Source: Deltaproteobacteria bacterium (GTDB lineage: Bacteria; Desulfobacterota; Binatia; UBA12015). From it: a DNA stretch of 64,000 bases. Made by a program: the position numbers and the translations under genes. The stretch is taken from the NCBI GenBank assembly GCA_016874795.1, contig VGTG01000004.1:11734-75733 (forward strand), in the 5' to 3' direction. Within the stretch, counting starts at the first letter, position 1. Each line of letters begins with the position of its first letter. Of the stretch, positions 1 to 64,000 are shown one piece after another. The notes below the pieces were generated by a model that saw nothing but the letters and a program-made list of their open reading frames with translations, did not search any database and was not told the DNA's origin.

Positions 1-180
1 CACCACTTCGCCTTCGCCCTGTGCTTCCTTGATCCGGAGGGATTCCTCGAGCGCGATCTCGCAGAACGGGTTGATGACGAACTTCACGTTGTCCGTGACG
101 ATGCCCGTTCCGTCGGGCCGCACGGCGATGTTGGTCTGCGGATCGGGGACCCGCTTGATCGGCACGAGGATCTTCACGCC
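1..180 (-). CDS. etfB: Electron transfer flavoprotein beta subunit, N-terminal part (gene continues past the window edge)
   Basis: Reverse-strand translation from the GTG at 178-180 gives MKILVPIKRVPDPQTNIAVRPDGTGIVTDNVKFVINPFCEIALEE, the canonical EtfB N-terminus. AAGGAGGA lies 6 nt upstream. Confidence 0.75.
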
Positions 181-204
181 GAGGCTTCCTCCTTATGGAA
201 TGGC

Positions 205-240
205 CCTCCGGGCTCAAGAAACGCTTACGCCGGAGGGTCG
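205..240 (-). promoter_or_regulatory. Inverted repeat (CCCTCCGGGC, 15-nt loop, GCCGGAGGG) in the putative etfB 5'-UTR, just upstream of the SD
   Basis: Direct reading shows a 9-bp perfect stem. Confidence 0.25.
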
Positions 241-410
241 AGATTCCCTAGCAAAAGGCCTCTTCGTGTCAATCGACGCGTGACGGCGAGCGCGCGCGGA
301 TCGCGATGCCGGCGAGCCGCCCGAGATCATTCGCGTGCGGCGGGCAGCGCCCCCTCGACGCCGCCGAACCAGGGGAGCGTGCGCTTCACGGTCGCGAGCC
401 CGGCGCGCTC

Positions 411-554
411 GCGACGTTCGCGAAGGAGCCGCGGGAGCGCCTGGCGACGTTCGCGAAGGAGCGAGGGCGCGCCTGGCGACGTTCGCGAAGAAGCCGCGGG
501 AGCGCCTGGCGACGTTCGCGAAGGAGCGAGGGCGCGCCTGGCGACGTTCGCGGA
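411..554. repeat. Tandem repeat array, about 4.4 copies of a 32-33-bp unit (alternating A/B variants, i.e. about 2.2 copies of a 65-bp unit), each carrying the palindrome TTCGCGAA
   Basis: Units begin at 411, 444, 476, 509 and 541 (partial). The consensus is gcgacgTTCGCGAAggagc(c/g)(g/a)(c/g)gg(a)gcgcctg. Confidence 0.8.
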
Positions 555-576
555 CCCCGGTGCCCCGCATCGGGCG

Positions 577-1356
577 TCAGGCGTTGTAGCCGAGGCGGCT
601 CGAGAGGTCCTTGCCGGCGCGAAGAGCGATCGGCGCAACCTCGCGCTCGATGCGATCGGGCGTCAGGCGATACTCCGGCGCGATGATCGAGAGGCTGCCG
701 ACGACGGTGCGCGTGTAGTCGCGGATCGGCACCGCGATCGAGCCGAGGTCGGGAAGGTACTCGCCGGAGTCGAGTGCGTAGCCGCGGTCGGCGACCGCGC
801 GCAGGTCGGCGATCAGCTCGACGCGCCGGGTGATCGTGCGATCGGTGTGCTTTGCGAGGCTCTCGGGAAGCGAGGTCTTGATGACCTCCTCCGACTCGAA
901 CGCCAGATGCACCTTGCCGGCCGCCGTGCAGTGCAGCGGCAGCGCCTGTCCCAGCAGAGACACCGTTCGAACGGGCTGATCGGATTCGACCGCCTGCACC
1001 GGCACGACCGCACCGCGACGCAGCTGACTGAGGTAGATCGTTTCGCCGCAGTTCTTCGCGACCCGCTCCATGATCGGCTGGGCCTGGCGGAGGAGTCCCA
1101 TCTGCCCGAGGTAGGTGTGACCGAGCTGCAAGCATCGGATGCCGAGCCGGTAGTTCTCGGTCGCCTTGTTCTGCTCGATGTAGCCGCGCGACTCGAGCGT
1201 CGCGAGAAGCCGGAAGACGTTGTTCTTGTGGAGCTTGAGGCGCTTCGAGAGGTCGGTGACGCCGAGCTCGTCGACCTCGCCGTTGAACTGCTCGAGGACG
1301 TCGAGCGCGTGTGAAACGGACTGGATGACGTAGTTGGTTTTCTCTCGGCGAACCAT
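577..1356 (-). CDS. IclR-family transcriptional regulator
   Basis: 259 aa with an N-terminal HTH (VLEQFNGEVDELGVTDLSKRLKLHKNNVFRLLATLESRGYI) and a C-terminal IclR effector domain. Confidence 0.85.
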   Translation of the reverse strand: MVRREKTNYVIQSVSHALDVLEQFNGEVDELGVTDLSKRLKLHKNNVFRLLATLESRGYIEQNKATENYRLGIRCLQLGHTYLGQMGLLRQAQPIMERVAKNCGETIYLSQLRRGAVVPVQAVESDQPVRTVSLLGQALPLHCTAAGKVHLAFESEEVIKTSLPESLAKHTDRTITRRVELIADLRAVADRGYALDSGEYLPDLGSIAVPIRDYTRTVVGSLSIIAPEYRLTPDRIEREVAPIALRAGKDLSSRLGYNA

Positions 1357-1499
1357 GTTAGGAGCCCCGGAGGAGGGTAGCCCGATCCTCCAAAAAGCTG
1401 TTTTAACCTAGGCTCGACCGCGCGCCATGTCAATCCAGAGCCTGCGGTATCCGAAGCGGGTTGTTTTAAAATCGCGAGAATCGACGCGGAGGTAGGGGC

Positions 1500-2204
1500 A
1501 TGGAGAGCCGCTCGGAAGAGGTCCGGATCGAGGGGAAGGACGGCCCGATGGGGGCGCATCTCGCCCTTCCGGCAGGGCAGGGACCGTTTCCCGCCGTGAT
1601 CGTCGCGATGGAAGCCTTCGGCTTGAACGATCACATCCGCTCGGTCGCGGACCGGATCGCGAACGAGGGATACGTCGCGATCGCGCCCGACTTCTATCAT
1701 CGTTCGAGCGACCGCGTCGCGAGCTACTCGGACCTCCCGAAGGCAATCGGCCTGATGCGCGAGCTCAGCGACGAGCGGATCCTCGCGGACGTCGACGCGG
1801 TCCTCGGGCTCCTGCGCAGGCGCTCCGACGTTCGCGGCGACCGGATCGGCATCACGGGCTTCTGCATGGGCGGCCGCGTGTCGTTCCTCACCGCCTGCGA
1901 GCGCGACGTCGCCGCTTCGGCGCCGTTCTACGGCGGCGGGATCGGCGGGCTGCTCGACCATGCGGAGCGGATTTCCGCACCGATGGTCCTCTTCTTCGGC
2001 GAGAAGGACGGCTTCATTCCCCTCGCCGAAGTCGATCGCGTGCAGGCGCGCCTCGCGGAGCTCGGGAAGGATGCGGAGGTGATCGTGTATCCCGGCGCGG
2101 ACCACGGCTTCTTCTGCGACGAGCGTCCGTCATACCAGGCCGCGGCCGCCGCCGACGCGTGGACAAGGCTTCTCGCTCTCTTCGCGAAGACTCTTCGGAA
2201 GTGA
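1500..2204 (+). CDS. Dienelactone hydrolase family protein
   Basis: 234 aa with the GFCMGG nucleophile elbow and a C-terminal DHGF motif, an alpha/beta hydrolase of the DLH family. Confidence 0.8.
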   Translation: MESRSEEVRIEGKDGPMGAHLALPAGQGPFPAVIVAMEAFGLNDHIRSVADRIANEGYVAIAPDFYHRSSDRVASYSDLPKAIGLMRELSDERILADVDAVLGLLRRRSDVRGDRIGITGFCMGGRVSFLTACERDVAASAPFYGGGIGGLLDHAERISAPMVLFFGEKDGFIPLAEVDRVQARLAELGKDAEVIVYPGADHGFFCDERPSYQAAAAADAWTRLLALFAKTLRK

Positions 2205-2968
2205 GCGCTCGCTCCCGGACGAGCGCGCCTCCTTCGAGCTGGGTGTTGGCGTGCGAGCACGCTTCGTGCTCGCTGCCGCGCGTGTACGGAACGCTCGGGA
2301 TCCCGCGTGCCGATCTCCGCGACCACATCGGTTGGGACGTCGGCGCCGCGGCGGTGATGGGCGAGGCCGCGCGCCGGCTCGGCGCGCCGTGCGTCGCTTC
2401 GCGCTGGTCGCGGCTCCTGATCGACTGCAATCGCGACGCGGCGGACCCGTCGCTCATCGTTGCACGGAGCGACGGCCGGGAGATCCCCGGGAACGCTCGG
2501 CTGACGCGTCGGGAGCGCGAGCGTCGCCTCGCCGAGTACTACGCGCCGTATCACGAGGCCGTGGATCGGGCGATTCGCCGCGCGCTCGCACGCGGCGATG
2601 ACGTGCGACTCCTCTCGGTGCACAGCTTCACGCCGTGCCTGCAGGACGGGCGTCCGCGCCCGTTCGACATCGGTGTGCTCTACGACCGCCACGTGCCGCT
2701 CGCACGCCGTCTCGGCAGCGCGCTTCGCAAGATCGGCTACACGATCCGCTACAACGAGCCGTACTCGGGCCTCGCGGGGCTGATCTACAGCGCGCGCCGC
2801 CACGGCGACGGGAACGGCATCCCGTACGTCGAGCTCGAGATCAACAACGGCCTCCTGCGCGACACCGCCGGAACGAAGCGCCTCGGCCGAGACGTCGCCA
2901 AAGCCCTGCAGTCGATCGCAGCACGACCCTCCGCGCGCAGCGCGGCCGAGCGAACGCGAGCGGGGTGA
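2201..2968 (+). CDS. N-formylglutamate amidohydrolase family protein
   Basis: The GTG start overlaps the upstream stop (GTGA). LACEHAS...IP and SVHSF motifs are typical of FGase. Confidence 0.7.
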   Translation: MSARSRTSAPPSSWVLACEHASCSLPRVYGTLGIPRADLRDHIGWDVGAAAVMGEAARRLGAPCVASRWSRLLIDCNRDAADPSLIVARSDGREIPGNARLTRRERERRLAEYYAPYHEAVDRAIRRALARGDDVRLLSVHSFTPCLQDGRPRPFDIGVLYDRHVPLARRLGSALRKIGYTIRYNEPYSGLAGLIYSARRHGDGNGIPYVELEINNGLLRDTAGTKRLGRDVAKALQSIAARPSARSAAERTRAG

Positions 2969-2993
2969 GGAGGCGCAGCTCAGGCTTTGCCGC

Positions 2994-3016
2994 GTGGAGG
3001 AGAGGGCGGCGCCCCT
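2994..3016. terminator. Candidate bidirectional terminator hairpin between convergent genes
   Basis: GAGAGGG-cggcgc-CCCTCT followed by TATTCAT. Confidence 0.3.
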
Positions 3017-3499
3017 CTATTCATACTGATAGACGGTGACGTCGATCTCCGTCTCGCCCGCGATGCCCTTCTCGTCCTTGCAGTTCAGGACGACGATGAA
3101 GTCGCCTTCCTTCTTGTACTCGTGGCGCGGGTTCAGCTCGGTCGACTTGGGAGAGCCGTCGCCGAAGTCCCACTCGCACGTGTGCTTCCCGGTCTGGTCC
3201 TCGACGATCGAGGTGAACGAGACGAGGAGCGGCGGCGTGCCCTCGTCCGGCTCCGCCTCGGCGTCGACGTAGAGCTCGTCGACGATGAGCGGGATGGCGC
3301 TCGCCTTCGCGGCCGGCGCGACCTTGCCTTCCTGATCCGCGGGCGCCGCGGCGGGAGGCGGCTGTCCGGGCTGCGACGCCGGTGCCGCAGGGGCGGTCTC
3401 CGGCGCGGATGCCGGCTCGTCCGACGGCGTGCACCCCAGGACGAGAAGTGCCGTGCCGGCGGCGGTGAGGGTCCTACACCATCTGCTCTGTGAGCTCAT
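3017..3499 (-). CDS. PKD-domain lipoprotein
   Basis: MSSQSRWCRTLTAAGTALLVLGC is a lipoprotein signal with a lipobox, followed by an Ala/Pro-rich linker and a PKD-like beta-sandwich (WDFGDGS). The RBS is GAGGAGG. The six-frame ORF extends upstream but that part looks like GC-rich junk. Confidence 0.7.
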   Translation of the reverse strand: MSSQSRWCRTLTAAGTALLVLGCTPSDEPASAPETAPAAPASQPGQPPPAAAPADQEGKVAPAAKASAIPLIVDELYVDAEAEPDEGTPPLLVSFTSIVEDQTGKHTCEWDFGDGSPKSTELNPRHEYKKEGDFIVVLNCKDEKGIAGETEIDVTVYQYE

Positions 3500-3617
3500 G
3501 CTTCCTCCTCCGCGGTCTCGAGCGGCGCGGTCCGATCGACCCGCGCTCGCGAGGCGAGATCTACCACCGCCCCCGAGCCTTGGAAACAGAAAGTCCGTTC
3601 GTGTTAGTCGCTCGTGC

Positions 3618-4559
3618 ATGCGTCTGGTGCTCTTCGGTCAAGCCGCCTTCGGTCAACGCGTCCTCGCCGGACTGCGCGATGCCGGACACGAGATCGCGCT
3701 CGTCTACGCGCCGACGGAGGCCGATCCGCTCGGCCAGGAGGCGACGAAGGCCGGCGTCCCGCTCCGCACGCCGAAGAGCTACAAGACGCCCGAGGTCGCC
3801 GCGGAGGTTTCCGGCGCCGCCGCGGATCTCGGCGTCCTCGCGTTCGTCACGAAGATCATTCCGCAGACGGTGATCGATGCGCCGCGGCTCGGGTCGATCT
3901 GCTTCCATCCGTCCCTCCTGCCGAAGTACCGCGGTGGCAATGCGCTCGCGTGGCAGCTGATTCGCGGCGAGACGCGCGGCGGCTTCACCGTGTTCTGGAC
4001 GGATCCCGGCATCGACACGGGACCGATCCTGCTGCAGCGCGAGGTCGCGATCGCGCCGGAGGACACCGCCGGCTCGCTCTACTTCGACAAGATCTTCGAG
4101 GCCGGCATCGCGGGCATGGTCGATTCGGTGAACCTGATCGCCGCCGGGAAGGCGCCGCGTGAAGCGCAGGACGAATCGCAGGCTTCGTACGATCCGCTGT
4201 GCACCGACGAGCACGCGGCGATCCGCTTCGGCGCGCCGGCAAGGGCGGTCTACGACCTGATCCGGGGCTGCGATCCGCAGCCGGGCGCGCATGCTCTCTG
4301 GAACGGAGAGGTTCTGCGCTTCTATGGACCGAAGCGCGTCGAGCGCGGTGCGGCGGACGCGGGCCAGCTGCCGGGAACGGTGCTCTCGATCGGCGCGAAG
4401 GAGATCGTCCTCGCCGCGGGCACGGGTGCGGAGGCGGGCGCGATCGCCGTCGGCCGCGTCCGTATCGGCAAGGACAAGCTCGCCGCGGGCGAGGCGGCCG
4501 AGCGGGCGGGGATCGCTCCGGGCTCCGTCCTCGGGGACGGCGCCGTCTCTCCGCGCTGA
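3618..4559 (+). CDS. Formyltransferase, methionyl-tRNA formyltransferase-like (N and C domains)
   Basis: MRLVLFG...; HPSLLPKYRGGNALAWQLIRGE...GIDTGPILLQ is a formyl_trans_N signature, followed by a C-terminal Fmt-like domain. Confidence 0.75.
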   Translation: MRLVLFGQAAFGQRVLAGLRDAGHEIALVYAPTEADPLGQEATKAGVPLRTPKSYKTPEVAAEVSGAAADLGVLAFVTKIIPQTVIDAPRLGSICFHPSLLPKYRGGNALAWQLIRGETRGGFTVFWTDPGIDTGPILLQREVAIAPEDTAGSLYFDKIFEAGIAGMVDSVNLIAAGKAPREAQDESQASYDPLCTDEHAAIRFGAPARAVYDLIRGCDPQPGAHALWNGEVLRFYGPKRVERGAADAGQLPGTVLSIGAKEIVLAAGTGAEAGAIAVGRVRIGKDKLAAGEAAERAGIAPGSVLGDGAVSPR

Positions 4560-4890
4560 GCCCACGCCCCCCTTTTCTCTTGCCCGCTCCTGCGCGAGGC
4601 ATTATCTTTCAAGCGCTCTCCCGACCGCGTCGGGCCAGGTGATCGAGGTTCCTGCCGAGGGCGACGAAACGCGTCGACCCGAGGTTGGAGGTCGGTGGCT
4701 CCCGGGGTTCGGGGGGACGCAGACATACCGCTGGGATCCAGATGGCCCGCCGACCCGAAGGGCGGCGGAAGGCTGGACCGGGACGGAGAAACGGCGCCGC
4801 TTCATGCGCCTCGACCCTCGAGGCCGTTGCGCGTCCGGGTGAACGCACACCGCTCACCGACTTCCGCCACCGGTCCGGGAGGTCTCGATC

Positions 4891-6681
4891 GTGAGCGCGA
4901 AAGTCACAGCCCCGGACATTCTGGTTGCGAAGCAGACGGGTCGTCGCCTGACGATGGTGACGGCCTACGACCGCACGTTTGCGAGCCTGCTCGATCGCGC
5001 AGGAGTCGACATCCTGCTCGTCGGCGACAGCCTCGCGATGGTCGTGCAGGGCGAGAGCTCGACGCTGCCGGTCACGCTCGACGAGATGGCGTATCACACG
5101 CGGCTCGTCGCCCGCGCGAGGCCGCGCGCTCTCGTTCTCGGCGATCTGCCGTTCGGCTCCTACCTGACCCGCCGTGACGCGCTCGAGAGCGCCGCGAAGC
5201 TGATCAAGGCCGGAGCCGAGGCGGTGAAGCTCGAGGGCGGTCTCAACCAGGCCGAGACGATCCGCGCTCTCGTGCAGGCGGAGATCCCCGTGATCGGCCA
5301 CATTGGCTTGACGCCGCAGGCGGTGCACCGCATGGGCGGCCACCGGGTGCAGGGGCGCGATCACGCGACGCGCCAGCGCGTCCTCGACGACGCGCGCGCG
5401 GTCGCCGAGGCAGGCGCCTTCGCGATGGTGATCGAGGGCGTGCCGCTCGATCTCGCACGGCAGATCACCGAGACGGTCGCGATCCCGACGATCGGCATCG
5501 GCGCAGGTCCGCACTGCGGCGGCCAGGTGCTCGTGATGCACGACCTCCTCGGCATCGAGACGGGCGAGCGCACGCCGCCGCGCTTCGTGCGCCGCTACGC
5601 GAGCCTCGGCTCGCAGGTGACTTCCGCGGTCGCCGCGTTCGCCGACGACGTGCGGAGCGGCCGCTTCCCGAGCGACGACGAGTGCTACCACGTGAAGGGC
5701 AGCGCCGAGCGCGCCGCTCCCCGCATGGTCGAGGTCTCATCGATCGACGAGATGCGCGGCTGGTCGGAACGCCAGCGCGCCGCGGGACTCCGCGTCGGGT
5801 TCGTACCGACGATGGGCTACCTGCACGAGGGCCACCTTTCGCTCGTGCGCGCCGCGCGCGAGCGCTGCGATCGGGTCGTCGTGTCGATCTTCGTCAACCC
5901 GATCCAGTTCGACCGCGAGGACGACCTCGTCTCGTACCCGCGCGACCTCGAGCGCGACCGCCGTCTCCTCGCCGAGGCGGGGGTCGACGTGCTCTTCGTC
6001 CCGGGTCCGCGGGAAATGTACCCGGACGACTTCGTCACGACGGTCGACGTCGAGCGCCTGACGACCGACCTCTGTGGCGCGCATCGTCCCGGCCACTTCC
6101 GCGGCGTCACGACGGTCGTCGCGAAGCTCTTTCACGCGGTGCGACCCGACGTCGCGGTCTTCGGACAGAAGGACTGGCAGCAGGTCGCAGTCGTCCGCCG
6201 CATGGCGCGTGACCTCGACTTCGGGATCGAGGTCGTCGCGGGTCCGACCGTGCGCGAAGGCGACGGGCTCGCGCTCTCGAGCCGGAACGCCCGCCTCTCG
6301 GGACCGGCGCGGGCCGCGGCGATCGCGGTTCCGACGGCGCTCGACGCGGCACGGCTCGCCGTCGCCGACGGAGCGCGCACCGCGGCCGAGATCGACGAGG
6401 CGATCCGCCGCTCGCTCGCGAGCGAGCCGGCGGCGAAGCTCGAGTACGCCCGCGTCGTCGATCCCGACTCGCTCGAAGCGGTCGACTTCGTGCGCGGCCC
6501 GGTCCAGCTCGCGGTCGCGATCTGGGTCGGCGGCGTGCGGCTGATCGACAACGTCCGCATCGATCCGGCGGAGGGTAGCCCGGAGCCGATCGCGCGGGCT
6601 CTTCCGACGCTTTCCGACGCGACGGCTTCGACCGATCCGCAGACTCCGGCTGCGCTTCTCGCGAAGCCCGAGAGCCGTTGA
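4891..6681 (+). CDS. panB/panC: Bifunctional PanB-PanC fusion: 3-methyl-2-oxobutanoate hydroxymethyltransferase (N-terminal, about 265 aa) fused in frame to pantoate-beta-alanine ligase (C-terminal)
   Basis: One uninterrupted 596-codon frame. The N-terminal half aligns with PanB (TMVTAYD...LLVGDSLAMVVQG...KLEGG...IGIGAG). From about codon 270 it aligns with PanC (RVGFVPTMGYLHEGHLSLV...VSIFVNPIQF...FGQKDWQQ). There is no stop between them. Confidence 0.8.
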   Translation: MSAKVTAPDILVAKQTGRRLTMVTAYDRTFASLLDRAGVDILLVGDSLAMVVQGESSTLPVTLDEMAYHTRLVARARPRALVLGDLPFGSYLTRRDALESAAKLIKAGAEAVKLEGGLNQAETIRALVQAEIPVIGHIGLTPQAVHRMGGHRVQGRDHATRQRVLDDARAVAEAGAFAMVIEGVPLDLARQITETVAIPTIGIGAGPHCGGQVLVMHDLLGIETGERTPPRFVRRYASLGSQVTSAVAAFADDVRSGRFPSDDECYHVKGSAERAAPRMVEVSSIDEMRGWSERQRAAGLRVGFVPTMGYLHEGHLSLVRAARERCDRVVVSIFVNPIQFDREDDLVSYPRDLERDRRLLAEAGVDVLFVPGPREMYPDDFVTTVDVERLTTDLCGAHRPGHFRGVTTVVAKLFHAVRPDVAVFGQKDWQQVAVVRRMARDLDFGIEVVAGPTVREGDGLALSSRNARLSGPARAAAIAVPTALDAARLAVADGARTAAEIDEAIRRSLASEPAAKLEYARVVDPDSLEAVDFVRGPVQLAVAIWVGGVRLIDNVRIDPAEGSPEPIARALPTLSDATASTDPQTPAALLAKPESR

Positions 6682-6691
6682 GGAGGTCCCC

Positions 6692-7096
6692 GTGAAAAAG
6701 GGAACGATGCCGATGCGCAAGGTGCTGCAGGGCAAGATCCACCGCGCCACGATCACGGGTGCGGACCTCCACTACGAGGGCTCGATCACCGTCGACAAGC
6801 GGCTGATGGACGCCTCCGGTCTCCTCGAGTGGGAGGCGGTGCACGTGTGGAACGTCACGAACGGCGAGCGCTTCGAGACCTACGTGCTCGAGGGCGAGCG
6901 CGACTCGGGCGTGGTCTGCGTGAACGGAGCCGCAGCGCACAAGGTCTCGGTCGGCGACCTGATCATCATCGGGTCGTTCACCTGGGTCGACGACGACGCG
7001 GCGCGCGTGCACGAGCCGAACATCGTGCTCGTGGACGAGCGGAATCGGATCAAGTATCTTAGCGCGAACGCAGCGGAGAAGGCGACGGCGGCCTGA
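6692..7096 (+). CDS. panD: Aspartate 1-decarboxylase
   Basis: MRKVLQGKIHRATITGADLHYEGSITVD...VNGAAAH is the pyruvoyl-dependent PanD family (self-cleavage site G-S in YEGSIT). GAGGAGG lies upstream of the GTG at 6692. The start may alternatively be the ATG at 6713. Confidence 0.85.
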   Translation: MKKGTMPMRKVLQGKIHRATITGADLHYEGSITVDKRLMDASGLLEWEAVHVWNVTNGERFETYVLEGERDSGVVCVNGAAAHKVSVGDLIIIGSFTWVDDDAARVHEPNIVLVDERNRIKYLSANAAEKATAA

Positions 7097-7112
7097 AGCC
7101 CGCCGGACGCCT

Positions 7113-8249
7113 GTGGAGGCGTCGATGGCGGGTTCCGCTCCACCGGAGCTGACGGCGGCGTTCGATCGCTGGCTCGCGGTCCAGCGCGAAGCGGTCGAGC
7201 TCGTCCAGAAGGCCGATCATCCCGGCACGCCCGAGGATTGGGCGGAGGGCTTTCGCTGGGTCACGCGCATCGCGAGCCTGGCGCTCGACTACGTGGTCGA
7301 GAAGGGCGACCCGCTGAAGCCCGTCCTCTTCCACGCGCAGGACGAGTACCGGAAGCTCCTCGTCGACAACCCGGACGTGAGCTACTGGTTCGCGGTTCTC
7401 GATCCGAAGGAGACGTACCGACTCACCGGCACGCGCGGCGAGGCGCCGTACCTCGGCTTCACGATCGGCACGAACGTCTTCAAGCCGAGCCAGGGCGGCC
7501 GTACCGGCACGCTCGGGCAGAGCTACATCGATCAGTTCGAGGTCGACGAGAATGGCGACTTCGAGATCATCCTCTCCGCGAAGCGGCACGAGGGGAACTG
7601 GATCGAGCTCCCGGAGGGCACGCAGCACCTCGCGGTGCGCGAGACGTTCCACGACAAGCAGAAGCAGAAGCACTCGACGATGAAGCTCGAGCGCGTCGGC
7701 GGAGCGATCGTGAGGCCGCTCGCGCCCGCGGAGCTCGCGCAGCAGCTCGACGACGCGGGCGTCTACCTGATGTTCGTCGTGCGGACGGGAATCCTGATGT
7801 GGGCGGGCGCGGGCCAGCGCCGGAACCAGCTCACCGGCGCTTCCGGCGCGCGTCATGTGAAGGCGCAGGACGACCAGATCCGGAGCCACTCGGACACCGA
7901 CATGGTCTACATGGGCACGCGCTTCGAGCTCGCGGAGGGCGAGGCGCTGGTGATCGACGTCGCGCCGCCGCCGTACCCGTTCGTCTACTGGGGGCTCGTC
8001 GTCGTGAACCCGTGGATGGAGTCGTACGACTACCGCCACCTGTCGGTGAACACGAACGATCGCCAGGCGAAGAAGAACGCGGACGGCTCGTGGACGCTCG
8101 TGCTGTCGCCGGAGGATCCGAGCAAGCCGAACTGGCTCGACACCGCAGGACGGCGCGAGGGGTTCCTCCTGCTCCGCTGGGTGCTCGCGGGCGACGCGCC
8201 GCCGACGCCGAAGTGCACGCTCGTGCCGATCGCGTCGCTGCGCGGCTGA
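7113..8249 (+). CDS. Conserved hypothetical protein (DUF1214-like)
   Basis: Coherent 378-aa ORF with normal composition. The family assignment is from memory only. The start could be the ATG at 7125. Confidence 0.5.
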   Translation: MEASMAGSAPPELTAAFDRWLAVQREAVELVQKADHPGTPEDWAEGFRWVTRIASLALDYVVEKGDPLKPVLFHAQDEYRKLLVDNPDVSYWFAVLDPKETYRLTGTRGEAPYLGFTIGTNVFKPSQGGRTGTLGQSYIDQFEVDENGDFEIILSAKRHEGNWIELPEGTQHLAVRETFHDKQKQKHSTMKLERVGGAIVRPLAPAELAQQLDDAGVYLMFVVRTGILMWAGAGQRRNQLTGASGARHVKAQDDQIRSHSDTDMVYMGTRFELAEGEALVIDVAPPPYPFVYWGLVVVNPWMESYDYRHLSVNTNDRQAKKNADGSWTLVLSPEDPSKPNWLDTAGRREGFLLLRWVLAGDAPPTPKCTLVPIASLRG

Positions 8250-8258
8250 ACCGCTCGC

Positions 8259-9503
8259 TCAGACCTCCGACGGGACGCCGTAGCGCTCCTGGTACTTGAC
8301 GTGGCGCGCGCGCTCGGTCGCGAGATCGAGCCCCGTGTCCGCGAAGCTGTACTCGTGGACGCCGCGCTGGCTTCGCGGCCGCGAAGCGAGCCGCTCGCGG
8401 AGGCGCTCCTCGAAATCGTTCCGGAACGGGATCCCGAAGTGCCCGTAGATCCCGCGGACGCTCTCCAGCGGGTTCGCGACGAGGTCGGCATAGCGCACGT
8501 CGAGGATCTGCTCGTTCGGCACGGCGCCGTCGTCGCGGAGCTTCGCCATGTGGGCGAGCTGGTACTTGAAGCCGAGCCCCATCGACTGGACGATGCCGTC
8601 GTAGTCGACCCGGTCGCTTCGCATCCAGCGGATCGTCGCCATCAGGTTCGAGATCGAGCCGAGCTGGCGCAGCGGATCGCGATGCGTGATCACGACGCGT
8701 GCGTCCGGATACGTCGCGAAGAGAAGCGGCAGGTTGTGCAGGTGGCTCGGTGCCTTCAGCGCCCAGCGCTCCCCGCGATGACGCGACTGCAGGAGCTGCA
8801 GCAGGCGACGGTGATAGTCGTACGCCGGCTTCTGATCCGTCGTGATCGTCCACGTCATGTACGACGGCACGTCGAAGTTGCCGACGAACATGTCCGTCGC
8901 GAGCTGGTGCGCGAGGAGGTAGATGCACTCGCTCGCGAGGCCGCCGCCGACTTCCTGCATCGAGGGGAGGGACGGTATGACCTCGTCCATCAGAGAGACC
9001 TCGCGGTGCGCCGCGAGGATGCGCGGATCGGTGTCGTACGTCGACGGCTCCGGCGGCGGGACCGAGTACATCATCTCCCAGTAGGTCGGCGCGCGCGACG
9101 TCGGATCGCAGGCGAGGAGGTCGTGGAGAAAGGTCGTGCCGGAGCGGCCGAGGCCGGTCACCACGAGCGGCGCTTCGATGCGCTCCCTCTCGACCTCGGG
9201 ATGCCGCTTCCAGTGGTCCTCGATCCGGAGGCGGTTCTCGAGGATGCGCTGCGTCTCGAGGCGCGCGAGGAGCCGGCCGATCAGGTTCAGCCGCGCCTCC
9301 TCCTCGAGCGCAAGGAGGAAGATGCGGAGCGGCTCGCGGAACCAGTCGTCGCCGAAGTCGTCGAGACCCGTCGCTTCCCGAGCGGAGCGGAGGAGCGTCT
9401 CCTCGTCGAGCGGAGCGAGCGCGCGCCCGCCGTCGCCGAGGCTCTCGCCGAGCACGTTCAGACGGTCGACCCACGAGGCTCTCTCCGGTGGCGTCCAGGG
9501 CAT
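8259..9503 (-). CDS. Sulfotransferase family protein
   Basis: 414 aa. VVTGLGRSGTTFLHDLL is a PAPS-binding 5'-PSB loop, typical of bacterial sulfotransferases. Confidence 0.7.
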   Translation of the reverse strand: MPWTPPERASWVDRLNVLGESLGDGGRALAPLDEETLLRSAREATGLDDFGDDWFREPLRIFLLALEEEARLNLIGRLLARLETQRILENRLRIEDHWKRHPEVERERIEAPLVVTGLGRSGTTFLHDLLACDPTSRAPTYWEMMYSVPPPEPSTYDTDPRILAAHREVSLMDEVIPSLPSMQEVGGGLASECIYLLAHQLATDMFVGNFDVPSYMTWTITTDQKPAYDYHRRLLQLLQSRHRGERWALKAPSHLHNLPLLFATYPDARVVITHRDPLRQLGSISNLMATIRWMRSDRVDYDGIVQSMGLGFKYQLAHMAKLRDDGAVPNEQILDVRYADLVANPLESVRGIYGHFGIPFRNDFEERLRERLASRPRSQRGVHEYSFADTGLDLATERARHVKYQERYGVPSEV

Positions 9504-9579
9504 GCGACGGTCTCGCGCGCTTCGTCGCAGGCGTCAAGTGACGCGCGCCGTCGCGCTGTGTGTGCTAGGCCGGTCCGCC

Positions 9580-10053
9580 ATGGCGGAGGACGGCGGCGAG
9601 AAGCTCATCGCGCAGAACCGGAAGGCGCGCCACGAGTACTTCATCGACGAGCGGTTCGAGGCCGGCATCGTGCTGACCGGACCCGAGGTGAAGTCGCTGC
9701 GCGACGGCCAGGTGAACCTCCGCGACTCGTACGCGCGCGTGACGAAGGACGGGGAGATGGTCCTCGTCGGCGTGCACATCTCACCTTACGGCCACGCCGC
9801 GCGAGAAGAGCTCGATCCCGATCGGGCGCGGAAGCTCCTTCTTCACCGTCGTGAAATCGACCGGCTCGCCGGGAAGGTACGCGAGCGCGGCTTCACGCTC
9901 ATTCCGACGCGGCTCTACTGGAAGGGCGGCCGCGCCAAGGTCGAGATCGGTCTCGCGCGCGGCAAGGAGCACCGCGACAAGCGCGAGGACCTGCGGAAAG
10001 CCGAGCAGCGGCGCGAGATCGATCGCGCGATGAAGTCGCGGCGGCGCGGTTAG
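9580..10053 (+). CDS. smpB: SsrA-binding protein
   Basis: KLIAQNRKARHEYFIDERFEAGIVLTGPEVKSLR...RLYWKG is the canonical SmpB sequence. It lies 3.8 kb upstream of ssrA. Confidence 0.9.
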   Translation: MAEDGGEKLIAQNRKARHEYFIDERFEAGIVLTGPEVKSLRDGQVNLRDSYARVTKDGEMVLVGVHISPYGHAAREELDPDRARKLLLHRREIDRLAGKVRERGFTLIPTRLYWKGGRAKVEIGLARGKEHRDKREDLRKAEQRREIDRAMKSRRRG

Positions 10054-10279
10054 CGGGCGCGCGGCCCCCGGTTCGTCGCGCGCTGCACCGGCTCGACGAA
10101 AGAGCGGTCGGCGCGTCCGAGCCTCCCGGGCTCGGGCGCGCCTCCCCGCGCTCCGTCCCCGAAGCGCCCAGCCACCCCTCATCTCAAACCGCGTAGGGTC
10201 TATCGGCACGCCCCGCGGGAGCTTTAGCCGCCGCCGTAGTCGACCGTTCGATTTCCGCGGGGCATAGTCCCGTCGTGAG

Positions 10280-12133
10280 GTGGAATCGCTGATGGATCCG
10301 GCTGCCGCCGATCGCGGTCGCGGGATGCGCATCGCCTGGCGGTTCCTGCTCCCGGCGGTCGCGGCCGTTCTCGGCACGCTGCTCGTCGCCGTCCCCTGGC
10401 TCGTCTGGACGCTCGACCAGGAGCAGATCGCCGCGCTCGTCGCGCGACTCGACGGCGAGGCACGCGAGGCCGGGGCCGTCCTGCCGTGGCAGTCGGGGCC
10501 CGATCTCGACCGGGCCGCCGCGGTCGTGAGCAAGCGTCTCGGAGCGAGGATCACGGTCATCGCGCCCGACGGCAAGGTGCTCGGAGAATCGACGCCGCAC
10601 GAGACTTCGCTCGAGAGCCACGTGAACCGACCCGAGGTGCAGGACGCCTTGACGAGCGGCGGGGGCAACGTCGTGCGGTGGAGCGACACGATCGACCGCC
10701 GGCTTCTCTACGTCGCGCAGCTCGACGAGCGCGACGGGGAGCGGCGCGTGATCCGCATCGCCGTCCCGATCGGCTCCGTCTCGGAGCACCTGCTGCGTCT
10801 GCGCGCTCCGATGACCATGGCGCTCGCGGCTGCGATCGCTCTCGGTCTCGGCGTCGCCTGGCTCGTGTCGAGCGCCATGCGTCGCCGCGTGCAGCGGATG
10901 GTCGACTTCGCCGCGGCGCTCGCTGCCGGCGCACCCGCGCCGCAGATGGCGACCGAACGCACCGACGAGCTCGGCCTCCTCGAGGCGCAGCTCGCGGAGA
11001 TGGCGAGCACGATCCAGGTCGCGCTCGCGACGATGCGTGTCGAGCGCGAGCGGCTCGAGGCGATCCTGAGCGGCATGGTCGAGGGCGTGCTCGTCACCGA
11101 TCTCGACGGCCGCGTCGTGCTGCTGAACGCACGCGCGCGCGAGCTGCTCGCCGTTCCGGCGAGCGTCGAGGCTTCGGGCCGCCCGCTGATCGATTTCGTC
11201 CGCGATCCGGCCTTCGCCGAGATTCCGCGGCTGCTGCGTACCGGGGACGGGGTCGTCTCGCGAGAGGTGTCGCTGAGCATGCCGGGGGAGGGTGGCCGCT
11301 GGCTGCAGGTGAACGGCGCGCGGCTCCGAGGGGCCGCGGGCGTGCCCTTCGGCCTCGTTCTCGTGCTGCACGACGTCTCCGAGCTGCGTCGTCTCGAGAC
11401 GGTTCGGCGCGACTTCATCGCGAACGTCTCGCACGAGCTCCGGACGCCGCTGACCGCGATCAAGGGCTACGCGGAGATGCTGCTCGGTCCGGCGGGCGAG
11501 AAGCGGGACACGGCTCTCCGCTACCTCGAGATCATCGACCGGCATTCCGAGCGCCTCGGCCGGCTGATCGACGATCTGTTCGCGCTCTCCGACCTGGAGT
11601 TCGGTCGCGCTCCGCTGCGACGGCGCGCCGTCGCCGTGAGCCCGGCGATCGTCGACGTCGTGCAGATCCTGGGAGAGCGCGCCTCGCAGGGGGGCCTGAC
11701 GTTGAGCACGGAGATCTCGGAGGGACTTCCGCTCGTGCAGGCGGATCCGGATCGGCTGCGCCAGGTGCTGATCAACCTCGTCGACAACGCCGTCAAGTAC
11801 ACTCCGGAGGGCGGACGCGTCACGATCTCCGCCCGACCAACGAAGCTCGGAAGCGGCGACGCCGTGGAGCTCGCTGTCGCCGATACGGGCATCGGGATCC
11901 CGAGCCAGGACCTGCCGCGGCTGACCGAGCGGTTCTTCCGCGTCGACAAGACGCGCTCGCGCGATCTCGGCGGAACGGGTCTCGGTCTCGCGATCGTGAA
12001 GCACATCGTGCAGGGACACGGCGGGCGCCTCGCGATCGAAAGCACGCTCGGGCGCGGAACGACGGTGATCGTCACGCTCCCCGCGACGGCGCCGCCGACG
12101 CCGTCCACTGCCACTGCTGCGCCCGGCGCGTGA
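10280..12133 (+). CDS. Sensor histidine kinase, PhoR-like (TM, PAS, HisKA, HATPase_c)
   Basis: H-box FIANVSHELRTPLTAIKGY, N-box LINLVDNAVKYT, G-boxes DTGIGI and GGTGLGLAIVK. It sits upstream of phoU-like and pit genes, and no response regulator is adjacent. The start is ambiguous (GTG 10280, ATG 10292 or 10325). Confidence 0.8.
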   Translation: MESLMDPAAADRGRGMRIAWRFLLPAVAAVLGTLLVAVPWLVWTLDQEQIAALVARLDGEAREAGAVLPWQSGPDLDRAAAVVSKRLGARITVIAPDGKVLGESTPHETSLESHVNRPEVQDALTSGGGNVVRWSDTIDRRLLYVAQLDERDGERRVIRIAVPIGSVSEHLLRLRAPMTMALAAAIALGLGVAWLVSSAMRRRVQRMVDFAAALAAGAPAPQMATERTDELGLLEAQLAEMASTIQVALATMRVERERLEAILSGMVEGVLVTDLDGRVVLLNARARELLAVPASVEASGRPLIDFVRDPAFAEIPRLLRTGDGVVSREVSLSMPGEGGRWLQVNGARLRGAAGVPFGLVLVLHDVSELRRLETVRRDFIANVSHELRTPLTAIKGYAEMLLGPAGEKRDTALRYLEIIDRHSERLGRLIDDLFALSDLEFGRAPLRRRAVAVSPAIVDVVQILGERASQGGLTLSTEISEGLPLVQADPDRLRQVLINLVDNAVKYTPEGGRVTISARPTKLGSGDAVELAVADTGIGIPSQDLPRLTERFFRVDKTRSRDLGGTGLGLAIVKHIVQGHGGRLAIESTLGRGTTVIVTLPATAPPTPSTATAAPGA

Positions 12134-12173
12134 GCTTGCCTTTCTGGTGGCGCGTCGATAGAAGCCGCGCGAG

Positions 12174-12800
12174 ATGTTGCGTCGATTCCTTCCGCGGGAA
12201 GAAGATTTCTTCGGCCTCTTCGAGCGCCATGCCGCGCTCACGGTCGAGGGTGCAAGAGAGATGCAGCGCCTGGTCCAGGGCGGTCAGAACGCCAGGGTCC
12301 TCGCCGCTCGGATCAAGGAGCACGAGCACGAGGCCGACGTGCTCACGCACGCCTGCGTGGAGCGCCTTCACAAGACGTTCATCACCCCGTTCGACCGCGA
12401 CGACATCCACCGGCTGATCACGCGCATGGACGACGTGATGGACTACGTCGAGTCGGCCGCGATCTCGGTGATGCTGTACGAGCTCGTCGAGATGACCGAG
12501 CCCGCCCGTCAGCTCGCGGACGTCCTCGTGCGCTCGACGGAGTCGGTGGCGATTGCCGTCGGCGGGCTGAAGTCGATCAAGCAGTCGGAGTCGATCCTGC
12601 AGGCGTGCATCGAGGTGAACCGCCTGGAGAACGAGGGGGACGAGATCCTTCGGGCGGCGCTCGCGGACCTGTTCCGCGGGGCGACGGATCCGCTGCTCGT
12701 GCTGAAGTGGAAAGAGGTCTACGAGGCGCTCGAGACCGCGACGGACCGCTGCGAGGACGTCGCGAACATCATCGAGGGTGTCGTCCTCGAGCACGCCTGA
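12174..12800 (+). CDS. PhoU-like phosphate transport regulator (DUF47 / Pit-accessory family)
   Basis: 208 aa, helical, with the typical pairing immediately upstream of a PiT transporter. Confidence 0.8.
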   Translation: MLRRFLPREEDFFGLFERHAALTVEGAREMQRLVQGGQNARVLAARIKEHEHEADVLTHACVERLHKTFITPFDRDDIHRLITRMDDVMDYVESAAISVMLYELVEMTEPARQLADVLVRSTESVAIAVGGLKSIKQSESILQACIEVNRLENEGDEILRAALADLFRGATDPLLVLKWKEVYEALETATDRCEDVANIIEGVVLEHA

Positions 12801-12803
12801 TCC

Positions 12804-13784
12804 ATGGAGCTCATCGTCGCCGCCGTCGTCGTGGTGGCGCTCGTCTTCGACTTCGTCAACGGCTTCCACGACGCCGCCAACTCGATCGCGACCGTCGTTT
12901 CGACGCGCGTCCTGTCGCCGAAGTACGCGGTGATCTGGGCGGCGTTCTTCAACTTCATCGCGTTCCTGGTCTTCGAGACGCACGTCGCGACGACGATCGG
13001 CAGCGGCGTCGTCGACCAGGGTGTGATCGACACACCGGTCGTGTTCGCGGCGCTCTTCGGGGCGATCGCGTGGGACCTGATCACGTGGTGGTTCGGGATC
13101 CCGTCGAGCTCGTCGCATGCTCTGATCGGCGGGCTCGCCGGCGCGGCGGTCGCGAAGTCGGGCGCGGACGTGCTGCACGCGGACGGGCTCACGAAGATCG
13201 GCTTCTCGATCGTGCTTTCGCCGATGGTCGGGCTGACGCTCGGCTTCATCTTGATGGTGGCGGTCTTCTGGATCTTCCGGCGTTCCACGCCTTCGCGTGT
13301 CGACGGGCTCTTCCGGCACGGACAGCTCCTGTCCGCGGCGCTTTACAGCCTGGGCCACGGCGGCAACGACGCGCAGAAGACGATGGGCATCATCGCGGTG
13401 CTGCTCTACGCGAACGGGTTTCTCGGGGACACGTTCCACGTGCCGCTCTGGGTGGTGCTCGCGTGTCACGCGGCGATGGGGCTCGGGACGCTGTCCGGCG
13501 GATGGCGGATCGTACGGACGATGGGGCTCCGGATCACGAAGCTGAAGCCGGTCGGCGGCTTCTGCGCGGAGACGGGTGGGGCGATCACGCTTTTCCTCGC
13601 GACCCACCTGGGTATCCCCGTGTCGACCACGCACACGATCACCGGGGCGATCGTCGGGGTCGGGTCGGTGACCAGCGCCTCGGCGGTGCGGTGGGGGGTC
13701 GCCGGGAGGATCGTCTGGGCGTGGATCCTGACGATCCCGTGCTCGGCGTTCATCTCGGCCGCGACCTGGGCGATTTTTCACTGA
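12804..13784 (+). CDS. pit: Inorganic phosphate transporter, PiT family
   Basis: FVNGFHDAANSIATVVST and GHGGNDAQKTMGI are duplicated PHO4 signature motifs. The protein is polytopic. Confidence 0.85.
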   Translation: MELIVAAVVVVALVFDFVNGFHDAANSIATVVSTRVLSPKYAVIWAAFFNFIAFLVFETHVATTIGSGVVDQGVIDTPVVFAALFGAIAWDLITWWFGIPSSSSHALIGGLAGAAVAKSGADVLHADGLTKIGFSIVLSPMVGLTLGFILMVAVFWIFRRSTPSRVDGLFRHGQLLSAALYSLGHGGNDAQKTMGIIAVLLYANGFLGDTFHVPLWVVLACHAAMGLGTLSGGWRIVRTMGLRITKLKPVGGFCAETGGAITLFLATHLGIPVSTTHTITGAIVGVGSVTSASAVRWGVAGRIVWAWILTIPCSAFISAATWAIFH

Positions 13785-13829
13785 GTGGACGGGGGAGGGG
13801 AGCCGCTCCTCCACGGCGGTCGAACCGGG

Positions 13830-13877
13830 GCCCTTTCGAGGCCCGAGGATCGTGTTTATACTCGGAGGGTCGCTGAT
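13830..13877 (+). promoter_or_regulatory. Candidate pit terminator hairpin (GGGCC-ctttcga-GGCCC) and ssrA promoter (-10 TATACT about 8 nt before the tmRNA 5' end)
   Basis: Direct reading; the position relative to the tmRNA 5' GGGGG fits. Confidence 0.35.
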
Positions 13878-14233
13878 GGGGGCGACCAGGTTTCGACGGA
13901 GGTTATGAGGTCGAGGGCTGCACGCCGAGGATCCCGGTTGGCCTCGTTAATCATCCGGGGCTGCAAACTAACTGCAGACAATTTCTACCACCTCCAGGCG
14001 GCTTAGTTCCGCCCGGCGCTCGCCCGGTCCTCTCCCGAGGGGCTGAAGCGAGTGTCATTTAATCGGGATCGGAGTCGCGCCCCTGCCAGGGAGCGCGCCT
14101 CTTAAACTTTCCTGGCTGGCTGCAGCGGACCCCGCTCACGGGGGCCAAAGCGGCGAGATCAAATCGTGAGCTAAGCGTGTAGTGGCTTTCGGTCGAGTGC
14201 CTTCGGACGGGGGTTCGATTCCCCCCGCCTCCA
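13878..14233 (+). ncRNA. ssrA: tmRNA (transfer-messenger RNA, one-piece)
   Basis: The 5' acceptor GGGGGCGACCAGGTTTCGACGG and the 3' T-arm/acceptor GGACGGGGGTTCGATTCCCCCCGCCTCCA align with E. coli tmRNA, including the GCCGAGG...GGCCTCG pseudoknot region. The internal tag frame is ...GCA GAC AAT TTC TAC CAC CTC CAG GCG GCT TAG (ends AA-stop). Confidence 0.85.
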
Positions 14234-15332
14234 GTGTTGCGACCAGTTCGAACCTGCTTCCGAGGTCGGCCTGGTCGAGAAGGTCGAGAACCTCGAGAGA
14301 GGTGTCGGCCTGGTAGTACGGCTTCCCGACCTCCGGCCGCAGCGGCCGGAGGCGGATCGGGCCGAGAACGCGGCGCAGGACGAGGGCGGACCGAGAGGTG
14401 TTCCGGTTCAGGACCTCGGCGAACGGTCGCAGGCGATCCGCGATCCATTCGATCGGGGGTGCCTGGAACACGGCTTCGACGGTCGCTTCGAGAGCACCGA
14501 CCTCGATCCGCAACCGATCGACTTCGCGCTCGGCTTCTTCCAGCGCCTGTCCAAGCGCACGCGTGCCCTTGCCGTCGGCGATGAACTCGATGAAGTTGGC
14601 GACGCGCCGCCGCTCGACGTCGAGCTTGCCGCGGGTGAGCTTGAGCGTTTCCGGCACGTCCGCATGCAGTCGCTTCACTTCCACTTCCACGCGGTCCAAA
14701 ACGTAGCGGATCGACGCGGAGTCGGAGATGTGCTCGCGGATGGCGGCGAGGACGCACTTCTCCGCGACGCTTCGCCGGACGAGGAGCTTGTTCTCGCAGG
14801 CCGCCTTCGAGGCTCCGAGGCATCCGTAATGTCCGCCGCTCTTGCCACTCACCTGCGCCATCGACTTTCCGCAGCTCCCGCACCGGAGGAGTCCGGCGAG
14901 CAGGTGAGGCGGATTCGTCTCGACGTAGCTCCGCTGACGCCCCGCCGCTCCCTTCGGCCCCCGACGAACCGGCCACACGCGGCCGACCTCCTGCCAGCGC
15001 TTCGTGACCCGCTGCCAGCAATCCTCGGAGACGAGGCGGAGGTCTTCGTCCTGCCGGACGTCCCATTCGTTTTCGGGCTTGGGCACTCGACGCTTGCGGC
15101 CGGTGAGCGGGTCGCGGCGGGTTTCGGTTCGATTCCAGATCCAGCGCCCGCTGTACTTCTGGTTCTTGAGGACCCGGCTGACCGTGGACGGCGACCACCT
15201 CTTCCACAGACCCTTCCGTCCGGGAACACCACGAGCATTGAGGTCGGCGACGATCGCTTTGATCGAGACGCCCGCGGCGAAGTCGCCGAAGATCTTCCGC
15301 ACGACCTCCGCTTGCGCCGGATAGGGCTTCAT
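14136..15332 (-). pseudogene. Large serine recombinase lacking the N-terminal resolvase catalytic domain (recombinase domain, zinc-ribbon and coiled-coil only). Its 3' end overlaps the ssrA 3' end
   Basis: The ORF begins directly in the recombinase domain (KIFGDFAAGVSIKAIVADLNARGVPGRKG...STVSRVLKNQKYSG), then the zinc ribbon (LLRCGSCGKSM...YGC) and coiled-coil. No resolvase-type Ser catalytic domain was found upstream in the minus frames read. The sequence upstream of 15332 instead encodes a transposase on the other strand. Confidence 0.65.
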
Positions 15333-16148
15333 CCGGTAGCCCTCCGGCCGAGGCCGGCCGCGAAGGACGCGGTCTCACGCCTGGTCGGGCGGATGAGCGA
15401 AGACTTCGAGTCCTGGCGGACGCGGGATCTGGCGAACGAAGGAATCGTCTACTTGTTCATGGACGGGTGGTACCCGAAGGTTCGCATCGGCAAGCGGCGG
15501 GCACGTGTTCCGGTGCTCGTGACCCTTGGCGTTCGCAGCGACGGCGAGAAGGTCGTGCTGGACATGCGGATAGCGGGTGACGAGACCACGGCTGCTTGGG
15601 GGGAGGTGGTGGCCGACCTGGCGAAGCGCAAGCTGGGAGGGCCGATCCTCGCGGTGATTGACGGGAATCCCGGGCTGGCGGAGGCGCTGCGGGGGGAGTG
15701 GCGGAAGATCGAGATCCAGCGATGCACCGTTCACAAGTTGCGCAACCTTGAGGCGAAAGCGCCTGCATCGCTGCGCGAGGAGCTTCGCGAGGACTACCGG
15801 CGGATGATCTACGGCAAGACGGCCACCGATGTCGAGAATGCGCGGGGCCCGTTCGTGAAGAAGTGGAAGCTCCGTTGTCCTGCAGTGGTGAGAAGCTTCG
15901 AGGAGGCGGGGGACGACCTCTTCACCTTCCTGCGCTTCCCGAAGACCCAATGGCGAGCCTTGCGGACGACGAATGCACTTGAGCGGATCAACGAGGATTT
16001 CCGCCCCCGGACGAAGACGCAGGCAAGCCTGCCGAACGAGGACGCGGTGCTGCTCCCGCTCTTCGGCGTGCTGCGGAGTGGCAAGGTCAAGATGCGGAAG
16101 CTCGACGGCTGGGAGGAGATGGCGAGGCGAGAGAGAAAGGCAGCGTAG
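15330..16148 (+). mobile_element. IS256-family (mutator-type) transposase fragment, N-terminal roughly third missing
   Basis: YLFMDGWYPKVRIGKRRARVPVLVTLGVRSDGEKVVLDM...ILAVIDGNPGLAEAL...CTVHKLRNL...ALRTTNALERINEDFRPRTK are hallmark IS256 Tnp blocks covering the DDE region. Homology begins abruptly where the recombinase fragment ends. No intact inverted repeats were verified. Confidence 0.7.
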
Positions 16149-16193
16149 GCGAGAAAGTCGCCGGAGATAGCGTCAACCAACTATTACACCACT

Positions 16194-16354
16194 TGACAGA
16201 CACTACCGGTGAAGGTCTTCCAGTCGACAGTCGCGTTCCACACGTGCTCAAAGCGCGACAGTGCCCAGGACCCGAGGCGCTCGTTGCGGTAGACCGGCGC
16301 TTCCTCACGAAGCCGCCGGTAGGCGGGGTAGGGGTCCTCGTGGATCTCCCACGA
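16194..16354 (-). pseudogene. Cytochrome P450 N-terminal stub (about 53 codons) truncated at the IS fragment
   Basis: Minus-strand frame gives SWEIHEDPYPAYRRLREEAPVYRNERLGSWALSRFEHVWNATVDWKTF then a stop. It closely parallels the N-terminus of the P450 at 50084-51265 (FSREIFDDPYPVYRRLRDEAPVYRCEEVGMWVLSRFEDVWSAL). Confidence 0.55.
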
Positions 16355-16616
16355 CGTCGTACGTGCCCGGACGAATCTCTCGCAGGCTGCTCGGATCGAA
16401 GCCCCACTCGCTCTTGGGCAACGTGACGACGGCGTTCAGGAACGGCGCGAACGCGGCACCCGCCTCCCACTGCCACGGCTGCATCTGGCTCCCAGGATCG
16501 AGGACCAGACGCGGGGCGCGCTCGAGCCAGCGCTTCGGCAGGTGCCTCTCGAAGACGTCAGGTGGCTCGATGATGTGATCGTCCACGCTCACGAGGATCA
16601 TGTCGTCGAGCTTCAT
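16305..16616 (-). pseudogene. Amidohydrolase-2 (PF04909-type) N-terminal stub, about 90 codons, joined out of frame to the P450 stub
   Basis: MKLDDMILVSVDDHIIEPPDVFERHLP...LREIRPGTYDV parallels the N-terminus of the intact amidohydrolase at 30364 (LVLVSVDDHLVEPPDMFERHVP...MREGCYDV). Homology stops at about 16352, where the sequence switches frame into P450 homology. Confidence 0.6.
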
Positions 16617-16653
16617 CGAAGGTCCTCCCTTGCCGTCTTCGGACCAGTCTTCG

Positions 16654-17460
16654 TCACTTCGCTCGGCCGCCCGTCTCCTGCATCATCCGCGCGAGGTGAG
16701 CCTGGAAGTCCTTGTGCGCGGCGACGGTGGTCGTCATGTCCGCCGACATCTGCTGGTGGATGCGGAAGCCCATCAGCTCCCAGGCGCGTTTGAGCAGAAG
16801 CTTGCACGCGGTGAGCGTCGTGACCGGACACATCGCGATCTGCGCGGCCATCTCCTCGACCGTCTCCTCGAGCTTGTCGCGCGGAACGACCTCGTTCACG
16901 ATGCCGAGCTCGAGCGCCTGCTGCGCGGTGAGCTTCCGGCGAAGGTAGAGGTACTCGGCCGCGCGCTTGTAGTTCATGAAGATCCACGGCTCGATCATCG
17001 TCTCCGCGCCCGGCAGGCCCATCAGGTACGTGTGCGGCATCTGGAACCACGCGTCCTCCGAGCAGACCGTGATGTCCGGGAGGAGCGCCCAGTACGATCC
17101 GCCGCCGGCGGCGTAGCCGTGGACCTGTGCGATCGTCGGCTTCGGGAACTCCCACAGCCGGAGCATCGGGTGCAGAAAGAGCTTCGTGTGTCCCTGCCAG
17201 GTCGTTCCTGTACGCTCGAGGTTCTCCTTGAACTCGGGATAGTCGCCGGTCGCGACGTGCCCGGAGGAGAAGCCTCGTGCGGTCGACTTGATGATCAGAA
17301 CCTTGACGTCGTAGTCGTACTCCGCGAGCCCTAGGGCCTTGTCGAAGGCCCACACCATCTCCGAGTCCTGCAGGTTGGCCTTCTCCGGCCAGTTCATGAT
17401 GAGCCGGGAAACGGCGCCGTCCTTCTCGTAGATCACTCGTCCCAGGTCTTGTCGTTCCAT
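16654..17460 (-). CDS. Enoyl-CoA hydratase/isomerase (crotonase) family
   Basis: MERQDLGRVIYEKDGAVSRLIMNWPEKANLQ... has a crotonase fold with oxyanion-hole region HGYAAGGG. The longer six-frame ORF upstream of the ATG is Arg/Ser-rich junk. Confidence 0.8.
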   Translation of the reverse strand: MERQDLGRVIYEKDGAVSRLIMNWPEKANLQDSEMVWAFDKALGLAEYDYDVKVLIIKSTARGFSSGHVATGDYPEFKENLERTGTTWQGHTKLFLHPMLRLWEFPKPTIAQVHGYAAGGGSYWALLPDITVCSEDAWFQMPHTYLMGLPGAETMIEPWIFMNYKRAAEYLYLRRKLTAQQALELGIVNEVVPRDKLEETVEEMAAQIAMCPVTTLTACKLLLKRAWELMGFRIHQQMSADMTTTVAAHKDFQAHLARMMQETGGRAK

Positions 17461-17575
17461 GGCATGCCTCCTAGTGAGACCAGAGGTCTCACAAATATAG
17501 GCGCGGATACAAGTCTTGCAATCCGTTTCAGATGCCAATAGCGTGCGGCGCGAGACCGACGGTCTCACCGCGCCA

Positions 17576-18691
17576 ATGGAATTCGACTCTCTTCCGTTGA
17601 TCTCCGCCGACAGCCACGTCGAGGAGCCGCGCGACCTCTGGGCGAAGAACCTGCCGCCGTCGCTGGTCGAGAATCTCGCGCCCGAGCTTCGCGATGGCCA
17701 CAGCCCTTCCGGCTCCTTCGCGGACAGGATCGGCGTCGAGAACTTGCAACGGATCGACGCGCTGACGCGCTCGGACGACGCCGTCGAGATGCAGTCGATG
17801 GCCGACCTCACGACCGATCCCGAGCGACGCCTCGCCGTCATGCGCCAGGACGGCATCGCGGGCGAGTGCATCTATCCGACGATGGGACTCTACGTCTGGA
17901 ACGCGGAGAGCCGCGAGGCCGGCGAGGCCGCGTGCCGGCTCTACAACGACTGGATCTTCGATCGGCTCGAGCGCCGATCTTCTCGCTTTCGCTGCGCTGC
18001 GATGATTCCTACGTGGGACGTCGGGGCCGCGATCGCCGAGATCCGTCGGACCGCGGCGATGGGGCTCGCTGCGGCGCTGCTGCCGCTCGTCGGGACGCCG
18101 GAGTACAACCACCGCGACTGGGAGTCGCTCTGGAACGAGCTCGACGAGATCGGAATGCCGGTCGTGATGCATCAGGGAACGGGTCACAGCATGCTTTTCT
18201 ATCGCGGCCCCGGGGCGGCCGTGGCGAACCTCCTCGCGACGCAGTCGATGGCTCCGCGGGGAGCGACGCTGCTCGCGACCTCGGGAGTGCTGGCCGCCCA
18301 TCCGGATCTGCACTTCGTATTCGTGGAGACCAACGCGAGCTGGCTCGCCTGGGCGATGAACACGGCCGACCACTACGACCGTGCCTTCCGTCAGTATCCG
18401 GGTTGGGTTCGACCCGAGCTGAGGGAGAAGCCAAGCGTTTACATGGCGCGCCAGATTCACGGCACGTTCCAGTACGACCCGGTCGCGGTTGCGAGCATCG
18501 CCCAGACGGGATCGGACCCGCTCTTGTGGGGTTCGGACTTCCCACATGCCGAGGGGACGTATCCACACTCGCGCGCCTCGGTGGCAGAGCAGTTCGCGGG
18601 CGTCGCCGAGGAGCAGGTGGCACGCATGGTCGGGGGCACCGCTGCGAAGCTCTTCGGGTTCGCGCCCGAGGTCTCGAACACACCCGTCTGA
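17576..18691 (+). CDS. Amidohydrolase-2 family (PF04909-like metal-dependent hydrolase)
   Basis: MEFDSLPLISADSHVEEP is a His-X-His metal motif, with a C-terminal WGSDFPH. It is paralogous to the 30364 gene. Confidence 0.8.
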   Translation: MEFDSLPLISADSHVEEPRDLWAKNLPPSLVENLAPELRDGHSPSGSFADRIGVENLQRIDALTRSDDAVEMQSMADLTTDPERRLAVMRQDGIAGECIYPTMGLYVWNAESREAGEAACRLYNDWIFDRLERRSSRFRCAAMIPTWDVGAAIAEIRRTAAMGLAAALLPLVGTPEYNHRDWESLWNELDEIGMPVVMHQGTGHSMLFYRGPGAAVANLLATQSMAPRGATLLATSGVLAAHPDLHFVFVETNASWLAWAMNTADHYDRAFRQYPGWVRPELREKPSVYMARQIHGTFQYDPVAVASIAQTGSDPLLWGSDFPHAEGTYPHSRASVAEQFAGVAEEQVARMVGGTAAKLFGFAPEVSNTPV

Positions 18692-19860
18692 TGCACGGCG
18701 CTGCTGCGATCGCAGGAATCGGCGAGTCCACCTACTACCGGCGGGGGGAGTCGCCGTACACCGAGTTCCAGCTTGCGTGCATCGCCATCCGGCGCGCCGT
18801 CGAGGATGCAGGTCTCGAGCTCGCCGACGTCGACGGCTTCGTGTCGTATCTGGATCAACGGAACAACCCCGTCCGCCTCGCCCGCGCTCTCGGCCTGAAG
18901 GAGCTTCGCTGGACGGGCATTCCGTGGGCCGGTGGCGGAAACAGCATGGCGGCGGCGGTGCAGGTCGCGGACGCCGCGGTCGCCGCAGGCTACGCGCGGC
19001 ACGTCGTCGTCTTCCGCGCGCTCGCGCAGGGGCAGTTCGGACGCTTCGGTCAGGCCGGAGGAAGCGGGGGCGGCGGGGGCGGCTACATGGGCGGGCCGTT
19101 CGCCTGGAACGGCACCTACGGCATTCTCACGCCCGCGCATCAGTGCGCCCTGCACGCGGCGCGATTCATGCACGATCACTCGATCTCGCAGGAGGCGCTC
19201 TGCGAGATCGCGCTCGCCTGCTACGCCAATGCGCAGCGGAACTCGCGTGCGCTGCGCTTCGGGAAGCCGCTCACGCGCGAGGAGTACCACGCCTCGCGCT
19301 GGATCGTGAAGCCGTTTCACCTCTACGACTGCTGTCCGGAGAACGACGGGGCTGCAGCCGCCGTCGTCACCACGAAGGAGCGCGCACGTGACCTGAGGCA
19401 TCGGCCGGCGGCGATCGTCGCGGCGGCTTCGGGGATCGGCCCGCCCTACGGCGTCTTCGACGGAGCGACGCTCGGGTCGGCTCATTACCGGCAGGTGGCG
19501 AAGCACCTCTGGGAGCACGCTGGCTGCGGGCCCGACGACGTCGACGTCGCCCAGTTCTACGAGAACTTCACCGGGACTGTCCTGATCGCGATGTGCGAGA
19601 TGGGCTTCTCCTCACCGGACGGGATCGAGGAGTTCGTCTCGGGCGGACGTCTCGTCGGCCCCGACGCCGCCCTTCCGTTCAACACGAGCGGAGGGAACAT
19701 CGGCGAGGCGTACATCCACGGTTTCGAGATGATCAACGAATCGGTGCGTCAGGTCCGCGGCGAATCCACGTGCCAGGTGAAGAGCGTGGAGCGCGCCCTC
19801 GTGGTTGCCGGGCCGGGCTACTGTCCCGGGAGCGCGGTGCTCCTCGGAGCGCCGCAATGA
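18691..19860 (+). CDS. Thiolase-like protein, SCP-x / nonspecific lipid-transfer-protein type
   Basis: About 390 aa with a thiolase fold. Start and stop overlap the neighbours (TGATG, ATGA). It is immediately followed by a DUF35 gene. Confidence 0.8.
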   Translation: MHGAAAIAGIGESTYYRRGESPYTEFQLACIAIRRAVEDAGLELADVDGFVSYLDQRNNPVRLARALGLKELRWTGIPWAGGGNSMAAAVQVADAAVAAGYARHVVVFRALAQGQFGRFGQAGGSGGGGGGYMGGPFAWNGTYGILTPAHQCALHAARFMHDHSISQEALCEIALACYANAQRNSRALRFGKPLTREEYHASRWIVKPFHLYDCCPENDGAAAAVVTTKERARDLRHRPAAIVAAASGIGPPYGVFDGATLGSAHYRQVAKHLWEHAGCGPDDVDVAQFYENFTGTVLIAMCEMGFSSPDGIEEFVSGGRLVGPDAALPFNTSGGNIGEAYIHGFEMINESVRQVRGESTCQVKSVERALVVAGPGYCPGSAVLLGAPQ

Positions 19861-20291
19861 AGCGCGTCCTCGGCGAGAGCTGGGCGGTGCCGAGCCTCGA
19901 TTCCCACAACCGCGACTTCTTCACGAAGGGCGTCCTGACGCTGCAACGGTGCACGCAGTGCAAGCACGTCCAGCATCCGCCCGAGGACGTCTGCGAGGCG
20001 TGTCAGGGTTTCGAGCTCGACGGCTTCGCGAGCGCCGGCGTCGGCCGGATCGAGAGCGTCGCCGTGGTGACGCAGTCGGTCCACCCGCTTCTCGCGGATC
20101 GCGTCCCGTACGCGATCGTCCTCGTTTCGGTCGAGGACGCGCCGGGCATCCTCGTTGCGGGCAATGTCGTCGGAAGCGACGCGGACGCGGTACGCATCGG
20201 TGATCGCGTCCGCGTCGTCTTCGAGGACGCGACCGACCCGAGGAGCGGGGAGAAGCTCGCGATCCCGCAGTGGGAAGTGATCGACGCATGA
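19857..20291 (+). CDS. DUF35 / OB-fold plus zinc-ribbon protein (thiolase-associated)
   Basis: CTQCKHVQHPPEDVCEAC is a C4 rubredoxin-like zinc ribbon followed by an OB fold. This is the characteristic partner of SCP-x thiolases. Confidence 0.75.
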   Translation: MKRVLGESWAVPSLDSHNRDFFTKGVLTLQRCTQCKHVQHPPEDVCEACQGFELDGFASAGVGRIESVAVVTQSVHPLLADRVPYAIVLVSVEDAPGILVAGNVVGSDADAVRIGDRVRVVFEDATDPRSGEKLAIPQWEVIDA

Positions 20292-21532
20292 AGGAGAAGA
20301 AGCGCGCCCTCGAAGGCATCCGCATCTGCGACTTCACGGGCCAGCTCGCCGGCGCCGGCGCCACGAAGTGGCTCGCGGCCTTCGGCGCGGACGTGATCCG
20401 CATCGAGGACCCCGTGAACCAGGGGGCCTGGGACATCCTTCGCATGATGCCGCCGTTTGTCGACGAGCGCCGCGGACCCGACTTCGGCGGTGGCTTCAAC
20501 AACCACAACGCCGAGAAGCGCGGCATCACGCTCAACCTGCGCACCGAGCGGGGCAAGGAGCTGCTCGCCGCCCTGGTCGCGCGCTCCGACGTCGTGACGG
20601 AGAACTTCGCCGCCGGCGTCCTCGAGCGCTGGGGCTTCGGATGGGAGTCTCTCCGGCGGATCAAGCCCGACATTGTCTACGTCTCGAACTGCGGCTTCGG
20701 CCACGTCGGACCGTACGCGTCGTTCAAGACGTGGGGGCCGATCGTGCAGGCCGTCTCGGGGCTCACGTTCACGTCGGGCCTGCCGGATCGGGAGCCCGCG
20801 GGATGGGGCTTCAGCTACATGGACCATACGGGCGGCTACTACATGGCGATGGCCGTCCTTCTGGCGTTGCTCCACCGCCAGCGCACGGGCGAGGGGCAAT
20901 GGGTCGACATGGCCTGCTGCGACGTCGGCTTGACGCTGAACGGTCCCGCGATCCTGGACTACACGGTGAACGGCCGGCCGATGCGTCGCGCGGGGCAGCC
21001 GAACGGGAACCGGAGCGATTGGCCGCGCATGGCGCCGCACGGGATCTACCGTGCTGCGGGCGAAGACGAGTGGGTCGCGATCGCTTGTCGAAGCGATGCC
21101 GACTGGACGGCGTGCGCCGGCGTGATCGATCGCGACTGGGCGCGCGAGACGCGCTGGTCGACGCTCGCGGGGCGCTTCGAAGCGCAGGACGAGCTCGACG
21201 AGAAGCTGACCGAGTGGTGTCGCGGGCGCGACAAGTTCGAAGTGCAGCGTCTCTTCCAGGCGGCCGGCATTCCCTCGGCAGCGGTGCAGAAGCCCGGCGA
21301 GCGGATCGATCGCGATCCGGCGACTGCCGAGATGGGACTGTGGCCGATCGTGCGCCACAGCAAGATGGGAGACGTGCGGGTCGACGGATTGCCCGTGCGC
21401 TTCTCCGAGACATCGTGGACGATCGCACGTGGCAGCCCGTGCGTGGGCGAGCATACGCAGGAGGTCCTCGGCGAGCTGCTCGGCCTCGGCGCCGAAGAGA
21501 TCGCCGACCTTCGCGCTCGAGGTGTCGTGTGA
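20288..21532 (+). CDS. Family III CoA-transferase (CaiB/BaiF/Frc family)
   Basis: GIRICDFTGQLAGAGATKWLAAFGADVIRIE is the N-terminal Rossmann signature, and the catalytic-Asp region is GWGFSYMDHTGG. Confidence 0.85.
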   Translation: MKEKKRALEGIRICDFTGQLAGAGATKWLAAFGADVIRIEDPVNQGAWDILRMMPPFVDERRGPDFGGGFNNHNAEKRGITLNLRTERGKELLAALVARSDVVTENFAAGVLERWGFGWESLRRIKPDIVYVSNCGFGHVGPYASFKTWGPIVQAVSGLTFTSGLPDREPAGWGFSYMDHTGGYYMAMAVLLALLHRQRTGEGQWVDMACCDVGLTLNGPAILDYTVNGRPMRRAGQPNGNRSDWPRMAPHGIYRAAGEDEWVAIACRSDADWTACAGVIDRDWARETRWSTLAGRFEAQDELDEKLTEWCRGRDKFEVQRLFQAAGIPSAAVQKPGERIDRDPATAEMGLWPIVRHSKMGDVRVDGLPVRFSETSWTIARGSPCVGEHTQEVLGELLGLGAEEIADLRARGVV

Positions 21533-22821
21533 GCGCGCTCACCGGCATCCGCGTGATCGAGCTCGCGCACGAGCGCATCGCGTTCGCGGGAAAGCTCCTC
21601 GGCGACATGGGCGCGGACGTCGTACTCGTCGAGCCTCCGGGCGGCGCGCCCATGCGCCTTCACGAGCCCTTCGTCGACGACGTCCCGGATTCCGAGCGAA
21701 GCCTGACCTGGTGGCACTACAACACGAGCAAGCGAGGCATCGTCCTCGACTGGCGGCGGGGCGACGGCCGCGAGGCGCTCGCGTCACTCCTCGCCGGCGC
21801 GGACGTCCTTCTCGAGGCGGAGGATCCAGGAGCTCTCGCAGCGGTCGGGCTCGGCGACGCCGTGCTGACCGGCTCGCTTTCGCGACTCATCCACGTTTCG
21901 CTGACGCCGTTCGGGCCGACCGGCGAGCGGCGAAACGAGCGAGCCACCGATCTCACGCTCCTCGCGGGCGGCGGTCCGGCGTGGAACTGCGGCTACGACG
22001 ACCACGATCTGCCGCCGATCCGCGGCGGCGGCGGCCATGGCTACGCGATCGGATGTCACTATGCAGCGATGTCGACTCTGACCGCGCTTCTCCACCGGGA
22101 GCTCGGCGGGCGAGGGCAACGGATCGACGTGTCGATGCACGCCGCCGCGAACGTGACGACGGAGATGGGCTCGTACAACTGGCTCGTCCAGAAGCGGACG
22201 GTCCAGCGCCAAACCGGTCGTCACGCGATGGATACGCCCTCGATGCCGTCGCAGGTCCGCTGCGCCGACGGACGCTACGTCAACACCGGCGTTCCGCCGC
22301 GCACGCCGCAGGAGTTCGGCAGGCTTCTCGCGTGGCTGCGCGCGCTCGGGCTCGAGGCGGAGCTGCCCGAGGCCGTCTTTCTCGCCCTCGGCGCGGAGCG
22401 CGAGCGCATCGACCTCTCCAAGATCGGGTTCGACGACGAGACGACAGCGATCTTTGCCGCGGGCCGCGAGGCGCTCGTTCTGATCGCGAGTCGCGTCTCT
22501 GCGGAGGACTTCTTTCTCGGCGCACAGAGGGCCGGGCTGCCCGCCGGTGTGATCTACTCTCCCGAGGAGGCATTCGAGGATCCGCACTTCCGCGCGCGCG
22601 GCATGCAGATCGAGGTCGAGCAGCCGCAGCTCGGTCGGACGGTGCGCTACCCGGGACCGCCCTATGCCTTCGAGAAGAGCAAGTGGGCGATCTCACGCCC
22701 CGCTCCGACACTCGGTCAGCACACCGAGGAAGTTCTCTCCGACGCCGGGCTCGACGTCGCCTCCCTCTCGCGGAGCGGCGCTCTGGGGCGGCCCGCTGCC
22801 GTGCAAGCGAAGGACGGCTGA
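21529..22821 (+). CDS. Family III CoA-transferase (second, adjacent paralog)
   Basis: GIRVIELAHERIAFAGKLLGDMGADVVLVEPP. The GTG start overlaps the upstream stop. Confidence 0.8.
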   Translation: MSALTGIRVIELAHERIAFAGKLLGDMGADVVLVEPPGGAPMRLHEPFVDDVPDSERSLTWWHYNTSKRGIVLDWRRGDGREALASLLAGADVLLEAEDPGALAAVGLGDAVLTGSLSRLIHVSLTPFGPTGERRNERATDLTLLAGGGPAWNCGYDDHDLPPIRGGGGHGYAIGCHYAAMSTLTALLHRELGGRGQRIDVSMHAAANVTTEMGSYNWLVQKRTVQRQTGRHAMDTPSMPSQVRCADGRYVNTGVPPRTPQEFGRLLAWLRALGLEAELPEAVFLALGAERERIDLSKIGFDDETTAIFAAGREALVLIASRVSAEDFFLGAQRAGLPAGVIYSPEEAFEDPHFRARGMQIEVEQPQLGRTVRYPGPPYAFEKSKWAISRPAPTLGQHTEEVLSDAGLDVASLSRSGALGRPAAVQAKDG

Positions 22822-22823
22822 GG

Positions 22824-23489
22824 ATGGCGGGTGCTTTCACCCGAGCCGGAAGGTCGCAACGGGCCTGGGAGGAGCGCGCGCTGGATCGCGTGCGGCAGCA
22901 AGCGCTCCAACGGGGACACCGGGTCGTCAAGGCCGCACGCGAGATCGTGAGCGAAGGGGGACTCGAGTCGCTTACGCTACGCGCGGTCCTTCGGAAGACC
23001 GGCCTCGCACGGCGCGCCTTCTACGCGCACTTCGAGAGCATGGACGACGTCCTCTTGGCTCTGTTCGAGGATACGATGGCTCACGGCGCCGCGCGGCTCC
23101 GGGAGCAGCTGGCGGGGATCGATGATCCGATCGTCGCGCTGGAGAGGCTCGTTCGTGCGATCGCGTCTGGCGCCCTGTCGTCCTCGGATCGCGTGTACAA
23201 CATCGCGATGACGCAGCAGCACGTCCGTCTCGCCGAGCACCGACCGGACGAGCTCCACGCCGCACACGCTCCGATGAACGAGCTCATCGCCGACGTTCTG
23301 CGCGCCGGGATCCAGGCCGGAGCCGTGCGCGAGGCGGACGCTTCGAGGCTCGCCGAGATCGTCCACGCGCTCATCTCGACCGAGGTGCACCGGAATCTCT
23401 ACCGCGGCGCCGACGACACCGAGTGGATCGACGACCTCTGGGAGTTCTGCCTCGGAGGGATCGGGCGCTCCACGCGGCGCCGTCGCTAG
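22824..23489 (+). CDS. TetR/AcrR-family transcriptional regulator
   Basis: N-terminal HTH LTLRAVLRKTGLARRAFYAHFESMDDV. Confidence 0.8.
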   Translation: MAGAFTRAGRSQRAWEERALDRVRQQALQRGHRVVKAAREIVSEGGLESLTLRAVLRKTGLARRAFYAHFESMDDVLLALFEDTMAHGAARLREQLAGIDDPIVALERLVRAIASGALSSSDRVYNIAMTQQHVRLAEHRPDELHAAHAPMNELIADVLRAGIQAGAVREADASRLAEIVHALISTEVHRNLYRGADDTEWIDDLWEFCLGGIGRSTRRRR

Positions 23490-23526
23490 TCCGCTTCGGC
23501 CGCGGGGGCCGAGTCCATCCGCGGCC

Positions 23527-24462
23527 TCAGAGCTGCGACGCCACGTCGTGCATGAAGCCGGCGGCGAGATCGAGAAAACGTGCGCGCGACTGCACCGCAC
23601 CGCTTCCCGGCAGGGCGAAGCTCACGCCCGCGTAGGTCACGCCGATCTCGCGGAGCCGTCCTGCCTGCTCGACGTAGGCGGACGCTTCGAACCCGGGCGC
23701 TCCGTAGCTGCCGACGCCAATCGGTCCGAACATCACGTCGAGTGGTGCCGTCCGTCCGACCTGCGCGGCGTGACTCCGTGCGTACTCGAGCCGCGCCTGC
23801 AGATCGTCCAGGCTCTCGAGCGGCGCCGAGCGAACGAAGCGCGCGAACGCCTTCGGTGCGGGCATCGGAATCCACCCGTCGCCGTGCTCGACGGCGCGGC
23901 GCAGCGCGCGGCGCGTGTTGCCGCCGATCCAGACGGGAGGGTGCGGCCGGCGCGCCGGCCTCGGCAACGCCACGTGGCCGTGTGCTTCGAAGCCCTCTCC
24001 CGTCACGTCGATCGTCTCGCCGCTCCAGACGCGCTTCATGACGTCGAGCGACTCGTCGAGACGCTCGTTGCGGGTGTCGAAGCTCGTACCGAGCGCACGG
24101 AACTCCGGCTCGAGGTAGCCGGCGCCGGTGCCGAGGATCACGCGGCCGCCCGACAGCGAGTCGAGCGAAGCGATCGCCTTGGCCGCGAGGAACGGATTGC
24201 GGTAGCCGACGATGTAGAGGTTCGTCATCAATCGAAGACGCGTCGTCGCCGTCGCTGCCACCGCGAGCACGACGGTCGGCTCGAGAGCGTGATGACCGCC
24301 CCTCTGGAGGAACTTCTCGGGCGGGATCGGATGGTCCGTGACGAAGACGCCCTCGTAGCCGAGCGACTCTGCGGCTCGCGCCATCTCCGCGACGGCTTCG
24401 GTCGTCCCGAACTCCTCGTGCCGCTCTACCTCGTCGGTCGGAAGTCCCAGGATGAAACGCAT
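23527..24462 (-). CDS. Luciferase-like monooxygenase (LLM) family oxidoreductase, likely F420-dependent subclass
   Basis: TIM-barrel LLM motifs (VFVTDHP..., LGTGAGY). Assignment to the F420 subclass is by family resemblance only. Confidence 0.75.
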   Translation of the reverse strand: MRFILGLPTDEVERHEEFGTTEAVAEMARAAESLGYEGVFVTDHPIPPEKFLQRGGHHALEPTVVLAVAATATTRLRLMTNLYIVGYRNPFLAAKAIASLDSLSGGRVILGTGAGYLEPEFRALGTSFDTRNERLDESLDVMKRVWSGETIDVTGEGFEAHGHVALPRPARRPHPPVWIGGNTRRALRRAVEHGDGWIPMPAPKAFARFVRSAPLESLDDLQARLEYARSHAAQVGRTAPLDVMFGPIGVGSYGAPGFEASAYVEQAGRLREIGVTYAGVSFALPGSGAVQSRARFLDLAAGFMHDVASQL

Positions 24463-24489
24463 TCGATCCTCCCCGCGCGAGATACGCGC

Positions 24490-25140
24490 CTATCCGAGGC
24501 TCGACGCCGCCTTCACCGCTTCGCGGAGGGCCGGCCGCGCGATGCGGAGCGCCTCGGTCGCCAGCGCGCGAAGGCTGCCCCCCGCACGCGACGAGACCCA
24601 CGAGTCGATGGCCGAGCGCATCGCGCCGTTGGCGAGGGTTGCGATGAGCCTCGGACGCAGGTCTCCGGCACGGCAGCGGAGCTTCGCGGCGAGGACTTCG
24701 GTCATCTCGTTCACGAGCCGATCGTTGATGCTGAGAACGGCGGCGCGGAGCCCGGGCTCGCGCGCGTACAGCCGGGCTCGCTCGCGGAAGAAGGCGGGGT
24801 CGGTCTCGAAGGCGTCGACGACGGTCATCATGGCGCTGCACGTCGCGGTCCAGACGGAGTCGGTCTCGAGCCGATCCTCGAGAGTCGAGATCAGCTCCTT
24901 GCGCCGCTCCTCGTGGCCGCCGAAGAGGACTTCCTCCTTCGTCGCGAAATGGTGGAAGAACGTCCGCGGTGAGACGTCGGCTGCATCCGCGATCTCGTCG
25001 ACGGTCGTCGCGTCGTAGCCCTTCGTGCGGAAGAGCTCGAGAGCGGCGGCCGTGAGAGCGCTTCGGGTTCGATCGCGCCGGCGCTGCCAGCGGTTGGGAG
25101 GCGCGGGCCTCGTGGCGGCGGAAGAGAGAGCCGTCGTCAT
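24490..25140 (-). CDS. TetR-family transcriptional regulator
   Basis: LELFRTKGYDATTVDEIADAADVSPRTFFHHFATKEEV is a TetR HTH. The start overlaps the upstream enoyl-CoA hydratase stop (ATGA). Confidence 0.75.
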   Translation of the reverse strand: MTTALSSAATRPAPPNRWQRRRDRTRSALTAAALELFRTKGYDATTVDEIADAADVSPRTFFHHFATKEEVLFGGHEERRKELISTLEDRLETDSVWTATCSAMMTVVDAFETDPAFFRERARLYAREPGLRAAVLSINDRLVNEMTEVLAAKLRCRAGDLRPRLIATLANGAMRSAIDSWVSSRAGGSLRALATEALRIARPALREAVKAASSLG

Positions 25141-25931
25141 CGAACCTCGTCCACCGTCCAGCGAGGAGCGCGCTTCTCGGCGAACGCCCTCATGCCTTCG
25201 AGATAGTCGGGATGGTTTTGCTGGTGATGCAGGATGTGTCGCCATCCGACGTCCTTCGCGTGGTGAAGCCCGACGTTCAGGCCCTCCCAGATGGCTCGAA
25301 TCGAAGCCTGTACGGTGGCGGGTGAGAGCGTCGCGATGTGCGCCGCCATCTCGAGCGCGCGCGGAAGGAGACGCTCGCGCGGTACGACCTCGTTCACGAG
25401 GCCGATCTGAAAAGCTCGCTCTGCAGTGATCGGTGCTTCTTTCGTCAGGAGCGCGAGCTGCATCACCATCGCGAGCGGGATCTTCCGCGAGAGCCCGATC
25501 GCCTCGAGCGCGAAGACGTTGCCGACGGCGCAGTGCGTATCGAGGAATTTCGCGTCCTCGGTGCAGATGACGAGATCGGCCTCGGCGACGTGGTGCAATC
25601 CGCCGCCGACGCACATGCCGTTCACCGCGCAGACGACAGGCTTGAAGACGTCGTGATGGGCACGCGAGCCGGGTACCTTGTTTCGCGTTCGCCCCTCCGC
25701 AGCGGTGGCCTTGACGTCCTGACCGACCGTGAAGGCACGATCCCCGGCGCCCGTGACGATCGCGACGCGGATGCGCGGATCCTCCCGGACGAGCTTCCAC
25801 GCTTCCCCGAGCTCGGTCCGCATCCGGTCGTTCGACGCGTTGAGCCGCTCGGGCCGGTTCAGCGTGAGGACCGCGGTGTGACCATTCTCCACCCGAAAGA
25901 GGATCGTCTCGAAGACAGCCTCGTTCGCCAT
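25137..25931 (-). CDS. Enoyl-CoA hydratase/isomerase family
   Basis: MANEAVFETILFRVENGHTAVLTLNRPERLNA...AVNGMCVGGG is crotonase. Confidence 0.8.
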   Translation of the reverse strand: MANEAVFETILFRVENGHTAVLTLNRPERLNASNDRMRTELGEAWKLVREDPRIRVAIVTGAGDRAFTVGQDVKATAAEGRTRNKVPGSRAHHDVFKPVVCAVNGMCVGGGLHHVAEADLVICTEDAKFLDTHCAVGNVFALEAIGLSRKIPLAMVMQLALLTKEAPITAERAFQIGLVNEVVPRERLLPRALEMAAHIATLSPATVQASIRAIWEGLNVGLHHAKDVGWRHILHHQQNHPDYLEGMRAFAEKRAPRWTVDEVR

Positions 25932-26017
25932 CGTGCTCGCTCCTGCGGGTTGACACCAAAACTGCAGATCATGCATAATTGCAGTAACTGCAGTATTGCG
26001 CAAGGAGTCGCGAGCGA

Positions 26018-27097
26018 ATGAAGTTCGGAATCTTCCTGCTGGGAGACAAGCCGCCGGGCGTCGGGGATCGCGAGGTCTTCGCGAACCTCCTGGAGGAGGC
26101 GCGGTGGGCCGAGGATCTCGGGTTCGACGCCGTCTGGCTCGCCGAGCACCACTTCTCGCCCTACGGCATGATCTCGAGCCTTCCCGTCGCGGCCGCCGCG
26201 ATCGCGGCGGCCACGGAGCGGATCCGCATCGGGACGGCCTGCATGGTCCCGGCTTTCCACAACCCGATCCACCTCGCCGAGCAGATCGCGATGGTCGACG
26301 TCCTGAGCGGCGGCCGATTCGAAGCCGGCTTCGGACGAGGCTACCAGGCGCACGAGTTCCGGGGATTCGGCATCCCGATGGAAGAGAGCACCGCGCGGTT
26401 CCGCGAGGCGATCGCGATCATCGAGGGACTCCTCGCGAACGAGCGCTTCAGCTACGACGGGCAGTTCTGGAAGGTCGACGACGTCGCGCTTCATCCGCGG
26501 CCGGTGCAGAGGCCGATGCCGATCTACTGCACGGTCATGAAGACTCCTTCGAGCTTCGAGTGGATCGCGGAGAAGGGCTACCGCGCTCTCATCGGCAATC
26601 CGTATCAGGTCGATCCCGAGCTCTCGGCCGGGCTCCGTCTCTTCATCGAGTCGCACGAGCGCCGCGGGCTTCCGACGGGGACGGAGAGCGTCTGGGGTCT
26701 ACTGAATTCGTTCGTCCACGAGGACGAGGCGTTCGCTCGTGACTATCCGAAGCGGAGCACCGATCTGTCGATCGACGCCCACAAGAAGTACTCGAGCCCG
26801 TTCGAGCGCGGCGGAGCGGTTCCGGAGGACTACAGGAAGTACTCCGACTGGTTCGACGCGCACGACGACCAGCAGTACGAGACTATCCTGAATCTGGACT
26901 TGACGCTCATCGGGAGCCCCGCCACGGTGATCGCGAAGCTGCGCCGGGTCGTGGAGATGGGCTGGAGCAACCTGATGCTGCGGATGAGCCGAGGCGGCGC
27001 GATGGAGCGGAAGCACGTCTTCCGCTCGATGGAGACGTTCGCACGCGAGGTGATTCCCGCGGTGCAGGAGATGGAGCTGCAGCGCTGCTCCGCCTGA
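26018..27097 (+). CDS. Luciferase-like monooxygenase family flavin/F420-dependent oxidoreductase
   Basis: MKFGIFLL...AVWLAEHHFSPYG is the LLM N-terminus. Confidence 0.8.
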   Translation: MKFGIFLLGDKPPGVGDREVFANLLEEARWAEDLGFDAVWLAEHHFSPYGMISSLPVAAAAIAAATERIRIGTACMVPAFHNPIHLAEQIAMVDVLSGGRFEAGFGRGYQAHEFRGFGIPMEESTARFREAIAIIEGLLANERFSYDGQFWKVDDVALHPRPVQRPMPIYCTVMKTPSSFEWIAEKGYRALIGNPYQVDPELSAGLRLFIESHERRGLPTGTESVWGLLNSFVHEDEAFARDYPKRSTDLSIDAHKKYSSPFERGGAVPEDYRKYSDWFDAHDDQQYETILNLDLTLIGSPATVIAKLRRVVEMGWSNLMLRMSRGGAMERKHVFRSMETFAREVIPAVQEMELQRCSA

Positions 27098-27106
27098 CGT
27101 GACGCC

Positions 27107-28297
27107 GTGAAGCTCCGTCTGACGAGGGCACAGGAAGAGCTGCGAGACTCGCTGCGGGCCTTTCTCGATGCCGAGCTCCCGCCCGAGCACGAGGAGGGGC
27201 CGGAGTCCGCGGAATGGGCGCCCGACGAGGAGTACGAGTGGATCCGTGCGTTCAACCGCCGCATGGGAGCGGCCGGGTGGCTCGTGCCGCACTGGCCGGT
27301 CGAGTACGGCGGCCGCGGCCTCGGGATCCTGGAGCAGGTGATCGTGCGGGAGGAGCTCGCCTACCGGCGTGCTCCGCTCATCAATCCGAACGGGCTCTCG
27401 ATGCTCGGTCCCATCCTGATGAAGGAGGGAACGGAAGAGCAGAAGGCCCTCCACCTTCCAGGCATCGCGAGCGGCGATGTGATCTGGGCGCAAGGCTACT
27501 CCGAGCCCAACGCCGGCTCGGACCTGGCAGCCCTGCAGATGCGCGCCGAGCGCGACGGAGACGAGTACGTCCTGAACGGCCAGAAGACCTGGACGAGCTC
27601 TGGGATGCGGGCGCAGTGGATGTTCCTCCTCGCGCGGACGTCGAAGGAGAAGCGCCGGCAGGAGGGCATCACGTTTCTCCTCGTCGACATGCGCACGCCG
27701 GGAATCGAGGTCCGGCCGATCGCCTCGATGACCGGAACCGTCACGTTCGCGGAGGAGTTCTTCACCGACGTCCGCGTCCCCATCGAGAACCGCGTCGGAG
27801 AGGAGGGCGACGGTTGGAGAGTCGGGAAGTCGCTCCTCTCCTTCGAGCGCTCGAACATCGCGCGCGCGGCGCGCGAGCGCCGCATCCTCGACGATCTGAT
27901 TGCGTACTGCCGCACGCAGGCGGGAACCCTTCGCGATCCGCTCGCCGACCCGATCGCGCGAAGCGAGCTCGGCCGCATGATCGAGCGCGTCGAGGTGGGC
28001 CGGGCGATCTGCTACCGCGTCGCGGCGATGCAGGCGGAAGGTCACGTGCCGCCGCACATGGCCTCGATCTCGAAGCTCTATCATTCGGAGTTCGCGGCAG
28101 AGCTGGTCGACGTGGGATCGCGCCTCCTCGGCGAGTATGGAAACGTCATGCCGGGCGACCCTCATTGCCTGGCTCGCGGCCAGTTCAGCCTCGGAGTGAT
28201 GAAGCAGCTTCTCCACAAGATTGGCGCCGGAACGAGCGAGATCCAGCGCGACATCATCGCACAGACCGGCGCGCAGCTGCCGAAGTCGGCCAGGTGA
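27107..28297 (+). CDS. Acyl-CoA dehydrogenase
   Basis: Three-domain ACAD (QGYSEPNAGSDLA..., QKTWTS, C-terminal catalytic Glu region IGAGTSEIQRDIIA). GTG start. Confidence 0.85.
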   Translation: MKLRLTRAQEELRDSLRAFLDAELPPEHEEGPESAEWAPDEEYEWIRAFNRRMGAAGWLVPHWPVEYGGRGLGILEQVIVREELAYRRAPLINPNGLSMLGPILMKEGTEEQKALHLPGIASGDVIWAQGYSEPNAGSDLAALQMRAERDGDEYVLNGQKTWTSSGMRAQWMFLLARTSKEKRRQEGITFLLVDMRTPGIEVRPIASMTGTVTFAEEFFTDVRVPIENRVGEEGDGWRVGKSLLSFERSNIARAARERRILDDLIAYCRTQAGTLRDPLADPIARSELGRMIERVEVGRAICYRVAAMQAEGHVPPHMASISKLYHSEFAAELVDVGSRLLGEYGNVMPGDPHCLARGQFSLGVMKQLLHKIGAGTSEIQRDIIAQTGAQLPKSAR

Positions 28298-28489
28298 GTA
28301 GAGCACCTCGGGGCGGACGCGTTCCCGAACGAGGGAAGCCTCGCATCGCGATCGCTGCGAAAGATCACCTGCGGCGGAGCCGCTCGACGAAGAAGCTCGG
28401 CGGCTCCTGGACGTGACTGTCCGCCGAGATCAAGGGCAAGCTGTCGATATCCACGACTCCTCCTTCGCTCGCGTCCGGGAAATCCTGGC

Positions 28490-29071
28490 TCACGTGCTCT
28501 TCCGTTTCCCGGAGTTCGACCCGGGGGCGCGCCCCTCGAGCTCCTTCCAGAATCGATCCCAGCTCGGCCACGCTTCGGGAAGGCGTCCCGTCCCGAGGCC
28601 GTCATCGCCGATCCCGGCTCCCGCGCGCGGACGCTCCAGCGCGTCCACCATGAACCATCGGTGGAGCTTGCGGCGGACGAAGTACCAGCGGCCGTCGCGC
28701 CGCTCGTAGCGGTCCCAGTACTGGACGTACCCGTTGCCCCAGTCGCGGTGACGGTCGATCTCCTCGCGACAGTAGACGACGCCGCTGGCGTGATCGGCGT
28801 CCTCGAAGTCGAAGACGTGGTTCGCGACGAGGTGGATGCTCGTACCGACGCGCGCGAGCGCTTCCAGGAACCACGCACGGAGCGCTTCGCGTCCAGAGGC
28901 GTCGCGTCCGACGCGCACGTCCTCCACGAAGAGCTCGACCAGATCGTCGAGGTTCCGCGTGTCGATCGCGAGAGCGTAGCGATGCGGGAGCTGGCGAATC
29001 TCCTCGACGCTCTCGAGGCGATCGATCCGCGCAGCGAGGTCGCGGGGGCGATGAGGGTCGTCTCGGGACAT
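28490..29071 (-). CDS. SnoaL-like / NTF2-fold protein
   Basis: About 190 aa with alpha+beta cone-fold composition, adjacent and divergent to a P450. The start was chosen at the internal ATG (MSRDDPH). Confidence 0.55.
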   Translation of the reverse strand: MSRDDPHRPRDLAARIDRLESVEEIRQLPHRYALAIDTRNLDDLVELFVEDVRVGRDASGREALRAWFLEALARVGTSIHLVANHVFDFEDADHASGVVYCREEIDRHRDWGNGYVQYWDRYERRDGRWYFVRRKLHRWFMVDALERPRAGAGIGDDGLGTGRLPEAWPSWDRFWKELEGRAPGSNSGKRKST

Positions 29072-29126
29072 CGAGCCTCCGATGCAGGCTTTCGCCATAT
29101 TGTGCGATGAAACAAAAGTTGATTAT

Positions 29127-30329
29127 ATGTCCGATGTGTCGGTTTCCGGCAACTTCGACTTCCGCCCGGACGACGCCGGATGGTACCTCGGCGATCCGCA
29201 CGCCGCGTACCGGCGGCTCCGTCGCGAGGCTCCGTTGCACTGGTATGAGCCCGATCGCTTCTGGTTTCTCACCAAGCACGCCGACGTCTTCGCGGTGTCG
29301 AAGGACCCGGCGACCTTCTGCAGCAGCAAGGGGTTCCGGATCCACGACAACCTGCGCACGGGGGGCGGCATCGAGGGGATTCCGCCGTCGATCCTCGGCA
29401 TGGACCCTCCCGATCACACGCGATACCGAGGACTCGTCAGCCGCTTTTTCACGCCGCGCTCCATGAACCACATCGAGGAGCGGATTCGCGAGATCGCCCG
29501 CGAGGCGCTCGATCGGATCGAGACCGGAAAGGTCGTCGACTTCGTCGAGCTCGTCTCGGTCCCGCTACCCGTTCTCGTGATTGCGGAGCTCCTGGGCGTT
29601 CCGCTGGAAGATCAGAAGAAGTTCAAGGAGTGGTCCGACGATCTCATCGCGGCGAACGACGGGAACATGGAGGCGGTCGGACGCGTCGCGGACCTCTTCG
29701 CGTACATGATCGGGCATGCACTCGATCGACGCAGTGCGCCGCGGGACGATCTCCTCACGGTCGTCGCGACGGGCGAGCCGAACGGTCGCCTTCTGGACGA
29801 CATGGAGCTCGGTATCTTCGGCGTCTCGCTCCTCGGTGCGGGGAACGAGACCACGCGCAATGCGATCTCCGGCGGCGCGATCGCGCTCATGGAGAACCCC
29901 GAGCAACGGGCCCTTCTCGTCGAAGACCCGTCGCGGATCGCAAGTGCGGTCGAGGAGATCGTGCGCTGGGTTTCGCCGATCAAGTCCTTCGCGCGTACCG
30001 CCACGTGCAATACCGAGATCCGGGGCCAGCGGATCGCGGCAGGGGATTTCGTGGTGCTGAGCTACACCTCCGCGAACCGCGACGAGGAGGTCTACGGTCC
30101 CACCGCTGAAGAGCTCGACGTTCGTCGTACCGGAGCGGCAGCACATCTGGGCTTCGGCGTGGGACAGCACTTCTGCCTGGGAGCCCATCTCGCGCGGCTC
30201 GAGCTCAAGATCCTCTTCGAGGAGCTGCTCGCGCGCTTTCCGCGATTCGAGCTCGCCGGAGAAGTGCAGAGGCTTCGCTCCACGCTCATCAACGGCGTCG
30301 AGCACCTCCCCGTCGTCTTCTCGTCCTGA
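29127..30329 (+). CDS. Cytochrome P450
   Basis: Heme-thiolate loop FGVGQHFCLGAHLARLE, I-helix GAGNETT, K-helix EEIVRW. Confidence 0.85.
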   Translation: MSDVSVSGNFDFRPDDAGWYLGDPHAAYRRLRREAPLHWYEPDRFWFLTKHADVFAVSKDPATFCSSKGFRIHDNLRTGGGIEGIPPSILGMDPPDHTRYRGLVSRFFTPRSMNHIEERIREIAREALDRIETGKVVDFVELVSVPLPVLVIAELLGVPLEDQKKFKEWSDDLIAANDGNMEAVGRVADLFAYMIGHALDRRSAPRDDLLTVVATGEPNGRLLDDMELGIFGVSLLGAGNETTRNAISGGAIALMENPEQRALLVEDPSRIASAVEEIVRWVSPIKSFARTATCNTEIRGQRIAAGDFVVLSYTSANRDEEVYGPTAEELDVRRTGAAAHLGFGVGQHFCLGAHLARLELKILFEELLARFPRFELAGEVQRLRSTLINGVEHLPVVFSS

Positions 30330-30363
30330 GCGCCGCGCGGAGGAGCGTCACGGAGGAACGTCC

Positions 30364-31683
30364 ATGAGTCTCCCGGTCGAAGATCTCGTCCTGGTGTCCG
30401 TCGACGATCACCTCGTCGAGCCGCCAGACATGTTCGAACGGCACGTCCCGGCGACCTATCGAGACCGCGCGCCGCGCATCGAGGAGCGCAACGGTACGCA
30501 GGCCTGGGTCTTCGAGGGGAGAGTGACCCCGAACATCGGGCTTGCAGCGACCGTCGGACGGCCGCGCGAGGAGCTCGGTCTCGAGCCCAATCGCTTCGAT
30601 CAGATGCGAGAGGGGTGCTACGACGTCGACGCCCGCGTTCAGGACATGAACGCGAACGGAACGTTCGCCTCCCTCTGCTTCCCGACGGTGCCCGGCATCC
30701 ACGGCGCGCTCTTCAGCAGGGTCGAGGACCGCCAAATCGGTCTCGTCATGCTGCAGGCGTACAACGACTGGCACCGGGAAGAATGGGTCGGGGCGCACCC
30801 GACGCGCTTCCTGCCTCTGGCGCAGATTCCGTACTGGGACCCGAAGCTCGCGGCGGACGAGGTCCGGCGCATGGCTCGTCGGGGATGCCGAGCGTTCAAC
30901 TTCTGCCAGAACGTGTCGGCGATGGGGTTTCCGAGCATCCACGACCCGCACTGGGATCCCTTCTTCACGGCAGTCTGCGACGTGGGCGGTGTGCTCACCG
31001 TCCATCTCGGAACCAGCGGCAAGGCGATGTTCAACTCGATGGACGCGCCCTACAGCGGCTACATGGCGATGGTGAACATCGACATGGCGAGCTTCGCCTG
31101 CGACCTCATCTTTTCGCCCGTCTTACAGCGGTTTCCGCACCTGCGGATTGCAATGTCGGAAGGCGGCATCGGCTGGATCCCGTTCTTCCTCGAGCGGTGC
31201 AAATGGATCCACGAGCGCCACAGCATCTGGGCGCACGATGACCTCGGCGGCCGAACGCCGCTCGAGGTCTTTCGCGAGCACTTCCTCACCTGCTTCATCG
31301 ACGACCCATGCGGCATCGAGATGCGCGACAAGATCGGGATCGACCTGATCAGCTGGGAGTGCGACTACCCGCACTCCGACACGACCTGGCCCGAGTCTCC
31401 CGAGTTCATGGCCAAGCAGCTCGAGGGCTTGACCGCCGACGAGATCGACAAGATCACGCATCGAAACGCGCTCCGCTTCTTCGGATCGGACGTGCTCGAG
31501 CAGGTCGGCCGCGAGAACGCGAACGTGAAGGCGCTGCGCGCGAAGGCCGCGGGGCTCGACCTGCGCGCGCCGAGCGCCGAAGGCATGACGGGTCCGCCCA
31601 AGGGCGAGAAGCGTCAGCTCCGCGTGAGCGACCTCATGTACCAGATCATGGGAGGGGGCACCGAGGCCCGGGGCTCGACGTGA
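30364..31683 (+). CDS. Amidohydrolase-2 family metal-dependent hydrolase (PF04909-like)
   Basis: LVLVSVDDHLVEPP...WECDYPHSD. 439 aa. Confidence 0.85.
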   Translation: MSLPVEDLVLVSVDDHLVEPPDMFERHVPATYRDRAPRIEERNGTQAWVFEGRVTPNIGLAATVGRPREELGLEPNRFDQMREGCYDVDARVQDMNANGTFASLCFPTVPGIHGALFSRVEDRQIGLVMLQAYNDWHREEWVGAHPTRFLPLAQIPYWDPKLAADEVRRMARRGCRAFNFCQNVSAMGFPSIHDPHWDPFFTAVCDVGGVLTVHLGTSGKAMFNSMDAPYSGYMAMVNIDMASFACDLIFSPVLQRFPHLRIAMSEGGIGWIPFFLERCKWIHERHSIWAHDDLGGRTPLEVFREHFLTCFIDDPCGIEMRDKIGIDLISWECDYPHSDTTWPESPEFMAKQLEGLTADEIDKITHRNALRFFGSDVLEQVGRENANVKALRAKAAGLDLRAPSAEGMTGPPKGEKRQLRVSDLMYQIMGGGTEARGST

Positions 31684-33287
31684 CGGTGCGCGGCGGGATC
31701 CCGGATCCCGGCTATGACACGTTTCCCGCCATGCTGCGCCACCTCTGCGAGCGGTTCGGCGCTCGCGAGTGCGTCGTGATCGGAGACGACCGGCTCCGCT
31801 TCGCGGAAGCGGACGCCGCGTCGGCGCGACTCGCGCGGCGGCTTCTCGCGAGCGGCGTCGGGAAGGGGACCCGCGTCGGACTTCTTGCTCCGAACGGTCC
31901 GGATTTCGTCATCGGGATGCTCGCCGTCTGCCGGCTCGGCGCGATCCTCGTACCCATCAATACCTTCTTTCAGGCAGACGAGCTCGCATGGACGCTTCGC
32001 CATGCCGACGTGCAGACGCTGCTGACGGTGCCGCGGCTCCTCTCACACGACTACCTGGCCCGACTCGAGGAAGCGGTGCCGGGCCTTCGCTCGGCCGCGG
32101 GACCAGACCTGCTCCTCCCATCGATGCCGTACCTCCGGCAGATTCGCGTGCTCGGAGAGAGCGACCGTCGCTGGTGCCGAACGGAAACGCGCGCCGAGGA
32201 TGCCGGCTCTCCGATGGTCGATGCGGACCTGCTCGACGCGATCGAGGCTCGAGTGTGCACGTCCGACGAAGCGCTCATCATCTACACCTCGGGCAGCACG
32301 GCCGAGCCGAAGGGTATCGTGCACACGCAAGGAGCGCTCGTCCGGCACGCCTGGTGGCTCGGTCGGGAGCACGGCTTCGTCCCGGAAGATCGCGTGTTCA
32401 CGCCGAACGCTTTCTTCTTCATAGGCGGCTTCGTGTTCAGCTTGCTCGCGCCCATGCAGATGGGCGCGTGCCTGATCTGCGAGGAGCGCTTCGAGCCCGG
32501 CGAGACCCTCGCGCGAATCGAGAGGGAGCGGGCGACGATCGTCACCGGGTGGCCGCACTACGGTCCGGCGATGGCGCGACACGAGAGCTTCTTGCGAAGG
32601 GACCTCTCCGCCGTCCGTGCGGGCTATCTCTTCGAGATCTTGCCGCCAGGCGCCGTGCGCTTCCATTACAGCCTCGGGATGACGGAGACGTGCGGCTCGC
32701 ATTGCTTCTGGCCGCCGGAACGGGAGCTACCCGCGGGTTCGCTCGGCGTGGCCGTTCCCGGCGTCGAGCACGATGTGATCGATCCGGAGAGCGGCGCAGC
32801 GCTTCCGCCCGGGGAGCCCGGCGAGCTTCGCGTCCGAGGCTACACGGTGATGCAGGGCATGTATGGTCGCACGCGCGAGGAAGTGCTCGAGCCCGACGGC
32901 TGGTACCGCACCGGCGATCGCGTCACTCTCGACGAGAACGGTCACGTCTACTTCCACGGCCGCCTCGGCGACCTGATCAAGACGGGCGGTGCGAACGTCT
33001 CGCCGCAAGAGGTCGAGCGCGCTCTCGCGGAGCTGCAGGGCGTCCTCGAAGCGCACGTCGTCGGGCTACCGGACGCCGAGCGAGGTCAGCTCGTCGCCGC
33101 CGCGGTCGTGCTCGACGGAAGCGTCCCTCTCGAAGCGGACGAGCTCCGCTCGGAGCTTCGAGCGAAGCTGGCCGCCTACAAGGTCCCGAAGCGGTTCGAC
33201 TTCTTCGCGAAGCAGGACCTGCCGTACAAGGCGACCGGCAAGATCGACAAGCGAGCGCTCGTCGAGCGGATGGGGGGAAGCAGATGA
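31679..33287 (+). CDS. Acyl-CoA synthetase (AMP-forming, ANL superfamily)
   Basis: IIYTSGSTAEPKGIVHT is the P-loop/A3 motif, with YSLGMTE, and GWYRTGDR...GRLGDLIKTGGANVSPQEVE (A8 to A10). The GTG start overlaps the upstream stop. Confidence 0.8.
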
Positions 33288-34522
33288 GAGCCAACGCGAT
33301 GGATCGGGATCTGTCCCCGGACCTCCTCCTCGAACCGTCCATCATCGACGATCCGTACGACTTCTATCGTCGTCTCGTTTCGGAAGCTCCGGTGTGGCAC
33401 GTGCCCGGGACGGACATCGTGATCGTGAGCTCCTGGGAGGCCGTGACGCAGGTCGTGAACCGCGTCGAAGACTTCTCTTCGAACATCCACTCGATCCTTT
33501 GCCGGAGCGCGCTCGGCACCCCGGAGCTGGTCCCCATGGGATTCGGCGGTCTCCAGGCGCTCGCCACCGCCGATCCGCCGATGCACGGAGCGCATCGGAG
33601 CACGGTGTTTCCGGAGCTCGTCGCCCGCCGGATGGCCGGACTCCGAACGAGCATCGAAGCGCTCACGGAAGAGTGCCTCACCCACGCACTGTCGAAGCGT
33701 CGGTTCGAGGTGATGGGCGACCTGGCCAACCTGATCCCGATCCGGGTCGTGAGCCAGCTGATCGCCTTCCGGGGCGCGGACCCCGCGGCGCTGCTCGCCG
33801 CCGCATTCGACTCCACCGCGATGCTCGCCGCGACGCTACCGCTCGAGGGGATTCAAGCGCTCATGGCACGTACGGTCGACATCGCGACCTGGATCGCCGA
33901 CCAGCTGCAGCAATCCGTCATTCAGGGCGGGGAAGGAATCTTCGGAGTGATCGGCGCGGCCGTGGCCGCCGGGGAGATGGAATTCGACGCGGGGCTCGTC
34001 ATCCTGCACACGCTGCTGAGCGCCGGCGGCGAATCGACGACGAGCCTTCTCGGCAACGCGATCCACATGCTCGCTCTCGATCCGCGATTGCAGACTCGGC
34101 TTCGCACCGAGCCACACCTCGTCGTGCCCTTCATCGAAGAAGCTCTCCGGCTCGAGTCGCCATTCCGCTACCATCTTCGCCGCGCGAGTCGCGCGAGCGA
34201 GGTGCAGGGTGTCGGCATTCCAGCGGGATCGACGCTGCTGCTCTTCTGGGGTGCTGCCAACCGCGATCCGGCCGAGTTCGAGCGTGCCGACGACGTGATG
34301 CTCGATCGAGCCACTCCGAAGCACCACGTCGCGTTCGGACGGGGAATCCACTTCTGCGTCGGCGCGCCGCTCGCTCGCCTCGAGGCGGAGATCGTCCTCA
34401 CGCGGCTTCTTGCGCAAACCGAGCACTTCGAGCTCGATCCAGATGCCGTGCCCGAACGGGTCGACAGCCTGATGGTTCGTCGCTTCGACACCTTGCCGTT
34501 GGTGGCGGAGTTGAGCTCTTGA
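33284..34522 (+). CDS. Cytochrome P450 (second)
   Basis: FGRGIHFCVGAPLARLE, ESPFRY (EXXR/PERF region). Confidence 0.85.
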   Translation: MRANAMDRDLSPDLLLEPSIIDDPYDFYRRLVSEAPVWHVPGTDIVIVSSWEAVTQVVNRVEDFSSNIHSILCRSALGTPELVPMGFGGLQALATADPPMHGAHRSTVFPELVARRMAGLRTSIEALTEECLTHALSKRRFEVMGDLANLIPIRVVSQLIAFRGADPAALLAAAFDSTAMLAATLPLEGIQALMARTVDIATWIADQLQQSVIQGGEGIFGVIGAAVAAGEMEFDAGLVILHTLLSAGGESTTSLLGNAIHMLALDPRLQTRLRTEPHLVVPFIEEALRLESPFRYHLRRASRASEVQGVGIPAGSTLLLFWGAANRDPAEFERADDVMLDRATPKHHVAFGRGIHFCVGAPLARLEAEIVLTRLLAQTEHFELDPDAVPERVDSLMVRRFDTLPLVAELSS

Positions 34523-34534
34523 TGATCGGCCGTC

Positions 34535-36061
34535 TCAGGACGGATCGCCGACGAATATTGCGCGTACCTCGGGCTGGCTGACCTTGAGCGACGGCGTGCG
34601 CGGCAAGGCGGGCACGATCCGGATCTCGGCAGGGACCGCGTACGTCGCGAGGTGCTCCCGCGCGAACCGAAGGAGCGTTTCGCCGTCGACCACGGCGTCA
34701 TCATGCAGCTCGACGGCGGCGACGGGAATCTGACCGAGACGCGGGTCGGGGAGGCCAACCACGCAGGCGTCACGCACGGCAGGATGCGCGATGAGCGCTT
34801 GCACCACGTCGCTGGGCAGGATCTTGAAGCCGCCGCGCAGGATCGCATCGTCGTCGCGTCCGACGATCCAGAGGAAGCCGTCGGCGTCGATGCGGCCGAG
34901 ATCGGTCGTCCGCTGCCACGCACCTTCGCGAGCGGAGCGGACCTCGATCCGTCCGGTCTCGCCTTCGGAAAGGGGATCGCCCGACACCCCGTCGACGATG
35001 CGCACATCGCGTCCGGGCTGCGGGCGACCGACGCTTCCTCGCTTCGTCTCTCCCCACTCGCGGTGCAACGCGAGCGTCCAGCCGGCGACGCCGCCCGCAA
35101 ACTCGGTTGCGCCGTAGGAAGGAAGGACCGGGATCCCATAGCGGAGTTCGAACGCGAGCTGCACCTGCGGGTCGAGCTTCGCGGTCCCGGACGTGACGAC
35201 CTGGATGCTCGACAGGTCGGCCGGATCGACGTCCGCTTCCAGCACCATGCGCACCGCCGTCGGGACGAGGCTCACGGCGCGCGGGCGGTGACGGCGTACG
35301 AGATCGACCCACGACTCCACTGCGAAGCGTGGCAAGAGCGCGATCTTGCGACCCTCGCAGACGTTCAGGAGCGTGCGGAAGAGCCCCGACATGTGAACGA
35401 AGGGAGAGCTCACGATGGCGACACCCTTCGCGAGCCGCGGAGCGTCGTCGGCGTCGCCCTTGGTGGCGTAGTGGCTCTTCGCCGCCGTGATCGTGCGCTC
35501 GAAGGCCGCGCGCTCGAGCGGAATCCTCTTCGGCGGACCAGTCGTGCCGCTCGTCAGCATCTCGACCGCGACGCCGCGCGACGCCGCGCGGTGCGGCCCG
35601 CTGCCGGCGCGCTCGAGGCCGGGAGCGAGCCTCACGGGATCGAGAGGATCCCCGGTCAGGACGATGCCGACCGCCTTCGTTTCCAGCGCCGCTGCTCGGA
35701 TCGAAGCGCGCTCCCAGTCCTCGGCCGCCGCGAGAACGACCCGGGTGCGCACGTCCACGATGTCGCGTGCGACCTTCGCATCTCCCTGATGCGGGTTCAG
35801 CGTCACGATGCACCGCTCGGCCACGACGGCGCTGAGCATCGCGGCGACCATCGGCGGCGTGTTGCGCAGGAGCATCCCGATCGGTCCGTGCGGATCGGGG
35901 TCGGCCTTCGTCAGGATCTCGGCCAGCCCGTCGATCACACGGGAAAGGTCGCGCCAGGAATGCCACCTTCCCTCGAGCTCGATCGCCGGAGCGTCGGGGT
36001 CGATGGCAAGGATCGCGTGAACGCGCTCGGCGAGGGTGGCCGACGCCTCGCGCGCCGTCAT
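34535..36061 (-). CDS. Acyl-CoA synthetase / AMP-dependent ligase (second, divergent type)
   Basis: LTSGTTGPPKRIPL (A3), SYGATEFAG (A5), DLGRIDADGFLWIVGRDDDAILRGGFKILPSDV (A8-A10). The true start was chosen at MTAREAS. The stop overlaps the next ACAD start (ATGA). Confidence 0.8.
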   Translation of the reverse strand: MTAREASATLAERVHAILAIDPDAPAIELEGRWHSWRDLSRVIDGLAEILTKADPDPHGPIGMLLRNTPPMVAAMLSAVVAERCIVTLNPHQGDAKVARDIVDVRTRVVLAAAEDWERASIRAAALETKAVGIVLTGDPLDPVRLAPGLERAGSGPHRAASRGVAVEMLTSGTTGPPKRIPLERAAFERTITAAKSHYATKGDADDAPRLAKGVAIVSSPFVHMSGLFRTLLNVCEGRKIALLPRFAVESWVDLVRRHRPRAVSLVPTAVRMVLEADVDPADLSSIQVVTSGTAKLDPQVQLAFELRYGIPVLPSYGATEFAGGVAGWTLALHREWGETKRGSVGRPQPGRDVRIVDGVSGDPLSEGETGRIEVRSAREGAWQRTTDLGRIDADGFLWIVGRDDDAILRGGFKILPSDVVQALIAHPAVRDACVVGLPDPRLGQIPVAAVELHDDAVVDGETLLRFAREHLATYAVPAEIRIVPALPRTPSLKVSQPEVRAIFVGDPS

Positions 36062-37155
36062 GCGAGCGTCTCCTCGAGATGGCGGACGACGTCTTCGCGA
36101 AAGCCGCTCCGCTCTCCGAGAAGCGCCGTCAGCGTCGCGGCTCTTCGCAGGAAGAGATGGATGTCGTGCTCCCAGGTGGTCCCGATCCCGCCGAAGACCT
36201 GCAAGGCACCCTCCGGCACCTTGCGAAGATCGTCCAGAGCGGCGAACGCGGCCATCGAGGCGAGAGCACTCCGCTCCTCCCCGCTGGCGCGGGCCGCGCC
36301 CTGACAAAGAGCCCGAGCGACCTCCACGTGAGCGCGCAGGTTCACCAGGCGATGCTGGATCGCCTGAAAGCTTCCGATGGGGCGATCGAACGCGACCCGG
36401 GTCTTGGCGTACTCGACCGCGAGCTCGAGAGCCCGGTCGGCGACGCCGACGAGCTCGGCGCAACGCGCGATCGTCTCGAGGGAGAGTGCATCGCGCAGAA
36501 CCCTTCGCGCTTCGTCGTCCCGGGCGATCGGCTTCGCGTCGACGTCGCGCAGCCGGATCTCCGCGCACGGCGAGCCGTCGAGCAAGCGGAGCGCGCGTCG
36601 ATCCACGCCCGTCGTCTCGGCCTCGACCTCGTACAGGCCGAACGCGCCGTCTCGGGTCGTGGCACCGACGATCAGCCGCTCGGCTTCCCGTCCGTACGGA
36701 ACGAAGCGCTTCTCCCCGGTCAGGCGGAATCCGCCGTCGGCCTCGACCGCGACGGCGCTCGTCCGTAGGCGATCGCTCGTCCTCTCGCCCTCACCGTGCG
36801 CGAGAATCGCCAGCTCCGAAAACCTGGCCATCTGCGTCCCGCGCAGGATCGCTCGTCCGACTACGCAGGGAACGAGCGGCGTCGGCGCCAGCGCGCGTCC
36901 CGTTTCCTCCGCGATGGCGCAGAGCTGGGTCGCGCCGAGTGAACCTTCGGATTCGGCCGCGAACGGATCGATCTCGTGCCAGCCGAGACGCCTCATTCCC
37001 TCCCAGAGCGCGGGCGCATCGGCGAGCCCGTCCCCTTCGATGCACGCGCGCAGCGACGAGAGCGACCACTCGCGCCGAAGGAAGTCGGCGGCCGCTTCTC
37101 GGACCGCGATCCGTCGCTCTTCGGCTCCGGCGAGCTCTTCGAGGTTGCGAGTCAT
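36058..37155 (-). CDS. Acyl-CoA dehydrogenase family protein (shorter, about 365 aa), likely the partner subunit of the adjacent ACAD
   Basis: ACAD C-terminal helical domain (FDRPIGSFQAIQHRL...). Both ends overlap neighbouring genes by 4 nt. Confidence 0.8.
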   Translation of the reverse strand: MTRNLEELAGAEERRIAVREAAADFLRREWSLSSLRACIEGDGLADAPALWEGMRRLGWHEIDPFAAESEGSLGATQLCAIAEETGRALAPTPLVPCVVGRAILRGTQMARFSELAILAHGEGERTSDRLRTSAVAVEADGGFRLTGEKRFVPYGREAERLIVGATTRDGAFGLYEVEAETTGVDRRALRLLDGSPCAEIRLRDVDAKPIARDDEARRVLRDALSLETIARCAELVGVADRALELAVEYAKTRVAFDRPIGSFQAIQHRLVNLRAHVEVARALCQGAARASGEERSALASMAAFAALDDLRKVPEGALQVFGGIGTTWEHDIHLFLRRAATLTALLGERSGFREDVVRHLEETLA

Positions 37156-38372
37156 TTCCCCGTCCCGCTGCTGCGCGGCAGACCGAGGACACGCTCGGCG
37201 ATGACGTTGCGCTGGATCTCTGACGTGCCGCCGCCGATCGTCGCAGCGCGCATGATGAGGTAGCTGAGGGGGACGTTCCCGCCCTTCAGTGCGTGCGGGG
37301 ACCCGCGGACGAGCGCGGCGTACGGTCCGGCGAGATCCATCGCATAGTCGGCCATGGCCTGATCCAGCTCCGACGTGAGGAGCTTCGCGATCGAGACCTC
37401 GGGCCCCGGGGAAGCACCGCGGAGGCTCGCGGCGTTCGCGCGCGCGGCGAGGTTGCGCAGCGCCTCCACCCGGACGGCGAAGCGTGCGAGATGCTCGCGC
37501 ACGATCGGATCCTCCCACCGTGGCTTCTCGTCGACGGTGATCTCTCGAGCGAGGGCGACGAGGATCTCGAGTCGTCGCTCGATCCGACTCGTGCGGGAGA
37601 GTCCGGCGCGCTCGTAGCGCAGCGTGGAGTTCGCGATCCGCCAGCCGGCGTTCTGCTCGCCGACGAGGCACCGTCGCGGCACGCGGACCTCGTCGAAGAA
37701 CACCTCGTTGAACTCGGACCTGCCGCTGATCTGCCGCAGCGGGCGGACCGTGATTCCCGGGGTGCGCATGTCGACGAGGAAGCAGCTGAGCCCCTCGTGC
37801 TTCGGCGCGCTCGGATCGGTCCGCGCGAGGACGTAGCACCAGTCCGCGAGATGGGCCTTCGACGTCCAGACCTTCTGGCCCGTCAGGACGAATTCGTCTC
37901 CGTCGAGAACGGCGCGCGTGCGAATGGCCGCGAGATCGCTCCCGGCGCCCGGCTCGCTGAATCCCTGACACCAGACGTCGTCGCCGGAGAGGATCCTCGG
38001 CAGGAAGTGCCCCTTCTGCCAGTCACTTCCCCACTGGATGATCGTCGGCCCGATGTAGGCGATGGCGCTTCGGTTGATCGGGTCGGGCGCGCGCCGACGC
38101 GCCATCTCCGAATCGTAGATCATCTGCTGGACGAAGCCGGCATCGCGGCCGCCGTACTCCTTCGGCCAGGCGATGGCGACGAGCCCCGCTTCGAACAGCC
38201 GGCGTTGCCACTCGCGCTGGAACTCGACACGCGAAGCCTCGTCGCGTGGCCCCTCGTACTCGAGCGTTCCCCAGCCCGCGGGCAGGCACTCGTCGAGAAA
38301 TGCGCGTACCTCGGCGCGGAACGCCTCGTCCTCGTGTGTGAGGTGGAGCTCGAGATCCGCGCGCCGCTTCAC
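37152..38372 (-). CDS. Acyl-CoA dehydrogenase
   Basis: QGFSEPGAGSDLAAIRT, QKVWTS, IGGGTSEIQRNVIA. GTG start; both ends overlap neighbours by 4 nt. Confidence 0.8.
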   Translation of the reverse strand: MKRRADLELHLTHEDEAFRAEVRAFLDECLPAGWGTLEYEGPRDEASRVEFQREWQRRLFEAGLVAIAWPKEYGGRDAGFVQQMIYDSEMARRRAPDPINRSAIAYIGPTIIQWGSDWQKGHFLPRILSGDDVWCQGFSEPGAGSDLAAIRTRAVLDGDEFVLTGQKVWTSKAHLADWCYVLARTDPSAPKHEGLSCFLVDMRTPGITVRPLRQISGRSEFNEVFFDEVRVPRRCLVGEQNAGWRIANSTLRYERAGLSRTSRIERRLEILVALAREITVDEKPRWEDPIVREHLARFAVRVEALRNLAARANAASLRGASPGPEVSIAKLLTSELDQAMADYAMDLAGPYAALVRGSPHALKGGNVPLSYLIMRAATIGGGTSEIQRNVIAERVLGLPRSSGTGK

Positions 38373-40486
38373 GGTGGAAGATCCTCGAGCGTGCACTCGC
38401 CGAGCCGCGGCGGAGGCTGCAAGGGGATCGCCGGTCCTCCGACGAATCGCCATGCGAGCCCGACGAGCTTCGCTTCGGCGAGGTCGGGATCGGGATGGTC
38501 GACTCTCGGAAAGAAGCCGCGCGCCCGGAGGTGAGGATCCTCGACCAAGTCGGCGCCGCTCCAGGCCGGGCAGGCGCGCACGCCGGCGCGCTGGAGCGAG
38601 TGGAAGAGGTCATTGGCGGCGACTTTACGCGTGAGCTCATCGAGCGCGAATTCGATCGTACGGCGAGTCTCCCAGCGTCGGGACTCGTCGCTCCAGCTCG
38701 GCTCGCGGAGAATTTCCGGGTTGCCGAGCGCTTCGACGAGCGCTCTCCACTCGCTGTCGGACTGCACGGAGATCGCGATCCAGCGACCGTCGGCGGTCGG
38801 ATGGAAGCCGTGCGGAGCGTGCGGAGGACGATCGCTCCCGGCGGGTATCGTGCGCTTCTCGGCGAGCGACGCCTCGGCGATGAACTCTCCCACCTTGTCG
38901 GCGACGACCTCGGCCATGGAGAGATCGACGACGCCTCCGTGCCGGCGCCGGCCGAGAGCCCAGGCGGCGATCACGGTTGCCGCCGTGAGGGCAGAGAGCG
39001 GGTCGGCGATCACGGTTCCGACGTGAAGCGGAGCGCCGTCCGCGGCGCGCGTCAAGTGACTCAGCCCGCCGTAGGCGTGGACGTTGTTCGCGTAGGCGCG
39101 GTACCCGGCGAGCGGCCCGGACTGTCCGAAGCCCGAGATGCTGACGAAAAGGAGATCGCGACGCGCGGAGGCTTCCGCCGCGACGCCGAGGCGCGCCATC
39201 CGCTTCGATCCGAAGTTCTCGAGCACGACGTCGCTCCAGCACGCGAGCCGGGGCGCTGCCTCGGGCTCCGCCTCGACGTCGACGGCGATGCTCCGCTTCG
39301 AGTGGTTCGATACGGCGAAGTACGCACCTCGTTCCTTCCCGGGAACACCGTGCGCGAACGGGCCGGTCCGACGATAGAGATCGAGCCGCGCGAGGTCTTC
39401 GAAGCGAACGACTTGCGCACCCATCGCGCCGAGCAGGGCACCGGCGATCGGTGCGGCGAGAACGTGAGTGAACTCCGCGACGCGGAGCCGACGCAGACCT
39501 GCGCCGTTGGCATCCGTGTCGCCGACCTGGCTCGCGCTCGGTGTCCACGTGTACGGACGGCCGGGAAGGCGGGCAGCGACGTCGCCGAGCTTCGCGCTCT
39601 CGAGGAAGCCGCGCGATGCGAGCTGTGGAGAGGCGAGGAGATCGTCCGGAGTGTTGACGGGCGTCGCCGGAACCCCGTGCGCTTGGAGTCTCTCGGCGCA
39701 GTCGTGGATGCCGAACGCCGCGGTCCAGCTCTCGATCTCGCGATTGATCGCCTCCGCGTTCGTTGCGCGGGCCTCGCGGCCTTCGAAACCGCGCGTCCAG
39801 CCGGGAGTTCCGAGAGCGCGAACGAGCCCTGCCCATTGATGGTCGTCGGGTGCGGTGATCCGAACGAATCCGTTGCGGCAGCGAAAGAGGCCGGAGGGTG
39901 CGACGTAACGGCCGCTACCTGCGCGTCCGGGGCACGCGTAGATCGCATGCGCGCACTCCGGCAAGGCGCCGAGCATCGCCACGGCTTCCTGCGCGGACAC
40001 GTCGACGTGCACGGGGCGGCCGGTCTCGCGTCTCCGGTCGAGCCCGTGGAGCGCCGCGAGCGCCGCGACCTGCCCGGTCGCGAGCAGCCCCTGGAAGCCC
40101 GGCAGGAGGGAAGGGCGTCCGCCGTCGCGGGGTGCGATCGTCGCAGCGAGACCGCCGGCGGCCGAGGAGACGAGCTCGGAGCCGAGGTACTTCGAGTACG
40201 GGCCCGTCAGGCCGAACGCCGTCGTCGTCACCCAGACGCCCTCGTCGTGGCGCTCGACGAGACGGACGTACTTCGCGAGGTCGCGAGGCAGACCGGCGTC
40301 GTCGACGACGCGATCGCAGACGATGATGTCGGCGCCGGCGAGAAGTCCCGAACCGAGCGAAGCTTCCCGTGTCGTCTTGTCGCGATCGAGGAGGGCGCTC
40401 AGGATCGAGATCCGACCGCCCGAAGAGGTCGCGAGGTTCGGCGCGTAGGCCGGCGGGACACTCGCCGCGGGCACGAGCTTCGTCAC
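38369..40486 (-). CDS. Tandem-fused family III CoA-transferase (two CaiB/BaiF-like modules in one 705-aa polypeptide)
   Basis: The first module has GADIIVCD... and the second starts at about residue 330 with LRVAEFTHVLAAPIAGALLGAMGAQVVRFE (the Rossmann N-motif repeated). The exact start is uncertain. Confidence 0.75.
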   Translation of the reverse strand: MTKLVPAASVPPAYAPNLATSSGGRISILSALLDRDKTTREASLGSGLLAGADIIVCDRVVDDAGLPRDLAKYVRLVERHDEGVWVTTTAFGLTGPYSKYLGSELVSSAAGGLAATIAPRDGGRPSLLPGFQGLLATGQVAALAALHGLDRRRETGRPVHVDVSAQEAVAMLGALPECAHAIYACPGRAGSGRYVAPSGLFRCRNGFVRITAPDDHQWAGLVRALGTPGWTRGFEGREARATNAEAINREIESWTAAFGIHDCAERLQAHGVPATPVNTPDDLLASPQLASRGFLESAKLGDVAARLPGRPYTWTPSASQVGDTDANGAGLRRLRVAEFTHVLAAPIAGALLGAMGAQVVRFEDLARLDLYRRTGPFAHGVPGKERGAYFAVSNHSKRSIAVDVEAEPEAAPRLACWSDVVLENFGSKRMARLGVAAEASARRDLLFVSISGFGQSGPLAGYRAYANNVHAYGGLSHLTRAADGAPLHVGTVIADPLSALTAATVIAAWALGRRRHGGVVDLSMAEVVADKVGEFIAEASLAEKRTIPAGSDRPPHAPHGFHPTADGRWIAISVQSDSEWRALVEALGNPEILREPSWSDESRRWETRRTIEFALDELTRKVAANDLFHSLQRAGVRACPAWSGADLVEDPHLRARGFFPRVDHPDPDLAEAKLVGLAWRFVGGPAIPLQPPPRLGECTLEDLPP

Positions 40487-40606
40487 GGACGCGCCGAGGC
40501 TTCGAAGGATCGCCGTGCAGCTCGCGCCGGCGATGCCGGATCCGAGCTCGACGACCCGGATTCCGCTCAGCGCCGCGAAGGAAGGAGTGTCCGTGGAACC
40601 CTCGGT

Positions 40607-41257
40607 CTAGGTGAGTCCGCGGATCACGTGCTCCCGGAAGAAGCGTCGCCAGGTCTCCGGATCGGATCCGTTGAAGGTCACCGCGGGCATCGACGAGATC
40701 GTGAACAGCATCCGCCCGATCCACTCGGAGGCCCGTCGCGCGTTGACGTTGCTCCGCAGCTCTCCTCGCTTGATCGCCGCTTCGACGAACGGCACGAGGA
40801 ATTCGACCGTGTCGCGGAGGAGGGGCTCGGAGTGGCTCGTGAGCAGCATCGCGAGTCGCTCCCGACTCACGTCGATCCGACTGCGAGCGCCGCTCGCGAC
40901 GTCGTGCTCGAACGAGGAGAGGATCCCTGCGCATTCCACGACCTGCTCTTCGAGCGTGGCGAGGCTCTCGAGCTGCTTCCGCATGCTGTCGTGGAACAGA
41001 TGGCTCTCGTACGCGAAGACGGCCTCGATCAGCTCGGCGCGCTCCGTGAAATAGCGATAGACGGTCCCACGCGAGAGATTCGCAGCCTTTGCGACGTCGG
41101 AGATGGACGTCTTCTCGGTTCCGAAGCGGAGAAAGCATGCACGCGCGGCGCGAAGGATTTGCTCGCGGACGCGCTCCTGCGCCGATTCGGGAACGGTCGC
41201 GACGGGAGCCGTCGTCGCGGACGGCGTGCGAACCTTTCGAGCTTGGCTGGCGCCCAT
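40607..41257 (-). CDS. TetR-family transcriptional regulator
   Basis: ISDVAKAANLSRGTVYRYFTERAEL is a TetR HTH. Confidence 0.8.
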   Translation of the reverse strand: MGASQARKVRTPSATTAPVATVPESAQERVREQILRAARACFLRFGTEKTSISDVAKAANLSRGTVYRYFTERAELIEAVFAYESHLFHDSMRKQLESLATLEEQVVECAGILSSFEHDVASGARSRIDVSRERLAMLLTSHSEPLLRDTVEFLVPFVEAAIKRGELRSNVNARRASEWIGRMLFTISSMPAVTFNGSDPETWRRFFREHVIRGLT

Positions 41258-41312
41258 GAGGCGATGCTACAGGATTTGACTCATTGTCTCAACGACGACT
41301 ACGCTGCCCGGC

Positions 41313-42218
41313 ATGGGTGAGCTCGATCGTCGCGTCGTCGTGGTGACGGGAGCCGGCCGTGGCATCGGTGCGGCCGTCGCCGAGGGTCTCGCTGCCGAAG
41401 GCGCGAGGGTCGTGGTCAATGACCTCGGCGTCGCTCTCGACGGGTCGACTCCCGAGGACGGGCCTGCGCACGAAGTCGCGGCCCACATCCGGGGGGCCGG
41501 AGGCGAGGCGATCGCCGATGCGAGCGACGTCACGGACTTTGCGGCGGCCGAGCGACTCATCGCGAAGGCGGTGCAGGAGTTCGGCCGACTCGACGTCCTG
41601 ATCAACGTCGCCGGCATCCTGCGCGACGGGATGATCTTCAAGATGGCGGAGGAGCAGTGGGACGCCGTGATCGACGTCCATCTGAAGGGCACCTTCAACA
41701 CCACCCGGCACGCTTCGGCGTACTGGAGGGAGAACCGCGGCGGAGAGTTCCGGCTGATCAATTTCACCTCAGCTTCGGGCCTCTATGGTGCGCCGTCCCA
41801 GCCCAACTACGCCGCCGCGAAGATGGGCATCATCGGGCTGACGTTCTCGTGCGCGAACGCGCTTCGGCAGTACGGAGTGACGTCGAACGCGGTCTCGCCC
41901 ATCGCGACCACGCGGATGACCATGACCGTCGACAAGGGCCGGGCCATCGGACGCTACACGCCAGAGAACGGGCGCCTCGACGCGAGGAATGTGGTCCCGG
42001 CCGTCGCCTATCTCGCGAGCGAGCGGTCGGGATGGCTGAACCGTCGCGTGATCACCGCGGGCAACGGTCGGATCGGTTTGATGAACGAGCCCGATCTGCA
42101 GCGGGAGATCACCGCCTCGAGCGGCGTCTGGGACGTCCCGACGGCGTTCGCGGAGATCGAGGACTCGTTCCGCGCGGCGGTCCAGCATCCGAACATCTTC
42201 GATCGTCCGCGCGGCTGA
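41313..42218 (+). CDS. Short-chain dehydrogenase/reductase (SDR)
   Basis: VVVTGAGRGIGAA Rossmann motif, NVAG, YAAAK catalytic motif. Confidence 0.85.
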   Translation: MGELDRRVVVVTGAGRGIGAAVAEGLAAEGARVVVNDLGVALDGSTPEDGPAHEVAAHIRGAGGEAIADASDVTDFAAAERLIAKAVQEFGRLDVLINVAGILRDGMIFKMAEEQWDAVIDVHLKGTFNTTRHASAYWRENRGGEFRLINFTSASGLYGAPSQPNYAAAKMGIIGLTFSCANALRQYGVTSNAVSPIATTRMTMTVDKGRAIGRYTPENGRLDARNVVPAVAYLASERSGWLNRRVITAGNGRIGLMNEPDLQREITASSGVWDVPTAFAEIEDSFRAAVQHPNIFDRPRG

Positions 42219-42235
42219 GGACGAGCTCCGCCTGC

Positions 42236-43282
42236 TCACGGAGTCTCCTTCGCCTCACCGAGCCACGCTTCGGCGAGCCGGGAGTACTGGAAGTGCTCGT
42301 CGCCGAGGACGACGCGGCCGAGCAACGCACGGCGCAGATGGACGTGCGGCATGGCTTCCCACGTCATGCCGATCCCGCCGTGCATCTGGATCGCCGTCTC
42401 GCAGACCTCGCGCGCGTGCTCGGACGCGTAGGCCTTCGCGGTCCGCGCCGCCTCGAGCGCGGCGCGTGGAGGCAGGGCATCGACCGCCCACGCCGCATGG
42501 AGCGCGCACCCCCGCGCCGCCTCGACCGAGACGAGCGCTTCCGCGGCCATGTGCTGCAGAGCCTGGAAGGTCGCGACCTTGACGCCGAACTGCTCGCGAT
42601 CGGAGGTGTAGGCGACCGCGCGATCGAGCGCCGCTTGCATGATGCCCGAGAGATCCGCGGCGAGAGCCGAAAGGGCGAGCGCGAGAGCGCGGTCTCGTGC
42701 CTCTGCCTCGAGCGGCTGTCCGAGGTGGCCGATCGCGAGAGGTCGTGAATCGCGCGGGACTCGCCGCAGCACGCGCGTCAGGTCCTGGCTCTCGAGCGGC
42801 GCGCCGAGCTCGACGACACCGATGTGGCCGCTCACGGGGTCGACAACGAGGCCTCCCACCGCACCGCCGGCCTCGAACGCGATCCCGTCCTCGCCCGCTC
42901 TTGCCCATCGCTGGAGCCGCACGTCGAGCACCGGTGCGAGACGAAGCTCGCCGGCTCCGAGCGAGCGCAGGACGTCCTCGGAGGCGCCCGCTTCGCGGAG
43001 GACCTGGCTCACGCACACCGCGGAGCCGATGAACGGAAGCGGCACGGAGAAACGGCCGAGCTGCTCTGCGACGAGCGCGATCTCGACGCCCGACGAGGGC
43101 GCTCCACCGACGAACTCCGGGAGTCGCATTCCGAGGAAGCCGACCTCGGCGAGCTTTTTCCACGAAGCCGAACCATCCGCGGGAGGTTCGAGGCTCGCCG
43201 GGGAGTCGGGTGCGAGCGCGCGTGCCAGCTGCTCCGCGGTTTCCTGGATCTGCCGTTGCTCGTCCGTCAGCCGGGCGTCCAC
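42236..43282 (-). CDS. Acyl-CoA dehydrogenase-like protein (short form, 348 aa)
   Basis: ACAD middle and C-terminal domains (REQFGVKVATFQALQHM...IQMHGGIG). Confidence 0.7.
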   Translation of the reverse strand: MDARLTDEQRQIQETAEQLARALAPDSPASLEPPADGSASWKKLAEVGFLGMRLPEFVGGAPSSGVEIALVAEQLGRFSVPLPFIGSAVCVSQVLREAGASEDVLRSLGAGELRLAPVLDVRLQRWARAGEDGIAFEAGGAVGGLVVDPVSGHIGVVELGAPLESQDLTRVLRRVPRDSRPLAIGHLGQPLEAEARDRALALALSALAADLSGIMQAALDRAVAYTSDREQFGVKVATFQALQHMAAEALVSVEAARGCALHAAWAVDALPPRAALEAARTAKAYASEHAREVCETAIQMHGGIGMTWEAMPHVHLRRALLGRVVLGDEHFQYSRLAEAWLGEAKETP

Positions 43283-43377
43283 GCGCTCCTCCTCCGGGCG
43301 AGGCGAAGCGTACCGGACGGCTTGCGTTCGTGCGAATCAAAAGTACAATTTCAGTCTGATTGTCCGATCCCGGCTCG

Positions 43378-44748
43378 ATGGAGGGACGACGCGTGTCCGA
43401 CAGCAACGGAGTACCCGAGCAGTGGCGGCTGGGCGACGCGTTCGTGCCCAAGGGCCGCTACGTCGATCGGGAGTTCTTGCAGCTCGAGTACGACCGGCTC
43501 TTCCCCAAGGTCTGGCAGATGGCGTGCCGCGAGGAGGAGATCCCGGACGTCGGCTCCTATCTCGAGTACAAGATCGGTGATCAATCGATCATCGTCGTTC
43601 GCTCTGGAGCGGATCGAATCCAGGCGTTTCACAACAGCTGCATCCATCGCGGCAGCAGGCTGATCCAGCATGCCGGCTGTGCCACCGAGTTCCGGTGTCC
43701 GTTTCACGGCTGGCGCTATTCCCTGGATGGGAAGTGCACGTTCATCCACTTCGAAGAAGAGTTCGACCACCGCCCCGACGAGTTCAAGCGGCTCCGCGAC
43801 GCGCGATGCGAGCGGTGGGGCGGCTGGGTCTTCGTCAACATGGATCGCGACGCCGAGCCGCTCCTCGACTGGCTCGATCCCTTGCCGAAAGTCCTCGGGC
43901 CCTTCGAGCCCGAGCGAATGCGGTATGCGTGGCACAAGCGCACGATCCTCCCTGCGAACTGGAAGACGGCGATCGATGCGTTCATCGAGGGCTATCACAC
44001 TCCCGCGACGCATCCGCAGTACATTCGACTCTCCGTGAACGGAACACGTGACGCGAGCCCGTGCTCGGTCGACGAGTACGCGTTCGCGCCCTACAACCCG
44101 ACGTTCACCTTTCGTAATTGCTCGCGGTTCGTCTTCGGCGTGCGCGAGGACGCACCCGTCGCCGGCGCGGCGGCGCGCGGCAACCCGGCGCAGATCCGAG
44201 CGCTCATCGCCTACCAGCTCGACCAGCTCCGCGCGCTCAACAACGAGCACGATCTGCGAGCCGCGGAGGAGCTCCTTCGGATCGACGCGGGCGATACTCC
44301 CATCTACCAGGTGTTCGGAGAGCTCCGTCGCAAGTTCGCCGAGGAGGCCGGCGTCGCCCCTCCGGATCTCACTCTCCAGCAGATTGCCGCCGGGCAAGGC
44401 GACTGGCACTTCCATCCGACGATGGTCAACCTCGTCGAGCCCGGCAGCATCCTCGGCTACCGCTCGCTACCGAACGGGGACGATCCGGACTCCTGCATCT
44501 TCGACGTCTGGTCCTTGTACTTCTGGCCCGAGGGCGGCGCGCCGAAGGTCGAGCTCGAGTTCGTCGAGCGCTGGAAGGACGGCGACTGGGGCGAAGTCCT
44601 GACGCAGGATTTCCGCAACATGGGGGCCGTCCAGCAAGGGATGCACTCGCTCGGGTTCGAGGGCCACTGGCTCAACCGCAAGCAGGAGATGTCGATCCAC
44701 AACGCGCACCGCATCGCGGATCGGTTTCTCTTCGGTGTGGATGCTTGA
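43378..44748 (+). CDS. Rieske non-heme iron oxygenase, alpha (catalytic) subunit
   Basis: Rieske ligands CIHRG...(17 aa)...CPFHGW, then a mononuclear-iron catalytic domain. A relatively AT-richer spacer lies upstream (aatcaaaagtacaatttcag). The ATG start at 43378 was preferred over the TTG at 43360. Confidence 0.8.
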   Translation: MEGRRVSDSNGVPEQWRLGDAFVPKGRYVDREFLQLEYDRLFPKVWQMACREEEIPDVGSYLEYKIGDQSIIVVRSGADRIQAFHNSCIHRGSRLIQHAGCATEFRCPFHGWRYSLDGKCTFIHFEEEFDHRPDEFKRLRDARCERWGGWVFVNMDRDAEPLLDWLDPLPKVLGPFEPERMRYAWHKRTILPANWKTAIDAFIEGYHTPATHPQYIRLSVNGTRDASPCSVDEYAFAPYNPTFTFRNCSRFVFGVREDAPVAGAAARGNPAQIRALIAYQLDQLRALNNEHDLRAAEELLRIDAGDTPIYQVFGELRRKFAEEAGVAPPDLTLQQIAAGQGDWHFHPTMVNLVEPGSILGYRSLPNGDDPDSCIFDVWSLYFWPEGGAPKVELEFVERWKDGDWGEVLTQDFRNMGAVQQGMHSLGFEGHWLNRKQEMSIHNAHRIADRFLFGVDA

Positions 44749-45479
44749 GCCGCGTGGCCCTCGTCACCGGCGGCTCTCGCGGGATCGGTCTCGCGATCGC
44801 TCGCCGGCTCGTGGAAGACGGACTCACGGTCTGCGTCGTGGACGTCAACGAGAAGGCGCTCGCTCGCCTGGAAGGCGCGGGACTCGATGCGGAACGTTTT
44901 CAATCGCGGCACGTGTCCGTCCTCGATCGTGACGCGATGGGGCGCGTGATGGAGGAGCTCGTCGCGCACCACGGCAGCCTCGACGTGCTCGTCAACAACG
45001 CGGGAATGACGCGCGCCGGGACGCTCCTCACGCAGACGGACGAGGATTGGGACCTCGTGATCGACACGAACCTGAAGGGACCGTTCGTCTGCAGCCAGCT
45101 CGCCGCACGACACATGAAAGCCGGTGGCGGCGGGGCGATCGTCAACATCGGCTCCGTCTCGGCGCACGGGATCCGGAGCGGTCCGCCGGCATACGCGGCG
45201 GCCAAGGCGGGCCTCGAGGGTCTGACCCGCAACGCGGCGATCGAGCTCGGCCGCGACGGAATCCGCGTCAACCTCATCGTCCTCGGCACGATCGAGTCGG
45301 AGTGGCTTCTGCAGCGAAAGACGGCCGACGAGCTCGAGGAAATGCGATCGAGCACGCTGACGGGGCGACTCGGGAGGCCGGAGGATGTCGCCTCGGTCGT
45401 CTCGTTTCTCGTGTCCGAGAATGCAGGCCACGTCACGGGCCAGCTCTTCTCCGTTTCCGGAGGGCAATGGCTGCCTTGA
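44744..45479 (+). CDS. Short-chain dehydrogenase/reductase (SDR)
   Basis: ALVTGGSRGIGLAIA, NNAG, S-x12-YAAAK. The start is TTG 44744 or GTG 44756. Confidence 0.8.
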
Positions 45480-45500
45480 GCGGCCGGGCGAGTGAAACCG

Positions 45501-46412
45501 ATGAGCGACTCGAAGAAGTATGGAGCCGACCTCGAAGTCGACGAGGACCCCGAGTCCTGGGTCCTCTACGAGACGCTCGAAGGCGGGATCGCACGCGTCA
45601 CGCTGAATCGCCCGCATCGGAAGAACGCGATCCTTTCTCCGGACATGCACGTGATTCTCGCGGAGCGTCTCGCACGAGCGAACGACGACGACGAGGTCAA
45701 GGTGATCGTGCTCGCGGGCGCGGGGAGCGACTTCTGCTCCGGCGACGACGTGCGCCGCATGCCCGTCGAGCGGGCAGGTCTCAAGAAGGGAAAGAAGCTG
45801 CCGCAGACGGCGCGCATCCGGAACGCAGTGCGGCTGGACGAGAACCTGCGAAATCTTCTCTTCACCTCGAAGACCGTCATCGCGGCTTGCCAGGGCGCCG
45901 TCATCGGCGCGGGCTTGAACCTGGCGCTCGCCGCCGATCTCGTCGTCGCGGCGGACACGGCGTACTTCGCGCGTCCGCAGGCACGCATCGGATTCGCCGG
46001 GTTCAGCACGGCCCTGCCCCTCGTGCTCCTCAAGATGGGTGTCAACCGCGGCTACGAGGCGATGATCACCGGCCGGAAGGTGAAGGCAGCGGAGCTGAAG
46101 GACTGGGGCGTCGTGAACTCCGTGGTCCCCGAGGCGGATCTCGCCGGTGAGGCTCTTCGCTACGCGAAGGCGATCGCGAGCCACTCGGCGGACGGCCTCA
46201 TGATCGGCAAGCACGGCCTGCACATGTTCTGGGAGCTGATGGGCATGTCGACGTACGGCGCCTTCGTGAAGATGGCTCACCCGCTCTTCACGAACCTCGT
46301 CTGGCGCGATGACGAGTTCAACTTCCTCCGCGAGCGAAACGGGCGCGGCGCCAAGGAGGCGCTCGCCGAGCTGAACAAGCGGTGGAAGGACCTGGGCTTC
46401 GACGAAGAGTGA
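45501..46412 (+). CDS. Enoyl-CoA hydratase/isomerase family
   Basis: ARVTLNRPHRKNA...CQGAVIGAGLNLALAADL is crotonase. Confidence 0.8.
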   Translation: MSDSKKYGADLEVDEDPESWVLYETLEGGIARVTLNRPHRKNAILSPDMHVILAERLARANDDDEVKVIVLAGAGSDFCSGDDVRRMPVERAGLKKGKKLPQTARIRNAVRLDENLRNLLFTSKTVIAACQGAVIGAGLNLALAADLVVAADTAYFARPQARIGFAGFSTALPLVLLKMGVNRGYEAMITGRKVKAAELKDWGVVNSVVPEADLAGEALRYAKAIASHSADGLMIGKHGLHMFWELMGMSTYGAFVKMAHPLFTNLVWRDDEFNFLRERNGRGAKEALAELNKRWKDLGFDEE

Positions 46413-46416
46413 TCTC

Positions 46417-47364
46417 GTGAACGCCGAATATGCCCGGCTCGAGCCGCGCACGGTGACCACCGGGCTCGAGTTCCCCGAGGGCCCGGTCGCATTGCGCGAC
46501 GGCAGCGTGCTGCTGAGCGAGGTCCGCGCCGGCCGGATCACGCGAGTCGACCCGGATGGAGCGAAGCGAACCTGCGCCGAAGCGGGCGGCGGGCCGAACG
46601 GTGCCGCCCTCGGACCTGACGGCGATCTCTACGTTTGCAACAACGGGGGCTCGCAGTGGGCGAAGCGCGCTTGGCCGTATGCGGATCCCGGAGCGATCGA
46701 GCTCCTCCTGCCCCTCGGTGCCGAGCCGGGCGCGTGCATTCAGCGTGTGGACGTCGACTCGGGGCGGGTCGAGAGCGTCTACGCCGCCTGTGAGGGAGAG
46801 CCTCTTCGCCGGCCCAACGACATCGTGTTCGACGCCGAGGGCGGCTTCTGGTTCACCGACAGCGGCGGCGGGACCTCGCGCGTCCGACACGCGACCGGTG
46901 TTCTCTACGCGACGCCGGACGGCTCTCGCATCGAGGAGGTGATCCACCCGCTCGAGATGCCGAACGGCATCGGACTGAGCCCCGACGGCGAGACGCTCCA
47001 CGTCGTGGAGACGCGCACGCGAAGGTTGTGGGCGTGCTCTCTCGCAGGTCCGGGCCGAGTGAAATCCAGGCGCTTGCTCGCCACGATCCCGTCGGGCGGT
47101 CCCCTGAACGTCGGCGGCTGCGATTCTCTCTGCGTCGATGCACGCGGGAACGTTCTCGTCGCGACTCTCGGCAGCGGCGGCGTGACCGTCGTCTCGCCAG
47201 CGGGAGAGGTCGTGGCGCACGTGCCTCTCGAGGATCCGATGACCACGAACGCGTGCTTCGGGGGGCCGGACCTCCGGACGTTGTTCGTCACGGCGGGCGC
47301 GACGGGCGCACTCGTCGCGTTCGACGGCTGGCCGGTCCCCGGTCTGCCGCTCGCCTTCGGGTGA
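46417..47364 (+). CDS. SMP-30/gluconolactonase/LRE-like beta-propeller hydrolase
   Basis: LEFPEGPV..., NDIVFDAEGGFWFTD, PNGIGLSPDGETL are six-bladed propeller signatures. GTG start. Confidence 0.75.
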   Translation: MNAEYARLEPRTVTTGLEFPEGPVALRDGSVLLSEVRAGRITRVDPDGAKRTCAEAGGGPNGAALGPDGDLYVCNNGGSQWAKRAWPYADPGAIELLLPLGAEPGACIQRVDVDSGRVESVYAACEGEPLRRPNDIVFDAEGGFWFTDSGGGTSRVRHATGVLYATPDGSRIEEVIHPLEMPNGIGLSPDGETLHVVETRTRRLWACSLAGPGRVKSRRLLATIPSGGPLNVGGCDSLCVDARGNVLVATLGSGGVTVVSPAGEVVAHVPLEDPMTTNACFGGPDLRTLFVTAGATGALVAFDGWPVPGLPLAFG

Positions 47365-47368
47365 ATCG

Positions 47369-48499
47369 ATGGATTTCGGATTCGACGAGCAGCAGAAGGC
47401 ACTCGCCGCAAGTGTTCGTGACGTGATCGATTCGAGATTCGGGATGGCCTACGTCCGCGGGATGCTCGACGATCCGCGGGGATTCTCGCTCGAGTTCTGG
47501 GCGGAGGCGGCGAAGCTCGGCTGGCTCGGACTTCTCGTCGAGGAGAGATACGGCGGGCTCGGGCTCGGTCCCCTCGAGATGGCCGCGGTGCAGCAGGAGC
47601 TCGGGCGAGGCGTGGTCCCCGGGCCGTACCTCGCGTCGGCGGTGCTCGCGAGCGTCGCTCTTCAGCGGTACGGCTCGGAGCGACAGAAGAAGCGCTGGCT
47701 CCCGTCGCTGGCGGCAGGCGACGAGATCGCCACTGTGGTTTTCCCGGAGGCTCATCGCGCGTCGGAGGAGGGCTTCGTCGGCTTCACCGCGGAGCGTCCC
47801 TCGCGAACCGCGTTTCGCGTGACGGGCGAGCAGCGCTTCGTCCTCGACGCGCACGTGGCGGATCTCGCCGTCGTGCCCGCGATCGCGGAGGAGGGAGTCA
47901 CACTCTTTCTGGTCGAGACATGCTCTCCGGGCGTAACCACGCAGCCGATCCGCACGATCGACGACACGCGGCGTCTGGCGACGATGCGTTTCGATGGGAT
48001 CGAGGTCGAAGCGAATCAGATTCTGGGAGAAGCGGGCGCGGGTCTCGTGCTCTTGGAGGCGGTCGCGGACGTCGGTCGCGTGGCGTTGTCCGCCGAGATG
48101 GTGGGCGGCGCCGAGCGAGCGCTCGAGATGTGCATCGATTACGCGCGCGTCCGCGAGCAATTCGGGAGGCCGATAGGCAGCTTCCAGGCGATCCAGCACA
48201 AATGCGCCGACATGCTCGTCCGCGTCGAAGGGGCTCGCGCGATGACTCTTGCGGCAGCAACTTCACTCGCACACGGAGACGCGGACGCGACTTCCGACGC
48301 GGGCATCGCAAAGTCGTGGTGCGGGGAGGCGTACCGGATGGTGACGACGGAGGGTGTGCAAATCCACGGCGGTCTCGGCTTCACATGGGATCTCGACATG
48401 CACCTGTTCTACAAGCGCGCCAAGTCGAGCGAGACGTCCCTTGGAGATGCGCGCTTCCATCGTGCACGCCTGGCCGAGCGGGCACTCGGGGAGAGCTGA
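47369..48499 (+). CDS. Acyl-CoA dehydrogenase
   Basis: MDFGFDEQQ..., FGRPIGSFQAIQHKCADM, IHGGLGFTWD. Confidence 0.85.
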   Translation: MDFGFDEQQKALAASVRDVIDSRFGMAYVRGMLDDPRGFSLEFWAEAAKLGWLGLLVEERYGGLGLGPLEMAAVQQELGRGVVPGPYLASAVLASVALQRYGSERQKKRWLPSLAAGDEIATVVFPEAHRASEEGFVGFTAERPSRTAFRVTGEQRFVLDAHVADLAVVPAIAEEGVTLFLVETCSPGVTTQPIRTIDDTRRLATMRFDGIEVEANQILGEAGAGLVLLEAVADVGRVALSAEMVGGAERALEMCIDYARVREQFGRPIGSFQAIQHKCADMLVRVEGARAMTLAAATSLAHGDADATSDAGIAKSWCGEAYRMVTTEGVQIHGGLGFTWDLDMHLFYKRAKSSETSLGDARFHRARLAERALGES

Positions 48500-48919
48500 A
48501 TGGCGAAGCGTGCGATCGAGCCGGGGCTCCTACGTCTCCCGGACGGCGAGGGTCGTGAGCTTCGGCTCTGCGCGAATCGTTGTGACGGCTGCGGCGTCGT
48601 GTTCCATCCGCCGCGCCCCGTCTGTCTCGCTTGTCATGGACGAGCCATGAGCGATGCACCTCTCGAGGGGGCGGGTACCCTGTACGCGTTCACGCGTGTG
48701 GCGATGGCGATGCGTCCCGGAATGCGCACGGAGCGCGGCTACTGGGTCGCGCACGTGGACCTCGACGGCGGACCGCGCGTGCAGGGTCTTCTCGCTCCCG
48801 ACGTTGCCGAGCCGCGCATCGGCATGCGGCTGCGACTCGGGATCGAGACCGTCCGCGTCGAGGAGAGCGGGGAGGAGATCGTGGTGCACCACTTTGCCGC
48901 GGACGAGGCTCGAGCGTGA
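48500..48919 (+). CDS. DUF35 / OB-fold plus zinc-ribbon protein (thiolase-associated)
   Basis: CANRCDGCGVVFHPPRPVCLAC zinc ribbon followed by an OB fold. The ATG directly abuts the upstream stop. Confidence 0.75.
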   Translation: MAKRAIEPGLLRLPDGEGRELRLCANRCDGCGVVFHPPRPVCLACHGRAMSDAPLEGAGTLYAFTRVAMAMRPGMRTERGYWVAHVDLDGGPRVQGLLAPDVAEPRIGMRLRLGIETVRVEESGEEIVVHHFAADEARA

Positions 48920-50073
48920 AGACCGAGAACATCGCTCTCCTCGGCACGGCGATGACGCGTTTCGCCGATCATCGCGACCGCACGCTCTTCGAGCTCGCCA
49001 CCGAGGCGGGGCTTGGCACTCTGACGGATGCCGGAATCGACCTGCGCGACGTGGGTGAAGCGTACGTCGGCTCGATGATGGCGCCGCCGATGCTCGGGGT
49101 GCGGATCTTGAAGCAGCTCGGGCTGACGGGGCTGCCCGTCGTGACGATCGAGGCGGCTTCCGCATCGGGACTCGTGGCTCTGCGCGAAGCGTCGTTCGCG
49201 GTCTCGAGCGGCCGTTGCGAGGTCGCGCTCGCCTTGACCTACGAGCACGCGATGCAGCGCCTGCCCGGGAGCGGAGGCATGACGCCGGGCTACGAGACGT
49301 TGATGGCGTCCCCCGCCTCGTTCGCGCTCTGGGCGAGCCGCCGGATGCACGAGCGCGGAACCAAGCCCGAGCACCTGGCGAAGCTCGCCGCCAAGAACTG
49401 GAACGCGGCGCGCGAGAACCCGCTCGCATATCACCGCGCCGATCACGTCGTCACGCCGCAGGAAGTCCTGGCCTCGCCGAGCGTCGCTTCGCCGTTGACG
49501 CAGATGATGGGAGCGCCGATGGGCGGAGGGGCTGCGGCAGTTCTTCTCGCGAGCCCGGACCGCGTACGGCGCCGGCGTCCCGGCGAGCCGCTCGTGCGCG
49601 TGCTCTCGTCGTCCCTGGTGACCGAGTCCTGGGATCCCGAATGGATCGCACTCGGACCCGCGGTCGGACCGCCCGGAATGACCGCCGACGCCGCCCGCCG
49701 GGCGTTCGAAGCCGCCGGTGTCGGTCCGGAGGACGTGGACGTCGCCTACGTGCACGACTCGTGGATCAACGAGGAGCTCGAGTACTACGAGCAGCTCGGC
49801 CTCTGCGCGCCGGGCGAGGCCGAGAAGCTCGCGGAGGAAGGCACCACCGCGCTCGGCGGAAGAATCCCCGTGAACGTCGACGGTGGACTCGTCGCGCGCG
49901 GACACCCGATCGGCCCGACGGGCCTCGCCCAGGTGCACGAGATCGGGCTACAGCTCCGCGGGCGAGCCGGCAGGCGTCAAGTCGAAGGAGCGACGACCGC
50001 GCTGGCGCAGCTCGTCGGCGGAGGCAGCTCGGCGATCGTCTGTTTGTTTCAGCGCGACGGTCGCGTCGCGTGA
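48916..50073 (+). CDS. Thiolase-like protein, SCP-x / lipid-transfer type
   Basis: About 385 aa with a thiolase fold (IEAASASGLVAL, HPIGPTGL). The GTG start overlaps the DUF35 stop. Confidence 0.8.
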   Translation: MKTENIALLGTAMTRFADHRDRTLFELATEAGLGTLTDAGIDLRDVGEAYVGSMMAPPMLGVRILKQLGLTGLPVVTIEAASASGLVALREASFAVSSGRCEVALALTYEHAMQRLPGSGGMTPGYETLMASPASFALWASRRMHERGTKPEHLAKLAAKNWNAARENPLAYHRADHVVTPQEVLASPSVASPLTQMMGAPMGGGAAAVLLASPDRVRRRRPGEPLVRVLSSSLVTESWDPEWIALGPAVGPPGMTADAARRAFEAAGVGPEDVDVAYVHDSWINEELEYYEQLGLCAPGEAEKLAEEGTTALGGRIPVNVDGGLVARGHPIGPTGLAQVHEIGLQLRGRAGRRQVEGATTALAQLVGGGSSAIVCLFQRDGRVA

Positions 50074-50083
50074 CGGCAGGCCG

Positions 50084-51265
50084 TCAGAGCTCGAGCTCGA
50101 GGTGCGCGTGCCCGCGCACCGTCGCCGTCAGCACCCGCTTCTGGCTTCCCTCGACCACCCGGTAGCGCGGAAAGCGTTCGGCAAACTCCTCGAGCAGCAC
50201 GCGCGCCTCCAGGCGAGCGAGAAACTGCCCCAGGCAGATGTGGAGCCCCGATCCGAAAAACAGGTTCCGCGGGGGGCGCCGATCCGCGATGAACCGATCC
50301 GGCTCGGGGAACTCGCGCTCGTCCCGGTTGGCTGCGCCGAGGAGAAAGTAGACCCAGCTCCCCTTTGCAATCGTGACTCCGTGGATCTCGACGTCGCGCG
50401 TCGCCACGCGCGCGACGTAGTGCGACGGCGTGTCGTAGCGGAGCGCCTCGTCGACGGCCGGCGCGATCAGGCTTCGGTCGGAGAAGATCCGCTCGCGCTC
50501 CGAAGGGTGCTCGGCGAGTGCTGCGAGCGCATTGCCGATCAGCTTGGCGGTAGTCTCGGAGCCGGCCGCGGCCATCAGGTTGCAGAACATCAGCACGTCG
50601 TGGTCCGAGAGATCGAGATCGTCGCCGTCCCGTGTCAGGTGATCGCTCTGGCAAATGAGGCTGATCATGTCGTCGCCCGGCGCGCGTCGACGCTCTTCGA
50701 TCAAGCCCCGAATGTAGTCGGAGATCTTGCGCGACGCCTCGACGGCGGCCCGCGGGACGGCGACTTGTCCCTCCTCGCGAGCGAGAAACGTGTCCCACCA
50801 CTCGCGCAGCACGGGACGGTCCTCTCGGGGCACGCCGAGGAGCAGGCCGATCACGTCCGACGGAATCGGGCTCGCGATCTCGACCGCGGCGTCGACCACG
50901 GTGCCGGGACGCAGAGGATCGAGCACCTCGCGCACGATCTCGCGGACCTGCGGCTCGAGCGCGGCGATGCGGTTCGGCGTGAAGGCGCGGCTCAGGATCC
51001 CTCGCACGTGGTCGTGCCGCGGGGGATCCATCGAGATGATCGAATACTTCCGGCCATCCTCGTCCGGGTTCTCGATGGCCGGACCGTGCCGCGAGGAGAA
51101 CCCGTCGTGATCGCGGAGCGCGCTCCACACATCCTCGAAGCGCGAGAGCACCCACATCCCGACTTCTTCGCAGCGGTAGACCGGCGCCTCGTCGCGGAGT
51201 CGTCGGTACACCGGATACGGATCGTCGAAGATCTCCCGCGAGAAGGGGTGGTAGTAGACCTTCAC
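50084..51265 (-). CDS. Cytochrome P450 (third)
   Basis: FGSGLHICLGQFLARLE heme loop, I-helix AAAGSETT. Confidence 0.85.
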   Translation of the reverse strand: MKVYYHPFSREIFDDPYPVYRRLRDEAPVYRCEEVGMWVLSRFEDVWSALRDHDGFSSRHGPAIENPDEDGRKYSIISMDPPRHDHVRGILSRAFTPNRIAALEPQVREIVREVLDPLRPGTVVDAAVEIASPIPSDVIGLLLGVPREDRPVLREWWDTFLAREEGQVAVPRAAVEASRKISDYIRGLIEERRRAPGDDMISLICQSDHLTRDGDDLDLSDHDVLMFCNLMAAAGSETTAKLIGNALAALAEHPSERERIFSDRSLIAPAVDEALRYDTPSHYVARVATRDVEIHGVTIAKGSWVYFLLGAANRDEREFPEPDRFIADRRPPRNLFFGSGLHICLGQFLARLEARVLLEEFAERFPRYRVVEGSQKRVLTATVRGHAHLELEL

Positions 51266-51268
51266 CCG

Positions 51269-52072
51269 TCACGTCTCATCGGCGAAGACGCCCGGCGTCT
51301 CGCCGTAGTCGACGGGGGAGAGCTCGTTCAGACCGCCGTCCGCGTGCACCACGGTCCCCGTCAGGAAGCGAGCGGCGTCGCTCGCTAGGAAGACGACCAC
51401 CGGCGCGATCTCCTCGCGCGGGCTCGCGCCGCGCCCCATCGGGCTGCACGCTGCCGTCCGGGTGTAGTTGTCCCAGACCGTTCCGATCATGCGCTCCTGC
51501 ACCGGCGTCAGCGCGAACGGGCAGAGGACGTTCACGCGGATGCCGTGGACCGCCCATTCGTTGGCGGCGACCTTGGAGAGCGCCGTGATGGCACCCTTCG
51601 CTGCGGAGTACGCGGCCGTGTACTTCATCCCGGTCAGCGCAGAGCCCGAAGTGAAGTTCACGATCGAGCCGCCGCGCTCCTTCAGGTGCGGCAGGCACGC
51701 CTGCATGAAGCGAAGCGTCGCGAGCGGACCGGTCGCGTGAGAGAGGTCCCAGTCTTTCATCGAGGTGCGCTCGATCGTCCGGGGAGGGGCGAAATACTGG
51801 GCGGCGTTCACGAGGACGTCGATCCGGCCGAATGCCTCCGTCGCTTCCGCCACGCTGCGCTCGACGTCTTCTGGCTTTGCGACGTTGCAGCGCGTGAAGT
51901 GCGCCCGCCCGCCGGCATCCACGATCGCGCCTGCGGCGGCGGCACCCGCTTCGGCGTTGATGTCCGCGATCGAGATCGAGGCTCCTTCCGCTGCCAGGGC
52001 CTCGCACACCGCTCGCGCGATTCCCTGTCCTCCACCCGTGACGAGCGCCGCGCGACCGACGAGAGCTCCCAT
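51269..52072 (-). CDS. Short-chain dehydrogenase/reductase (SDR)
   Basis: ALVTGGGQGIARAV, NAAQ, YSAAK. The true start was chosen at MGALVGR. The long upstream ORF is junk. Confidence 0.8.
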   Translation of the reverse strand: MGALVGRAALVTGGGQGIARAVCEALAAEGASISIADINAEAGAAAAGAIVDAGGRAHFTRCNVAKPEDVERSVAEATEAFGRIDVLVNAAQYFAPPRTIERTSMKDWDLSHATGPLATLRFMQACLPHLKERGGSIVNFTSGSALTGMKYTAAYSAAKGAITALSKVAANEWAVHGIRVNVLCPFALTPVQERMIGTVWDNYTRTAACSPMGRGASPREEIAPVVVFLASDAARFLTGTVVHADGGLNELSPVDYGETPGVFADET

Positions 52073-52098
52073 GTCCCGATTCCTCTCCGCCGCGGCGC

Positions 52099-53238
52099 TC
52101 ACTTCCGAGGCATTCCGAGCAGGCGCTGCGCGACGATGTTGCGCTGGATCTGCGACGTACCACCGAAGATGGATTGCGCGAGCGACCAGAAGTAGTCGTC
52201 CAGGCGCGGCGTGCGGTGAGAGAGTGCTTCCGCGCCGAGGAGGTCCATCATGACGCCGTGGACGGCGCGATCGGCTCGAGTGAGCAGGAGCTTGTCGACC
52301 GAGCCGGCCGCACCGGGAGCATCTCCTCCCATTCGTTTCGAGAGCGTCCGCTGCGCCTGGATCTCGAGGACGCGGAGGGCGACCTCCGCGCGAGCGAGAG
52401 CGATCCGACCGGCCGCGTCGACCTCGAGCTCGCCCTTGCGCAGGCGCTCTTCGAGGCCCTGGATCGTGCGCCGCATCCGCGCGATCCAGCCGTTGTCTGC
52501 GGGTCCGCGCTCGAAACCGAGAAGGAAGTTGGCGATCTCCCAGCCCTGTCCCGGTGCGCCGAGAAGAGCCCCTGCCTCGACCTCGACCCCGTCGAAGAAC
52601 ACCTGCGCGAACTCGTTCGACCCGTAGGCCGTGACGATCGTTCGCACCTCGATTCCGCGGAGATCCATCGGAACGAGGAAGACGGAGATTCCCTCGTGCT
52701 TCCTGCGGTCGGGCTCGGAGCGCGCCAGGAGGAAGCACATCTGCGAGTAGCGGGCGTCGGACGTCCAGATCTTCTGGCCGTCGATCCGGTAGCGAACGGC
52801 GCCATCTACGCCGCGAAAGCGCTCGGCGCGCGTCGCGAGGCTCGCGAGATCCGAGCCTGCTCCGGGCTCGCTGAACCCTTGGCACCAACGCTTCGTGTGC
52901 TCGAGGAGGCTTCGAAGATGGACCGTCTTCTGCTCGGGTGTCCCGAACTTCGCGATCGCTCGGGCGAGATGCCCCTGGCCGAGAGGAAGGGGCGCGCCGG
53001 CGCGCCCGAGCTCTTCGTTGAAGATGGCCTCGAAGGATTCCGGAAGACCCTGCCCGCCGAACTCCTTCGGGAGAGACAGCCAGTCATACCCGGCGTCCGC
53101 GAGGCGGCGATGCCAGGCGCGCTCCGCGGCTTCGCGTGCGTCGGACTCGTGCGGAACCTCCGGCGGCACGTTCTCGGAGAGCCATGCGCGGAACCGGCGG
53201 CGAAAGACCGCCTGTTCAGGGTTGTCGCTGAAGTCCAT
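52099..53238 (-). CDS. Acyl-CoA dehydrogenase
   Basis: MDFSDNPEQ..., QGFSEPGAGSDLASL, FGGTSQIQRNIVA. Confidence 0.85.
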   Translation of the reverse strand: MDFSDNPEQAVFRRRFRAWLSENVPPEVPHESDAREAAERAWHRRLADAGYDWLSLPKEFGGQGLPESFEAIFNEELGRAGAPLPLGQGHLARAIAKFGTPEQKTVHLRSLLEHTKRWCQGFSEPGAGSDLASLATRAERFRGVDGAVRYRIDGQKIWTSDARYSQMCFLLARSEPDRRKHEGISVFLVPMDLRGIEVRTIVTAYGSNEFAQVFFDGVEVEAGALLGAPGQGWEIANFLLGFERGPADNGWIARMRRTIQGLEERLRKGELEVDAAGRIALARAEVALRVLEIQAQRTLSKRMGGDAPGAAGSVDKLLLTRADRAVHGVMMDLLGAEALSHRTPRLDDYFWSLAQSIFGGTSQIQRNIVAQRLLGMPRK

Positions 53239-53317
53239 GGCTTCCGTCAGATTGCACAAAAGAACAGTCTTTGTATAGTCATCCCGTCTGGCGGCGGAAA
53301 ACGGCTCGGAGGGACCC

Positions 53318-55342
53318 GTGAACGAAGAGATGCGAACGGAGCCGGAGGCATCCTCGGCGCTGTTGCGGCGCTTCTACGAGACCGCACGCACGATCCGCGA
53401 GTTCGACGATCGGATGCGTCGCGGTCTCGCCTCGGGCGAGTTCATGATGAGCTACTGGCCCGTCGAAGGGCAGGAGGCGATCTCGACCGGAGTATGCGCC
53501 GCGCTCGAGCCGGACGATCGGATGGTGATCACCTATCGGTGCGCCGCCGACGCGATCGCGAAGGGCGTCGACCTCGGCGAGCTCGCGGGCGAGCTCCTCG
53601 GGAAGTCGACGGGAACGTCGGGCGGTCGCGGCGGCGCGATGGGCATCAGTGCGCCCGACATCGGACTTCTCGCCACGACCGGCATCGTCGGTGCGGGCGC
53701 ACCGATCGCGACGGGCGTCGCTCTCGCGGCCCGACAGCTCGGCTCCGGACGCGTCACCGTCGTCTCGTTCGGGGACGGCGCGACGAGCATCGGCGCGGTC
53801 CACGAGGCGATGAACCTCGCGTCTCTCTGGCAGCTTCCGCTCGTGTTTCTCTGCCACAACAATCTCTTCGGCGAGGGAACGCCGGTCGCGGAGTACACGC
53901 GCACCGAGCGTTTCTCGGATCGGGCGGCCGGCTACGGAATGCCGGGTGTCACGGTCGACGGCACCGACCCGGTCGCGGTCCACAAAGCGGCGAAGGAGGC
54001 GGTCGCACGTGCGCGTAGAGGCGGTGGTCCGACGTTCCTCGAAGCGATCGCGTTCCGGTTGAACGGGCACTACTTCGGCGATCCCTGCACCTACGTCGAC
54101 GCCGCGAAGCTCGAAGCGGCCAGGGGGAACGAGCCGATCGCGAAGCTGCGGAATCGACTCGTCTCCGGCGGCGTCACGGCGGCCGACCTCGATGCCCTCG
54201 ATCAGCGCATCGCGGACGACGTCGATCGAGCGGTGAGCTCCGCGGTCGCGGCGGACATGCCCGCTCCCGAGACTCTCTACGCGCACGTCTACGGCGGGAC
54301 CGACCGGTTCGGCGCCGTCTCCGAAGGGAAGCGCATCGCCACGTCGGTGAGCGCGGGAGCGGAGAGCGAGCTGTCGCTCGCCCAGGCCGTGAACCAGGCT
54401 CTGGAGCAAGCGATGGCGCGCGACGACAGAGTCGTGCTTCTCGGCGAGGACATCGCCGATCCGATGGGCGGTCTCTTCACCTGCACGAAGGGTCTGTCGA
54501 CCCGGTTCGGCCGCGATCGCGTGCGCGCGACGCCGATCGCCGAGGAGGCGATCGTGGGCTGCGCCATCGGGGCCGCGCTCGACGGTCTTCGCCCGGTCGC
54601 GGAGCTCATGTTCGTCGACTTCCTCGGCGTCTGTCTCGATCAGCTCGCAAACCACGCTGCAAAGCTGCGCTTCATGACGGGTGGCCGCGTGCACGTCCCG
54701 ATCACGCTGCGCTCCGTCGAGGGGGCGCACTCGGGACCGCAGCATTCGCAGGCGCTGGAGGCGTGGTTGACGCACGTCCCCGGCCTGAAGGTCGCGGTCG
54801 CGAGCACACCGCGCGACGCGAAGGGCCTCCTCACGACGTGCATCGAGGACGACGACCCCTGCGTCTTCATCGAGCCGATGCAGCTCCTTCTCGCGCGCAC
54901 GATGCGCGGTCTCGTACCGGACGGGGAGATCCGGATTCCGCTCGGCCTCGCAGACGTGAAGCGCGACGGAAAGGACGTGACCGTCGTCTCGTGGGGCGCG
55001 GTCGTGCACGCGGCCCTGCAGGCGGCGGCGGAGGTCGCCTCCGAGGGGATCGAGGTCGAGGTCGTCGATCTGCGGAGCCTCGTCCCGCTCGACCTGGAGA
55101 CGGTTCTCGCCTCGGTCGGGAAGACGCGCTGTCTCGTGATCGCGCACAGCGCCACGACGTTCTCGGGGTTCGGTGCGGAGATCGCGGCGCTGGTCTCGGA
55201 GCGCTGCTTCGGCGAGCTGAAGGCGCCCGTCTCTCGCGTCGGAGCGGCCTTCACGCCCGTGCCGCGGGCACACTCGCTCGTCGCGGCGCACAGCCCCGGA
55301 GCGCCGCAGATTGCGGCCGCAGTGCGGCAGGTCTGCCGATGA
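53318..55342 (+). CDS. 2-oxoacid (pyruvate/acetoin/branched-chain type) dehydrogenase E1 component with alpha and beta subunits fused in one 674-aa polypeptide
   Basis: The N-terminal half is a TPP-binding E1-alpha (GDGATSIGAVHEAMNLASLWQLPLVFLCHNN). From about residue 335 it is a transketolase-like E1-beta (LSLAQAVNQALEQAM...VVLLGEDIADPMGG...). It is one continuous frame. Confidence 0.8.
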   Translation: MNEEMRTEPEASSALLRRFYETARTIREFDDRMRRGLASGEFMMSYWPVEGQEAISTGVCAALEPDDRMVITYRCAADAIAKGVDLGELAGELLGKSTGTSGGRGGAMGISAPDIGLLATTGIVGAGAPIATGVALAARQLGSGRVTVVSFGDGATSIGAVHEAMNLASLWQLPLVFLCHNNLFGEGTPVAEYTRTERFSDRAAGYGMPGVTVDGTDPVAVHKAAKEAVARARRGGGPTFLEAIAFRLNGHYFGDPCTYVDAAKLEAARGNEPIAKLRNRLVSGGVTAADLDALDQRIADDVDRAVSSAVAADMPAPETLYAHVYGGTDRFGAVSEGKRIATSVSAGAESELSLAQAVNQALEQAMARDDRVVLLGEDIADPMGGLFTCTKGLSTRFGRDRVRATPIAEEAIVGCAIGAALDGLRPVAELMFVDFLGVCLDQLANHAAKLRFMTGGRVHVPITLRSVEGAHSGPQHSQALEAWLTHVPGLKVAVASTPRDAKGLLTTCIEDDDPCVFIEPMQLLLARTMRGLVPDGEIRIPLGLADVKRDGKDVTVVSWGAVVHAALQAAAEVASEGIEVEVVDLRSLVPLDLETVLASVGKTRCLVIAHSATTFSGFGAEIAALVSERCFGELKAPVSRVGAAFTPVPRAHSLVAAHSPGAPQIAAAVRQVCR

Positions 55343-56333
55343 CGGAGGTGCGGATCCCGAAGACCGGCGACGCCGTCGAGGAAGGAACGCTCGTCGAGTG
55401 GCTCGTCGAGGACGGTGCGCGCGTCGAGCGCGGCGATCCGCTGTACCTTCTCGAGACCGACAAGGTCGCGATGCAGATCGAGGCGCCGAGCGCGGGCGTG
55501 GTCGCGCGCATCGGAGTGCCGGGCGAGATCTACCCCGTCGGCGAGCTGGTCGCGACGATCACCGAGCGACCGGGATGAGTCTTGGGGGGAGCGAGGCTTC
55601 GGCCACGGATCCCCGCGGCGAAGTTTGCGTCGAGCGGCTCTCCCACATCCGCCGCTGAATCGGCAAGCACATGGCGACGTCTCGTTCGACGTCGCCTCAC
55701 ACGGTCATGGCGATGGAGGTCGACTACACCCGCGTGCGCGCGGAGCTCGACCGCGCGAAGAGGGAAGGACGTTCGCTCTCGTACCTGCCGTTCGTCGCGG
55801 CCGCGGTCGCGGAAGCGATCGTCGACTTCCCGCACGTGAACGCATCCATCCTCGGCGACGACCTGCACGTCTTCCCCAAGCTGAACCTCGGCATCGCCGT
55901 CGATCTCGACTTCCAGGGCTTGATCGTCACCGTCGTTCGCGGCGTTGCGGAGAAGCCGTTGGCCGACGTCGCAAGCGAGATCGAGGAGCTCGCGACACGC
56001 GCTCGAAATCGGGCTCTTTCGCCCGACGACGTCGCGCACGGGACCTTCACGATCACCAACGCGGGCGGGTACGGGACGCTCTTCACCGCCGCGATCATCA
56101 ACCAGCCGCAGGTCGCGATCCTTTCCACCGACGGGATCACGCCCAAGCCGGTCGCGGTTGCGCGGGAGAGCGGTGGCTGGGATGTCGAGGTCCGTCCGAT
56201 CGGTGTGCTGACGCTGACCTGGGGCCACCGCGCCTTCGACGGAGCCTACGCCGCGGCCTTTCTCAAGCGGTCGAAGACGGAGCTCGAGCAGCGCGACTGG
56301 CGCGCCGCCGTCGAAGGGAGAACTGAAGAATGA
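55339..56333 (+). pseudogene. Dihydrolipoamide acyltransferase (E2) disrupted: intact lipoyl domain (55339-55578), then a stop and frameshift, then the catalytic domain lacking its first roughly 40 residues (55671-56333)
   Basis: The lipoyl domain is IPKTGDAVEEGTLVEWL...LETDKVAMQIEAP (lipoyl-Lys in ETDKV) then TGA. The second ORF in another frame has the catalytic motif LTWGHRAFDGAYAAAF (DHRxxDG) but starts mid-domain. No PSBD/linker is present. Confidence 0.65.
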
Positions 56334-56680
56334 CGACGACCGACTTCGGCCCGTACGTGCACTACGAGAAGGAAGACGCGGTCGCTCGCATCGTCCTCGA
56401 CGACCCGAAGCGAGCCAACGCGCAGTCGTTCCGCGAAGCGAGCTGCAGAAGACGGCCGAGGATCTCGCGGCGAAGATCGCGCGCGCGCCCGGATCGACGC
56501 TCGTGGCGACGAAGACGACGATCCGGCGCGCGTGGGAGCTGATGGGCATGCGGATCCATCAGCAGATGTCGACCGACATGGTCGCGATCGTGGCCGGGCA
56601 CACGGACTTTCAGACGAAGCTGAGAGAGCTCGCGGCTTCCGGGAAGAAGCCGCGCGAGGTGACGAAGGAGGAGAAGTAGC
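56330..56680 (+). pseudogene. Enoyl-CoA hydratase remnant with an internal deletion of about 150 codons plus a frameshift
   Basis: N-terminal 38 aa (MTTTDFGPYVHYEKEDAVARIVLDDPKRANAQSFREAS) in one frame, joined directly to the C-terminal region in another frame (LQKTAEDLAAKIARAPGSTLVATKTTIRRAWELMGMRIHQQMSTDMVAIVAGHTDFQ). The C-terminus closely parallels the intact paralog at 16654-17460 (KRAWELMGFRIHQQMSADMTTTVAAHKDFQ). Confidence 0.7.
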
Positions 56681-57130
56681 TCAGGCGCCCGCGCGCGAGC
56701 CTCGCTCGATCAGCTCGATGCGGGTGCCGTCGGGATCGAGAGCGAAGAGGCCGCGGTTGCCGCTGCGAAACGCGGATCGCGTGCTCTGCAGCACGCGGCC
56801 GCCGTGTTTCTCGATCGATTCGGCGACGGCATCGAGTGTTTCGACGGCGAAGCTGAGGTGTGTCAGCCCGAGCTCGTTCATCGCTCGCCGCTCGCCCGTT
56901 CCTCGATGGCCGGGCGCGTCGTAGTGCAGGAGCTCGATGCGCCAACCGTCGCGCTCCAGGTACACCAACCGAAGGCGCGTGCCTTCGACCTCGAGGATCC
57001 GGGCGGTCGCGTCGTCGCCGACGTCGAGTCGACCAACCTCGCGAAAGCCGAGAGCTTCGCGATAGAACGCGAGGGATCGATCGAGATCGCTGACACAGAT
57101 GCCGAGATGCGTGAGCCGGAGTTCTGTCAC
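56681..57130 (-). CDS. VOC-family (glyoxalase/bleomycin-resistance/dioxygenase fold) protein
   Basis: RLTHLGICVSDLDRSLAFYREALGF...LGLTHLSFAVETLD has duplicated beta-alpha-beta-beta-beta modules. GTG start. Confidence 0.75.
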   Translation of the reverse strand: MTELRLTHLGICVSDLDRSLAFYREALGFREVGRLDVGDDATARILEVEGTRLRLVYLERDGWRIELLHYDAPGHRGTGERRAMNELGLTHLSFAVETLDAVAESIEKHGGRVLQSTRSAFRSGNRGLFALDPDGTRIELIERGSRAGA

Positions 57131-57190
57131 GGTCGTCGCCCGCTCCTTCAGAATTGACAATGTGACGAAAGTTGTTCCATCATCCCTACC

Positions 57191-58273
57191 ATGCGCGCAG
57201 CCATCTTTCTCGAGCAAAACCGTCCCTTGTCGGTCGAGGATGTGCAGGCAATCGATCCGGGGCCGCGCGACGTCGTCGTGCGCGTCACGGCGAGTGGGGT
57301 GTGTCACTCCGACGTTCACGTGGTGAGCGGGGCGCTTCCCGTTCCACCGCCCGCGATCCTCGGCCACGAGGGCTGCGGGATCGTCGAGGCGGTCGGCCGA
57401 GAGGTCACGCGCGTGAGCGTCGGCGATCGCGTGATCGGGTCTTTCATCCCGGCATGCGGGAGCTGCTGGTTCTGCCTCCGTGATCAGTCGCATCTGTGCG
57501 CGAACACCTACGGCGTGATGGGAGCGCCTCGGGCATCGCGCAAGGACCGCACCCCGCTCGTGGCCATGGCGGGTCTCGGCACGTTCGCCGACAGGATGAC
57601 CTGCGACGAGATGTCGCTGGTGAAGATCGAGACCGACGTGCCCGACGAGCAGCTCGCTCTCATCGGCTGTGGTGTGACGACCGGCGTCGGCGCTGCTCTG
57701 AACACCGCAAACGTGAGGGCCGGTGACACGGTCGCCGTCATCGGTTGCGGGGGTGTGGGTCAGTCGGTCATCCAGGGCGCTCGGATCGCGGGAGCGGCGC
57801 GCATCATCGCCATCGATCCGGTCGAGATGAAGCGCACCGCCGCGATCTCCCTCGGCGCGACGGACGTGATCGACCCGGGCCAGGGCAATGCGGTCGAGCA
57901 GGTGCAGGCACTCACCGCGGGAATCGGCGTCGACTACGCGTTCGAGGTGATCGGAACTCCTGCCACTGTCGAGCAGGCGTTCGCGATGGCACGGAACGGC
58001 GGCGCGGCCGTGGCGGTCGGCGTTTCGCGCTTCGACCAGAGCATCACCATCCCCAGCTTCCCGCTCGTGCTCTCCGAGAAGCGTCTTCTCGGCTGCATGT
58101 ACGGCTCGGCCCAGGTCCGGCGCGATTTCCCGCGCCTCGTGAGCCTGGTCGAGCAGAAGAAGCTCGACCTCGAGCACATGGTCACGCGCACGATGCCGCT
58201 CGACGACATCAACGAGGCTTTCCGGGCGATGAAGGCCGGAGAGGTGATTCGCTCGGTTCTCGTCCAGCAGTGA
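57191..58273 (+). CDS. Zinc-dependent alcohol dehydrogenase (MDR family)
   Basis: GVCHSDVH, GHEGCGIVEAVG, structural-zinc Cys cluster CGSCWFCLRDQSHLC, cofactor loop GCGGVG. Confidence 0.85.
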   Translation: MRAAIFLEQNRPLSVEDVQAIDPGPRDVVVRVTASGVCHSDVHVVSGALPVPPPAILGHEGCGIVEAVGREVTRVSVGDRVIGSFIPACGSCWFCLRDQSHLCANTYGVMGAPRASRKDRTPLVAMAGLGTFADRMTCDEMSLVKIETDVPDEQLALIGCGVTTGVGAALNTANVRAGDTVAVIGCGGVGQSVIQGARIAGAARIIAIDPVEMKRTAAISLGATDVIDPGQGNAVEQVQALTAGIGVDYAFEVIGTPATVEQAFAMARNGGAAVAVGVSRFDQSITIPSFPLVLSEKRLLGCMYGSAQVRRDFPRLVSLVEQKKLDLEHMVTRTMPLDDINEAFRAMKAGEVIRSVLVQQ

Positions 58274-59336
58274 CCACTACTTCAGTTGTCTCGGTTTGCG
58301 CCGCCGGCCGATCGCGATTCTGCAAAGAGGCCTCGTGGTCCCGAGTTGGCTGCCCACCTTGAGATCGACGGCACTTCGGTAGAGGAGGTGGCGGTCCAGA
58401 TCGTCGGTGCGTCAATGCGCCGACGAGAGCCCTCGCTCGGCGGACGTCCGCAGCGAGCAGCTCGAGCGCAAGCTCGACGCCGCGGCTGCCGCCCGCGCCG
58501 TGACCGTACAGCTAGGCCTGGCCCGCCATGGAAGCGCGAGCTCCCAGCGAGAAGCTTTCACGACGTCGCTTCCGCGGCGGACTCCGCCCTAGCTTAGCTA
58601 TAGCTAGCGGAGGTCTCGATGCGGTCACTGACTGCGTCGGCAACGGGTGCGACCAGGTCGATCGTGGCGGGCGTGCCGTCGAGTTGCCGGCCGCCTTGAG
58701 GGCTCCGAAGAGCGCAAAATTTCATCAGCAATCGTCTGGCGCCTCGAAACGGAATCCTCCCGAGGCCAGAGGGCGTGTCAAGAGATTCGTTTCGGTCGGC
58801 GAGGCTAGTCTGGAATGGCGCCCAATCCTCGGCCGGTGGAATGGAGGATGAGGTGGTTGGGATAGGCCTGTACGAATGGGCTATCGCGCTCTCATGGGGG
58901 TGGGAACCCGGCGCGTCACAGCGGGCCGCAACATGGGGAACGCAGCAGCGAGATCAATCGGAAGTATGTGAAAAAAGTACTGGGCAGCCTGCGCCCGCTG
59001 GCAAGCTTGGAACCGCGGGCGAGGCGGCCGGACTGTGAGCGGCCGGTGTCGAGCCGGTAGGAAGAGGTGGAGACAGGAACGAGCGAGAAGCGAGTTGAGG
59101 CGAACCTCGAGCATTGGAAAGCAGACGGCCAGCCGGGCTGCGGTTCGAATTGGTTGCGAGCGCGTCCACTTTTCAACCATCGGTTTCGACTAAGTTCGTT
59201 TTCTTTCGGGCTGTGACAGTCCGCTGTGACGGTTTTCCTGTCACAGCGATGCTCTCCGCGACGCCCTCGCCGTCCTTTCGGCGACGGAGCCGATGCTGGA
59301 ACATCAACGAGGCCAGCGCTGGCCTTGTTCTCGCGG
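58274..59336. other. About 1-kb non-coding, locally lower-GC region with short palindromes (GCTAGC/TAGC repeats at about 58588-58612; CTGTGAC-n9-GTCACAG at about 59228-59250; GGCCAGCGCTGGCC at about 59305-59318). No credible ORF
   Basis: All six-frame ORFs here are Arg-rich or low-complexity with no family resemblance. Confidence 0.5.
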
Positions 59337-59630
59337 TCATCCAGCCAACGCCAGATTCTCGCGGAGCACTCGCGGATGCCGCGCGGCGATGCGGAGCAAC
59401 GCCACGGCAGGTCCCTCCGGCATGCGACGGCCCTGCTCCCAGTTGCGAAGCGTGTGGACGCTGATCCCGAGTGCCACCGCGAACATCTCCTGAGAGAGAC
59501 CGGTGAAGCGCCGCAGTGCCGAGATGTCCTCGCCGCTCTCGATCTTGCCGCGTGCCAGCCGATCACGGAGCCTGCGAGGGATGGCGCGCTCGAAGTCCTT
59601 TTCCGTCAGCTCTGGGATGTCGTCCTTCAT
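59337..59630 (-). CDS. HTH (XRE-like) antitoxin partner of a BrnT-family toxin
   Basis: 97 aa. LSQEMFAVALGISVHTLRNWEQGRRMPEGPAVALL is an HTH motif. It is located immediately downstream of, and overlaps by 4 nt with, the DUF497 toxin gene. Confidence 0.7.
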   Translation of the reverse strand: MKDDIPELTEKDFERAIPRRLRDRLARGKIESGEDISALRRFTGLSQEMFAVALGISVHTLRNWEQGRRMPEGPAVALLRIAARHPRVLRENLALAG

Positions 59631-59935
59631 CGCTTTCCTCCGATGCGATCATAGAAGAGCGTGCGCTCACGCATGGTCGCCTTGCGAGCGCTGATGATCC
59701 TCACGAGGTCGTCCTCTTCTTCCGTGTACGCGACCACGATCACGCCGCTGCGGATCGGACCGATCGCCAGAAAGCGATCTTCGTCATCGCTGTGCTCGAC
59801 GTCAAAGAGGACGAGGTAGTTCTCGGCACCCTCGAAGAGAGCGCGCGCTTCATCGAAGCTGACCCCATGTTTCTCGCGATTCGAGTGGTCCTTCGCCGGA
59901 TCCCAGGTGACCCGCACTTCGAGATTATAAGCCAA
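59627..59935 (-). CDS. BrnT-family (DUF497) type II toxin
   Basis: VTWDPAKDHSNREKHGVSFDEARALF...LRIISARKAT is the hallmark DUF497 N-terminal motif. Confidence 0.8.
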   Translation of the reverse strand: MAYNLEVRVTWDPAKDHSNREKHGVSFDEARALFEGAENYLVLFDVEHSDDEDRFLAIGPIRSGVIVVAYTEEEDDLVRIISARKATMRERTLFYDRIGGKR

Positions 59936-60360
59936 TGGCTGAGTCAGTCAACGGACGATGACAACATCCGCCGGATCTTCGAGAACGTGGATCGGAGTCG
60001 TGAGAGCACGCCGCGCAACTCGGCGAGACCAGCGAGGGCGAAGAGGGTGGCGTCGCCTCTGCGAGAATCGCGCCAGCACAACGCAGATTCTACGGTTGCT
60101 CGCGGGCACCTGGGCTGAGTTGACCTCGGCCGCAGACGAGAGCAAATCGAGCGGCGTGATCCGACTTCGTCGAACAGCCACCCCTCTGTTTTCGACCGAC
60201 AACGGGCCTGAGGTCTTTCATCAGCAGTTGCGTCCACTTACACGTCGTGCCCACCTGCGGGAGAGGTCGATGGAAGCGAAGTCGTCTTCTCCGTCGAGGC
60301 TGTTGCCGGTAGTCCGCCGACGGTTGGTTCCAGCTCCCAGTCGCGGAGGCACTGGGCGAA

Positions 60361-60647
60361 TGGAACCCGGCGCTGACGATGCAATATACGAAGCGATCCT
60401 CGAAGTCGTCGAGCGGATGGCCGGTGTTATGGAACGGAGCCCGAGAGCATTCAGTGAGATGGACGAGGAGGCCCTCCGAACCCACTTCCTCGTACAGCTC
60501 AATGGGCAGTTCGAGTGGGACGCTACCGGCGAGACCTTCAACTTCACGGGCAAGACCGACATCCTCGTGAACTACGAGGGGCGTCGATTCCCCCCGTCTC
60601 CACTTTTCATCGCCCGATCTTGCTCGGGATTCTCTCGAGCGACCTGA
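60361..60647 (+). CDS. Small hypothetical protein (95 aa), possibly a truncated remnant
   Basis: Normal-composition core (AIYEAILEVVERMAGVMERSPRAFSEMDEEALRTHFLVQLNGQFEWDATGETFNFTGKTDILVNYEG) with a junk-like C-terminus. It is divergent from the TA operon, and no family was recognised. Confidence 0.3.
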
Positions 60648-60727
60648 TGCGCGGACGCGAACTCCTCGGAGGAGGCCCGCGACGCGCAGGCCGTGGCCGC
60701 GATCGGCCCTCTCCGCACGCTGGCAGA

Positions 60728-63340
60728 CTACTTGAGCTTCACGAGCGACAGCTGAAGGCTGAAGGTCTTCGTGCCGCGGGCGTGCGGTGGAACGGAGACG
60801 GTCAGGAAATAGCGTCGCCCGCCGAGCGGCCGGAAGCGCAGCTCGCGCGTGTCGCCGCCGACGGCATCCTCGACGTTGTTGAGCTGGTCGTCCGAGACCC
60901 ATGCGCGCACGTCGTCGCGCAGGCCTTTGACCACTAGGGAGAGAGCGTTCTTGCTGCCGAGACCGTTCGGGCAGCCGTCCGGACAGACGTCGAGCGGGAT
61001 GCGGACCTCCCCGCGCGCCGCGCCTGCGATCTGGATGCCCAAGGTCTTGCGACCGGGCTTGACCCCGGCGGGCGGTAGTCCGGTTCCCTCGACGGACACG
61101 GGAAAGTCGTCGCACTCGTCGCCGATTCCGTCGTCGTCGCTGTCGAGCTGCAGCGGATTCCCGGCCGGCGTGAATGCCGGCTTCGGATGTGCGACGAACG
61201 GACAGAGGTCGCACGCATCGCCGTAGGTGTCGCCGTCGGCGTCGGCCTGGTCCGCGTTCACGACGTTCGGGCAGTTGTCCGCGATCCCTTGGCCGTCGCC
61301 GTCGCCATCGACGTCGCAGGCGTCGCCAAAGCCGTTGCCGTCGCTATCGGGCTGGAGGAAGCCGCCGTAGCGGCCCTCGCCCACGAAGACCTTCGGGTTG
61401 TAGTCGCCGGGGCAGTTGTCGTCCTCGTTCGCAACGCCGTCGCCGTCGACGTCGTCGCACCGGCCGTTGACGCCGCCGGGGTTGTAGCCGAGCGGACACT
61501 CGTCCTCGTCGTCATCGATGCCGTCGCCGTCGTCGTCCCAGTCGCAGGCGTCGCCGAACGGATCGGGGTCGTGGTTCTCCTGACTGGGGTTGGGCGTTTC
61601 GGGACGGTTGTCGACGTTGTCGGGGATGAAGTCCTCGTCGCCGTCGGCGGAGTAGAAGCCCGGACAGCCGGGCGATCCGGGATCGCCGAGCCCGACCATC
61701 GCCCAAGCGCTGCGTACGATACTGGCGTCGGTCGGAAGGAAGCCGTGGACGAAGCTCGCCGACCACTCCTCGGCCTTGGCGACCTCGTAGTCGCGCGCGT
61801 CGGCGAGCGTGCTGCTCTCGGGGAGGTTCGTGATCGCGCTGAACTTGAGCTGTTGCGTCTTCCAGCGACCCATTCCGGAGAACGACCCCTCCGACCCGAC
61901 CGTCATCAGGTAGGCGGCCTTGTTGGGCACGCCGCTGATCGAGTGCACGCCGCCGTAGTCGTAGTCCGAGCTCGTCGCGGCGAGGAACTCGGGGTCCTCG
62001 ATGTGCTGCGGGTCGCCGTAGTCGAGAGGCGCCATCAAACTCCGCGTGGGGCCCGCGCCGCTGGTGCGATCCTCGCCGATGAGCCAGTCCGCGGCCTCGC
62101 CGTGCGCCGCGTGCCATTCCTGGTCGGCGAACTCGCCGAGCACGTCGGCATAGCTCTCGTTCAGACCGCCGGCTTCGCCAGCGTAGTAGTGTCCGGAGCC
62201 GGGCCCGGCGTTCCAATGGTTCACGCCGTGCGTCATCTCGTGGGCGATCACATCGCGTCCGACCCAGCCGGTCGCCAGCGCGATGTTATTGCACCTCGGG
62301 TGCCAATGGGCGTTGGACACCCCGGCGTGGACGAAGACCTCGAGCCGCGCGCTCTCTCCGGTCGCGAAGAGCTTGTCGTTCCACGAGTGCCAGTCGAAGT
62401 TGCCGTGAAAGAAGCCGTAGGCGGTCCTGGCATGCTGCTGCGCCTGTACCGCGTCGGGGTCGCCGGAGTAGGCCCCTTCGAACCACCACTCGTCCGCCAC
62501 GGGTTCGCTGAAGGCCCGCAGGAGGCACTGGTCGTCGTCGTCCGCGCCGCCGTCGGCGTCGCCCAGCTCGAGGTTGAAGCCACTGAAGGCCCCGTTCTCG
62601 CCCGTATGCTGGTAGACAAGGGGGCTCTCGTAAAGCAGGGCACCGTCGTGCGCGTCGATCAGGGCGTGGATCGGAATGCCGCCGCCCAGGATCACCTGCC
62701 ACGCGAGATGGGGCGCGGACGGCACGTCCGCGACCAGGGTTCGATCGAAGATCATCAACTTGGGCTCGACCAACGCCGGCGCGCCCGGGCGAGAGAGCTC
62801 CGCGCGCGCCCGCTCCTCGGCCTGATTCTCGGAAAGATAGGGTTTCGTGGTCAGGCGAACGTCGCCGGCGAGAAGACCGCCGATCGTGGCGCGCACCTGT
62901 CTGCCGCGCATCACGACCAGGAGCTCGCCGCCGAAGACCTCGATTCCCCTGAACGTCTGATAGAAGAGCACGTTCTGGTCGGCGCCCGTCTTGGCCCGGC
63001 GGACGAGGAGGGCGAGATCGGAGCTCGATTGACGATAGAGGTCGGCGTACTTCTCGAGGAAGTTTCGCGCCCGATCGACCGGCGTCGCGCCCGACGCGGT
63101 CGTCCGCGTGTGCACGCCGCGCGGAAAGCCGTGCGCGAAGCGGACCTCGATCGGCGTCTGGGACGCCGCTTGGAGATCGTGCAGCGCCGTCACCTGCGGG
63201 CTGGCCGGGGTGCCCGGGGCGGGCTGAGCGGCGAGCGCCGCTCCGTCGCTCCAGGGCATCGCGAGCATCGCCAGGAGCCCGATGACGCCGCGCCTGCGAC
63301 TCTGGGAGCGATGGGAACGAGGGATTCTCCACGAGGTCAT
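60728..63340 (-). CDS. Secreted M4 (thermolysin-like) zinc metalloprotease with an FTP/PepSY propeptide and C-terminal thrombospondin type-3 (TSP3) calcium-binding repeats
   Basis: Signal peptide (RRRGVIGLLAMLAMPWSDGAALAA), HEXXH (VIAHEMTHGV), M4 third-ligand motif (GGLNESYADVLGEF), then about 7 Asp-rich repeats of the DxDxDGxxDxxDNCP type. The start was chosen at MTSWRIP, which gives a signal peptide. Confidence 0.85.
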   Translation of the reverse strand: MTSWRIPRSHRSQSRRRGVIGLLAMLAMPWSDGAALAAQPAPGTPASPQVTALHDLQAASQTPIEVRFAHGFPRGVHTRTTASGATPVDRARNFLEKYADLYRQSSSDLALLVRRAKTGADQNVLFYQTFRGIEVFGGELLVVMRGRQVRATIGGLLAGDVRLTTKPYLSENQAEERARAELSRPGAPALVEPKLMIFDRTLVADVPSAPHLAWQVILGGGIPIHALIDAHDGALLYESPLVYQHTGENGAFSGFNLELGDADGGADDDDQCLLRAFSEPVADEWWFEGAYSGDPDAVQAQQHARTAYGFFHGNFDWHSWNDKLFATGESARLEVFVHAGVSNAHWHPRCNNIALATGWVGRDVIAHEMTHGVNHWNAGPGSGHYYAGEAGGLNESYADVLGEFADQEWHAAHGEAADWLIGEDRTSGAGPTRSLMAPLDYGDPQHIEDPEFLAATSSDYDYGGVHSISGVPNKAAYLMTVGSEGSFSGMGRWKTQQLKFSAITNLPESSTLADARDYEVAKAEEWSASFVHGFLPTDASIVRSAWAMVGLGDPGSPGCPGFYSADGDEDFIPDNVDNRPETPNPSQENHDPDPFGDACDWDDDGDGIDDDEDECPLGYNPGGVNGRCDDVDGDGVANEDDNCPGDYNPKVFVGEGRYGGFLQPDSDGNGFGDACDVDGDGDGQGIADNCPNVVNADQADADGDTYGDACDLCPFVAHPKPAFTPAGNPLQLDSDDDGIGDECDDFPVSVEGTGLPPAGVKPGRKTLGIQIAGAARGEVRIPLDVCPDGCPNGLGSKNALSLVVKGLRDDVRAWVSDDQLNNVEDAVGGDTRELRFRPLGGRRYFLTVSVPPHARGTKTFSLQLSLVKLK

Positions 63341-63713
63341 GGTTTGGGTCTCCTTTGACCTCGCGGCGTGCGATCGCGGCGCACAATGTTCGCTGAACGA
63401 TGCCCAACCGCGGATTCGGGCCGCGCCACCTCCTTCCCCCGGCCTCCACTTTCCTTTGCCTGACCCCGCTGACCGCATCTCCCAGTGCGGTCAACGGGTT
63501 GTCTCCGACGTAGAGGGACCCCGAGTCGAAACCGCTATCATCCTCCTTTCGGTTGGCTCGACGGTTCGGCCTTCACGGGCAAGCCGGCTCCCATCCCGAT
63601 CGAAGACGCGGCGGGGCCTCGGTCCTCGAACCACGCGTGCTCGGAGCCGCCCGGAGTCATCGCCTCGCGAATCGTTGCGTGGAGTTGGCGATCGGGGCGA
63701 TATTCCCGGGCAT

Positions 63714-64000
63714 GCGCATCTCGATGAAAAGTGAGAGTCAGGCCTCGGGGCCGTTGGCCGGTGTACGGGTCTTGGACATCTCGACGGTCGTCTCGGGACC
63801 GCTGTGCGGGCAAGCCCTGGGTGACCTCGGGGCCGATGTCGTCAAGATCGAGGCCTTTGGCGGTGACACGACGCGACGAATGGGCCTCCCCGACGCGTGC
63901 GGCTTCACCGGTTGGTACCTCCAGTTCAATCGAAACAAGCGAGGACTCGCCGTCAACTTGAAGACCGAGAGCGGGGTAAACGTCCTGAAGCGGCTCGCGC
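63714..64000 (+). CDS. Family III CoA-transferase, N-terminal part (runs off the window)
   Basis: LAGVRVLDISTVVSGPLCGQALGDLGADVVKIEAFGGD is a CaiB/BaiF N-terminal signature. Confidence 0.75.

Follow-up and report, generated by a model that had tools for sequence, protein, structure and literature searches.

The protein encoded at 30364, previously taken for an amidohydrolase, is almost certainly, judged from its sequence, an iron-dependent oxygen-inserting enzyme, a DitZ-like amidohydrolase-related dinuclear oxygenase (ARO), so the six-gene block around it (28490-36061 of the window, the whole 64,000-nucleotide stretch of DNA that was analyzed) would oxidize and CoA-activate a greasy, ring-containing acid rather than cleave rings with water. 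We consider it probable that the block is an oxygenation-and-activation module within a catabolic island for a hydrophobic carboxylic acid, probably alicyclic or terpenoid. Most likely, it oxygenates an alicyclic, terpenoid-like acid at several C-H sites and thioesterifies it for degradation of the beta-oxidation type.

Because the window is about 68% G+C, genes were called by third-codon-position GC frame plot, and our calls match independent public calls on the same DNA. The public annotation of the gene at 30364 reads "amidohydrolase". Pfam and the gene calls bore out the composition and coordinates originally predicted for the block: SnoaL_4, P450, PF04909, AMP-ligase, P450 and a convergent AMP-ligase, all six being present (Table 1). 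P450a, the ARO, ligase 1 and P450b are predicted to form one translationally coupled, co-transcribed plus-strand operon, in which a GGAGGA ribosome-binding site precedes the ARO ATG, the ARO stop overlaps the ligase 1 GTG start (GTGA), and the ligase 1 stop overlaps the P450b ATG (ATGA). P450a may start at either 29082 or 29127. The SnoaL_4 gene, for which an alternative ATG at 29098 would give 202 aa, is monocistronic and divergent to the P450 operon.

Table 1. Features of the block and its surroundings (positions in the window).
Feature	Coordinates	Strand	Evidence and remarks
IS256-family transposase fragment	15393-16148		Pfam Transposase_mut; cuts off the stub
Composite pseudogene remnant (stub)	16202-16619	-	tblastn, ORF translation
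Predicted PtmU3-like ARO, second intact PF04909 gene	17516-18691	+	PDB PtmU3 8e-55, DitZ 2e-25
Thiolase-like protein	18691-19860	+	Gene calls, Pfam
DUF35/ChsH2-OB	19857-20291	+	Gene calls, Pfam
Two family-III CoA-transferases	20288-21532, 21529-22821	+	Gene calls, Pfam
42-codon relic of another PtmU3-like ARO	28365-28493	-	tblastn 58% over 26 aa, E 9e-5
SnoaL_4 / NTF2-fold protein, 193 aa	28490-29071	-	Pfam SnoaL_4 9e-22
P450a	29082-30329	+	Pfam p450 1.5e-21; opens plus-strand operon
Predicted DitZ-like ARO, 439 aa	30364-31683	+	Amidohydro_2 PF04909 1.5e-24
AMP-forming acyl-CoA ligase 1, 535 aa	31680-33287	+	AMP-binding 1.5e-65, AMP-binding_C
P450b, 412 aa	33284-34522	+	Pfam p450 3e-21; closes plus-strand operon
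AMP-forming acyl-CoA ligase 2, 508 aa	34535-36061	-	AMP-binding 1.6e-51, AMP-binding_C
Acyl-CoA dehydrogenase, degenerate N-terminal half	36058-37155	-	Pfam
Acyl-CoA dehydrogenase, full three-domain	37152-38372	-	Pfam
Fused double family-III CoA-transferase, 705 aa	38369-40486	-	CoA_transf_3 4e-111, two stretches
TetR gene	40607-41257	-	Upstream of the fused CoA-transferase
P450c, third intact P450 of the island	50084-51265	-	Pfam p450 4e-32, tblastn, PDB matches

The ligase 2 stop lies only 12 bp from the P450b stop, and the two genes therefore converge, as had been proposed; ligase 2 nevertheless shares no operon with the other genes of the block. It sits last in a separate minus-strand operon, which opens with the fused CoA-transferase gene, joined by a GTGA overlap to the dehydrogenase genes. 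The latter overlap each other by ATGA, another ATGA joins ligase 2 to the dehydrogenase gene upstream of it, and the pair (36058-38372) is probably a heteromeric acyl-CoA dehydrogenase co-operonic with ligase 2. Its best NCBIfam matches, all sub-threshold, were PimC-large, PimD-small and IpdE2. No NCBIfam model reached its cut-off for any protein in the block.

The assignment of the 30364 protein comes from several lines of comparison. In a phmmer search of the PDB its nearest match, aligned over the full length, was DitZ (8UYR, 7.7e-100), followed by PtmU3 (1e-31), with LigW at 3.5e-14, ACMSD at about 1e-11 and LigY at 1.4e-3; LigJ and LigI were not in the match list. The DitZ structure was reportedly described by Chen, Liu, Liu & Rittle (ChemRxiv 2023). 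Foldseek with the AF2 model (pLDDT 84) again gave DitZ 8UYR as the top match (TM 0.84/0.87), and DitZ, PtmU3 and AibH2 came ahead of every decarboxylase. DitZ is a diiron diterpenoid (dehydroabietic acid) hydroxylase known from Rhodococcus rhodochrous and Pseudomonas (PMC13154177). The metal-ligand set of the block's PF04909 protein is of the oxygenase type, not the hydrolase type: its N-terminal D14-D-H16 and C-terminal D334-Y-P-H337-S-D339 motifs are identical to those of DitZ, and H214 and E266 are invariant across 24 homologues. Both intact PF04909 proteins carry D-x-H (on strand 1) and the D-x-P-H-x-D/E loop, plus the conserved His and Glu, and these two motifs occur in all characterized oxygenases of the fold and in none of the characterized hydrolases or decarboxylases (PMC13154177). 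Three residues predict the metal preference of AROs (PMC13154177); they are D/F/S in one intact ARO and S/Y/A in the other, pointing to the diiron class, and the 30364 ARO is accordingly best described as a predicted diiron C-H hydroxylase. Its identity to crystallized DitZ is 39%, and its median identity is 52% to members of its own group but 42% to those of the DitZ group, which places it in an uncharacterized subfamily apart from DitZ; the substrate and regiochemistry of DitZ are therefore not transferable to it.

These results bear directly on the hydrolytic ring opening that had been proposed, in which the PF04909 proteins would act after P450 oxidation as metal-dependent enzymes of the LigY/LigJ/LigI type (hydrolases, hydratases or lactonases). 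The Amidohydro_2 match and the "amidohydrolase" label of the public records would suit such a role, as would the SMP-30/gluconolactonase-like gene of the island and its two luciferase-like monooxygenases, which could produce lactones. LigY, LigJ, LigI, LigW and ACMSD do share the Pfam family and TIM-barrel fold, but they are non-redox enzymes without the dinuclear-oxygenase ligand motifs. With DitZ and PtmU3 as the nearest relatives, oxygenase motifs in place and LigY marginal, the suggested comparison with LigJ/LigY leaves hydrolytic ring opening unsupported, and we find it hardly credible. The original prediction was to be given up if the amidohydrolases had unrelated functions, and this is what the sequence comparisons indicate, for its hydrolase half only.

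A second oxygenase module, beyond the block, lies at 17516-22821(+). The nearest solved relative of its ARO is PtmU3 (35% identity), with which it shares D-S-H (D32-S-H34), D-x-P-H-x-E with the terminal Glu (D341-F-P-H-A-E346) and the metal-class residues. PtmU3 (PDB 6OMP/6OMQ) is a non-heme diiron enzyme that hydroxylates C-5 in the biosynthesis of platensimycin/platencin, and according to Dong et al. 2019 it reportedly works on CoA thioesters; CoA-ligase-dependent chemistry is nearby in both cases. PtmU3 is biosynthetic, whereas the operon of the 17516 ARO is catabolic and also encodes a thiolase-like protein, DUF35 and two CoA-transferases, together a five-family set that recurs, differently ordered, at loci L009, L015 and L040. 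The characterized relatives of both AROs, DitZ and PtmU3, act on polycyclic diterpenoids.

Catalytic motifs are intact in all three oxygenases of the block, and adenylation motifs in its ligase. The heme Cys loops read FGVGQHFCLG in P450a, FGRGIHFCVG in P450b and FGSGLHICLG in P450c, and the I-helix of P450a reads AGNETT; ligase 1 has TSGSTAEPK (A3), TGD and the catalytic Lys in PYKATGKI, and the A3 motif of ligase 2 is TSGTTGPPK. Two P450s and a CoA ligase in the block agree with the oxidative functionalization foreseen for it. Among solved structures, P450a was nearest to a reconstructed CYP125 ancestor (2.7e-100) and then P450terp (CYP108, 7.5e-78), with CYP126, CYP125, CYP130 and CYP124 at about 1e-69 to 1e-65 and CYP153 also represented. 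The comparison with Cyp125 and Cyp142 that had been called for thus brought out the CYP125 ancestor, but CYP142 was absent from the best 60 matches, extant CYP125 (about 1e-69 to 1e-61) did not rank above CYP126, CYP130, CYP124 or CYP108, and the PDB matches give no clear assignment to a named P450 family. P450a and P450c (37% identical to each other) align over their full length with CYP125, CYP124 and CYP108, which are sterol, branched-lipid and terpene hydroxylases of actinobacteria and pseudomonads, and P450b aligns likewise with CYP144 (1.8e-76; runner-up 3e-38), for which we know of no established substrate. The P450s therefore do not fall solely among fatty-acid omega-hydroxylases, and the P450 half of the original prediction stands.

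The CYP125 ancestor as top match of P450a raises the question of a steroid substrate (sterol or bile acid), handled by a non-canonical side-chain or ring module with a CYP125-like P450a and a BaiE-like SnoaL_4 protein. Actinobacterial steroid side-chain machinery uses heteromeric FadE/ChsE dehydrogenases and an Ltp2-ChsH2(DUF35) aldolase, and the island resembles it in having two neighboring dehydrogenase genes, one of them for a degenerate subunit, and in its thiolase-like and DUF35/ChsH2 pairs; its family-III CoA-transferases, moreover, have the fold of alpha-methylacyl-CoA racemases. The SnoaL_4 protein, a candidate dehydratase by sequence, is nearest to scytalone-dehydratase-like 3EF8 (1.7e-7) and weakly matches the bile-acid 7-alpha-dehydratase BaiE (2.9e-5). 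However, a MaoC-type hydratase partner, KstD, a KshA-type oxygenase with KshB, the HsaABCD meta-cleavage genes and IpdAB were not found in the island, the NCBIfam equivalogs of the side-chain machinery were not reached by its proteins (FadD3, CasG and IpdE2 all far under cut-off, the first two for ligase 1), and both characterized ARO relatives use diterpenoids. We regard a steroid as an unlikely substrate. Slightly more doubtful, in our judgment, is an acyclic lipid, methyl-branched or long-chain (for example an isoprenoid or alkane-derived acid), with the P450s as omega- and the AROs as in-chain hydroxylases: CYP153 and the methyl-branched lipid omega-hydroxylase CYP124 are among the solved relatives of P450a, long-chain fatty-acid CoA ligases are the best sub-threshold NCBIfam matches for the ligases, and beta-oxidation genes are plentiful, yet the ARO relatives use polycyclic substrates, and plain branched-chain beta-oxidation needs neither thiolase-like/DUF35 pairs nor a Rieske oxygenase, and has no use for lactonase-like and dehydratase-like NTF2 proteins.

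The cluster as a whole resembles an island of 46 kb, with a tmRNA gene as its insertion site. It holds 7 acyl-CoA dehydrogenase genes, 4 enoyl-CoA hydratases, 2 thiolase-like/DUF35 pairs, 4 family-III CoA-transferase genes, a 2-oxoacid dehydrogenase E1/E2 set, 3 TetR regulators and a Rieske oxygenase (Pfam and gene calls), and the predicted placement upstream of beta-oxidation holds in this setting. The same inventory argues against reading the block as a set of tailoring genes for making a terpenoid or polyketide natural product, as does the lack of terpene synthase/cyclase, prenyltransferase, PKS, NRPS and resistance/export genes in the 46 kb. Although PtmU3 itself serves biosynthesis, predicted biosynthetic clusters contain about 1,600 of the roughly 17,000 predicted AROs, and P450s, CoA ligases and SnoaL-like proteins are frequent tailoring enzymes, we consider this reading very unlikely. 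The whole window, with its 3 P450s, 2 AROs and one Rieske oxygenase, yielded no gene for a ferredoxin, a Rieske ferredoxin or a reductase; electron donors for the oxygenases must be encoded elsewhere. Rieske ferredoxins are mostly missing near this ARO class (PMC13154177).

For the favored alicyclic or terpenoid acid, the P450s would oxidize unactivated C-H bonds, possibly converting a methyl group to a carboxylate in the CYP125 manner, and the ligase would thioesterify the acid. The ARO, with O2 and two electrons, would introduce a hydroxyl group at another unactivated C-H, probably in a ring, of either the acid or its CoA ester, and the divergent SnoaL_4 protein may dehydrate one new alcohol. 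Breakdown of the CoA esters would then fall to the convergent operon, with its fused CoA-transferase, heteromeric acyl-CoA dehydrogenase and ligase 2, and to the surrounding hydratases, thiolase-like/DUF35 pairs and dehydrogenases; it would proceed through beta-oxidation-like and retro-aldol reactions, without hydrolysis.

We also surveyed the neighborhoods (within 10 kb; raw counts) of 80 loci of homologous AROs in species genomes. AMP-ligases were present at 42/80, acyl-CoA dehydrogenases at 31/80, P450s and hydratases at 30/80 each, family-III CoA-transferases at 27/80, a second ARO at 25/80 and thiolase-like genes at 23/80. The P450>ARO>ligase order was shared by one locus of the 80 (L079), and an AMP-binding gene directly follows the ARO on a Sphingopyxis plasmid. 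P450s and ligases beside other AROs are just 28-49% identical to those in the block, so the association is one of families rather than a conserved orthologous operon. A related MAG has SnoaL_4 genes on either side of the orthologous ARO. In Rhodococcus zopfii, a gene 91% identical to crystallized DitZ stands in the order ferredoxin, P450, DitZ, SDR, FAD-oxidoreductase, adjoining TetR, CoA ligase and hydratase genes; the locus resembles the block in these neighbors and in the P450 directly upstream, but no ferredoxin or FAD-reductase gene lies next to the 30364 ARO.

Finally, the island contains remnants of the same families. The four P450s that had been counted are 3 intact genes and 1 stub, whereas three PF04909 genes proved a slight undercount, there being 2 intact genes and 2 N-terminal relics. 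The stub predicted at 16194 does exist and has two parts, a PF04909 N-terminal piece (16353-16619(-); E 8e-18, with 43% identity to residues 2-88 of the 30364 protein) and a P450 N-terminal piece (16202-16354(-); E 1e-14, with 63% identity to residues 9-57 of P450c), so that 88 ARO codons are followed, in another reading frame, by P450 codons about 9-57. It was found in three independent assemblies. The relic at 28365-28493(-) is an N-terminus only, keeps the D-S-H motif (translation ...LPLISADSHVQEP...; ...LPLISADSHVQEPPSFF...) and has a 4-bp overlap with the SnoaL_4 stop. Two public assemblies call this relic as a gene.

The block at 28490-36061 had been described as a SnoaL-like protein, a P450, a PF04909 amidohydrolase, an AMP-forming CoA ligase, a second P450 and a convergent second CoA ligase. 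Because the G+C content of the window is approximately 68%, raw ORF lists were crowded with shadow frames; we therefore used a codon-position GC frame plot, and we cross-checked the resulting calls against precomputed gene calls on identical public contigs (JGI, ENA and SRA metagenomes). All six genes are present in the interval, each with a strong Pfam match and intact catalytic motifs. Their junctions define two operons, one on each strand. On the plus strand a GGAGGA site lies upstream of the PF04909 start, a GTGA overlap joins the PF04909 stop to the start of the first ligase (ligase 1), and an ATGA overlap joins the ligase 1 stop to the start of the second P450 (P450b). The other ligase (ligase 2) is indeed convergent as described, but it does not belong to the same unit; it is the last gene of a separate minus-strand operon, in which 4-bp overlaps link it to the genes for a fused double CoA-transferase and two acyl-CoA dehydrogenase-type proteins.

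Features of the window by position
Feature	Coordinates	Strand	Remarks
tmRNA gene	13878-14233		tag ADNFYHLQAA
Large serine recombinase	14136-15332	-	Recombinase and Zn-ribbon domains only; lacks the N-terminal resolvase catalytic domain
IS256/Mutator-family transposase	15393-16148	+	lacks approximately the first 126 profile positions
Stub, P450 part	16202-16354	-	about 50 codons of the N-terminus
Stub, PF04909 part	16353-16619	-	88 codons of the N-terminus
PtmU3-like ARO, thiolase-like, DUF35/ChsH2-OB, two family-III CoA-transferases	17516-22821	+	genes overlap or abut
PF04909 gene of this set (17516 protein)	17516-18691	+	intact
PF04909 relic	28365-28493		42 codons
SnoaL_4	28490-29071	-	
P450a	29082-30329	+	
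PF04909 gene of the block (30364 protein)	30364-31683	+	
AMP-ligase 1	31680-33287	+	
P450b	33284-34522	+	
AMP-ligase 2	34535-36061	-	last gene of its chain
Degenerate acyl-CoA dehydrogenase subunit	36058-37155	-	
Acyl-CoA dehydrogenase	37152-38372	-	
Fused double family-III CoA-transferase	38369-40486	-	
Rieske oxygenase alpha subunit (Rieske + Ring_hydroxyl_A)	43393-44748	+	SDR directly after; no beta-subunit gene
Third P450	50084-51265	-	
2-oxoacid dehydrogenase set	53318-56333	+	fused E1 alpha/beta, 674 aa; lipoyl-domain protein, 79 aa; E2 catalytic domain, 208 aa
BrnT-toxin/HTH-antitoxin pair	59337-59935	-	close to the right end of the putative island

A tblastn search of the block proteins against the window also bore out the wider tally of P450 and PF04909 genes, recovering the third P450, a second intact PF04909 gene and the stub. 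In the stub the PF04909 fragment is joined out of frame to the P450 fragment; it abuts the truncated IS256-family transposase and is found in three independent assemblies. Directly downstream of the SnoaL_4 gene lies a relic of a further PF04909 gene. SnoaL_4 and P450a are divergent genes whose annotated starts are only 10 bp apart, and an AT-rich patch (GATGAAACAAAAGTTGATTATATG, 29105-29129) falls within the annotated 5' end of P450a despite the high G+C content of the genome. An ATG at 29127 is a possible true start of P450a, and the patch could be a promoter/operator region common to both genes. Consensus scans of 28200-36200 yielded no promoter-like site, and fewer terminator-like sites than expected from shuffled sequence.

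The original prediction assigned hydrolytic ring opening to the PF04909 proteins, and here our results disagree. Two papers from the Rittle laboratory have defined the amidohydrolase-related dinuclear oxygenases, or AROs, a class that includes PtmU3, AibH2, SfbO and DitZ; they have the PF04909 fold and hydroxylate C-H bonds with O2 at a site that is either diiron or Mn/Fe (PMC10811679, PMC13154177). Their signature, an N-terminal D-x-H motif and a C-terminal D-x-P-H-x-D/E loop (PMC10811679, PMC13154177), is absent from all hydrolases and decarboxylases of this fold that have been characterised (PMC13154177), and an estimated 17,000 or so database "amidohydrolases" are misannotated oxygenases (PMC10811679, PMC13154177). 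Both intact proteins match PF04909 (1.5e-24 for the 30364 protein and 1.2e-23 for the 17516 protein). A search of all PDB sequences matched the 30364 protein to DitZ (8UYR) at 7.7e-100 over residues 5-406 and to PtmU3 at 1e-31, with LigW at 3.5e-14, LigY at only 1.4e-3 and LigJ not detected; the 17516 protein matched PtmU3 at 8e-55 and DitZ at 2e-25.

Both halves of the signature are present in each protein. The D-x-H motif is D14-D15-H16 in the 30364 protein, inside a predicted strand at residues 10-16, and D32-S33-H34 in the 17516 protein, aligned in both cases with the motifs of DitZ and PtmU3. The loop, which we accepted only with at least about 200 residues before it, reads D334-Y-P-H-S-D339 and D341-F-P-H-A-E346, respectively. 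In the 30364 protein D334, P336 and H337 are invariant across 24 homologues, as are the mid-barrel residues H214 and E266, which align with "sLHIGgg" and "amSEGG" in DitZ and with "sIHIGtG" and "iAEAG" in PtmU3; from this alignment we infer that H214, as the mid-barrel His, and E266, as a bridging Glu, are the remaining metal ligands. The gamma1/gamma2/gamma4 metal-preference residues are D/F/S and S/Y/A in the two proteins, in both cases hydrophilic, Phe or Tyr, and non-aromatic, which would place them in the "diiron-dependent" row of Table 1 of PMC13154177. An AlphaFold2 model of the 30364 protein (pLDDT 84, pTM 0.88) gave DitZ as its best Foldseek match (TM 0.84-0.87), followed by PtmU3, 4DZI and AibH2, with all decarboxylases lower.

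Membership of both proteins in the ARO superfamily is therefore well supported. The non-redox PF04909 enzymes (LigY, LigJ, LigI, LigW and ACMSD) differ in having a mononuclear site or no metal site, other N-terminal motifs and no D-x-P-H-x-D/E loop, and we rejected that type for both proteins because both ARO motifs are present. The exact proteins are in the public record as MBM4265327-47, from a MAG named "Deltaproteobacteria bacterium", with the annotations "amidohydrolase", "cytochrome P450" and "acyl-CoA ligase"; the database labels for the PF04909 proteins are "amidohydrolase" or "metal-dependent hydrolase". Such labels are misleading: they make the locus look like a pathway for hydrolytic ring opening, which probably does not exist. 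Reading the proteins as oxygenases corrects the annotation and opens a testable search for the substrate. The enzymes are of a recently defined kind in a coherent catabolic setting, and against the ARO literature of 2019-2026 there is little surprise in this.

The 30364 protein is 39% identical to the crystallised DitZ. Its median identity is 42% to 119 DitZ-type proteins versus 52% to its own group of 116 proteins, and the two sets of relatives have no sequence in common. We therefore rejected it as a DitZ orthologue; its membership of the DitZ functional group is not well supported, and the DitZ substrate is not transferable to it. The 17516 protein is 35% identical to PtmU3. At E<=1e-30 the 30364 ARO has more than 6,900 matches among database proteins, and its subfamily occurs chiefly in Acidimicrobiia and other uncultured lineages. 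Since it belongs to this large uncharacterised sister subfamily of DitZ, a single substrate assignment would annotate thousands of genes.

A locus orthologous to that of DitZ was reached by a protein search in Rhodococcus zopfii (GCA_042729375.1; locus L098), which encodes a protein 91% identical to the crystallised DitZ. The two contexts agree in part: as in the block, where ligase 1 lies directly downstream of the ARO, the R. zopfii locus has a P450 directly upstream of the ARO and a CoA ligase, and the two loci follow a common logic of P450, then ARO, plus ligase. The R. zopfii locus also carries a divergent TetR gene and a hydratase; unlike in the window, a gene for a small ferredoxin and one for an FAD oxidoreductase adjoin the DitZ gene. 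The P450 there was not called: between the ferredoxin and the DitZ orthologue is a 1.5-kb stretch without gene calls (L098 8867-9764), which encodes a P450 in two tblastn segments and thus represents a P450 gene that was left uncalled or is disrupted. A tblastn search of PLSDB plasmids with a DitZ query rebuilt from the HMMER alignment gave a best match of 43%, and the true DitZ locus was absent from that collection. The ARO of the R. rhodochrous GD02 plasmid, at 38% identity, was rejected as DitZ and is a paralogue.

Comparison with CYP125 and CYP142 had been proposed for the P450s. The best PDB match of P450a is a reconstructed CYP125 ancestor (2.7e-100), and CYP142 is not among its top 60 matches; extant CYP125s score 5e-69 to 1e-61, E-values that resemble those of CYP126, CYP130, CYP124 and CYP108. 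By convention a shared P450 family means more than 40% identity; our comparison was made on E-values. Both ligases have AMP-binding and AMP-binding_C domains and the features of AMP-forming acyl-CoA synthetases in the ANL superfamily, which comprise a phosphate-binding loop, a TGD motif and a catalytic Lys near the C-terminus (TSGSTAEPK, TGD411 and the K521 region in ligase 1; TSGTTGPPK and a C-terminal Lys in ligase 2). We rejected ligase 1 as an equivalog of the steroid and alicyclic acyl-CoA ligases, as its NCBIfam scores fall below the cut-offs for FadD3 (265 bits versus 657), CasG (213 versus 750) and cyclohexanecarboxylate-CoA ligase (160 versus 792), and a PDB search with it returned no match at 1e-50. 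In an NCBIfam scan of ten proteins none reached a curated cut-off, and neither ARO matched any model. The nearest solved relatives of SnoaL_4, all weak matches, are NTF2-fold dehydratases, including the bile-acid 7-alpha-dehydratase BaiE.

The surrounding island contains seven acyl-CoA dehydrogenase genes, four crotonase-type hydratases, four SDRs, two thiolase-like/DUF35 pairs, four family-III CoA-transferase genes, two luciferase-like monooxygenases, an SMP-30/lactonase-like protein and three TetR regulators. Since terpene synthase, PKS and NRPS genes are absent from it, we consider it catabolic and not biosynthetic. With the PF04909 proteins read as AROs, it encodes six intact oxygenases (three P450s, two AROs and one Rieske enzyme) that have clear catalytic motifs. 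In a PDB search the Rieske enzyme was matched through its Rieske domain alone (best, phthalate 3,4-dioxygenase, 1.5e-28), and such generic matches are uninformative on substrate. For these six enzymes the window has no ferredoxin reductase gene, and a six-frame motif scan of its whole length found no 2Fe-2S, 3Fe/4Fe-4S or Rieske ferredoxin, the only iron-sulfur motif being the Rieske centre of the oxygenase (43639-43707). Rieske ferredoxins are largely missing near this class of ARO (PMC13154177).

The six oxygenases and the full set of CoA-thioester enzymes suggest that this uncultured lake bacterium breaks down a recalcitrant lipid that is highly branched or polycyclic. A single translationally coupled operon encodes three oxygenases and one CoA ligase, all with intact active-site motifs, and the 30364 ARO carries the dinuclear ligand set in its sequence. 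As we picture the pathway, the P450s would oxidise a hydrophobic acid, alicyclic or terpenoid, at unactivated positions, ligase 1 would thioesterify it, and the diiron ARO would hydroxylate a further C-H bond in an O2-dependent reaction; the SnoaL_4 protein might carry out a dehydration, and the convergent operon could supply dehydrogenation and CoA transfer. Ring opening, if any, would proceed by beta-oxidation-like or retro-aldol chemistry and not by hydrolysis. We propose this class of substrate because both characterised ARO relatives act on polycyclic diterpenoids, and because of the P450 relatives (CYP125/124/108-like and CYP144); a steroid or an acyclic branched lipid is a possible substrate instead.

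To ask how widely such neighbourhoods occur, we surveyed species-representative genomes for homologous AROs (47-54% identity) and took raw counts of the genes within 10 kb at 80 loci. Most loci were from Acidimicrobiales and other Actinomycetota; some were from Myxococcales, Binatia and Spirochaetes, and a few from cultured actinomycetes. An AMP-ligase was near the ARO at 42 of the 80, an acyl-CoA dehydrogenase at 31, a P450 and a hydratase at 30 each, a family-III CoA-transferase at 27, a second ARO at 25 and a thiolase-like protein at 23. An operon conserved as a set of orthologues was rejected, as the P450s and ligases beside the other AROs share only 28-49% identity with those of the window and are not orthologues; because gene order also differs among the loci, the association holds at the level of families. 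Annotated plasmids of Massilia, Sphingopyxis and Rhodococcus have similar ARO neighbourhoods, with an AMP-binding gene directly after the ARO in Sphingopyxis, and in a related MAG the ARO, SnoaL_4 and P450 genes are consecutive.

The PtmU3-like ARO is grouped with a thiolase-like protein, a DUF35 protein and two family-III CoA-transferases, and this five-family set recurs, with differing gene orders and ARO subtypes, in a Gemmatimonadota MAG (L009), a Logan contig (L015) and an Actinomycetes MAG (L040). An acyl-CoA with a fully substituted alpha carbon, such as C-4 of resin acids and kauranes, cannot be acted upon by a dehydrogenase and hydratase. In the cleavage of steroid side chains, thiolase-like/DUF35 complexes (Ltp2-ChsH2) act on tertiary beta-hydroxyacyl-CoAs as retro-aldolases, and PtmU3, in the 2019 work of Dong et al., reportedly hydroxylates the carbon beta to a thioester that has a quaternary alpha carbon. 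These two precedents and the recurring set suggest a testable idea of how bacteria pass quaternary carbons in terpenoids, namely that AROs of this kind may be the missing first step of a general bypass, a generalisation that we think unlikely to hold. The diiron enzyme would directly hydroxylate the beta C-H of the alpha-quaternary acyl-CoA, and an Ltp2-like thiolase/DUF35 aldolase would cleave the tertiary beta-hydroxyacyl-CoA by a retro-aldol reaction, opening the ring. The five-family module would be the device for this bypass, and the P450-ARO-ligase-P450 operon a second, substrate-priming variant of it.

The boundaries of the cluster were suggested by a repeat: the last 19 nt of the tmRNA gene, TCGATTCCCCCCGCCTCCA, recur with 18 of 19 identities at 60584-60602 (blastn-short within the window, E 0.008). 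Between the repeats (approximately 14215-60602) lie the truncated serine recombinase, the 3' end of which overlaps the tmRNA gene, the IS fragment, the pseudogene stubs, the whole catabolic cluster and the toxin-antitoxin pair. The cluster looks like a genomic island of approximately 46.4 kb that inserted into the 3' end of ssrA and whose integrase has decayed; the recombinase and the IS256/Mutator transposase appear to be inactivated remnants.

The closest ARO relatives, at 82-86% identity, are in the Gemmatimonadota-labelled MAG GCA_037387345.1. This label conflicts with that of the Deltaproteobacteria MAG, and neither of them settles the host, given that the cluster may be a mobile island. 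On the evidence of these two deposits we rejected an actinobacterial origin, which the G+C content had suggested. The split arrangement of lipoyl and E2 proteins in the 2-oxoacid dehydrogenase set also adjoins the orthologous ARO in the Gemmatimonadota MAG.

Follow-up and report, generated by a model that had tools for sequence, protein, structure and literature searches.

Organization of the locus

Two adjacent, co-oriented genes encoding acyl-CoA dehydrogenases (ACADs), the arrangement expected of the alpha2beta2 heteromeric ACAD type, lie on the reverse strand of the window, by which we mean the whole 64-kb stretch of DNA that was analyzed. ACAD1 (37152 to 38372, GTG start) encodes a 406-amino-acid (aa) protein, the putative alpha (catalytic) subunit. 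ACAD2 (36058 to 37155, ATG start) encodes a 365-aa protein, the putative beta (noncatalytic, FAD-completing) subunit, so that the downstream gene is the shorter one, as the original prediction had stated. An independently made gene map based on codon usage gave the same coordinates for both genes, which public records name simply with the generic "acyl-CoA dehydrogenase."

The 4-nucleotide (nt) overlaps predicted around the pair can be read directly from the sequence at all three operon junctions. The stop of the CoA-transferase gene and the start of ACAD1 share GTGA at 38369 to 38372, the stop of ACAD1 and the start of ACAD2 share ATGA at 37152 to 37155, and the stop of ACAD2 and the start of the ligase gene share ATGA at 36058 to 36061. 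The GTG start of ACAD1 is backed by homologs of equal length with the identical overlap. Overlaps of 4 nt are generic in the window (14 of 37 same-strand junctions); they are therefore a sign of an operon but not, on their own, of a heteromer, and we discarded them as evidence for subunit pairing.

The operon had also been described as running on from the pair into a tandem CoA-transferase and a CoA ligase. The ligase is indeed downstream, but the CoA-transferase gene is found upstream, on the 5' side of ACAD1. This first operon gene (38369 to 40570, reverse strand) encodes a fused two-domain family III CoA-transferase with two CoA_transf_3 stretches in Pfam; its start is uncertain, probably being CTG at 40570, with GTG at 40486 as the first canonical start codon. 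Its C-terminal and N-terminal halves matched the benzylsuccinate CoA-transferase subunits 9fn0_B (1.3e-37) and 9fn0_A (4.3e-21), respectively, and identification as an alpha-methylacyl-CoA racemase, an enzyme of cholesterol side-chain catabolism, was rejected in view of the poorer match to the racemase Far (2.6e-11). The last gene (34535 to 36061, reverse strand) encodes a 508-aa acyl-CoA ligase with AMP-binding and AMP-binding_C domains, which reached no NCBIfam equivalog cutoff. Directly upstream of the operon is a gene for a TetR-family regulator (40607 to 41257, reverse strand; TetR_N, 3.9e-14), which is retained at this position in locus L001 and in a JGI contig. A weak sigma-70-like promoter match (9 of 12 positions; 41264 to 41292, reverse strand) lies in the intergenic region between the divergent TetR and SDR genes and was the only promoter-like match between 34000 and 41600, where 0.3 were expected from shuffled sequences.

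The surrounding island is rich in genes for P450s, enoyl-CoA hydratases (ECH), SDRs, and thiolase/DUF35 proteins, and the neighborhood also contains Rieske oxygenase, SnoaL, and amidohydrolase_2 genes. The P450s are of the CYP125/124/terp and CYP144 types, one P450 in the window being CYP125/124/terp-like. Using Pfam models, which covered 49 of the 59 predicted genes of the window, none could be assigned to the steroid-ring families (KstD-, KshA-, Hsa-, or IpdAB-type). Since steroid-ring degradation genes were not found in the window, the parallel to sterol side-chain catabolism that had been drawn for this pair holds for the type of enzyme, but as genomic context it is an analogy that is uninformative about the substrate, and membership in a steroid cluster found no support in the window. 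The window encodes four further ACADs that are unpaired, two of the alpha type (27107 to 28297 and 52099 to 53259) and two of the beta type (42236 to 43282 and 47369 to 48499). For the beta-type protein at 47369 to 48499, no partner was found in other genomes.

Relationship to ACADs of known structure

Reciprocal best hits linked ACAD1 to the alpha chains and ACAD2 to the beta chains of solved heterotetramers, which are the closest relatives of known structure for both proteins. The top PDB matches of ACAD1 were Tcur3483 (6wy8_B, 1.3e-60) and ChsE4 (4x28_A, 4.3e-60), and its score against the best clearly homomeric ACAD was 137 bits. Those of ACAD2 were Tcur3481 (6wy8_A, 7.9e-20) and ChsE5 (4x28_D, 3.9e-18), a preference that is modest at the sequence level (74.6 and 69.1 bits, compared with 66.7 bits for a homotetramer). 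Pfam identified all three ACAD domains in ACAD1; the C-terminal domain of ACAD2 passed its cutoff, while the middle and N-terminal domains were below theirs. An AlphaFold2 model of ACAD2 (pLDDT of 93) retrieved beta chains as the top four Foldseek matches (6wy8_C, 6wy8_A, 6wy9_B, and 4x28_C), in a search that discriminates modestly, the TM-scores being 0.80 to 0.85 for all ACADs. The best NCBIfam model for ACAD1 was pimC_large and those for ACAD2 were IpdE2 and pimD_small, all of which scored below cutoff.

Complementary loss of FAD-binding residues

The residues of both proteins were compared with a medium-chain ACAD (MCAD) reference sequence, whose length and landmark residues checked out, and with its FAD contacts; residue counts were made across 121 alpha homologs and 114 beta homologs. 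The predicted catalytic base of ACAD1, E254 (codon at 37611 to 37613, reverse strand), aligns with E247 of ChsE4 ("nhER" versus "ryER") in the column of MCAD T255, which is the base column of IVD and LCAD, and Glu is present there in all 121 alpha homologs. The flavin-ring pocket is retained in the alignment, including W169, S171, and the flavin-side FAD motif SEPGAGSD (S139 to D146; 37935 to 37958, reverse strand), which is equivalent to MCAD T136 to D143. S139, G144, S145, and D146 are found in 121/121 homologs, and W169, R255, G380, G382, and T383 are likewise invariant. ACAD1 has G380-G381-G382 (37227 to 37235, reverse strand) in place of Y375-E376-G377 of MCAD; position 381 is Ala or Gly and never Glu in the alpha homologs, and G380 aligns with the glycine of Tcur3483 that is changed in the G363A variant of PDB 6wy9. 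A Pro-x-Pro loop ("aPdPi") corresponding to P89/P91 of ChsE4 is also retained, a feature that has been tied to a larger substrate cavity (PMC11153573). ACAD1 lacks the residues that would bind the ADP portion of the FAD in a partner subunit; it has I278, D281, and P289 at the equivalents of MCAD R281, F284, and Q292, and the canonical residue occurs never or rarely among alpha homologs at these positions and at the equivalents of Q349 and G353.

ACAD2 presents the reverse pattern. It retains every residue predicted to contact the ADP moiety of FAD from the partner side, namely R253, F256, and Q264 within RVAFDRPIGSFQ (R253 to Q264; 36364 to 36399, reverse strand; equivalent to MCAD R281 to Q292) together with Q319, G322, and G323, and these residues are invariant in the beta homologs (114/114, with G323 in 113). 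Missing from it are the flavin-ring pocket and any conserved base. The equivalent of W166 is never Trp in beta homologs, that of T168 is mostly Pro, and that of E376 is Leu, Phe, Ala, or Val, with Leu in ACAD2 itself. ACAD2 does have a Glu, E227, where the catalytic base of the alpha subunit falls in the alignment, but this is present in just 32 of the 114 beta homologs and the subunit has no flavin-ring motifs, and so we rejected it as a second catalytic base.

Neither protein thus combines a catalytic Glu with a full FAD site made up of its own-side and partner-side contacts, as would be found in homotetrameric enzymes of the MCAD, SCAD, and IVD type. The catalytic Glu is conserved in the alpha subunit only, and the isoalloxazine side of the site is assigned to the alpha subunit and the ADP-ribose side to the beta subunit at the level of sequence. 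In published alpha/beta ACADs, the alpha subunit binds the isoalloxazine ring and carries the Glu and the substrate site, the beta subunit contacts the ADP-ribose, and activity depends on formation of the heterotetramer (PMC11153573 and PMC8399759); the division of labor predicted for ACAD1 and ACAD2 matches this description. The alignment with ChsE4/ChsE5 that had been proposed as a check on the heteromer reading bears it out, the catalytic Glu and flavin-ring motifs being in ACAD1 and the partner-side FAD contacts in ACAD2. The result that would have spoken against it, complete FAD and catalytic residues in both proteins and clustering with homotetrameric ACADs, was not what we observed, as the losses are complementary and the nearest solved relatives are chains of heterotetramers.

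Conservation of the gene pair

A scan of GTDB genomes found a beta homolog next to an alpha-type gene in all 78 assessable genomes (24 alpha then beta, 53 beta then alpha, and 1 with the alpha gene 430 nt away); two further beta loci, at contig ends, are outside this number. The order of CoA-transferase, alpha, and beta genes and the 4-nt overlaps persist at 57 to 71% beta identity, and alpha-beta adjacency persists at 42 to 47% in metagenome-assembled genomes (MAGs) and in Mycolicibacterium vanbaalenii. The beta subunit diverges faster (alpha/beta identities of 84/71, 80/58, 65/44, and 61/42% at individual loci), which fits a noncatalytic scaffold subunit.

The M. vanbaalenii pair (locus L011, ~61% alpha and ~42% beta identity) is set in a module with the same content as the one described here, comprising amidohydrolase_2, alpha, beta, P450, a 703-aa fused double CoA-transferase, ECH, a 301-aa SDR, a Rieske oxygenase, and DUF35 plus thiolase, but the gene order is different and the alpha and beta genes overlap by 11 nt instead of 4 nt. 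The "FadE17-like" label of this pair is a database name, and the cluster is uncharacterized.

Comparison with characterized systems and alternative explanations

Taken together, the complementary invariant residue patterns and the conserved pairing, both of which exceed what chance would give, indicate that ACAD1 (alpha) and ACAD2 (beta) very probably make up an obligate heteromeric ACAD of the ChsE4-ChsE5 (FadE26-FadE27) type, a reading to which we assign a probability of about 85%. ChsE4-ChsE5 of Mycobacterium tuberculosis (PDB 4X28) is likewise encoded by adjacent genes in alpha-then-beta order, with the alpha protein being the longer one (400/373 aa, versus 406/365 aa here). ChsE4 and ACAD1 (207 bits by HMMER) share the column of the catalytic Glu, the absence of Glu at the position of MCAD E376, a Gly-rich "GGGT" motif, and the Pro-x-Pro loop; in ChsE5 and ACAD2 (69 bits by HMMER; 24% identity by Foldseek), the partner-side contacts to FAD are the only ones kept. 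The settings differ, as ChsE4-ChsE5 is encoded with cholesterol side-chain genes, whereas ACAD1/ACAD2 is found with a fused CoA-transferase and a ligase in an uncultured "Deltaproteobacteria bacterium" MAG, with no steroid-ring catabolic genes found nearby. Tcur3483-Tcur3481 of Thermomonospora curvata (PDB 6WY8/6WY9), the top-scoring solved relative of both subunits, is a steroid/bile acid side-chain enzyme (PMC8399759).

It is unlikely that the pair is instead a PimCD-type dehydrogenase, in which large and small ACAD subunits act on pimeloyl-CoA and the substrates would be medium-chain dicarboxylates rather than bulky or cyclic acids. PimC-PimD is a comparable subunit pair, the best NCBIfam match of ACAD1 is pimC_large (8e-89), ACAD2 matches pimD_small at 1.5e-25, and Rhodopseudomonas and Bradyrhizobium loci are among the distant beta relatives; the use of dicarboxylates requires PimCD-like pairs, which may be heterotetrameric (PMC12543098). 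However, both scores are less than half of the equivalog cutoffs (298 versus 624 bits for TIGR03204 and 90 versus 653 bits for TIGR03203), the Bradyrhizobiaceae relatives are just 31 to 34% identical and in the opposite order (beta then alpha), and ACAD1 matches the solved steroid-type alpha chains equally well. The P450s, Rieske oxygenase, SnoaL, amidohydrolase_2, and thiolase/DUF35 genes of the neighborhood are also unlike a pim operon. ACAD2 scored 118 bits with the IpdE2 model (NF050027; cutoff of 450 bits), in a match confined to the C-terminal part, and equivalog identity with either PimCD or the IpdE2 subunit of IpdE1-IpdE2 was rejected on these scores.

Two independent homotetrameric ACADs, paralogs with different chain-length preferences that happen to share an operon, would account for the ACAD fold of both proteins, and operons with several ACADs are common, as are 4-nt overlaps in this window. 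This is nevertheless very improbable given that half of the canonical FAD site is missing from each protein in a complementary and invariant manner, that ACAD2 has no conserved catalytic base, and that a beta homolog accompanies an alpha-type gene at every assessable locus. Least probable of all is that ACAD2 is a nonenzymatic ACAD-like regulator, a chaperone, or the partner of another alpha subunit of the island, with ACAD1 using a beta-type protein encoded elsewhere. The unpaired alpha- and beta-type ACADs of the window would allow for this, as would the often solitary relatives of the protein at 47369 to 48499 and the example of M. tuberculosis FadE31, which pairs with either FadE32 or FadE33. 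Nevertheless, the overlapping stop and start codons and the strict adjacency of the ACAD2 family to an alpha-type gene make the neighboring ACAD1 the obvious partner, and alternative pairings would add to that of ACAD1 with ACAD2 rather than replace it.

Proposed mechanism and implications

From these comparisons we infer the physical assembly, stoichiometry, FAD count, and substrate of the heteromeric ACAD as follows. ACAD1 and ACAD2 would be cotranslated within a TetR-controlled operon, and the thioester substrate would be made by the upstream single-chain BbsEF-like CoA-transferase and the downstream acyl-CoA ligase. The pockets for the substrate and the flavin ring would both be in the alpha subunit, as would E254, which would take the alpha-proton of the acyl-CoA while hydride passes to N5 of FAD. 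The beta subunit, with no working site of its own, would contribute Arg, Phe, and Gln as well as Gln and Gly-Gly across the dimer interface to anchor the ADP end of the FAD bound by the alpha subunit. Because neither protein appears to have a complete FAD site by itself, there is very probably one FAD per alpha-beta pair; by homology, two such pairs would form an alpha2beta2 complex that holds two FAD and has two active sites.

The gene content of the island suggests that a bulky, branched, or cyclic carboxylic acid is degraded by beta-oxidation. In its logic, the module resembles the bbs operon (BbsEF, BbsG, BbsH, BbsCD, and BbsAB), in which benzylsuccinate, as a sterically demanding acyl-CoA, undergoes beta-oxidation; both have a two-subunit family III CoA-transferase (fused here), an ACAD, an ECH, an SDR, and a thiolase with a DUF35 partner. 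Unlike ACAD1/ACAD2, BbsG is homomeric, and the bbs pathway, which operates anaerobically, is not known to involve P450s or Rieske oxygenases. We tentatively suggest, as a possibility that is more doubtful than not, that the fused CoA-transferase, the alpha/beta ACAD, and the ligase form the core of a conserved, uncharacterized catabolic module for a nonsteroid bulky carboxylate (e.g., a terpenoid, hopanoid, or naphthenic acid), with the unpaired ACADs of the island assembling in a mix-and-match fashion. This module may also include amidohydrolase_2, CYP144-like and CYP125-like P450s, the 301-aa SDR, ECH, Rieske oxygenase, and thiolase plus DUF35, and it may be common to the source MAG, Gemmatimonadota, Chloroflexota, and environmental mycobacteria. 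The partners of the unpaired alpha- and beta-type proteins may be encoded elsewhere, giving several dehydrogenases from mixed subunits.

Enzymes of this type have been described before from steroid degradation in bacteria, and the pair is a further member of a known family that leaves the understanding of how alpha/beta ACADs work unchanged. The two-subunit reading means that such genomes encode half as many dehydrogenases as they appear to, predicts that ACAD1 or ACAD2 expressed singly would not work, and flags the operon as one that handles bulky or branched acyl-CoA. The alpha/beta design has been studied best in Actinobacteria and Proteobacteria that degrade steroids; uncultured lineages would also employ it, here in a setting with no demonstrable link to steroids.

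Organization of the acyl-CoA dehydrogenase operon

The high G+C content of the window (64 to 72%) makes spurious open reading frames plentiful, and genes were therefore called with a codon-usage gene map, which independently recovered a minus-strand operon whose domain content was confirmed with Pfam. Downstream of a TetR regulator (40607-41257, minus strand) lie a fused two-domain family III CoA-transferase (38369-40486 or longer), ACAD1 (37152-38372; GTG start, 406 aa), ACAD2 (36058-37155; ATG start, 365 aa), and an AMP-forming acyl-CoA ligase (34535-36061; 508 aa), all on the minus strand. Read in the raw sequence, the three junctions overlap as GTGA (38369-38372), ATGA (37152-37155), and ATGA (36058-36061). 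The coordinates, the 4-nt overlaps, and the shorter length of the downstream acyl-CoA dehydrogenase (ACAD) gene in the original prediction are thus all borne out; the operon had also been described as continuing into a tandem CoA-transferase and a ligase, and the ligase is indeed downstream, but the CoA-transferase is upstream. Overlaps of 4 nt occur at 14 of the 37 same-strand junctions of the window and so indicate operon organization only. A convergent P450 gene (33284-34522, plus strand), with the orphan CYP144 of Mycobacterium tuberculosis as its nearest match (1.8e-76), ends 12 nt past the ligase.

By sequence, the leading gene of the operon looks like a fusion of both subunits of benzylsuccinate CoA-transferase into one chain, with its C-terminal half matching 9fn0_B (1.3e-37) and its N-terminal half matching 9fn0_A (4.3e-21). 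Assignment as an alpha-methylacyl-CoA racemase was rejected, with Far matching at only 2.6e-11. The reading frame is continuous with that of the upstream TetR gene except for a single TAG (window 40486-40606). Its canonical start has been lost, with GCG present where a related metagenomic locus (L001, 71% identity) has GTG. Initiation at the nearest remaining canonical codon, the GTG at 40486, would cut off the conserved N-terminal GIRVVELGSGIAGA motif; translation likely begins instead with the CTG at 40570, for a protein of 733 aa. The same fusion occurs in Mycolicibacterium vanbaalenii (703 aa). Family III CoA-transferases in the window come in pairs, one fused (38369-40570) and one encoded by two separate overlapping genes (20288-21532 and 21529-22821, plus strand) that are preceded by thiolase-like and DUF35 genes.

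Complementary FAD sites in ACAD1 and ACAD2

In conventional ACADs, the neighboring subunit lends residues equivalent to R281, F284, Q292, Q349, and G353 of human MCAD to the ADP end of FAD. ACAD1 and ACAD2 were aligned with partners from related loci, human MCAD, and the aligned parts of ChsE4, ChsE5, Tcur3483, and Tcur3481, which were transcribed from PDB search alignments. The MCAD sequence and its list of FAD contacts served as the reference; the sequence was checked for length (396) and for the landmarks Y133, T136, S142, W166, T168, T255, R281, Q292, Q349, G353, and E376. ACAD1 keeps the flavin-ring side, with SEPGAGSD at MCAD T136-D143 and W169/S171 at W166/T168, and its Glu254 shares a column with ChsE4 E247, the base position of IVD/LCAD-type enzymes (MCAD T255); the MCAD E376 position is Gly. 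The partner-side residues of ACAD1 are lost (in MCAD numbering, R281 to Ile, F284 to Asp, Q292 to Pro, Q349 to Asp, and G353 to Pro). ACAD2 has a complete partner-side set (R253, F256, Q264, Q319, G322, and G323) and degenerate ring-side motifs (GEGERTSD; W166 to Phe, T168 to Pro, and E376 to Leu). The prediction that a single subunit would bind FAD productively thus agrees with the alignment to ChsE4/ChsE5, as ACAD1 alone keeps the conserved catalytic Glu and flavin-ring site and neither protein retains the full set of FAD and catalytic residues.

These patterns hold across both families. Ring-side positions and E254 are kept in 121/121 alpha relatives, in which the R281 equivalent is never Arg, and the five partner-side positions are kept in 114/114 beta relatives (G323 in 113), in which the W166 equivalent is never Trp. 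Residue E227 of ACAD2 falls in the catalytic-base column; as the position is Glu in only 32/114 beta relatives and the subunit has no flavin pocket, E227 was rejected as a catalytic base.

In characterized alpha2beta2 ACADs, isoalloxazine binding, the Glu, and the substrate site all belong to the alpha subunit, contacts to the ADP-ribose come from the beta subunit, and the heterotetramer, which carries two FADs and two active sites, is needed for activity (PMC11153573; PMC8399759). As judged from the alignment, the residue pattern of ACAD1 and ACAD2 is this same division of labor. An alpha-alpha dimer would have no partner-side contacts and a beta-beta dimer no ring pockets, and the pair should therefore be obligate. 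We place the probability that ACAD1 and ACAD2 form an obligate alpha/beta ACAD at about 85%; there would be one FAD per alpha-beta pair, with E254 as the base. That the two would assemble as alpha2beta2 we infer from the solved relatives alone.

Homology and conservation of the pairing

Among all PDB sequences, the best matches to ACAD1 were Tcur3483 (6wy8_B; 1.3e-60, 209 bits) and ChsE4 (4x28_A; 4.3e-60, 207 bits), the catalytic alpha chains of both solved heterotetrameric ACADs; the third-best match scored 158 bits, and ordinary homotetramers scored at most 137 bits. The best matches to ACAD2 were the beta chains Tcur3481 (7.9e-20, 74.6 bits) and ChsE5 (3.9e-18, 69.1 bits), a small lead over homotetramers at 66.7 bits. 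An AlphaFold2 model of ACAD2 (pLDDT 93, pTM 0.93) had four beta chains as its best Foldseek matches (6wy8_C, 6wy8_A, 6wy9_B, and 4x28_C; E values of 7e-22 to 1e-19), followed by homotetramers at ~2e-17; since it matched every ACAD with a TM score of 0.80 to 0.85, the fold is corroboration rather than proof. The NCBIfam models agree with this assignment, with pimC_large ("large subunit," 298 bits) best for ACAD1 and IpdE2 and pimD_small ("small subunit") best for ACAD2; neither protein reached any NCBIfam equivalog cutoff.

The order CoA-transferase, alpha, beta with 4-nt overlaps was found again on a 274-kb metagenomic contig (alpha 84%, beta 71% identity), a JGI contig (74% and 60%), and in a Gemmatimonadota MAG (80% and 58%). 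Adjacency persists at 42 to 47% beta identity on two large MAG contigs and in M. vanbaalenii, whose alpha gene is labeled "putative FadE17." Beta identity is consistently lower than alpha identity; such faster divergence is as expected of a noncatalytic partner. At a related MAG locus (L004, 5781-6956), the C terminus of the alpha-type ACAD is aberrant and truncated, without GGGTSEIQ, and a 44-nt gap precedes the beta gene, features that suggest a frameshift or an error of assembly more than a real biological difference.

With the beta alignment as query, a search covering a single genome for each GTDB species returned 80 loci. An alpha-type ACAD ends at the beta start in 24 (Gemmatimonadota, Mycobacterium, Dehalococcoidales, Chloroflexota, and Rokubacteria), lies directly downstream in 53 (the Bradyrhizobium/Rhodopseudomonas group, 31 to 34% identity, probably a PimCD-like clade), and is 430 nt away in 1, and the remaining 2 are truncated by contig ends; an alpha-type neighbor was thus present at 78/78 assessable loci. 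This universal pairing, with the complementary and invariant residue losses, makes it very improbable that ACAD1 and ACAD2 are independent homotetramers. It is unlikely, if less so, that they are a PimCD-type dicarboxyl-CoA dehydrogenase, which would still be heteromeric: scores are less than half of those that the equivalog models require, and in the PimCD-like relatives the gene order is reversed and the genomic surroundings differ. Least credible is that ACAD2 serves another alpha subunit of the surrounding gene island, which could happen as an extra pairing but not in place of its overlapping neighbor ACAD1.

Unpaired ACADs and the catabolic island

Four further ACADs have no partner gene beside them. 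Two are alpha type (27107-28297, plus strand; 52099-53259, minus strand), with ring-side motifs, a Glu at the ChsE4 position, and no partner-side contacts; two are beta type (42236-43282, minus strand; 47369-48499, plus strand), which have only the partner-side contacts and lack a catalytic Glu. These equal numbers suggest, from sequence, heteromers whose genes lie apart, or alternative beta partners. Of the two beta-type genes, the one of 348 aa occupies the same place close to the operon in both L001 and the JGI contig. The family of 47369-48499 is widespread as unpaired beta-type ACAD-like proteins; all 119 aligned members, including that of the window, carry Phe in place of MCAD W166 and retain the partner-side FAD contacts, and both catalytic-base positions lack Glu throughout. 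At three other loci (L092, L093, and L094), relatives of ~47% identity either stand alone or neighbor thiolase+DUF35 genes, and the vicinity holds no alpha-type ACAD.

The operon sits in an island of ~40 kb (about 16.6 to 57 kb) encoding enoyl-CoA hydratases, SDRs, thiolase+DUF35 pairs, further CoA-transferases, amidohydrolase_2 proteins, luciferase-like monooxygenases, a Rieske oxygenase, and three P450s. The P450 at 29082-30329 (plus strand) best matches a CYP125 ancestral reconstruction (2.7e-100), followed by P450terp, CYP126, CYP125, and CYP124, a set of terminal hydroxylases acting on the side chains of sterols, on methyl-branched lipids, and on terpenoids. At the left edge (14136-16148), a recombinase (Recombinase and zinc-ribbon domains) and a Mutator-family transposase fragment, which matches only profile positions 145-370 of 379, hint at past mobility of the island. 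The window also holds an unusual 2-oxoacid dehydrogenase layout (53318-56333, plus strand), in which a fused E1 alpha and beta (674 aa) is followed by a split E2, made up of a free-standing 79-aa lipoyl-domain protein and then a 208-aa catalytic domain encoded separately; a similar fused E1 lies near the related operon on the JGI contig. At 4891-6681 (plus strand), PanB (ketopantoate hydroxymethyltransferase) and PanC (pantoate-beta-alanine ligase) domains share one 596-aa open reading frame.

Possible substrate and significance

ACAD1 has a Pro-x-Pro segment (aPdPi) corresponding to ChsE4 P89/P91, a feature tied to helix unwinding and an enlarged cavity (PMC11153573), and its invariant G380 aligns with the glycine of Tcur3483 that is replaced in the G363A variant (PDB 6wy9). 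Shared with steroid-type alpha subunits, these features suggest a roomy active site. With a CoA-transferase and a ligase in one operon, two routes to a thioester plus dehydrogenation are encoded; either route would supply the thioester that the ACAD pair would then dehydrogenate. The operon and island fit a pathway in which a bulky lipid, probably branched or cyclic, is oxidized to an acid that then undergoes beta-oxidation. The parallel drawn in the original prediction with sterol side-chain catabolism holds for the matches to steroid ACAD chains. Pfam scans covering 49 of the 59 predicted genes of the window revealed no steroid-ring degradation genes, and the steroid link is therefore one of analogy only.

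The alpha2beta2 ACADs are a family known since 2013, with members in Actinobacteria and Proteobacteria and with structures solved, and annotation libraries already include large- and small-subunit ACADs. The pair has all the sequence features that define alpha2beta2 ACADs while reaching no specific equivalog, and it is therefore a new pair within a known family, here from an uncultured lineage (NCBI label "MAG: Deltaproteobacteria bacterium"). It would not surprise a specialist; it makes a case for correct annotation and flags a conserved, uncharacterized catabolic module.

Follow-up and report, generated by a model that had tools for sequence, protein, structure and literature searches.

A probably recent and partial inactivation of a conserved catabolic operon encoding a putatively untethered lipoate-dependent dehydrogenase system

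The locus between positions 53,318 and 56,680 of the window (the whole 64,000-nucleotide stretch of DNA that was analyzed) is very probably one copy of a conserved catabolic operon that has recently undergone partial inactivation; in the intact system, E1, the lipoyl carrier (LIP), and the acyltransferase (CAT) are separate and probably untethered. The operon is widespread yet uncharacterized. In its closest intact form, locus L060, the gene order is fused E1alpha-beta, LIP, CAT, crotonase (enoyl-CoA hydratase, ECH), and aldehyde dehydrogenase (ALDH). The domain content predicts that the three lipoate-dependent functions of the intact system lie on separate proteins: E1 (fused alpha-beta in this clade), an 8-kDa LIP, and an acyltransferase of about 250 aa. 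Our results showed this architecture and its conservation, as well as three lesions in the distal genes that are reproducible between assemblies (Table 1).

In the proposed mechanism, E1 would reductively acylate the lipoyl-lysine of free LIP, acyl-LIP would diffuse to CAT, which would hand the acyl group to CoA, and dihydrolipoyl-LIP would be re-oxidized by the general E3 of the cell. We infer this carrier shuttle solely from the domains that the proteins carry; a substrate, and activity of E1 and LIP at present, are likewise putative. In the lineage of the window the three distal genes have been hit, CAT by an Arg28-to-TGA change and D217G, ECH by a net 478-nt out-of-frame deletion, and ALDH probably by loss of the whole gene, with E1 and LIP still intact.

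Table 1. Features of the operon and of the genes around it, in positions of the window.
Feature	Position	Strand	Remarks
Acyl-CoA dehydrogenase	47369-48499	+	Gene call with Pfam
DUF35 zinc-ribbon/OB protein	about 48497-48919	+	Gene call with Pfam; full length
SCP-x-type thiolase	48916-50073	+	Gene call with Pfam
P450	50084-51265	-	Gene call with Pfam
SDR	51269-52072	-	Gene call with Pfam
Acyl-CoA dehydrogenase	52099-53238	-	Gene call with Pfam
Fused E1 alpha-beta, ThDP-dependent dehydrogenase	53318-55342	+	674 aa; seems intact
LIP, stand-alone lipoyl carrier protein	55339-55578	+	79 aa, intact; Pfam Biotin_lipoyl and lipoyl-lysine motif
CAT, E2 catalytic-subunit gene without lipoyl domain or PSBD	55575-56333	+	251 codons, inactivated by a nonsense codon; Pfam 2-oxoacid_dh sole domain
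In-frame TGA in CAT	55656-55658	+	Codon 28, start of first helix of catalytic domain; Arg in orthologues
GGC codon in CAT (D217G)	56223-56225	+	DHRxxDG acyltransferase motif changed to GHRAFDG; Asp in homologues
Crotonase (ECH) pseudogene	56330-56679	+	33 N-terminal codons joined out of frame to 80 C-terminal codons
Junction without ALDH gene	56680-56680	.	1 nt in place of L060 9581-11147 (1567 nt)
Glyoxalase/VOC-family gene	56681-57130	-	Convergent with operon; gene call and Pfam

The CAT stop codon, the crotonase junction, and the junction without ALDH were identical in every one of seven other assemblies whose contig reaches them (ENA, Logan, and four JGI metagenomes, representing at least six samples). 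Four SNPs segregate among the assemblies at sites other than the lesions; the contigs are therefore not copies of one assembly, and lesions that recur in every assembly reaching them are therefore not sequencing errors. Although the source is a metagenome-assembled genome and a G6 homopolymer lies near the LIP/CAT boundary, the stop codon and the deletions almost certainly do not stem from errors of sequencing or assembly, and the agreement of the other assemblies makes unnecessary the re-sequencing that a sequence-only reading of this DNA had advised in order to rule out indel errors.

The first gene of the operon starts with GTG, has a GGAGGG ribosome-binding site 5 nt upstream, and encodes a protein identical to NCBI MBM4265364.1. 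The joining of E1-alpha and E1-beta in one chain, already seen by that reading, was borne out by the Pfam domains E1_dh (residues 23-317), Transket_pyr (352-524), and Transketolase_C (544-665), with E values from 1e-70 to 7e-36. The ThDP motif GDG-X26-NN is present at residues 152-183, as in the E1 of a classical 2-oxoacid dehydrogenase. The best solved match of the beta half was 3duf_B/1w85_B (E=6e-82) and that of the alpha half human E1alpha (E=2e-47). At 88 columns invariant among 21 other fused E1s, the protein departs at one residue, R605C.

The region after E1 had been read as a classical single-chain E2 (lipoyl-PSBD-catalytic) broken by a frameshift, a stop, and the loss of its PSBD. 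Its perfect lipoyl domain was confirmed: LIP matches Biotin_lipoyl with E=5e-19 over 72 of the 73 profile positions and has the lipoyl-lysine motif LETDKV. Viewed in isolation, the catalytic domain is indeed out of frame with the lipoyl domain, a stop intervenes, and a PSBD is lacking. However, the ATG of LIP overlaps the E1 stop (ATGA), the TGA of LIP overlaps the CAT start (ATGA, 4 nt, 55575-55578), and ATGA overlaps occur at all three boundaries (E1/LIP, LIP/CAT, and CAT/ECH). The LIP/CAT overlap was found with the same -1 frame relation in the seven closest relatives (L004-L010), and also in L060; the stop and frame change that had been taken for E2 damage are a native gene overlap.

Among 46 loci with a lipoyl sequence after E1, 41 have it as a stand-alone ORF of 74-81 aa with the lipoyl Lys conserved, and a catalytic gene, wherever one lies next to LIP, was a separate ORF of about 250 aa. 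These loci include cultured Paraburkholderia, Trinickia, and Pseudomaricurvus, plus many MAGs, and the RefSeq annotation of a Paraburkholderia sp. PGU19 plasmid shows the same four genes as separate. The PSBD is indeed missing, but it is lacking family-wide, and its absence is not decay: 10 of 10 CAT ORFs sampled from diverse taxa carry PF00198 only, and none carries PF02817 (PSBD). A dN/dS of 0.27 against L060 points to purifying selection on LIP as an ORF of its own. The stop, the frame change, and the absence of a PSBD are the conserved native architecture of the family. The single E2 chain of a classical complex (lipoyl, PSBD, and catalytic domains) was found neither here nor in the 41 related loci, and intact orthologues never have a single E2 frame that a corrected sequence might have restored, an outcome that had been named as the one to refute decay. 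The comparative data (intact orthologues and 41 related loci, cultured isolates included) refute the broken single-chain E2, which is almost certainly wrong.

The reading frame of CAT runs MSLGGSEASATDPRGEVCVERLSHIRR, stop, IGKHMATS.... The first part of the catalytic domain, reported earlier as missing, is encoded at 55575-55655, immediately 5' of the single in-frame TGA. The site of this TGA is Arg in 8 of 8 compared orthologues (CGG in L060, CGC in L004, and Arg in L005-L010). CAT orthologues have 245-255 aa and PF00198 only. The position of D217G is Asp in 38 of 38 close homologues and in L004-L010, and Gly in the window only; the motif keeps its His and the distal Asp-Gly. Two more changes, R58L and P119T, fall at positions invariant in the same 38 homologues.

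It is very unlikely that CAT remains functional because its TGA is recoded (selenocysteine or read-through) or because translation restarts at an ATG 13 nt downstream. A 9-bp GC-rich hairpin does start 17 nt after the TGA, and NCBI annotates a 220-aa product from the in-frame ATG at 55671. However, L060 and L062 have Arg codons there and share the hairpin, whose origin is therefore not tied to the stop. In this operon E1, LIP, and CAT all normally end in TGA, the conserved residue at the site is Arg rather than Cys or Sec, and no tRNA-Sec gene was found in the window. No Shine-Dalgarno sequence precedes the ATG at 55671, and the restart product would lack positions 1-19 of the Pfam profile, that is, the first strand and half of the first helix. 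The neighboring genes are destroyed too, so that the pathway would stay broken even with CAT rescued.

The gutted crotonase gene next to E2, described earlier, was likewise found on comparison with L060, in which the alignment stops at 8858 and restarts at 9341. The two fragments (N-terminal, 56330-56428; C-terminal, 56437-56679) meet at about 56436-56440, where there is a short repeat, AGTCG. Relative to the 275-aa orthologue, the window lacks residues 34 to about 191; intact orthologues have 272-275 aa with ECH_1, and a Pfam search of both window fragments for a complete ECH_1 domain, with its oxyanion-hole and catalytic segments, gave no match. A paralogous full-length crotonase is encoded elsewhere in the window (16684-17436). 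ALDH (484 aa in L060) comes after the crotonase in L060, L061, L062, and the outgroup L004, and parsimony over these four loci makes its loss in the lineage of the window probable; it is also absent in L005-L010. In the window, the crotonase has just 1 nt (56680) between its stop and that of the convergent glyoxalase gene, whose position is conserved in L060 (proteins 77% identical). The missing ALDH gene had been overlooked in the sequence-only reading.

The comparison of orthologous loci, which that reading had proposed, gave a divided answer: the apparent damage to the gene layout is native in relatives, whereas the CAT stop, the ECH deletion, and the absence of ALDH stand as lesions. Its suggestion that the complex is being lost is supported for this copy, given the CAT nonsense codon, the frameshifting ECH deletion, and the probable ALDH loss, but the E2 evidence offered for it was the native layout.

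In a relative-rate comparison with L060, for which L004 served as outgroup, the window had 19 versus 8 lineage-specific changes in CAT (chi2 4.5), an excess that is marginal when taken alone (p about 0.03), 11 versus 4 in the ECH remnants, and 30 versus 12 in both together (chi2 7.7); the excess was not significant with more distant outgroups. E1 (39 versus 27) and LIP (7 versus 5) together had 46 versus 32, which is not significant. The mildly raised substitution rate of CAT and ECH, but not of E1 and LIP, suggests that the decay is recent and limited to the distal genes. The TGA for Arg, the out-of-frame ECH deletion, the agreement of seven assemblies, and the combined rate excess are all features of a recent pseudogene.

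The upstream partners (47369-53238) are conserved; L004 and L060 have the region in collinear order, with a nucleotide identity of 75-84%. Over the damaged distal region the window and L060 are collinear at 82-84% nucleotide identity, with the ECH core and ALDH missing. The earlier observation that no E3 is nearby was upheld: six-frame translations of the 64 kb had no match to the E3 redox motif CxNxGC[IVT]P[ST], and no Pyr_redox gene was called beside the operon in L001, L060, or L062.

Two further readings concern what E1 and LIP do now. The first supposes that they are kept because they work, acyl-LIP being unloaded by the CAT of a paralogous cluster elsewhere, with the cis CAT, ECH, and ALDH redundant. 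E1 and LIP have no lesion and no significant rate rise, and the paralogous crotonase in the window fits such redundancy, which is plausible because one Gemmatimonadota MAG carries five paralogous clusters. Two features make an E1 working with a trans-encoded E2 more plausible: the lack of a tethering domain in the family, by which components are shareable in principle, and the natural occurrence, in many relatives, of E1-LIP pairs with no CAT beside them. On the other hand, no second CAT, LIP, or E1 was found within the 64 kb, E1 has a non-significant trend to more changes, its R605C affects an otherwise invariant Arg, and a polar loss of distal genes may merely precede loss of the proximal ones. 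We regard this reading as possible, on the improbable side.

The second supposes that the whole operon is already functionless and that E1 and LIP are intact only for lack of time; this is a serious possibility, somewhat short of an even chance. Three lesions in three consecutive genes of one pathway speak for it, and the little excess divergence seen even in the dead genes points to recent inactivation. In L062, a second damaged copy, the 5' 60% of E1 is gone, but this damage may partly reflect long-read errors. Against it, the 2.3 kb of E1 and LIP are free of frameshifts and stops, whereas the 1.1 kb of CAT and ECH have two disabling lesions.

The decay itself is ordinary genome erosion, probably of one redundant catabolic cluster; of greater importance is the layout that gave the locus its broken appearance. 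Textbooks use the 2-oxoacid dehydrogenases as the prime example of a multienzyme complex with a tethered swinging arm; in the large family seen here, the arm is instead a protein of its own and the docking domain is gone. This family would test in nature whether tethering is needed and would offer a tractable minimal system for the recognition of a lipoyl domain by E1. The layout of an untethered lipoyl carrier and a core-only E2 is new, within a kind already known. Adjacent genes annotated as "lipoyl domain-containing protein" and a short "E2" should not be flagged as frameshifted E2 pseudogenes. We give an even prospect to the broader proposal that the intact relatives define a widespread class of dismantled lipoate-dependent dehydrogenases, with a free 8-kDa E2-type lipoyl carrier, an untethered E1 (fused in some clades), a core-only, possibly trimeric acyltransferase, and a housekeeping E3, in lipid- or terpenoid-like catabolic operons and perhaps with acyloin rather than 2-oxoacid cleavage.

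Gram-positive-type pyruvate and branched-chain 2-oxoacid dehydrogenase complexes have an alpha2beta2 E1, an E2 with lipoyl, PSBD, and catalytic domains, and an E3. The two halves of E1 have their homologues in the E1alpha and E1beta of these complexes (e.g., Geobacillus stearothermophilus PDH; PDB 1w85, 3duf, 1b5s), and the CAT domain aligns full-length with 1b5s. In contrast to them, E1alpha and E1beta form one chain here, the lipoyl domain is a separate protein, and an E3 gene is neither in nor near the operon; CAT lacks a lipoyl domain and PSBD, so that no means of tethering E1 or E3 to a core is known.

In the glycine cleavage system, the H-protein is a free lipoyl carrier that shuttles between the P, T, and L proteins. 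The proposed principle would be the same, a small free lipoyl protein visiting non-complexed enzymes and re-oxidized by a general dihydrolipoamide dehydrogenase, but LIP has an E2-type lipoyl domain and its partners would be a ThDP E1 and a CAT-fold acyltransferase. GCV_H was absent from its Pfam matches (Biotin_lipoyl, Biotin_lipoyl_2, and a weak, below-threshold HlyD_3), and a GcvH-related NCBIfam model gave E=4e-4. The resemblance to H-protein is one of mechanism, not of family membership.

The acetoin dehydrogenase system (AcoA/AcoB/AcoC/AcoL) has an alpha/beta ThDP E1 of the same subfamily, and some relatives of the operon are annotated as acetoin:DCPIP oxidoreductase. AcoC has its lipoyl domain and catalytic part in one chain, and AcoL (E3) is in the acetoin operon, whereas here there is neither an AcoC-like chain nor an E3 in the operon. 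The sole acetoin model matched, the E2 model NF011457, was the best NCBIfam match of LIP (E=7e-19), with 68 bits against a cut-off of 307; all NCBIfam matches of the operon proteins fell below the family cut-offs, and by model match and operon content the operon does not belong to this system. The neighbors (P450s, acyl-CoA dehydrogenases, DUF35-thiolase, crotonase) point to a larger, lipid-like putative substrate. The reaction may perhaps be cleavage of an acyloin into acyl-CoA and an aldehyde; circumstantial support comes from the ALDH of the intact orthologous operon, which would suit the release of an aldehyde.

The actinobacterial PDH/ODH sets a precedent for a dismantled core and for an E2 catalytic domain that lacks a lipoyl domain of its own: the E2 domain of its OdhA is lipoyl-less and depends in trans on the lipoyl domains of a trimer-only E2p that has a three-residue, Phe-containing C-terminal insertion before its C-terminal helix (Bruch et al., bioRxiv 10.1101/2020.07.24.212647). 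There, the lipoyl domains and PSBD stay in E2p and the lipoyl-less domain is fused to E1o, whereas here the lipoyl domain is a free protein and the PSBD is wholly absent. The best NCBIfam model for CAT was TIGR02927 SucB_Actino, and its best solved structures were 9y6t/9y7v, with the actinobacterial E2p 6zzi among the top seven; by these matches CAT of the window's clade is closest to actinobacterial E2. A family-invariant Trp of CAT sits on the Phe of "EEGAFE" in 9y6t (ungapped HMMER alignment), the insertion Phe of the best structural match, which gives a lead to a trimer-only CAT assembly. The catalytic partner appears to be exchangeable, being of actinobacterial type in some clades and of AceF type in others.

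Our results showed that the "decayed E2" of the sequence-only reading reduces to a single nonsense codon in an E2 that is split natively; the stop, the frame change and the missing peripheral-subunit-binding domain (PSBD) listed there belong to the native split. The fused E1 alpha-beta of 674 aa described beside it was borne out, with the Pfam domains E1_dh, Transket_pyr and Transketolase_C in one ORF. The stand-alone lipoyl carrier ORF (LIP) matches Pfam Biotin_lipoyl (E = 5e-19) and has the motif LETDKV. The catalytic-subunit gene (CAT) translates as MSLGGSEASATDPRGEVCVERLSHIRR up to its single in-frame TGA and continues with IGKHMATS... Since the residues ahead of the TGA are read in frame from the CAT start codon, the catalytic domain does have its first part, contrary to the earlier claim. 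The four-nucleotide overlaps between these genes suggest translationally coupled, stoichiometric synthesis. As also claimed earlier, no dihydrolipoamide dehydrogenase (E3) is nearby: a search of the 64-kb window gave neither an E3 redox motif nor a further lipoyl domain or E2 motif.

Features of the fused-E1 operon and its surroundings (window coordinates)
Feature	Position	Strand	Description
E1	53318-55342	+	Fusion of E1 alpha and E1 beta, 674 aa; E1_dh 23-317, Transket_pyr 352-524, Transketolase_C 544-665 (Pfam)
LIP	55339-55578	+	79 aa; complete lipoyl domain; ATG overlapped by the E1 stop
CAT	55575-56333	+	2-oxoacid_dh catalytic domain; ATG at 55575 overlapped by the LIP TGA
CAT in-frame TGA	55656-55658	+	Codon 28
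CAT hairpin	55673-55696		Perfect 9-bp GC-rich stem; two GACGTC palindromes (Thr-Ser codons)
ECH remnant, N-terminal	56330-56428	+	33 codons; ATG overlapped by the CAT stop
ECH remnant, C-terminal	56437-56679	+	80 codons; different frame from the N-terminal remnant
tmRNA gene	13878-14236	+	Tag peptide ADNFYHLQAA
Paralogous crotonase	16684-17436	-	Full length; 63% identical to the crotonase of L060
Catabolic island	26018-47364		Dense; surrounding ~20 kb
P450	33308-34507	+	75% identical to the P450 preceding E1 in L060
Low-G+C stretch	58700-60500		G+C down to about 0.60-0.63; just 3' of the operon
Toxin-antitoxin genes	59337-59935	-	Among the BrnT-type toxin and HTH antitoxin genes of the low-G+C stretch

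A scan with one genome per species gave 56 related loci. E1 is fused in one frame in 22 of them, and the fused E1 is typical of its clade. In the seven closest loci (L004-L010; Gemmatimonadota MAGs and one "Deltaproteobacteria" MAG, E1 identity 68-78%), the lipoyl ORF stops at most 1-2 residues past the domain, and its TGA overlaps the GTG or ATG of a separate catalytic ORF in the -1 frame, the same as in the window. A lipoyl sequence follows E1 in 46 loci; 41 have a stand-alone lipoyl ORF of 74-81 aa with the lipoyl Lys conserved, and a classical long E2 occurs in just two (Pelobacter, Planctomycetota). All ten catalytic ORFs sampled across the related loci, including those of the isolates Pseudomaricurvus alkylphenolicus, Trinickia symbiotica, and Paraburkholderia, consisted of PF00198 alone, without lipoyl domain or PSBD. 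On a plasmid of Paraburkholderia sp. PGU19, E1 alpha, E1 beta, LIP, and E2 are four separate genes, H1204_RS47120-47135, the last two labelled by RefSeq as "lipoyl domain-containing protein" (76 aa) and "2-oxo acid dehydrogenase subunit E2" (250 aa). The 38 closest CAT homologues of full-length size used from a search of 5.8 billion proteins were 235-275 aa long and had PF00198 only. LIP, searched against all libraries, retrieved mostly multi-lipoyl E2s, and the single-domain matches with at least 50% identity were all 75-94 aa long. The gene layout of these relatives indicates that separate LIP and CAT genes are the native arrangement.

Programmed -1 frameshifting joining LIP to CAT was considered since close relatives invariably have CAT in the -1 frame. 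We rejected it because this frame relation results from ATGA/GTGA stop-start overlaps, no X XXY YYZ slippery site lies ahead of the LIP stop, and proteobacterial relatives have spacers between the two genes, with no fixed frame relation and with separate annotation. The untethered lipoyl carrier with a core-only E2 is annotated generically in RefSeq, and no description of it was found in the literature searched, nor any relevant one of stand-alone E2-type lipoyl proteins or fused E1.

The closest intact orthologous locus, L060 on a 178-kb ENA contig, aligns collinearly with the window (82-84% nucleotide identity). Its genes run in the order P450, E1 (673 aa), LIP (79), CAT (251), crotonase (ECH, 275), aldehyde dehydrogenase (ALDH, 484), and a convergent glyoxalase gene; upstream thiolase, P450, SDR, and acyl-CoA dehydrogenase genes are common to both. 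Three lesions separate the window from it. First, CAT codon 28 is TGA in the window, CGG (Arg) in L060 and CGC in the outgroup L004. Arg was found at this position in 8/8 orthologues compared, and alignment to 1b5s and 3duf places it at the start of the first catalytic-domain helix. Second, L060 positions 8859-9340, inside ECH, are absent from the window, with a short repeat (AGTCG) at the junction; the internal crotonase deletion noticed earlier is thereby confirmed, and the 478 nt lost net are not divisible by three. Third, and overlooked by that reading, 1567 nt with ALDH in L060 correspond to 1 nt between the crotonase and glyoxalase stops in the window. ALDH follows ECH in L060, two further loci (L061 and L062) and the outgroup, so parsimony favours its loss in the window lineage; the absence of ALDH from L005-L010 makes this lesion less certain than the other two. 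The P450 ahead of E1 in L060 is lacking at this place in the window and was not counted as a lesion because it is also absent from L004. CAT further carries R58L, P119T, and D217G (DHRAFDG to GHRAFDG) at positions invariant in 38/38 homologues.

Sequencing error was ruled out as the source of the three lesions. The E1 sequence of the window matches NCBI MBM4265364.1 exactly; the MAG behind that entry bears the label Deltaproteobacteria bacterium. Contigs of seven other assemblies (ENA ERZ27247963; Logan SRR7985589 and SRR7990525; JGI 3300020193, 3300020198, 3300020214, and 3300020200) have the same TGA context, crotonase junction and ALDH-less junction wherever they reach the site, and differ from the window by four segregating SNPs (53222, 55500, 56066, and 56614). 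The observation of the sequence-only reading was partly confirmed and its interpretation partly supported. A truncation of the upstream DUF35 gene (called at 90 aa) was discarded, as its translation gives a full zinc-ribbon and OB protein with a start near 48497.

Lineage-specific amino-acid changes were counted in the window versus its sister L060, with L004 as the outgroup. There were 19 versus 8 in CAT (chi2 4.5) and 11 versus 4 in the ECH remnants (chi2 3.3, our own arithmetic), or 30 versus 12 together (chi2 7.7). The counts were 39 versus 27 in E1 (chi2 2.2) and 7 versus 5 in LIP (chi2 0.3), or 46 versus 32 together (chi2 2.5). Pairwise dN/dS was low (0.14-0.29) because most of the divergence is older than the lesions. 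Long-term decay of CAT was rejected: relative-rate tests with more distant outgroups detected no acceleration, and a modest excess appeared only with the closer sister. In the 88 columns that 21 other fused E1s share without variation, E1 departs once (R605C); this count is within the range of intact relatives, and the ThDP motif of E1 is intact. The rate counts and the conservation of E1 indicate a recent decay that has so far reached only the three distal genes.

Rescue of CAT by recoding or restart is unlikely, because TGA is the usual stop codon of this operon, the hairpin behind it is older than the stop, and the window has no tRNA-Sec gene. Selenocysteine insertion with this hairpin as a SECIS element was dismissed, as orthologues with the Arg codon also have the hairpin. 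It starts 17 nt past the TGA and is unrelated to it; L060 (about 8096-8121) and L062 keep it as an 11-bp stem with one C-G to T-A double change.

E1 and LIP may remain active, served by a CAT from another locus; as many as five paralogous clusters occur in relatives, and a full-length paralogous crotonase is present in the window. The five clusters (L004, L006, L008, L009, and L010) are those of the Gemmatimonadota MAG Spart_063, which implies large-scale paralogy of the system; a crotonase lies near four of them, and the contig of L010 ends soon after CAT. Alternatively, the whole operon may be dead, with its proximal genes simply spared until now. L062 (ENA ERZ25039549 contig_80285, 6988-11053), a second damaged copy, favours this: its E1 starts only at about residue 417, adjoining unrelated toxin-antitoxin genes, and this truncation looks structural, although the frameshifts in its E1, ECH, and ALDH may be long-read indel errors. 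It is ordinary for one copy of a catabolic cluster, here probably present in several, to become a pseudogene.

The intact family has no PSBD and its lipoyl domain is a free protein; we know of no means of docking E1 or E3 onto an E2 core of this kind. The simplest model would therefore be a carrier shuttle, in which E1 would reductively acylate lipoyl-LIP, CAT would pass the acyl group to CoA, and a general E3 would re-oxidise LIP, much as the H-protein acts in the glycine cleavage system. The CATs of the window's clade are closest to actinobacterial E2 (best NCBIfam model SucB_Actino; best solved structures 9y6t and 9y7v, with the actinobacterial E2p 6zzi also among the top matches). A family-invariant Trp ("..DW..") falls on the Phe of the C-terminal insertion to which actinobacterial E2p owes its trimer-only state (Bruch et al., bioRxiv 10.1101/2020.07.24.212647), and a trimeric, non-core-forming CAT is a lead from this alignment, not a result.

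In proteobacterial relatives, homologous E1 and LIP are paired with an AceF-like CAT, 31-34% identical to that of the window, and at many loci E1-LIP has no adjoining CAT. Both observations suggest that the partners would be modular and exchangeable. The AceF-like type (RIQKL..SRNW..IPHVTH) occurs in L019, L022, L026, and L029-L054, and the actinobacterial SucB/E2p-like type in the window, L004-L010, and L060, with E1 and LIP homologous across both. An N-terminal tail rich in Ala and Pro, kept in Paraburkholderia CATs, resembles the remains of an E2 linker. No catalytic-domain gene adjoins the E1 and stand-alone LIP of L012-L014, L020, L021, L023, L035, L044, L052, L057, or L058; at some of these loci, ORFs resembling FAD-dependent oxidoreductases come next, and LIP may serve other acceptors there.

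The operon is surrounded by genes for P450s, SDRs, acyl-CoA dehydrogenases, a DUF35-thiolase, a Rieske oxygenase, and a luciferase-like monooxygenase. These neighbours and the ALDH of the operon would fit the cleavage, as in the acetoin system, of a lipid- or terpenoid-like compound at the stage of a putative acyloin or oxo intermediate, giving acyl-CoA and an aldehyde. The catabolic island encodes a luciferase-like monooxygenase, acyl-CoA dehydrogenases, P450s, an amidohydrolase_2, an SDR, a Rieske ring-hydroxylating oxygenase alpha subunit, another crotonase, and an SMP-30/gluconolactonase-like protein. The low-G+C toxin-antitoxin stretch (the G+C of the operon region is ~68%) may be the edge of a mobile or variable segment. 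The tmRNA gene was the sole Rfam match and the sole ARAGORN gene in the window.
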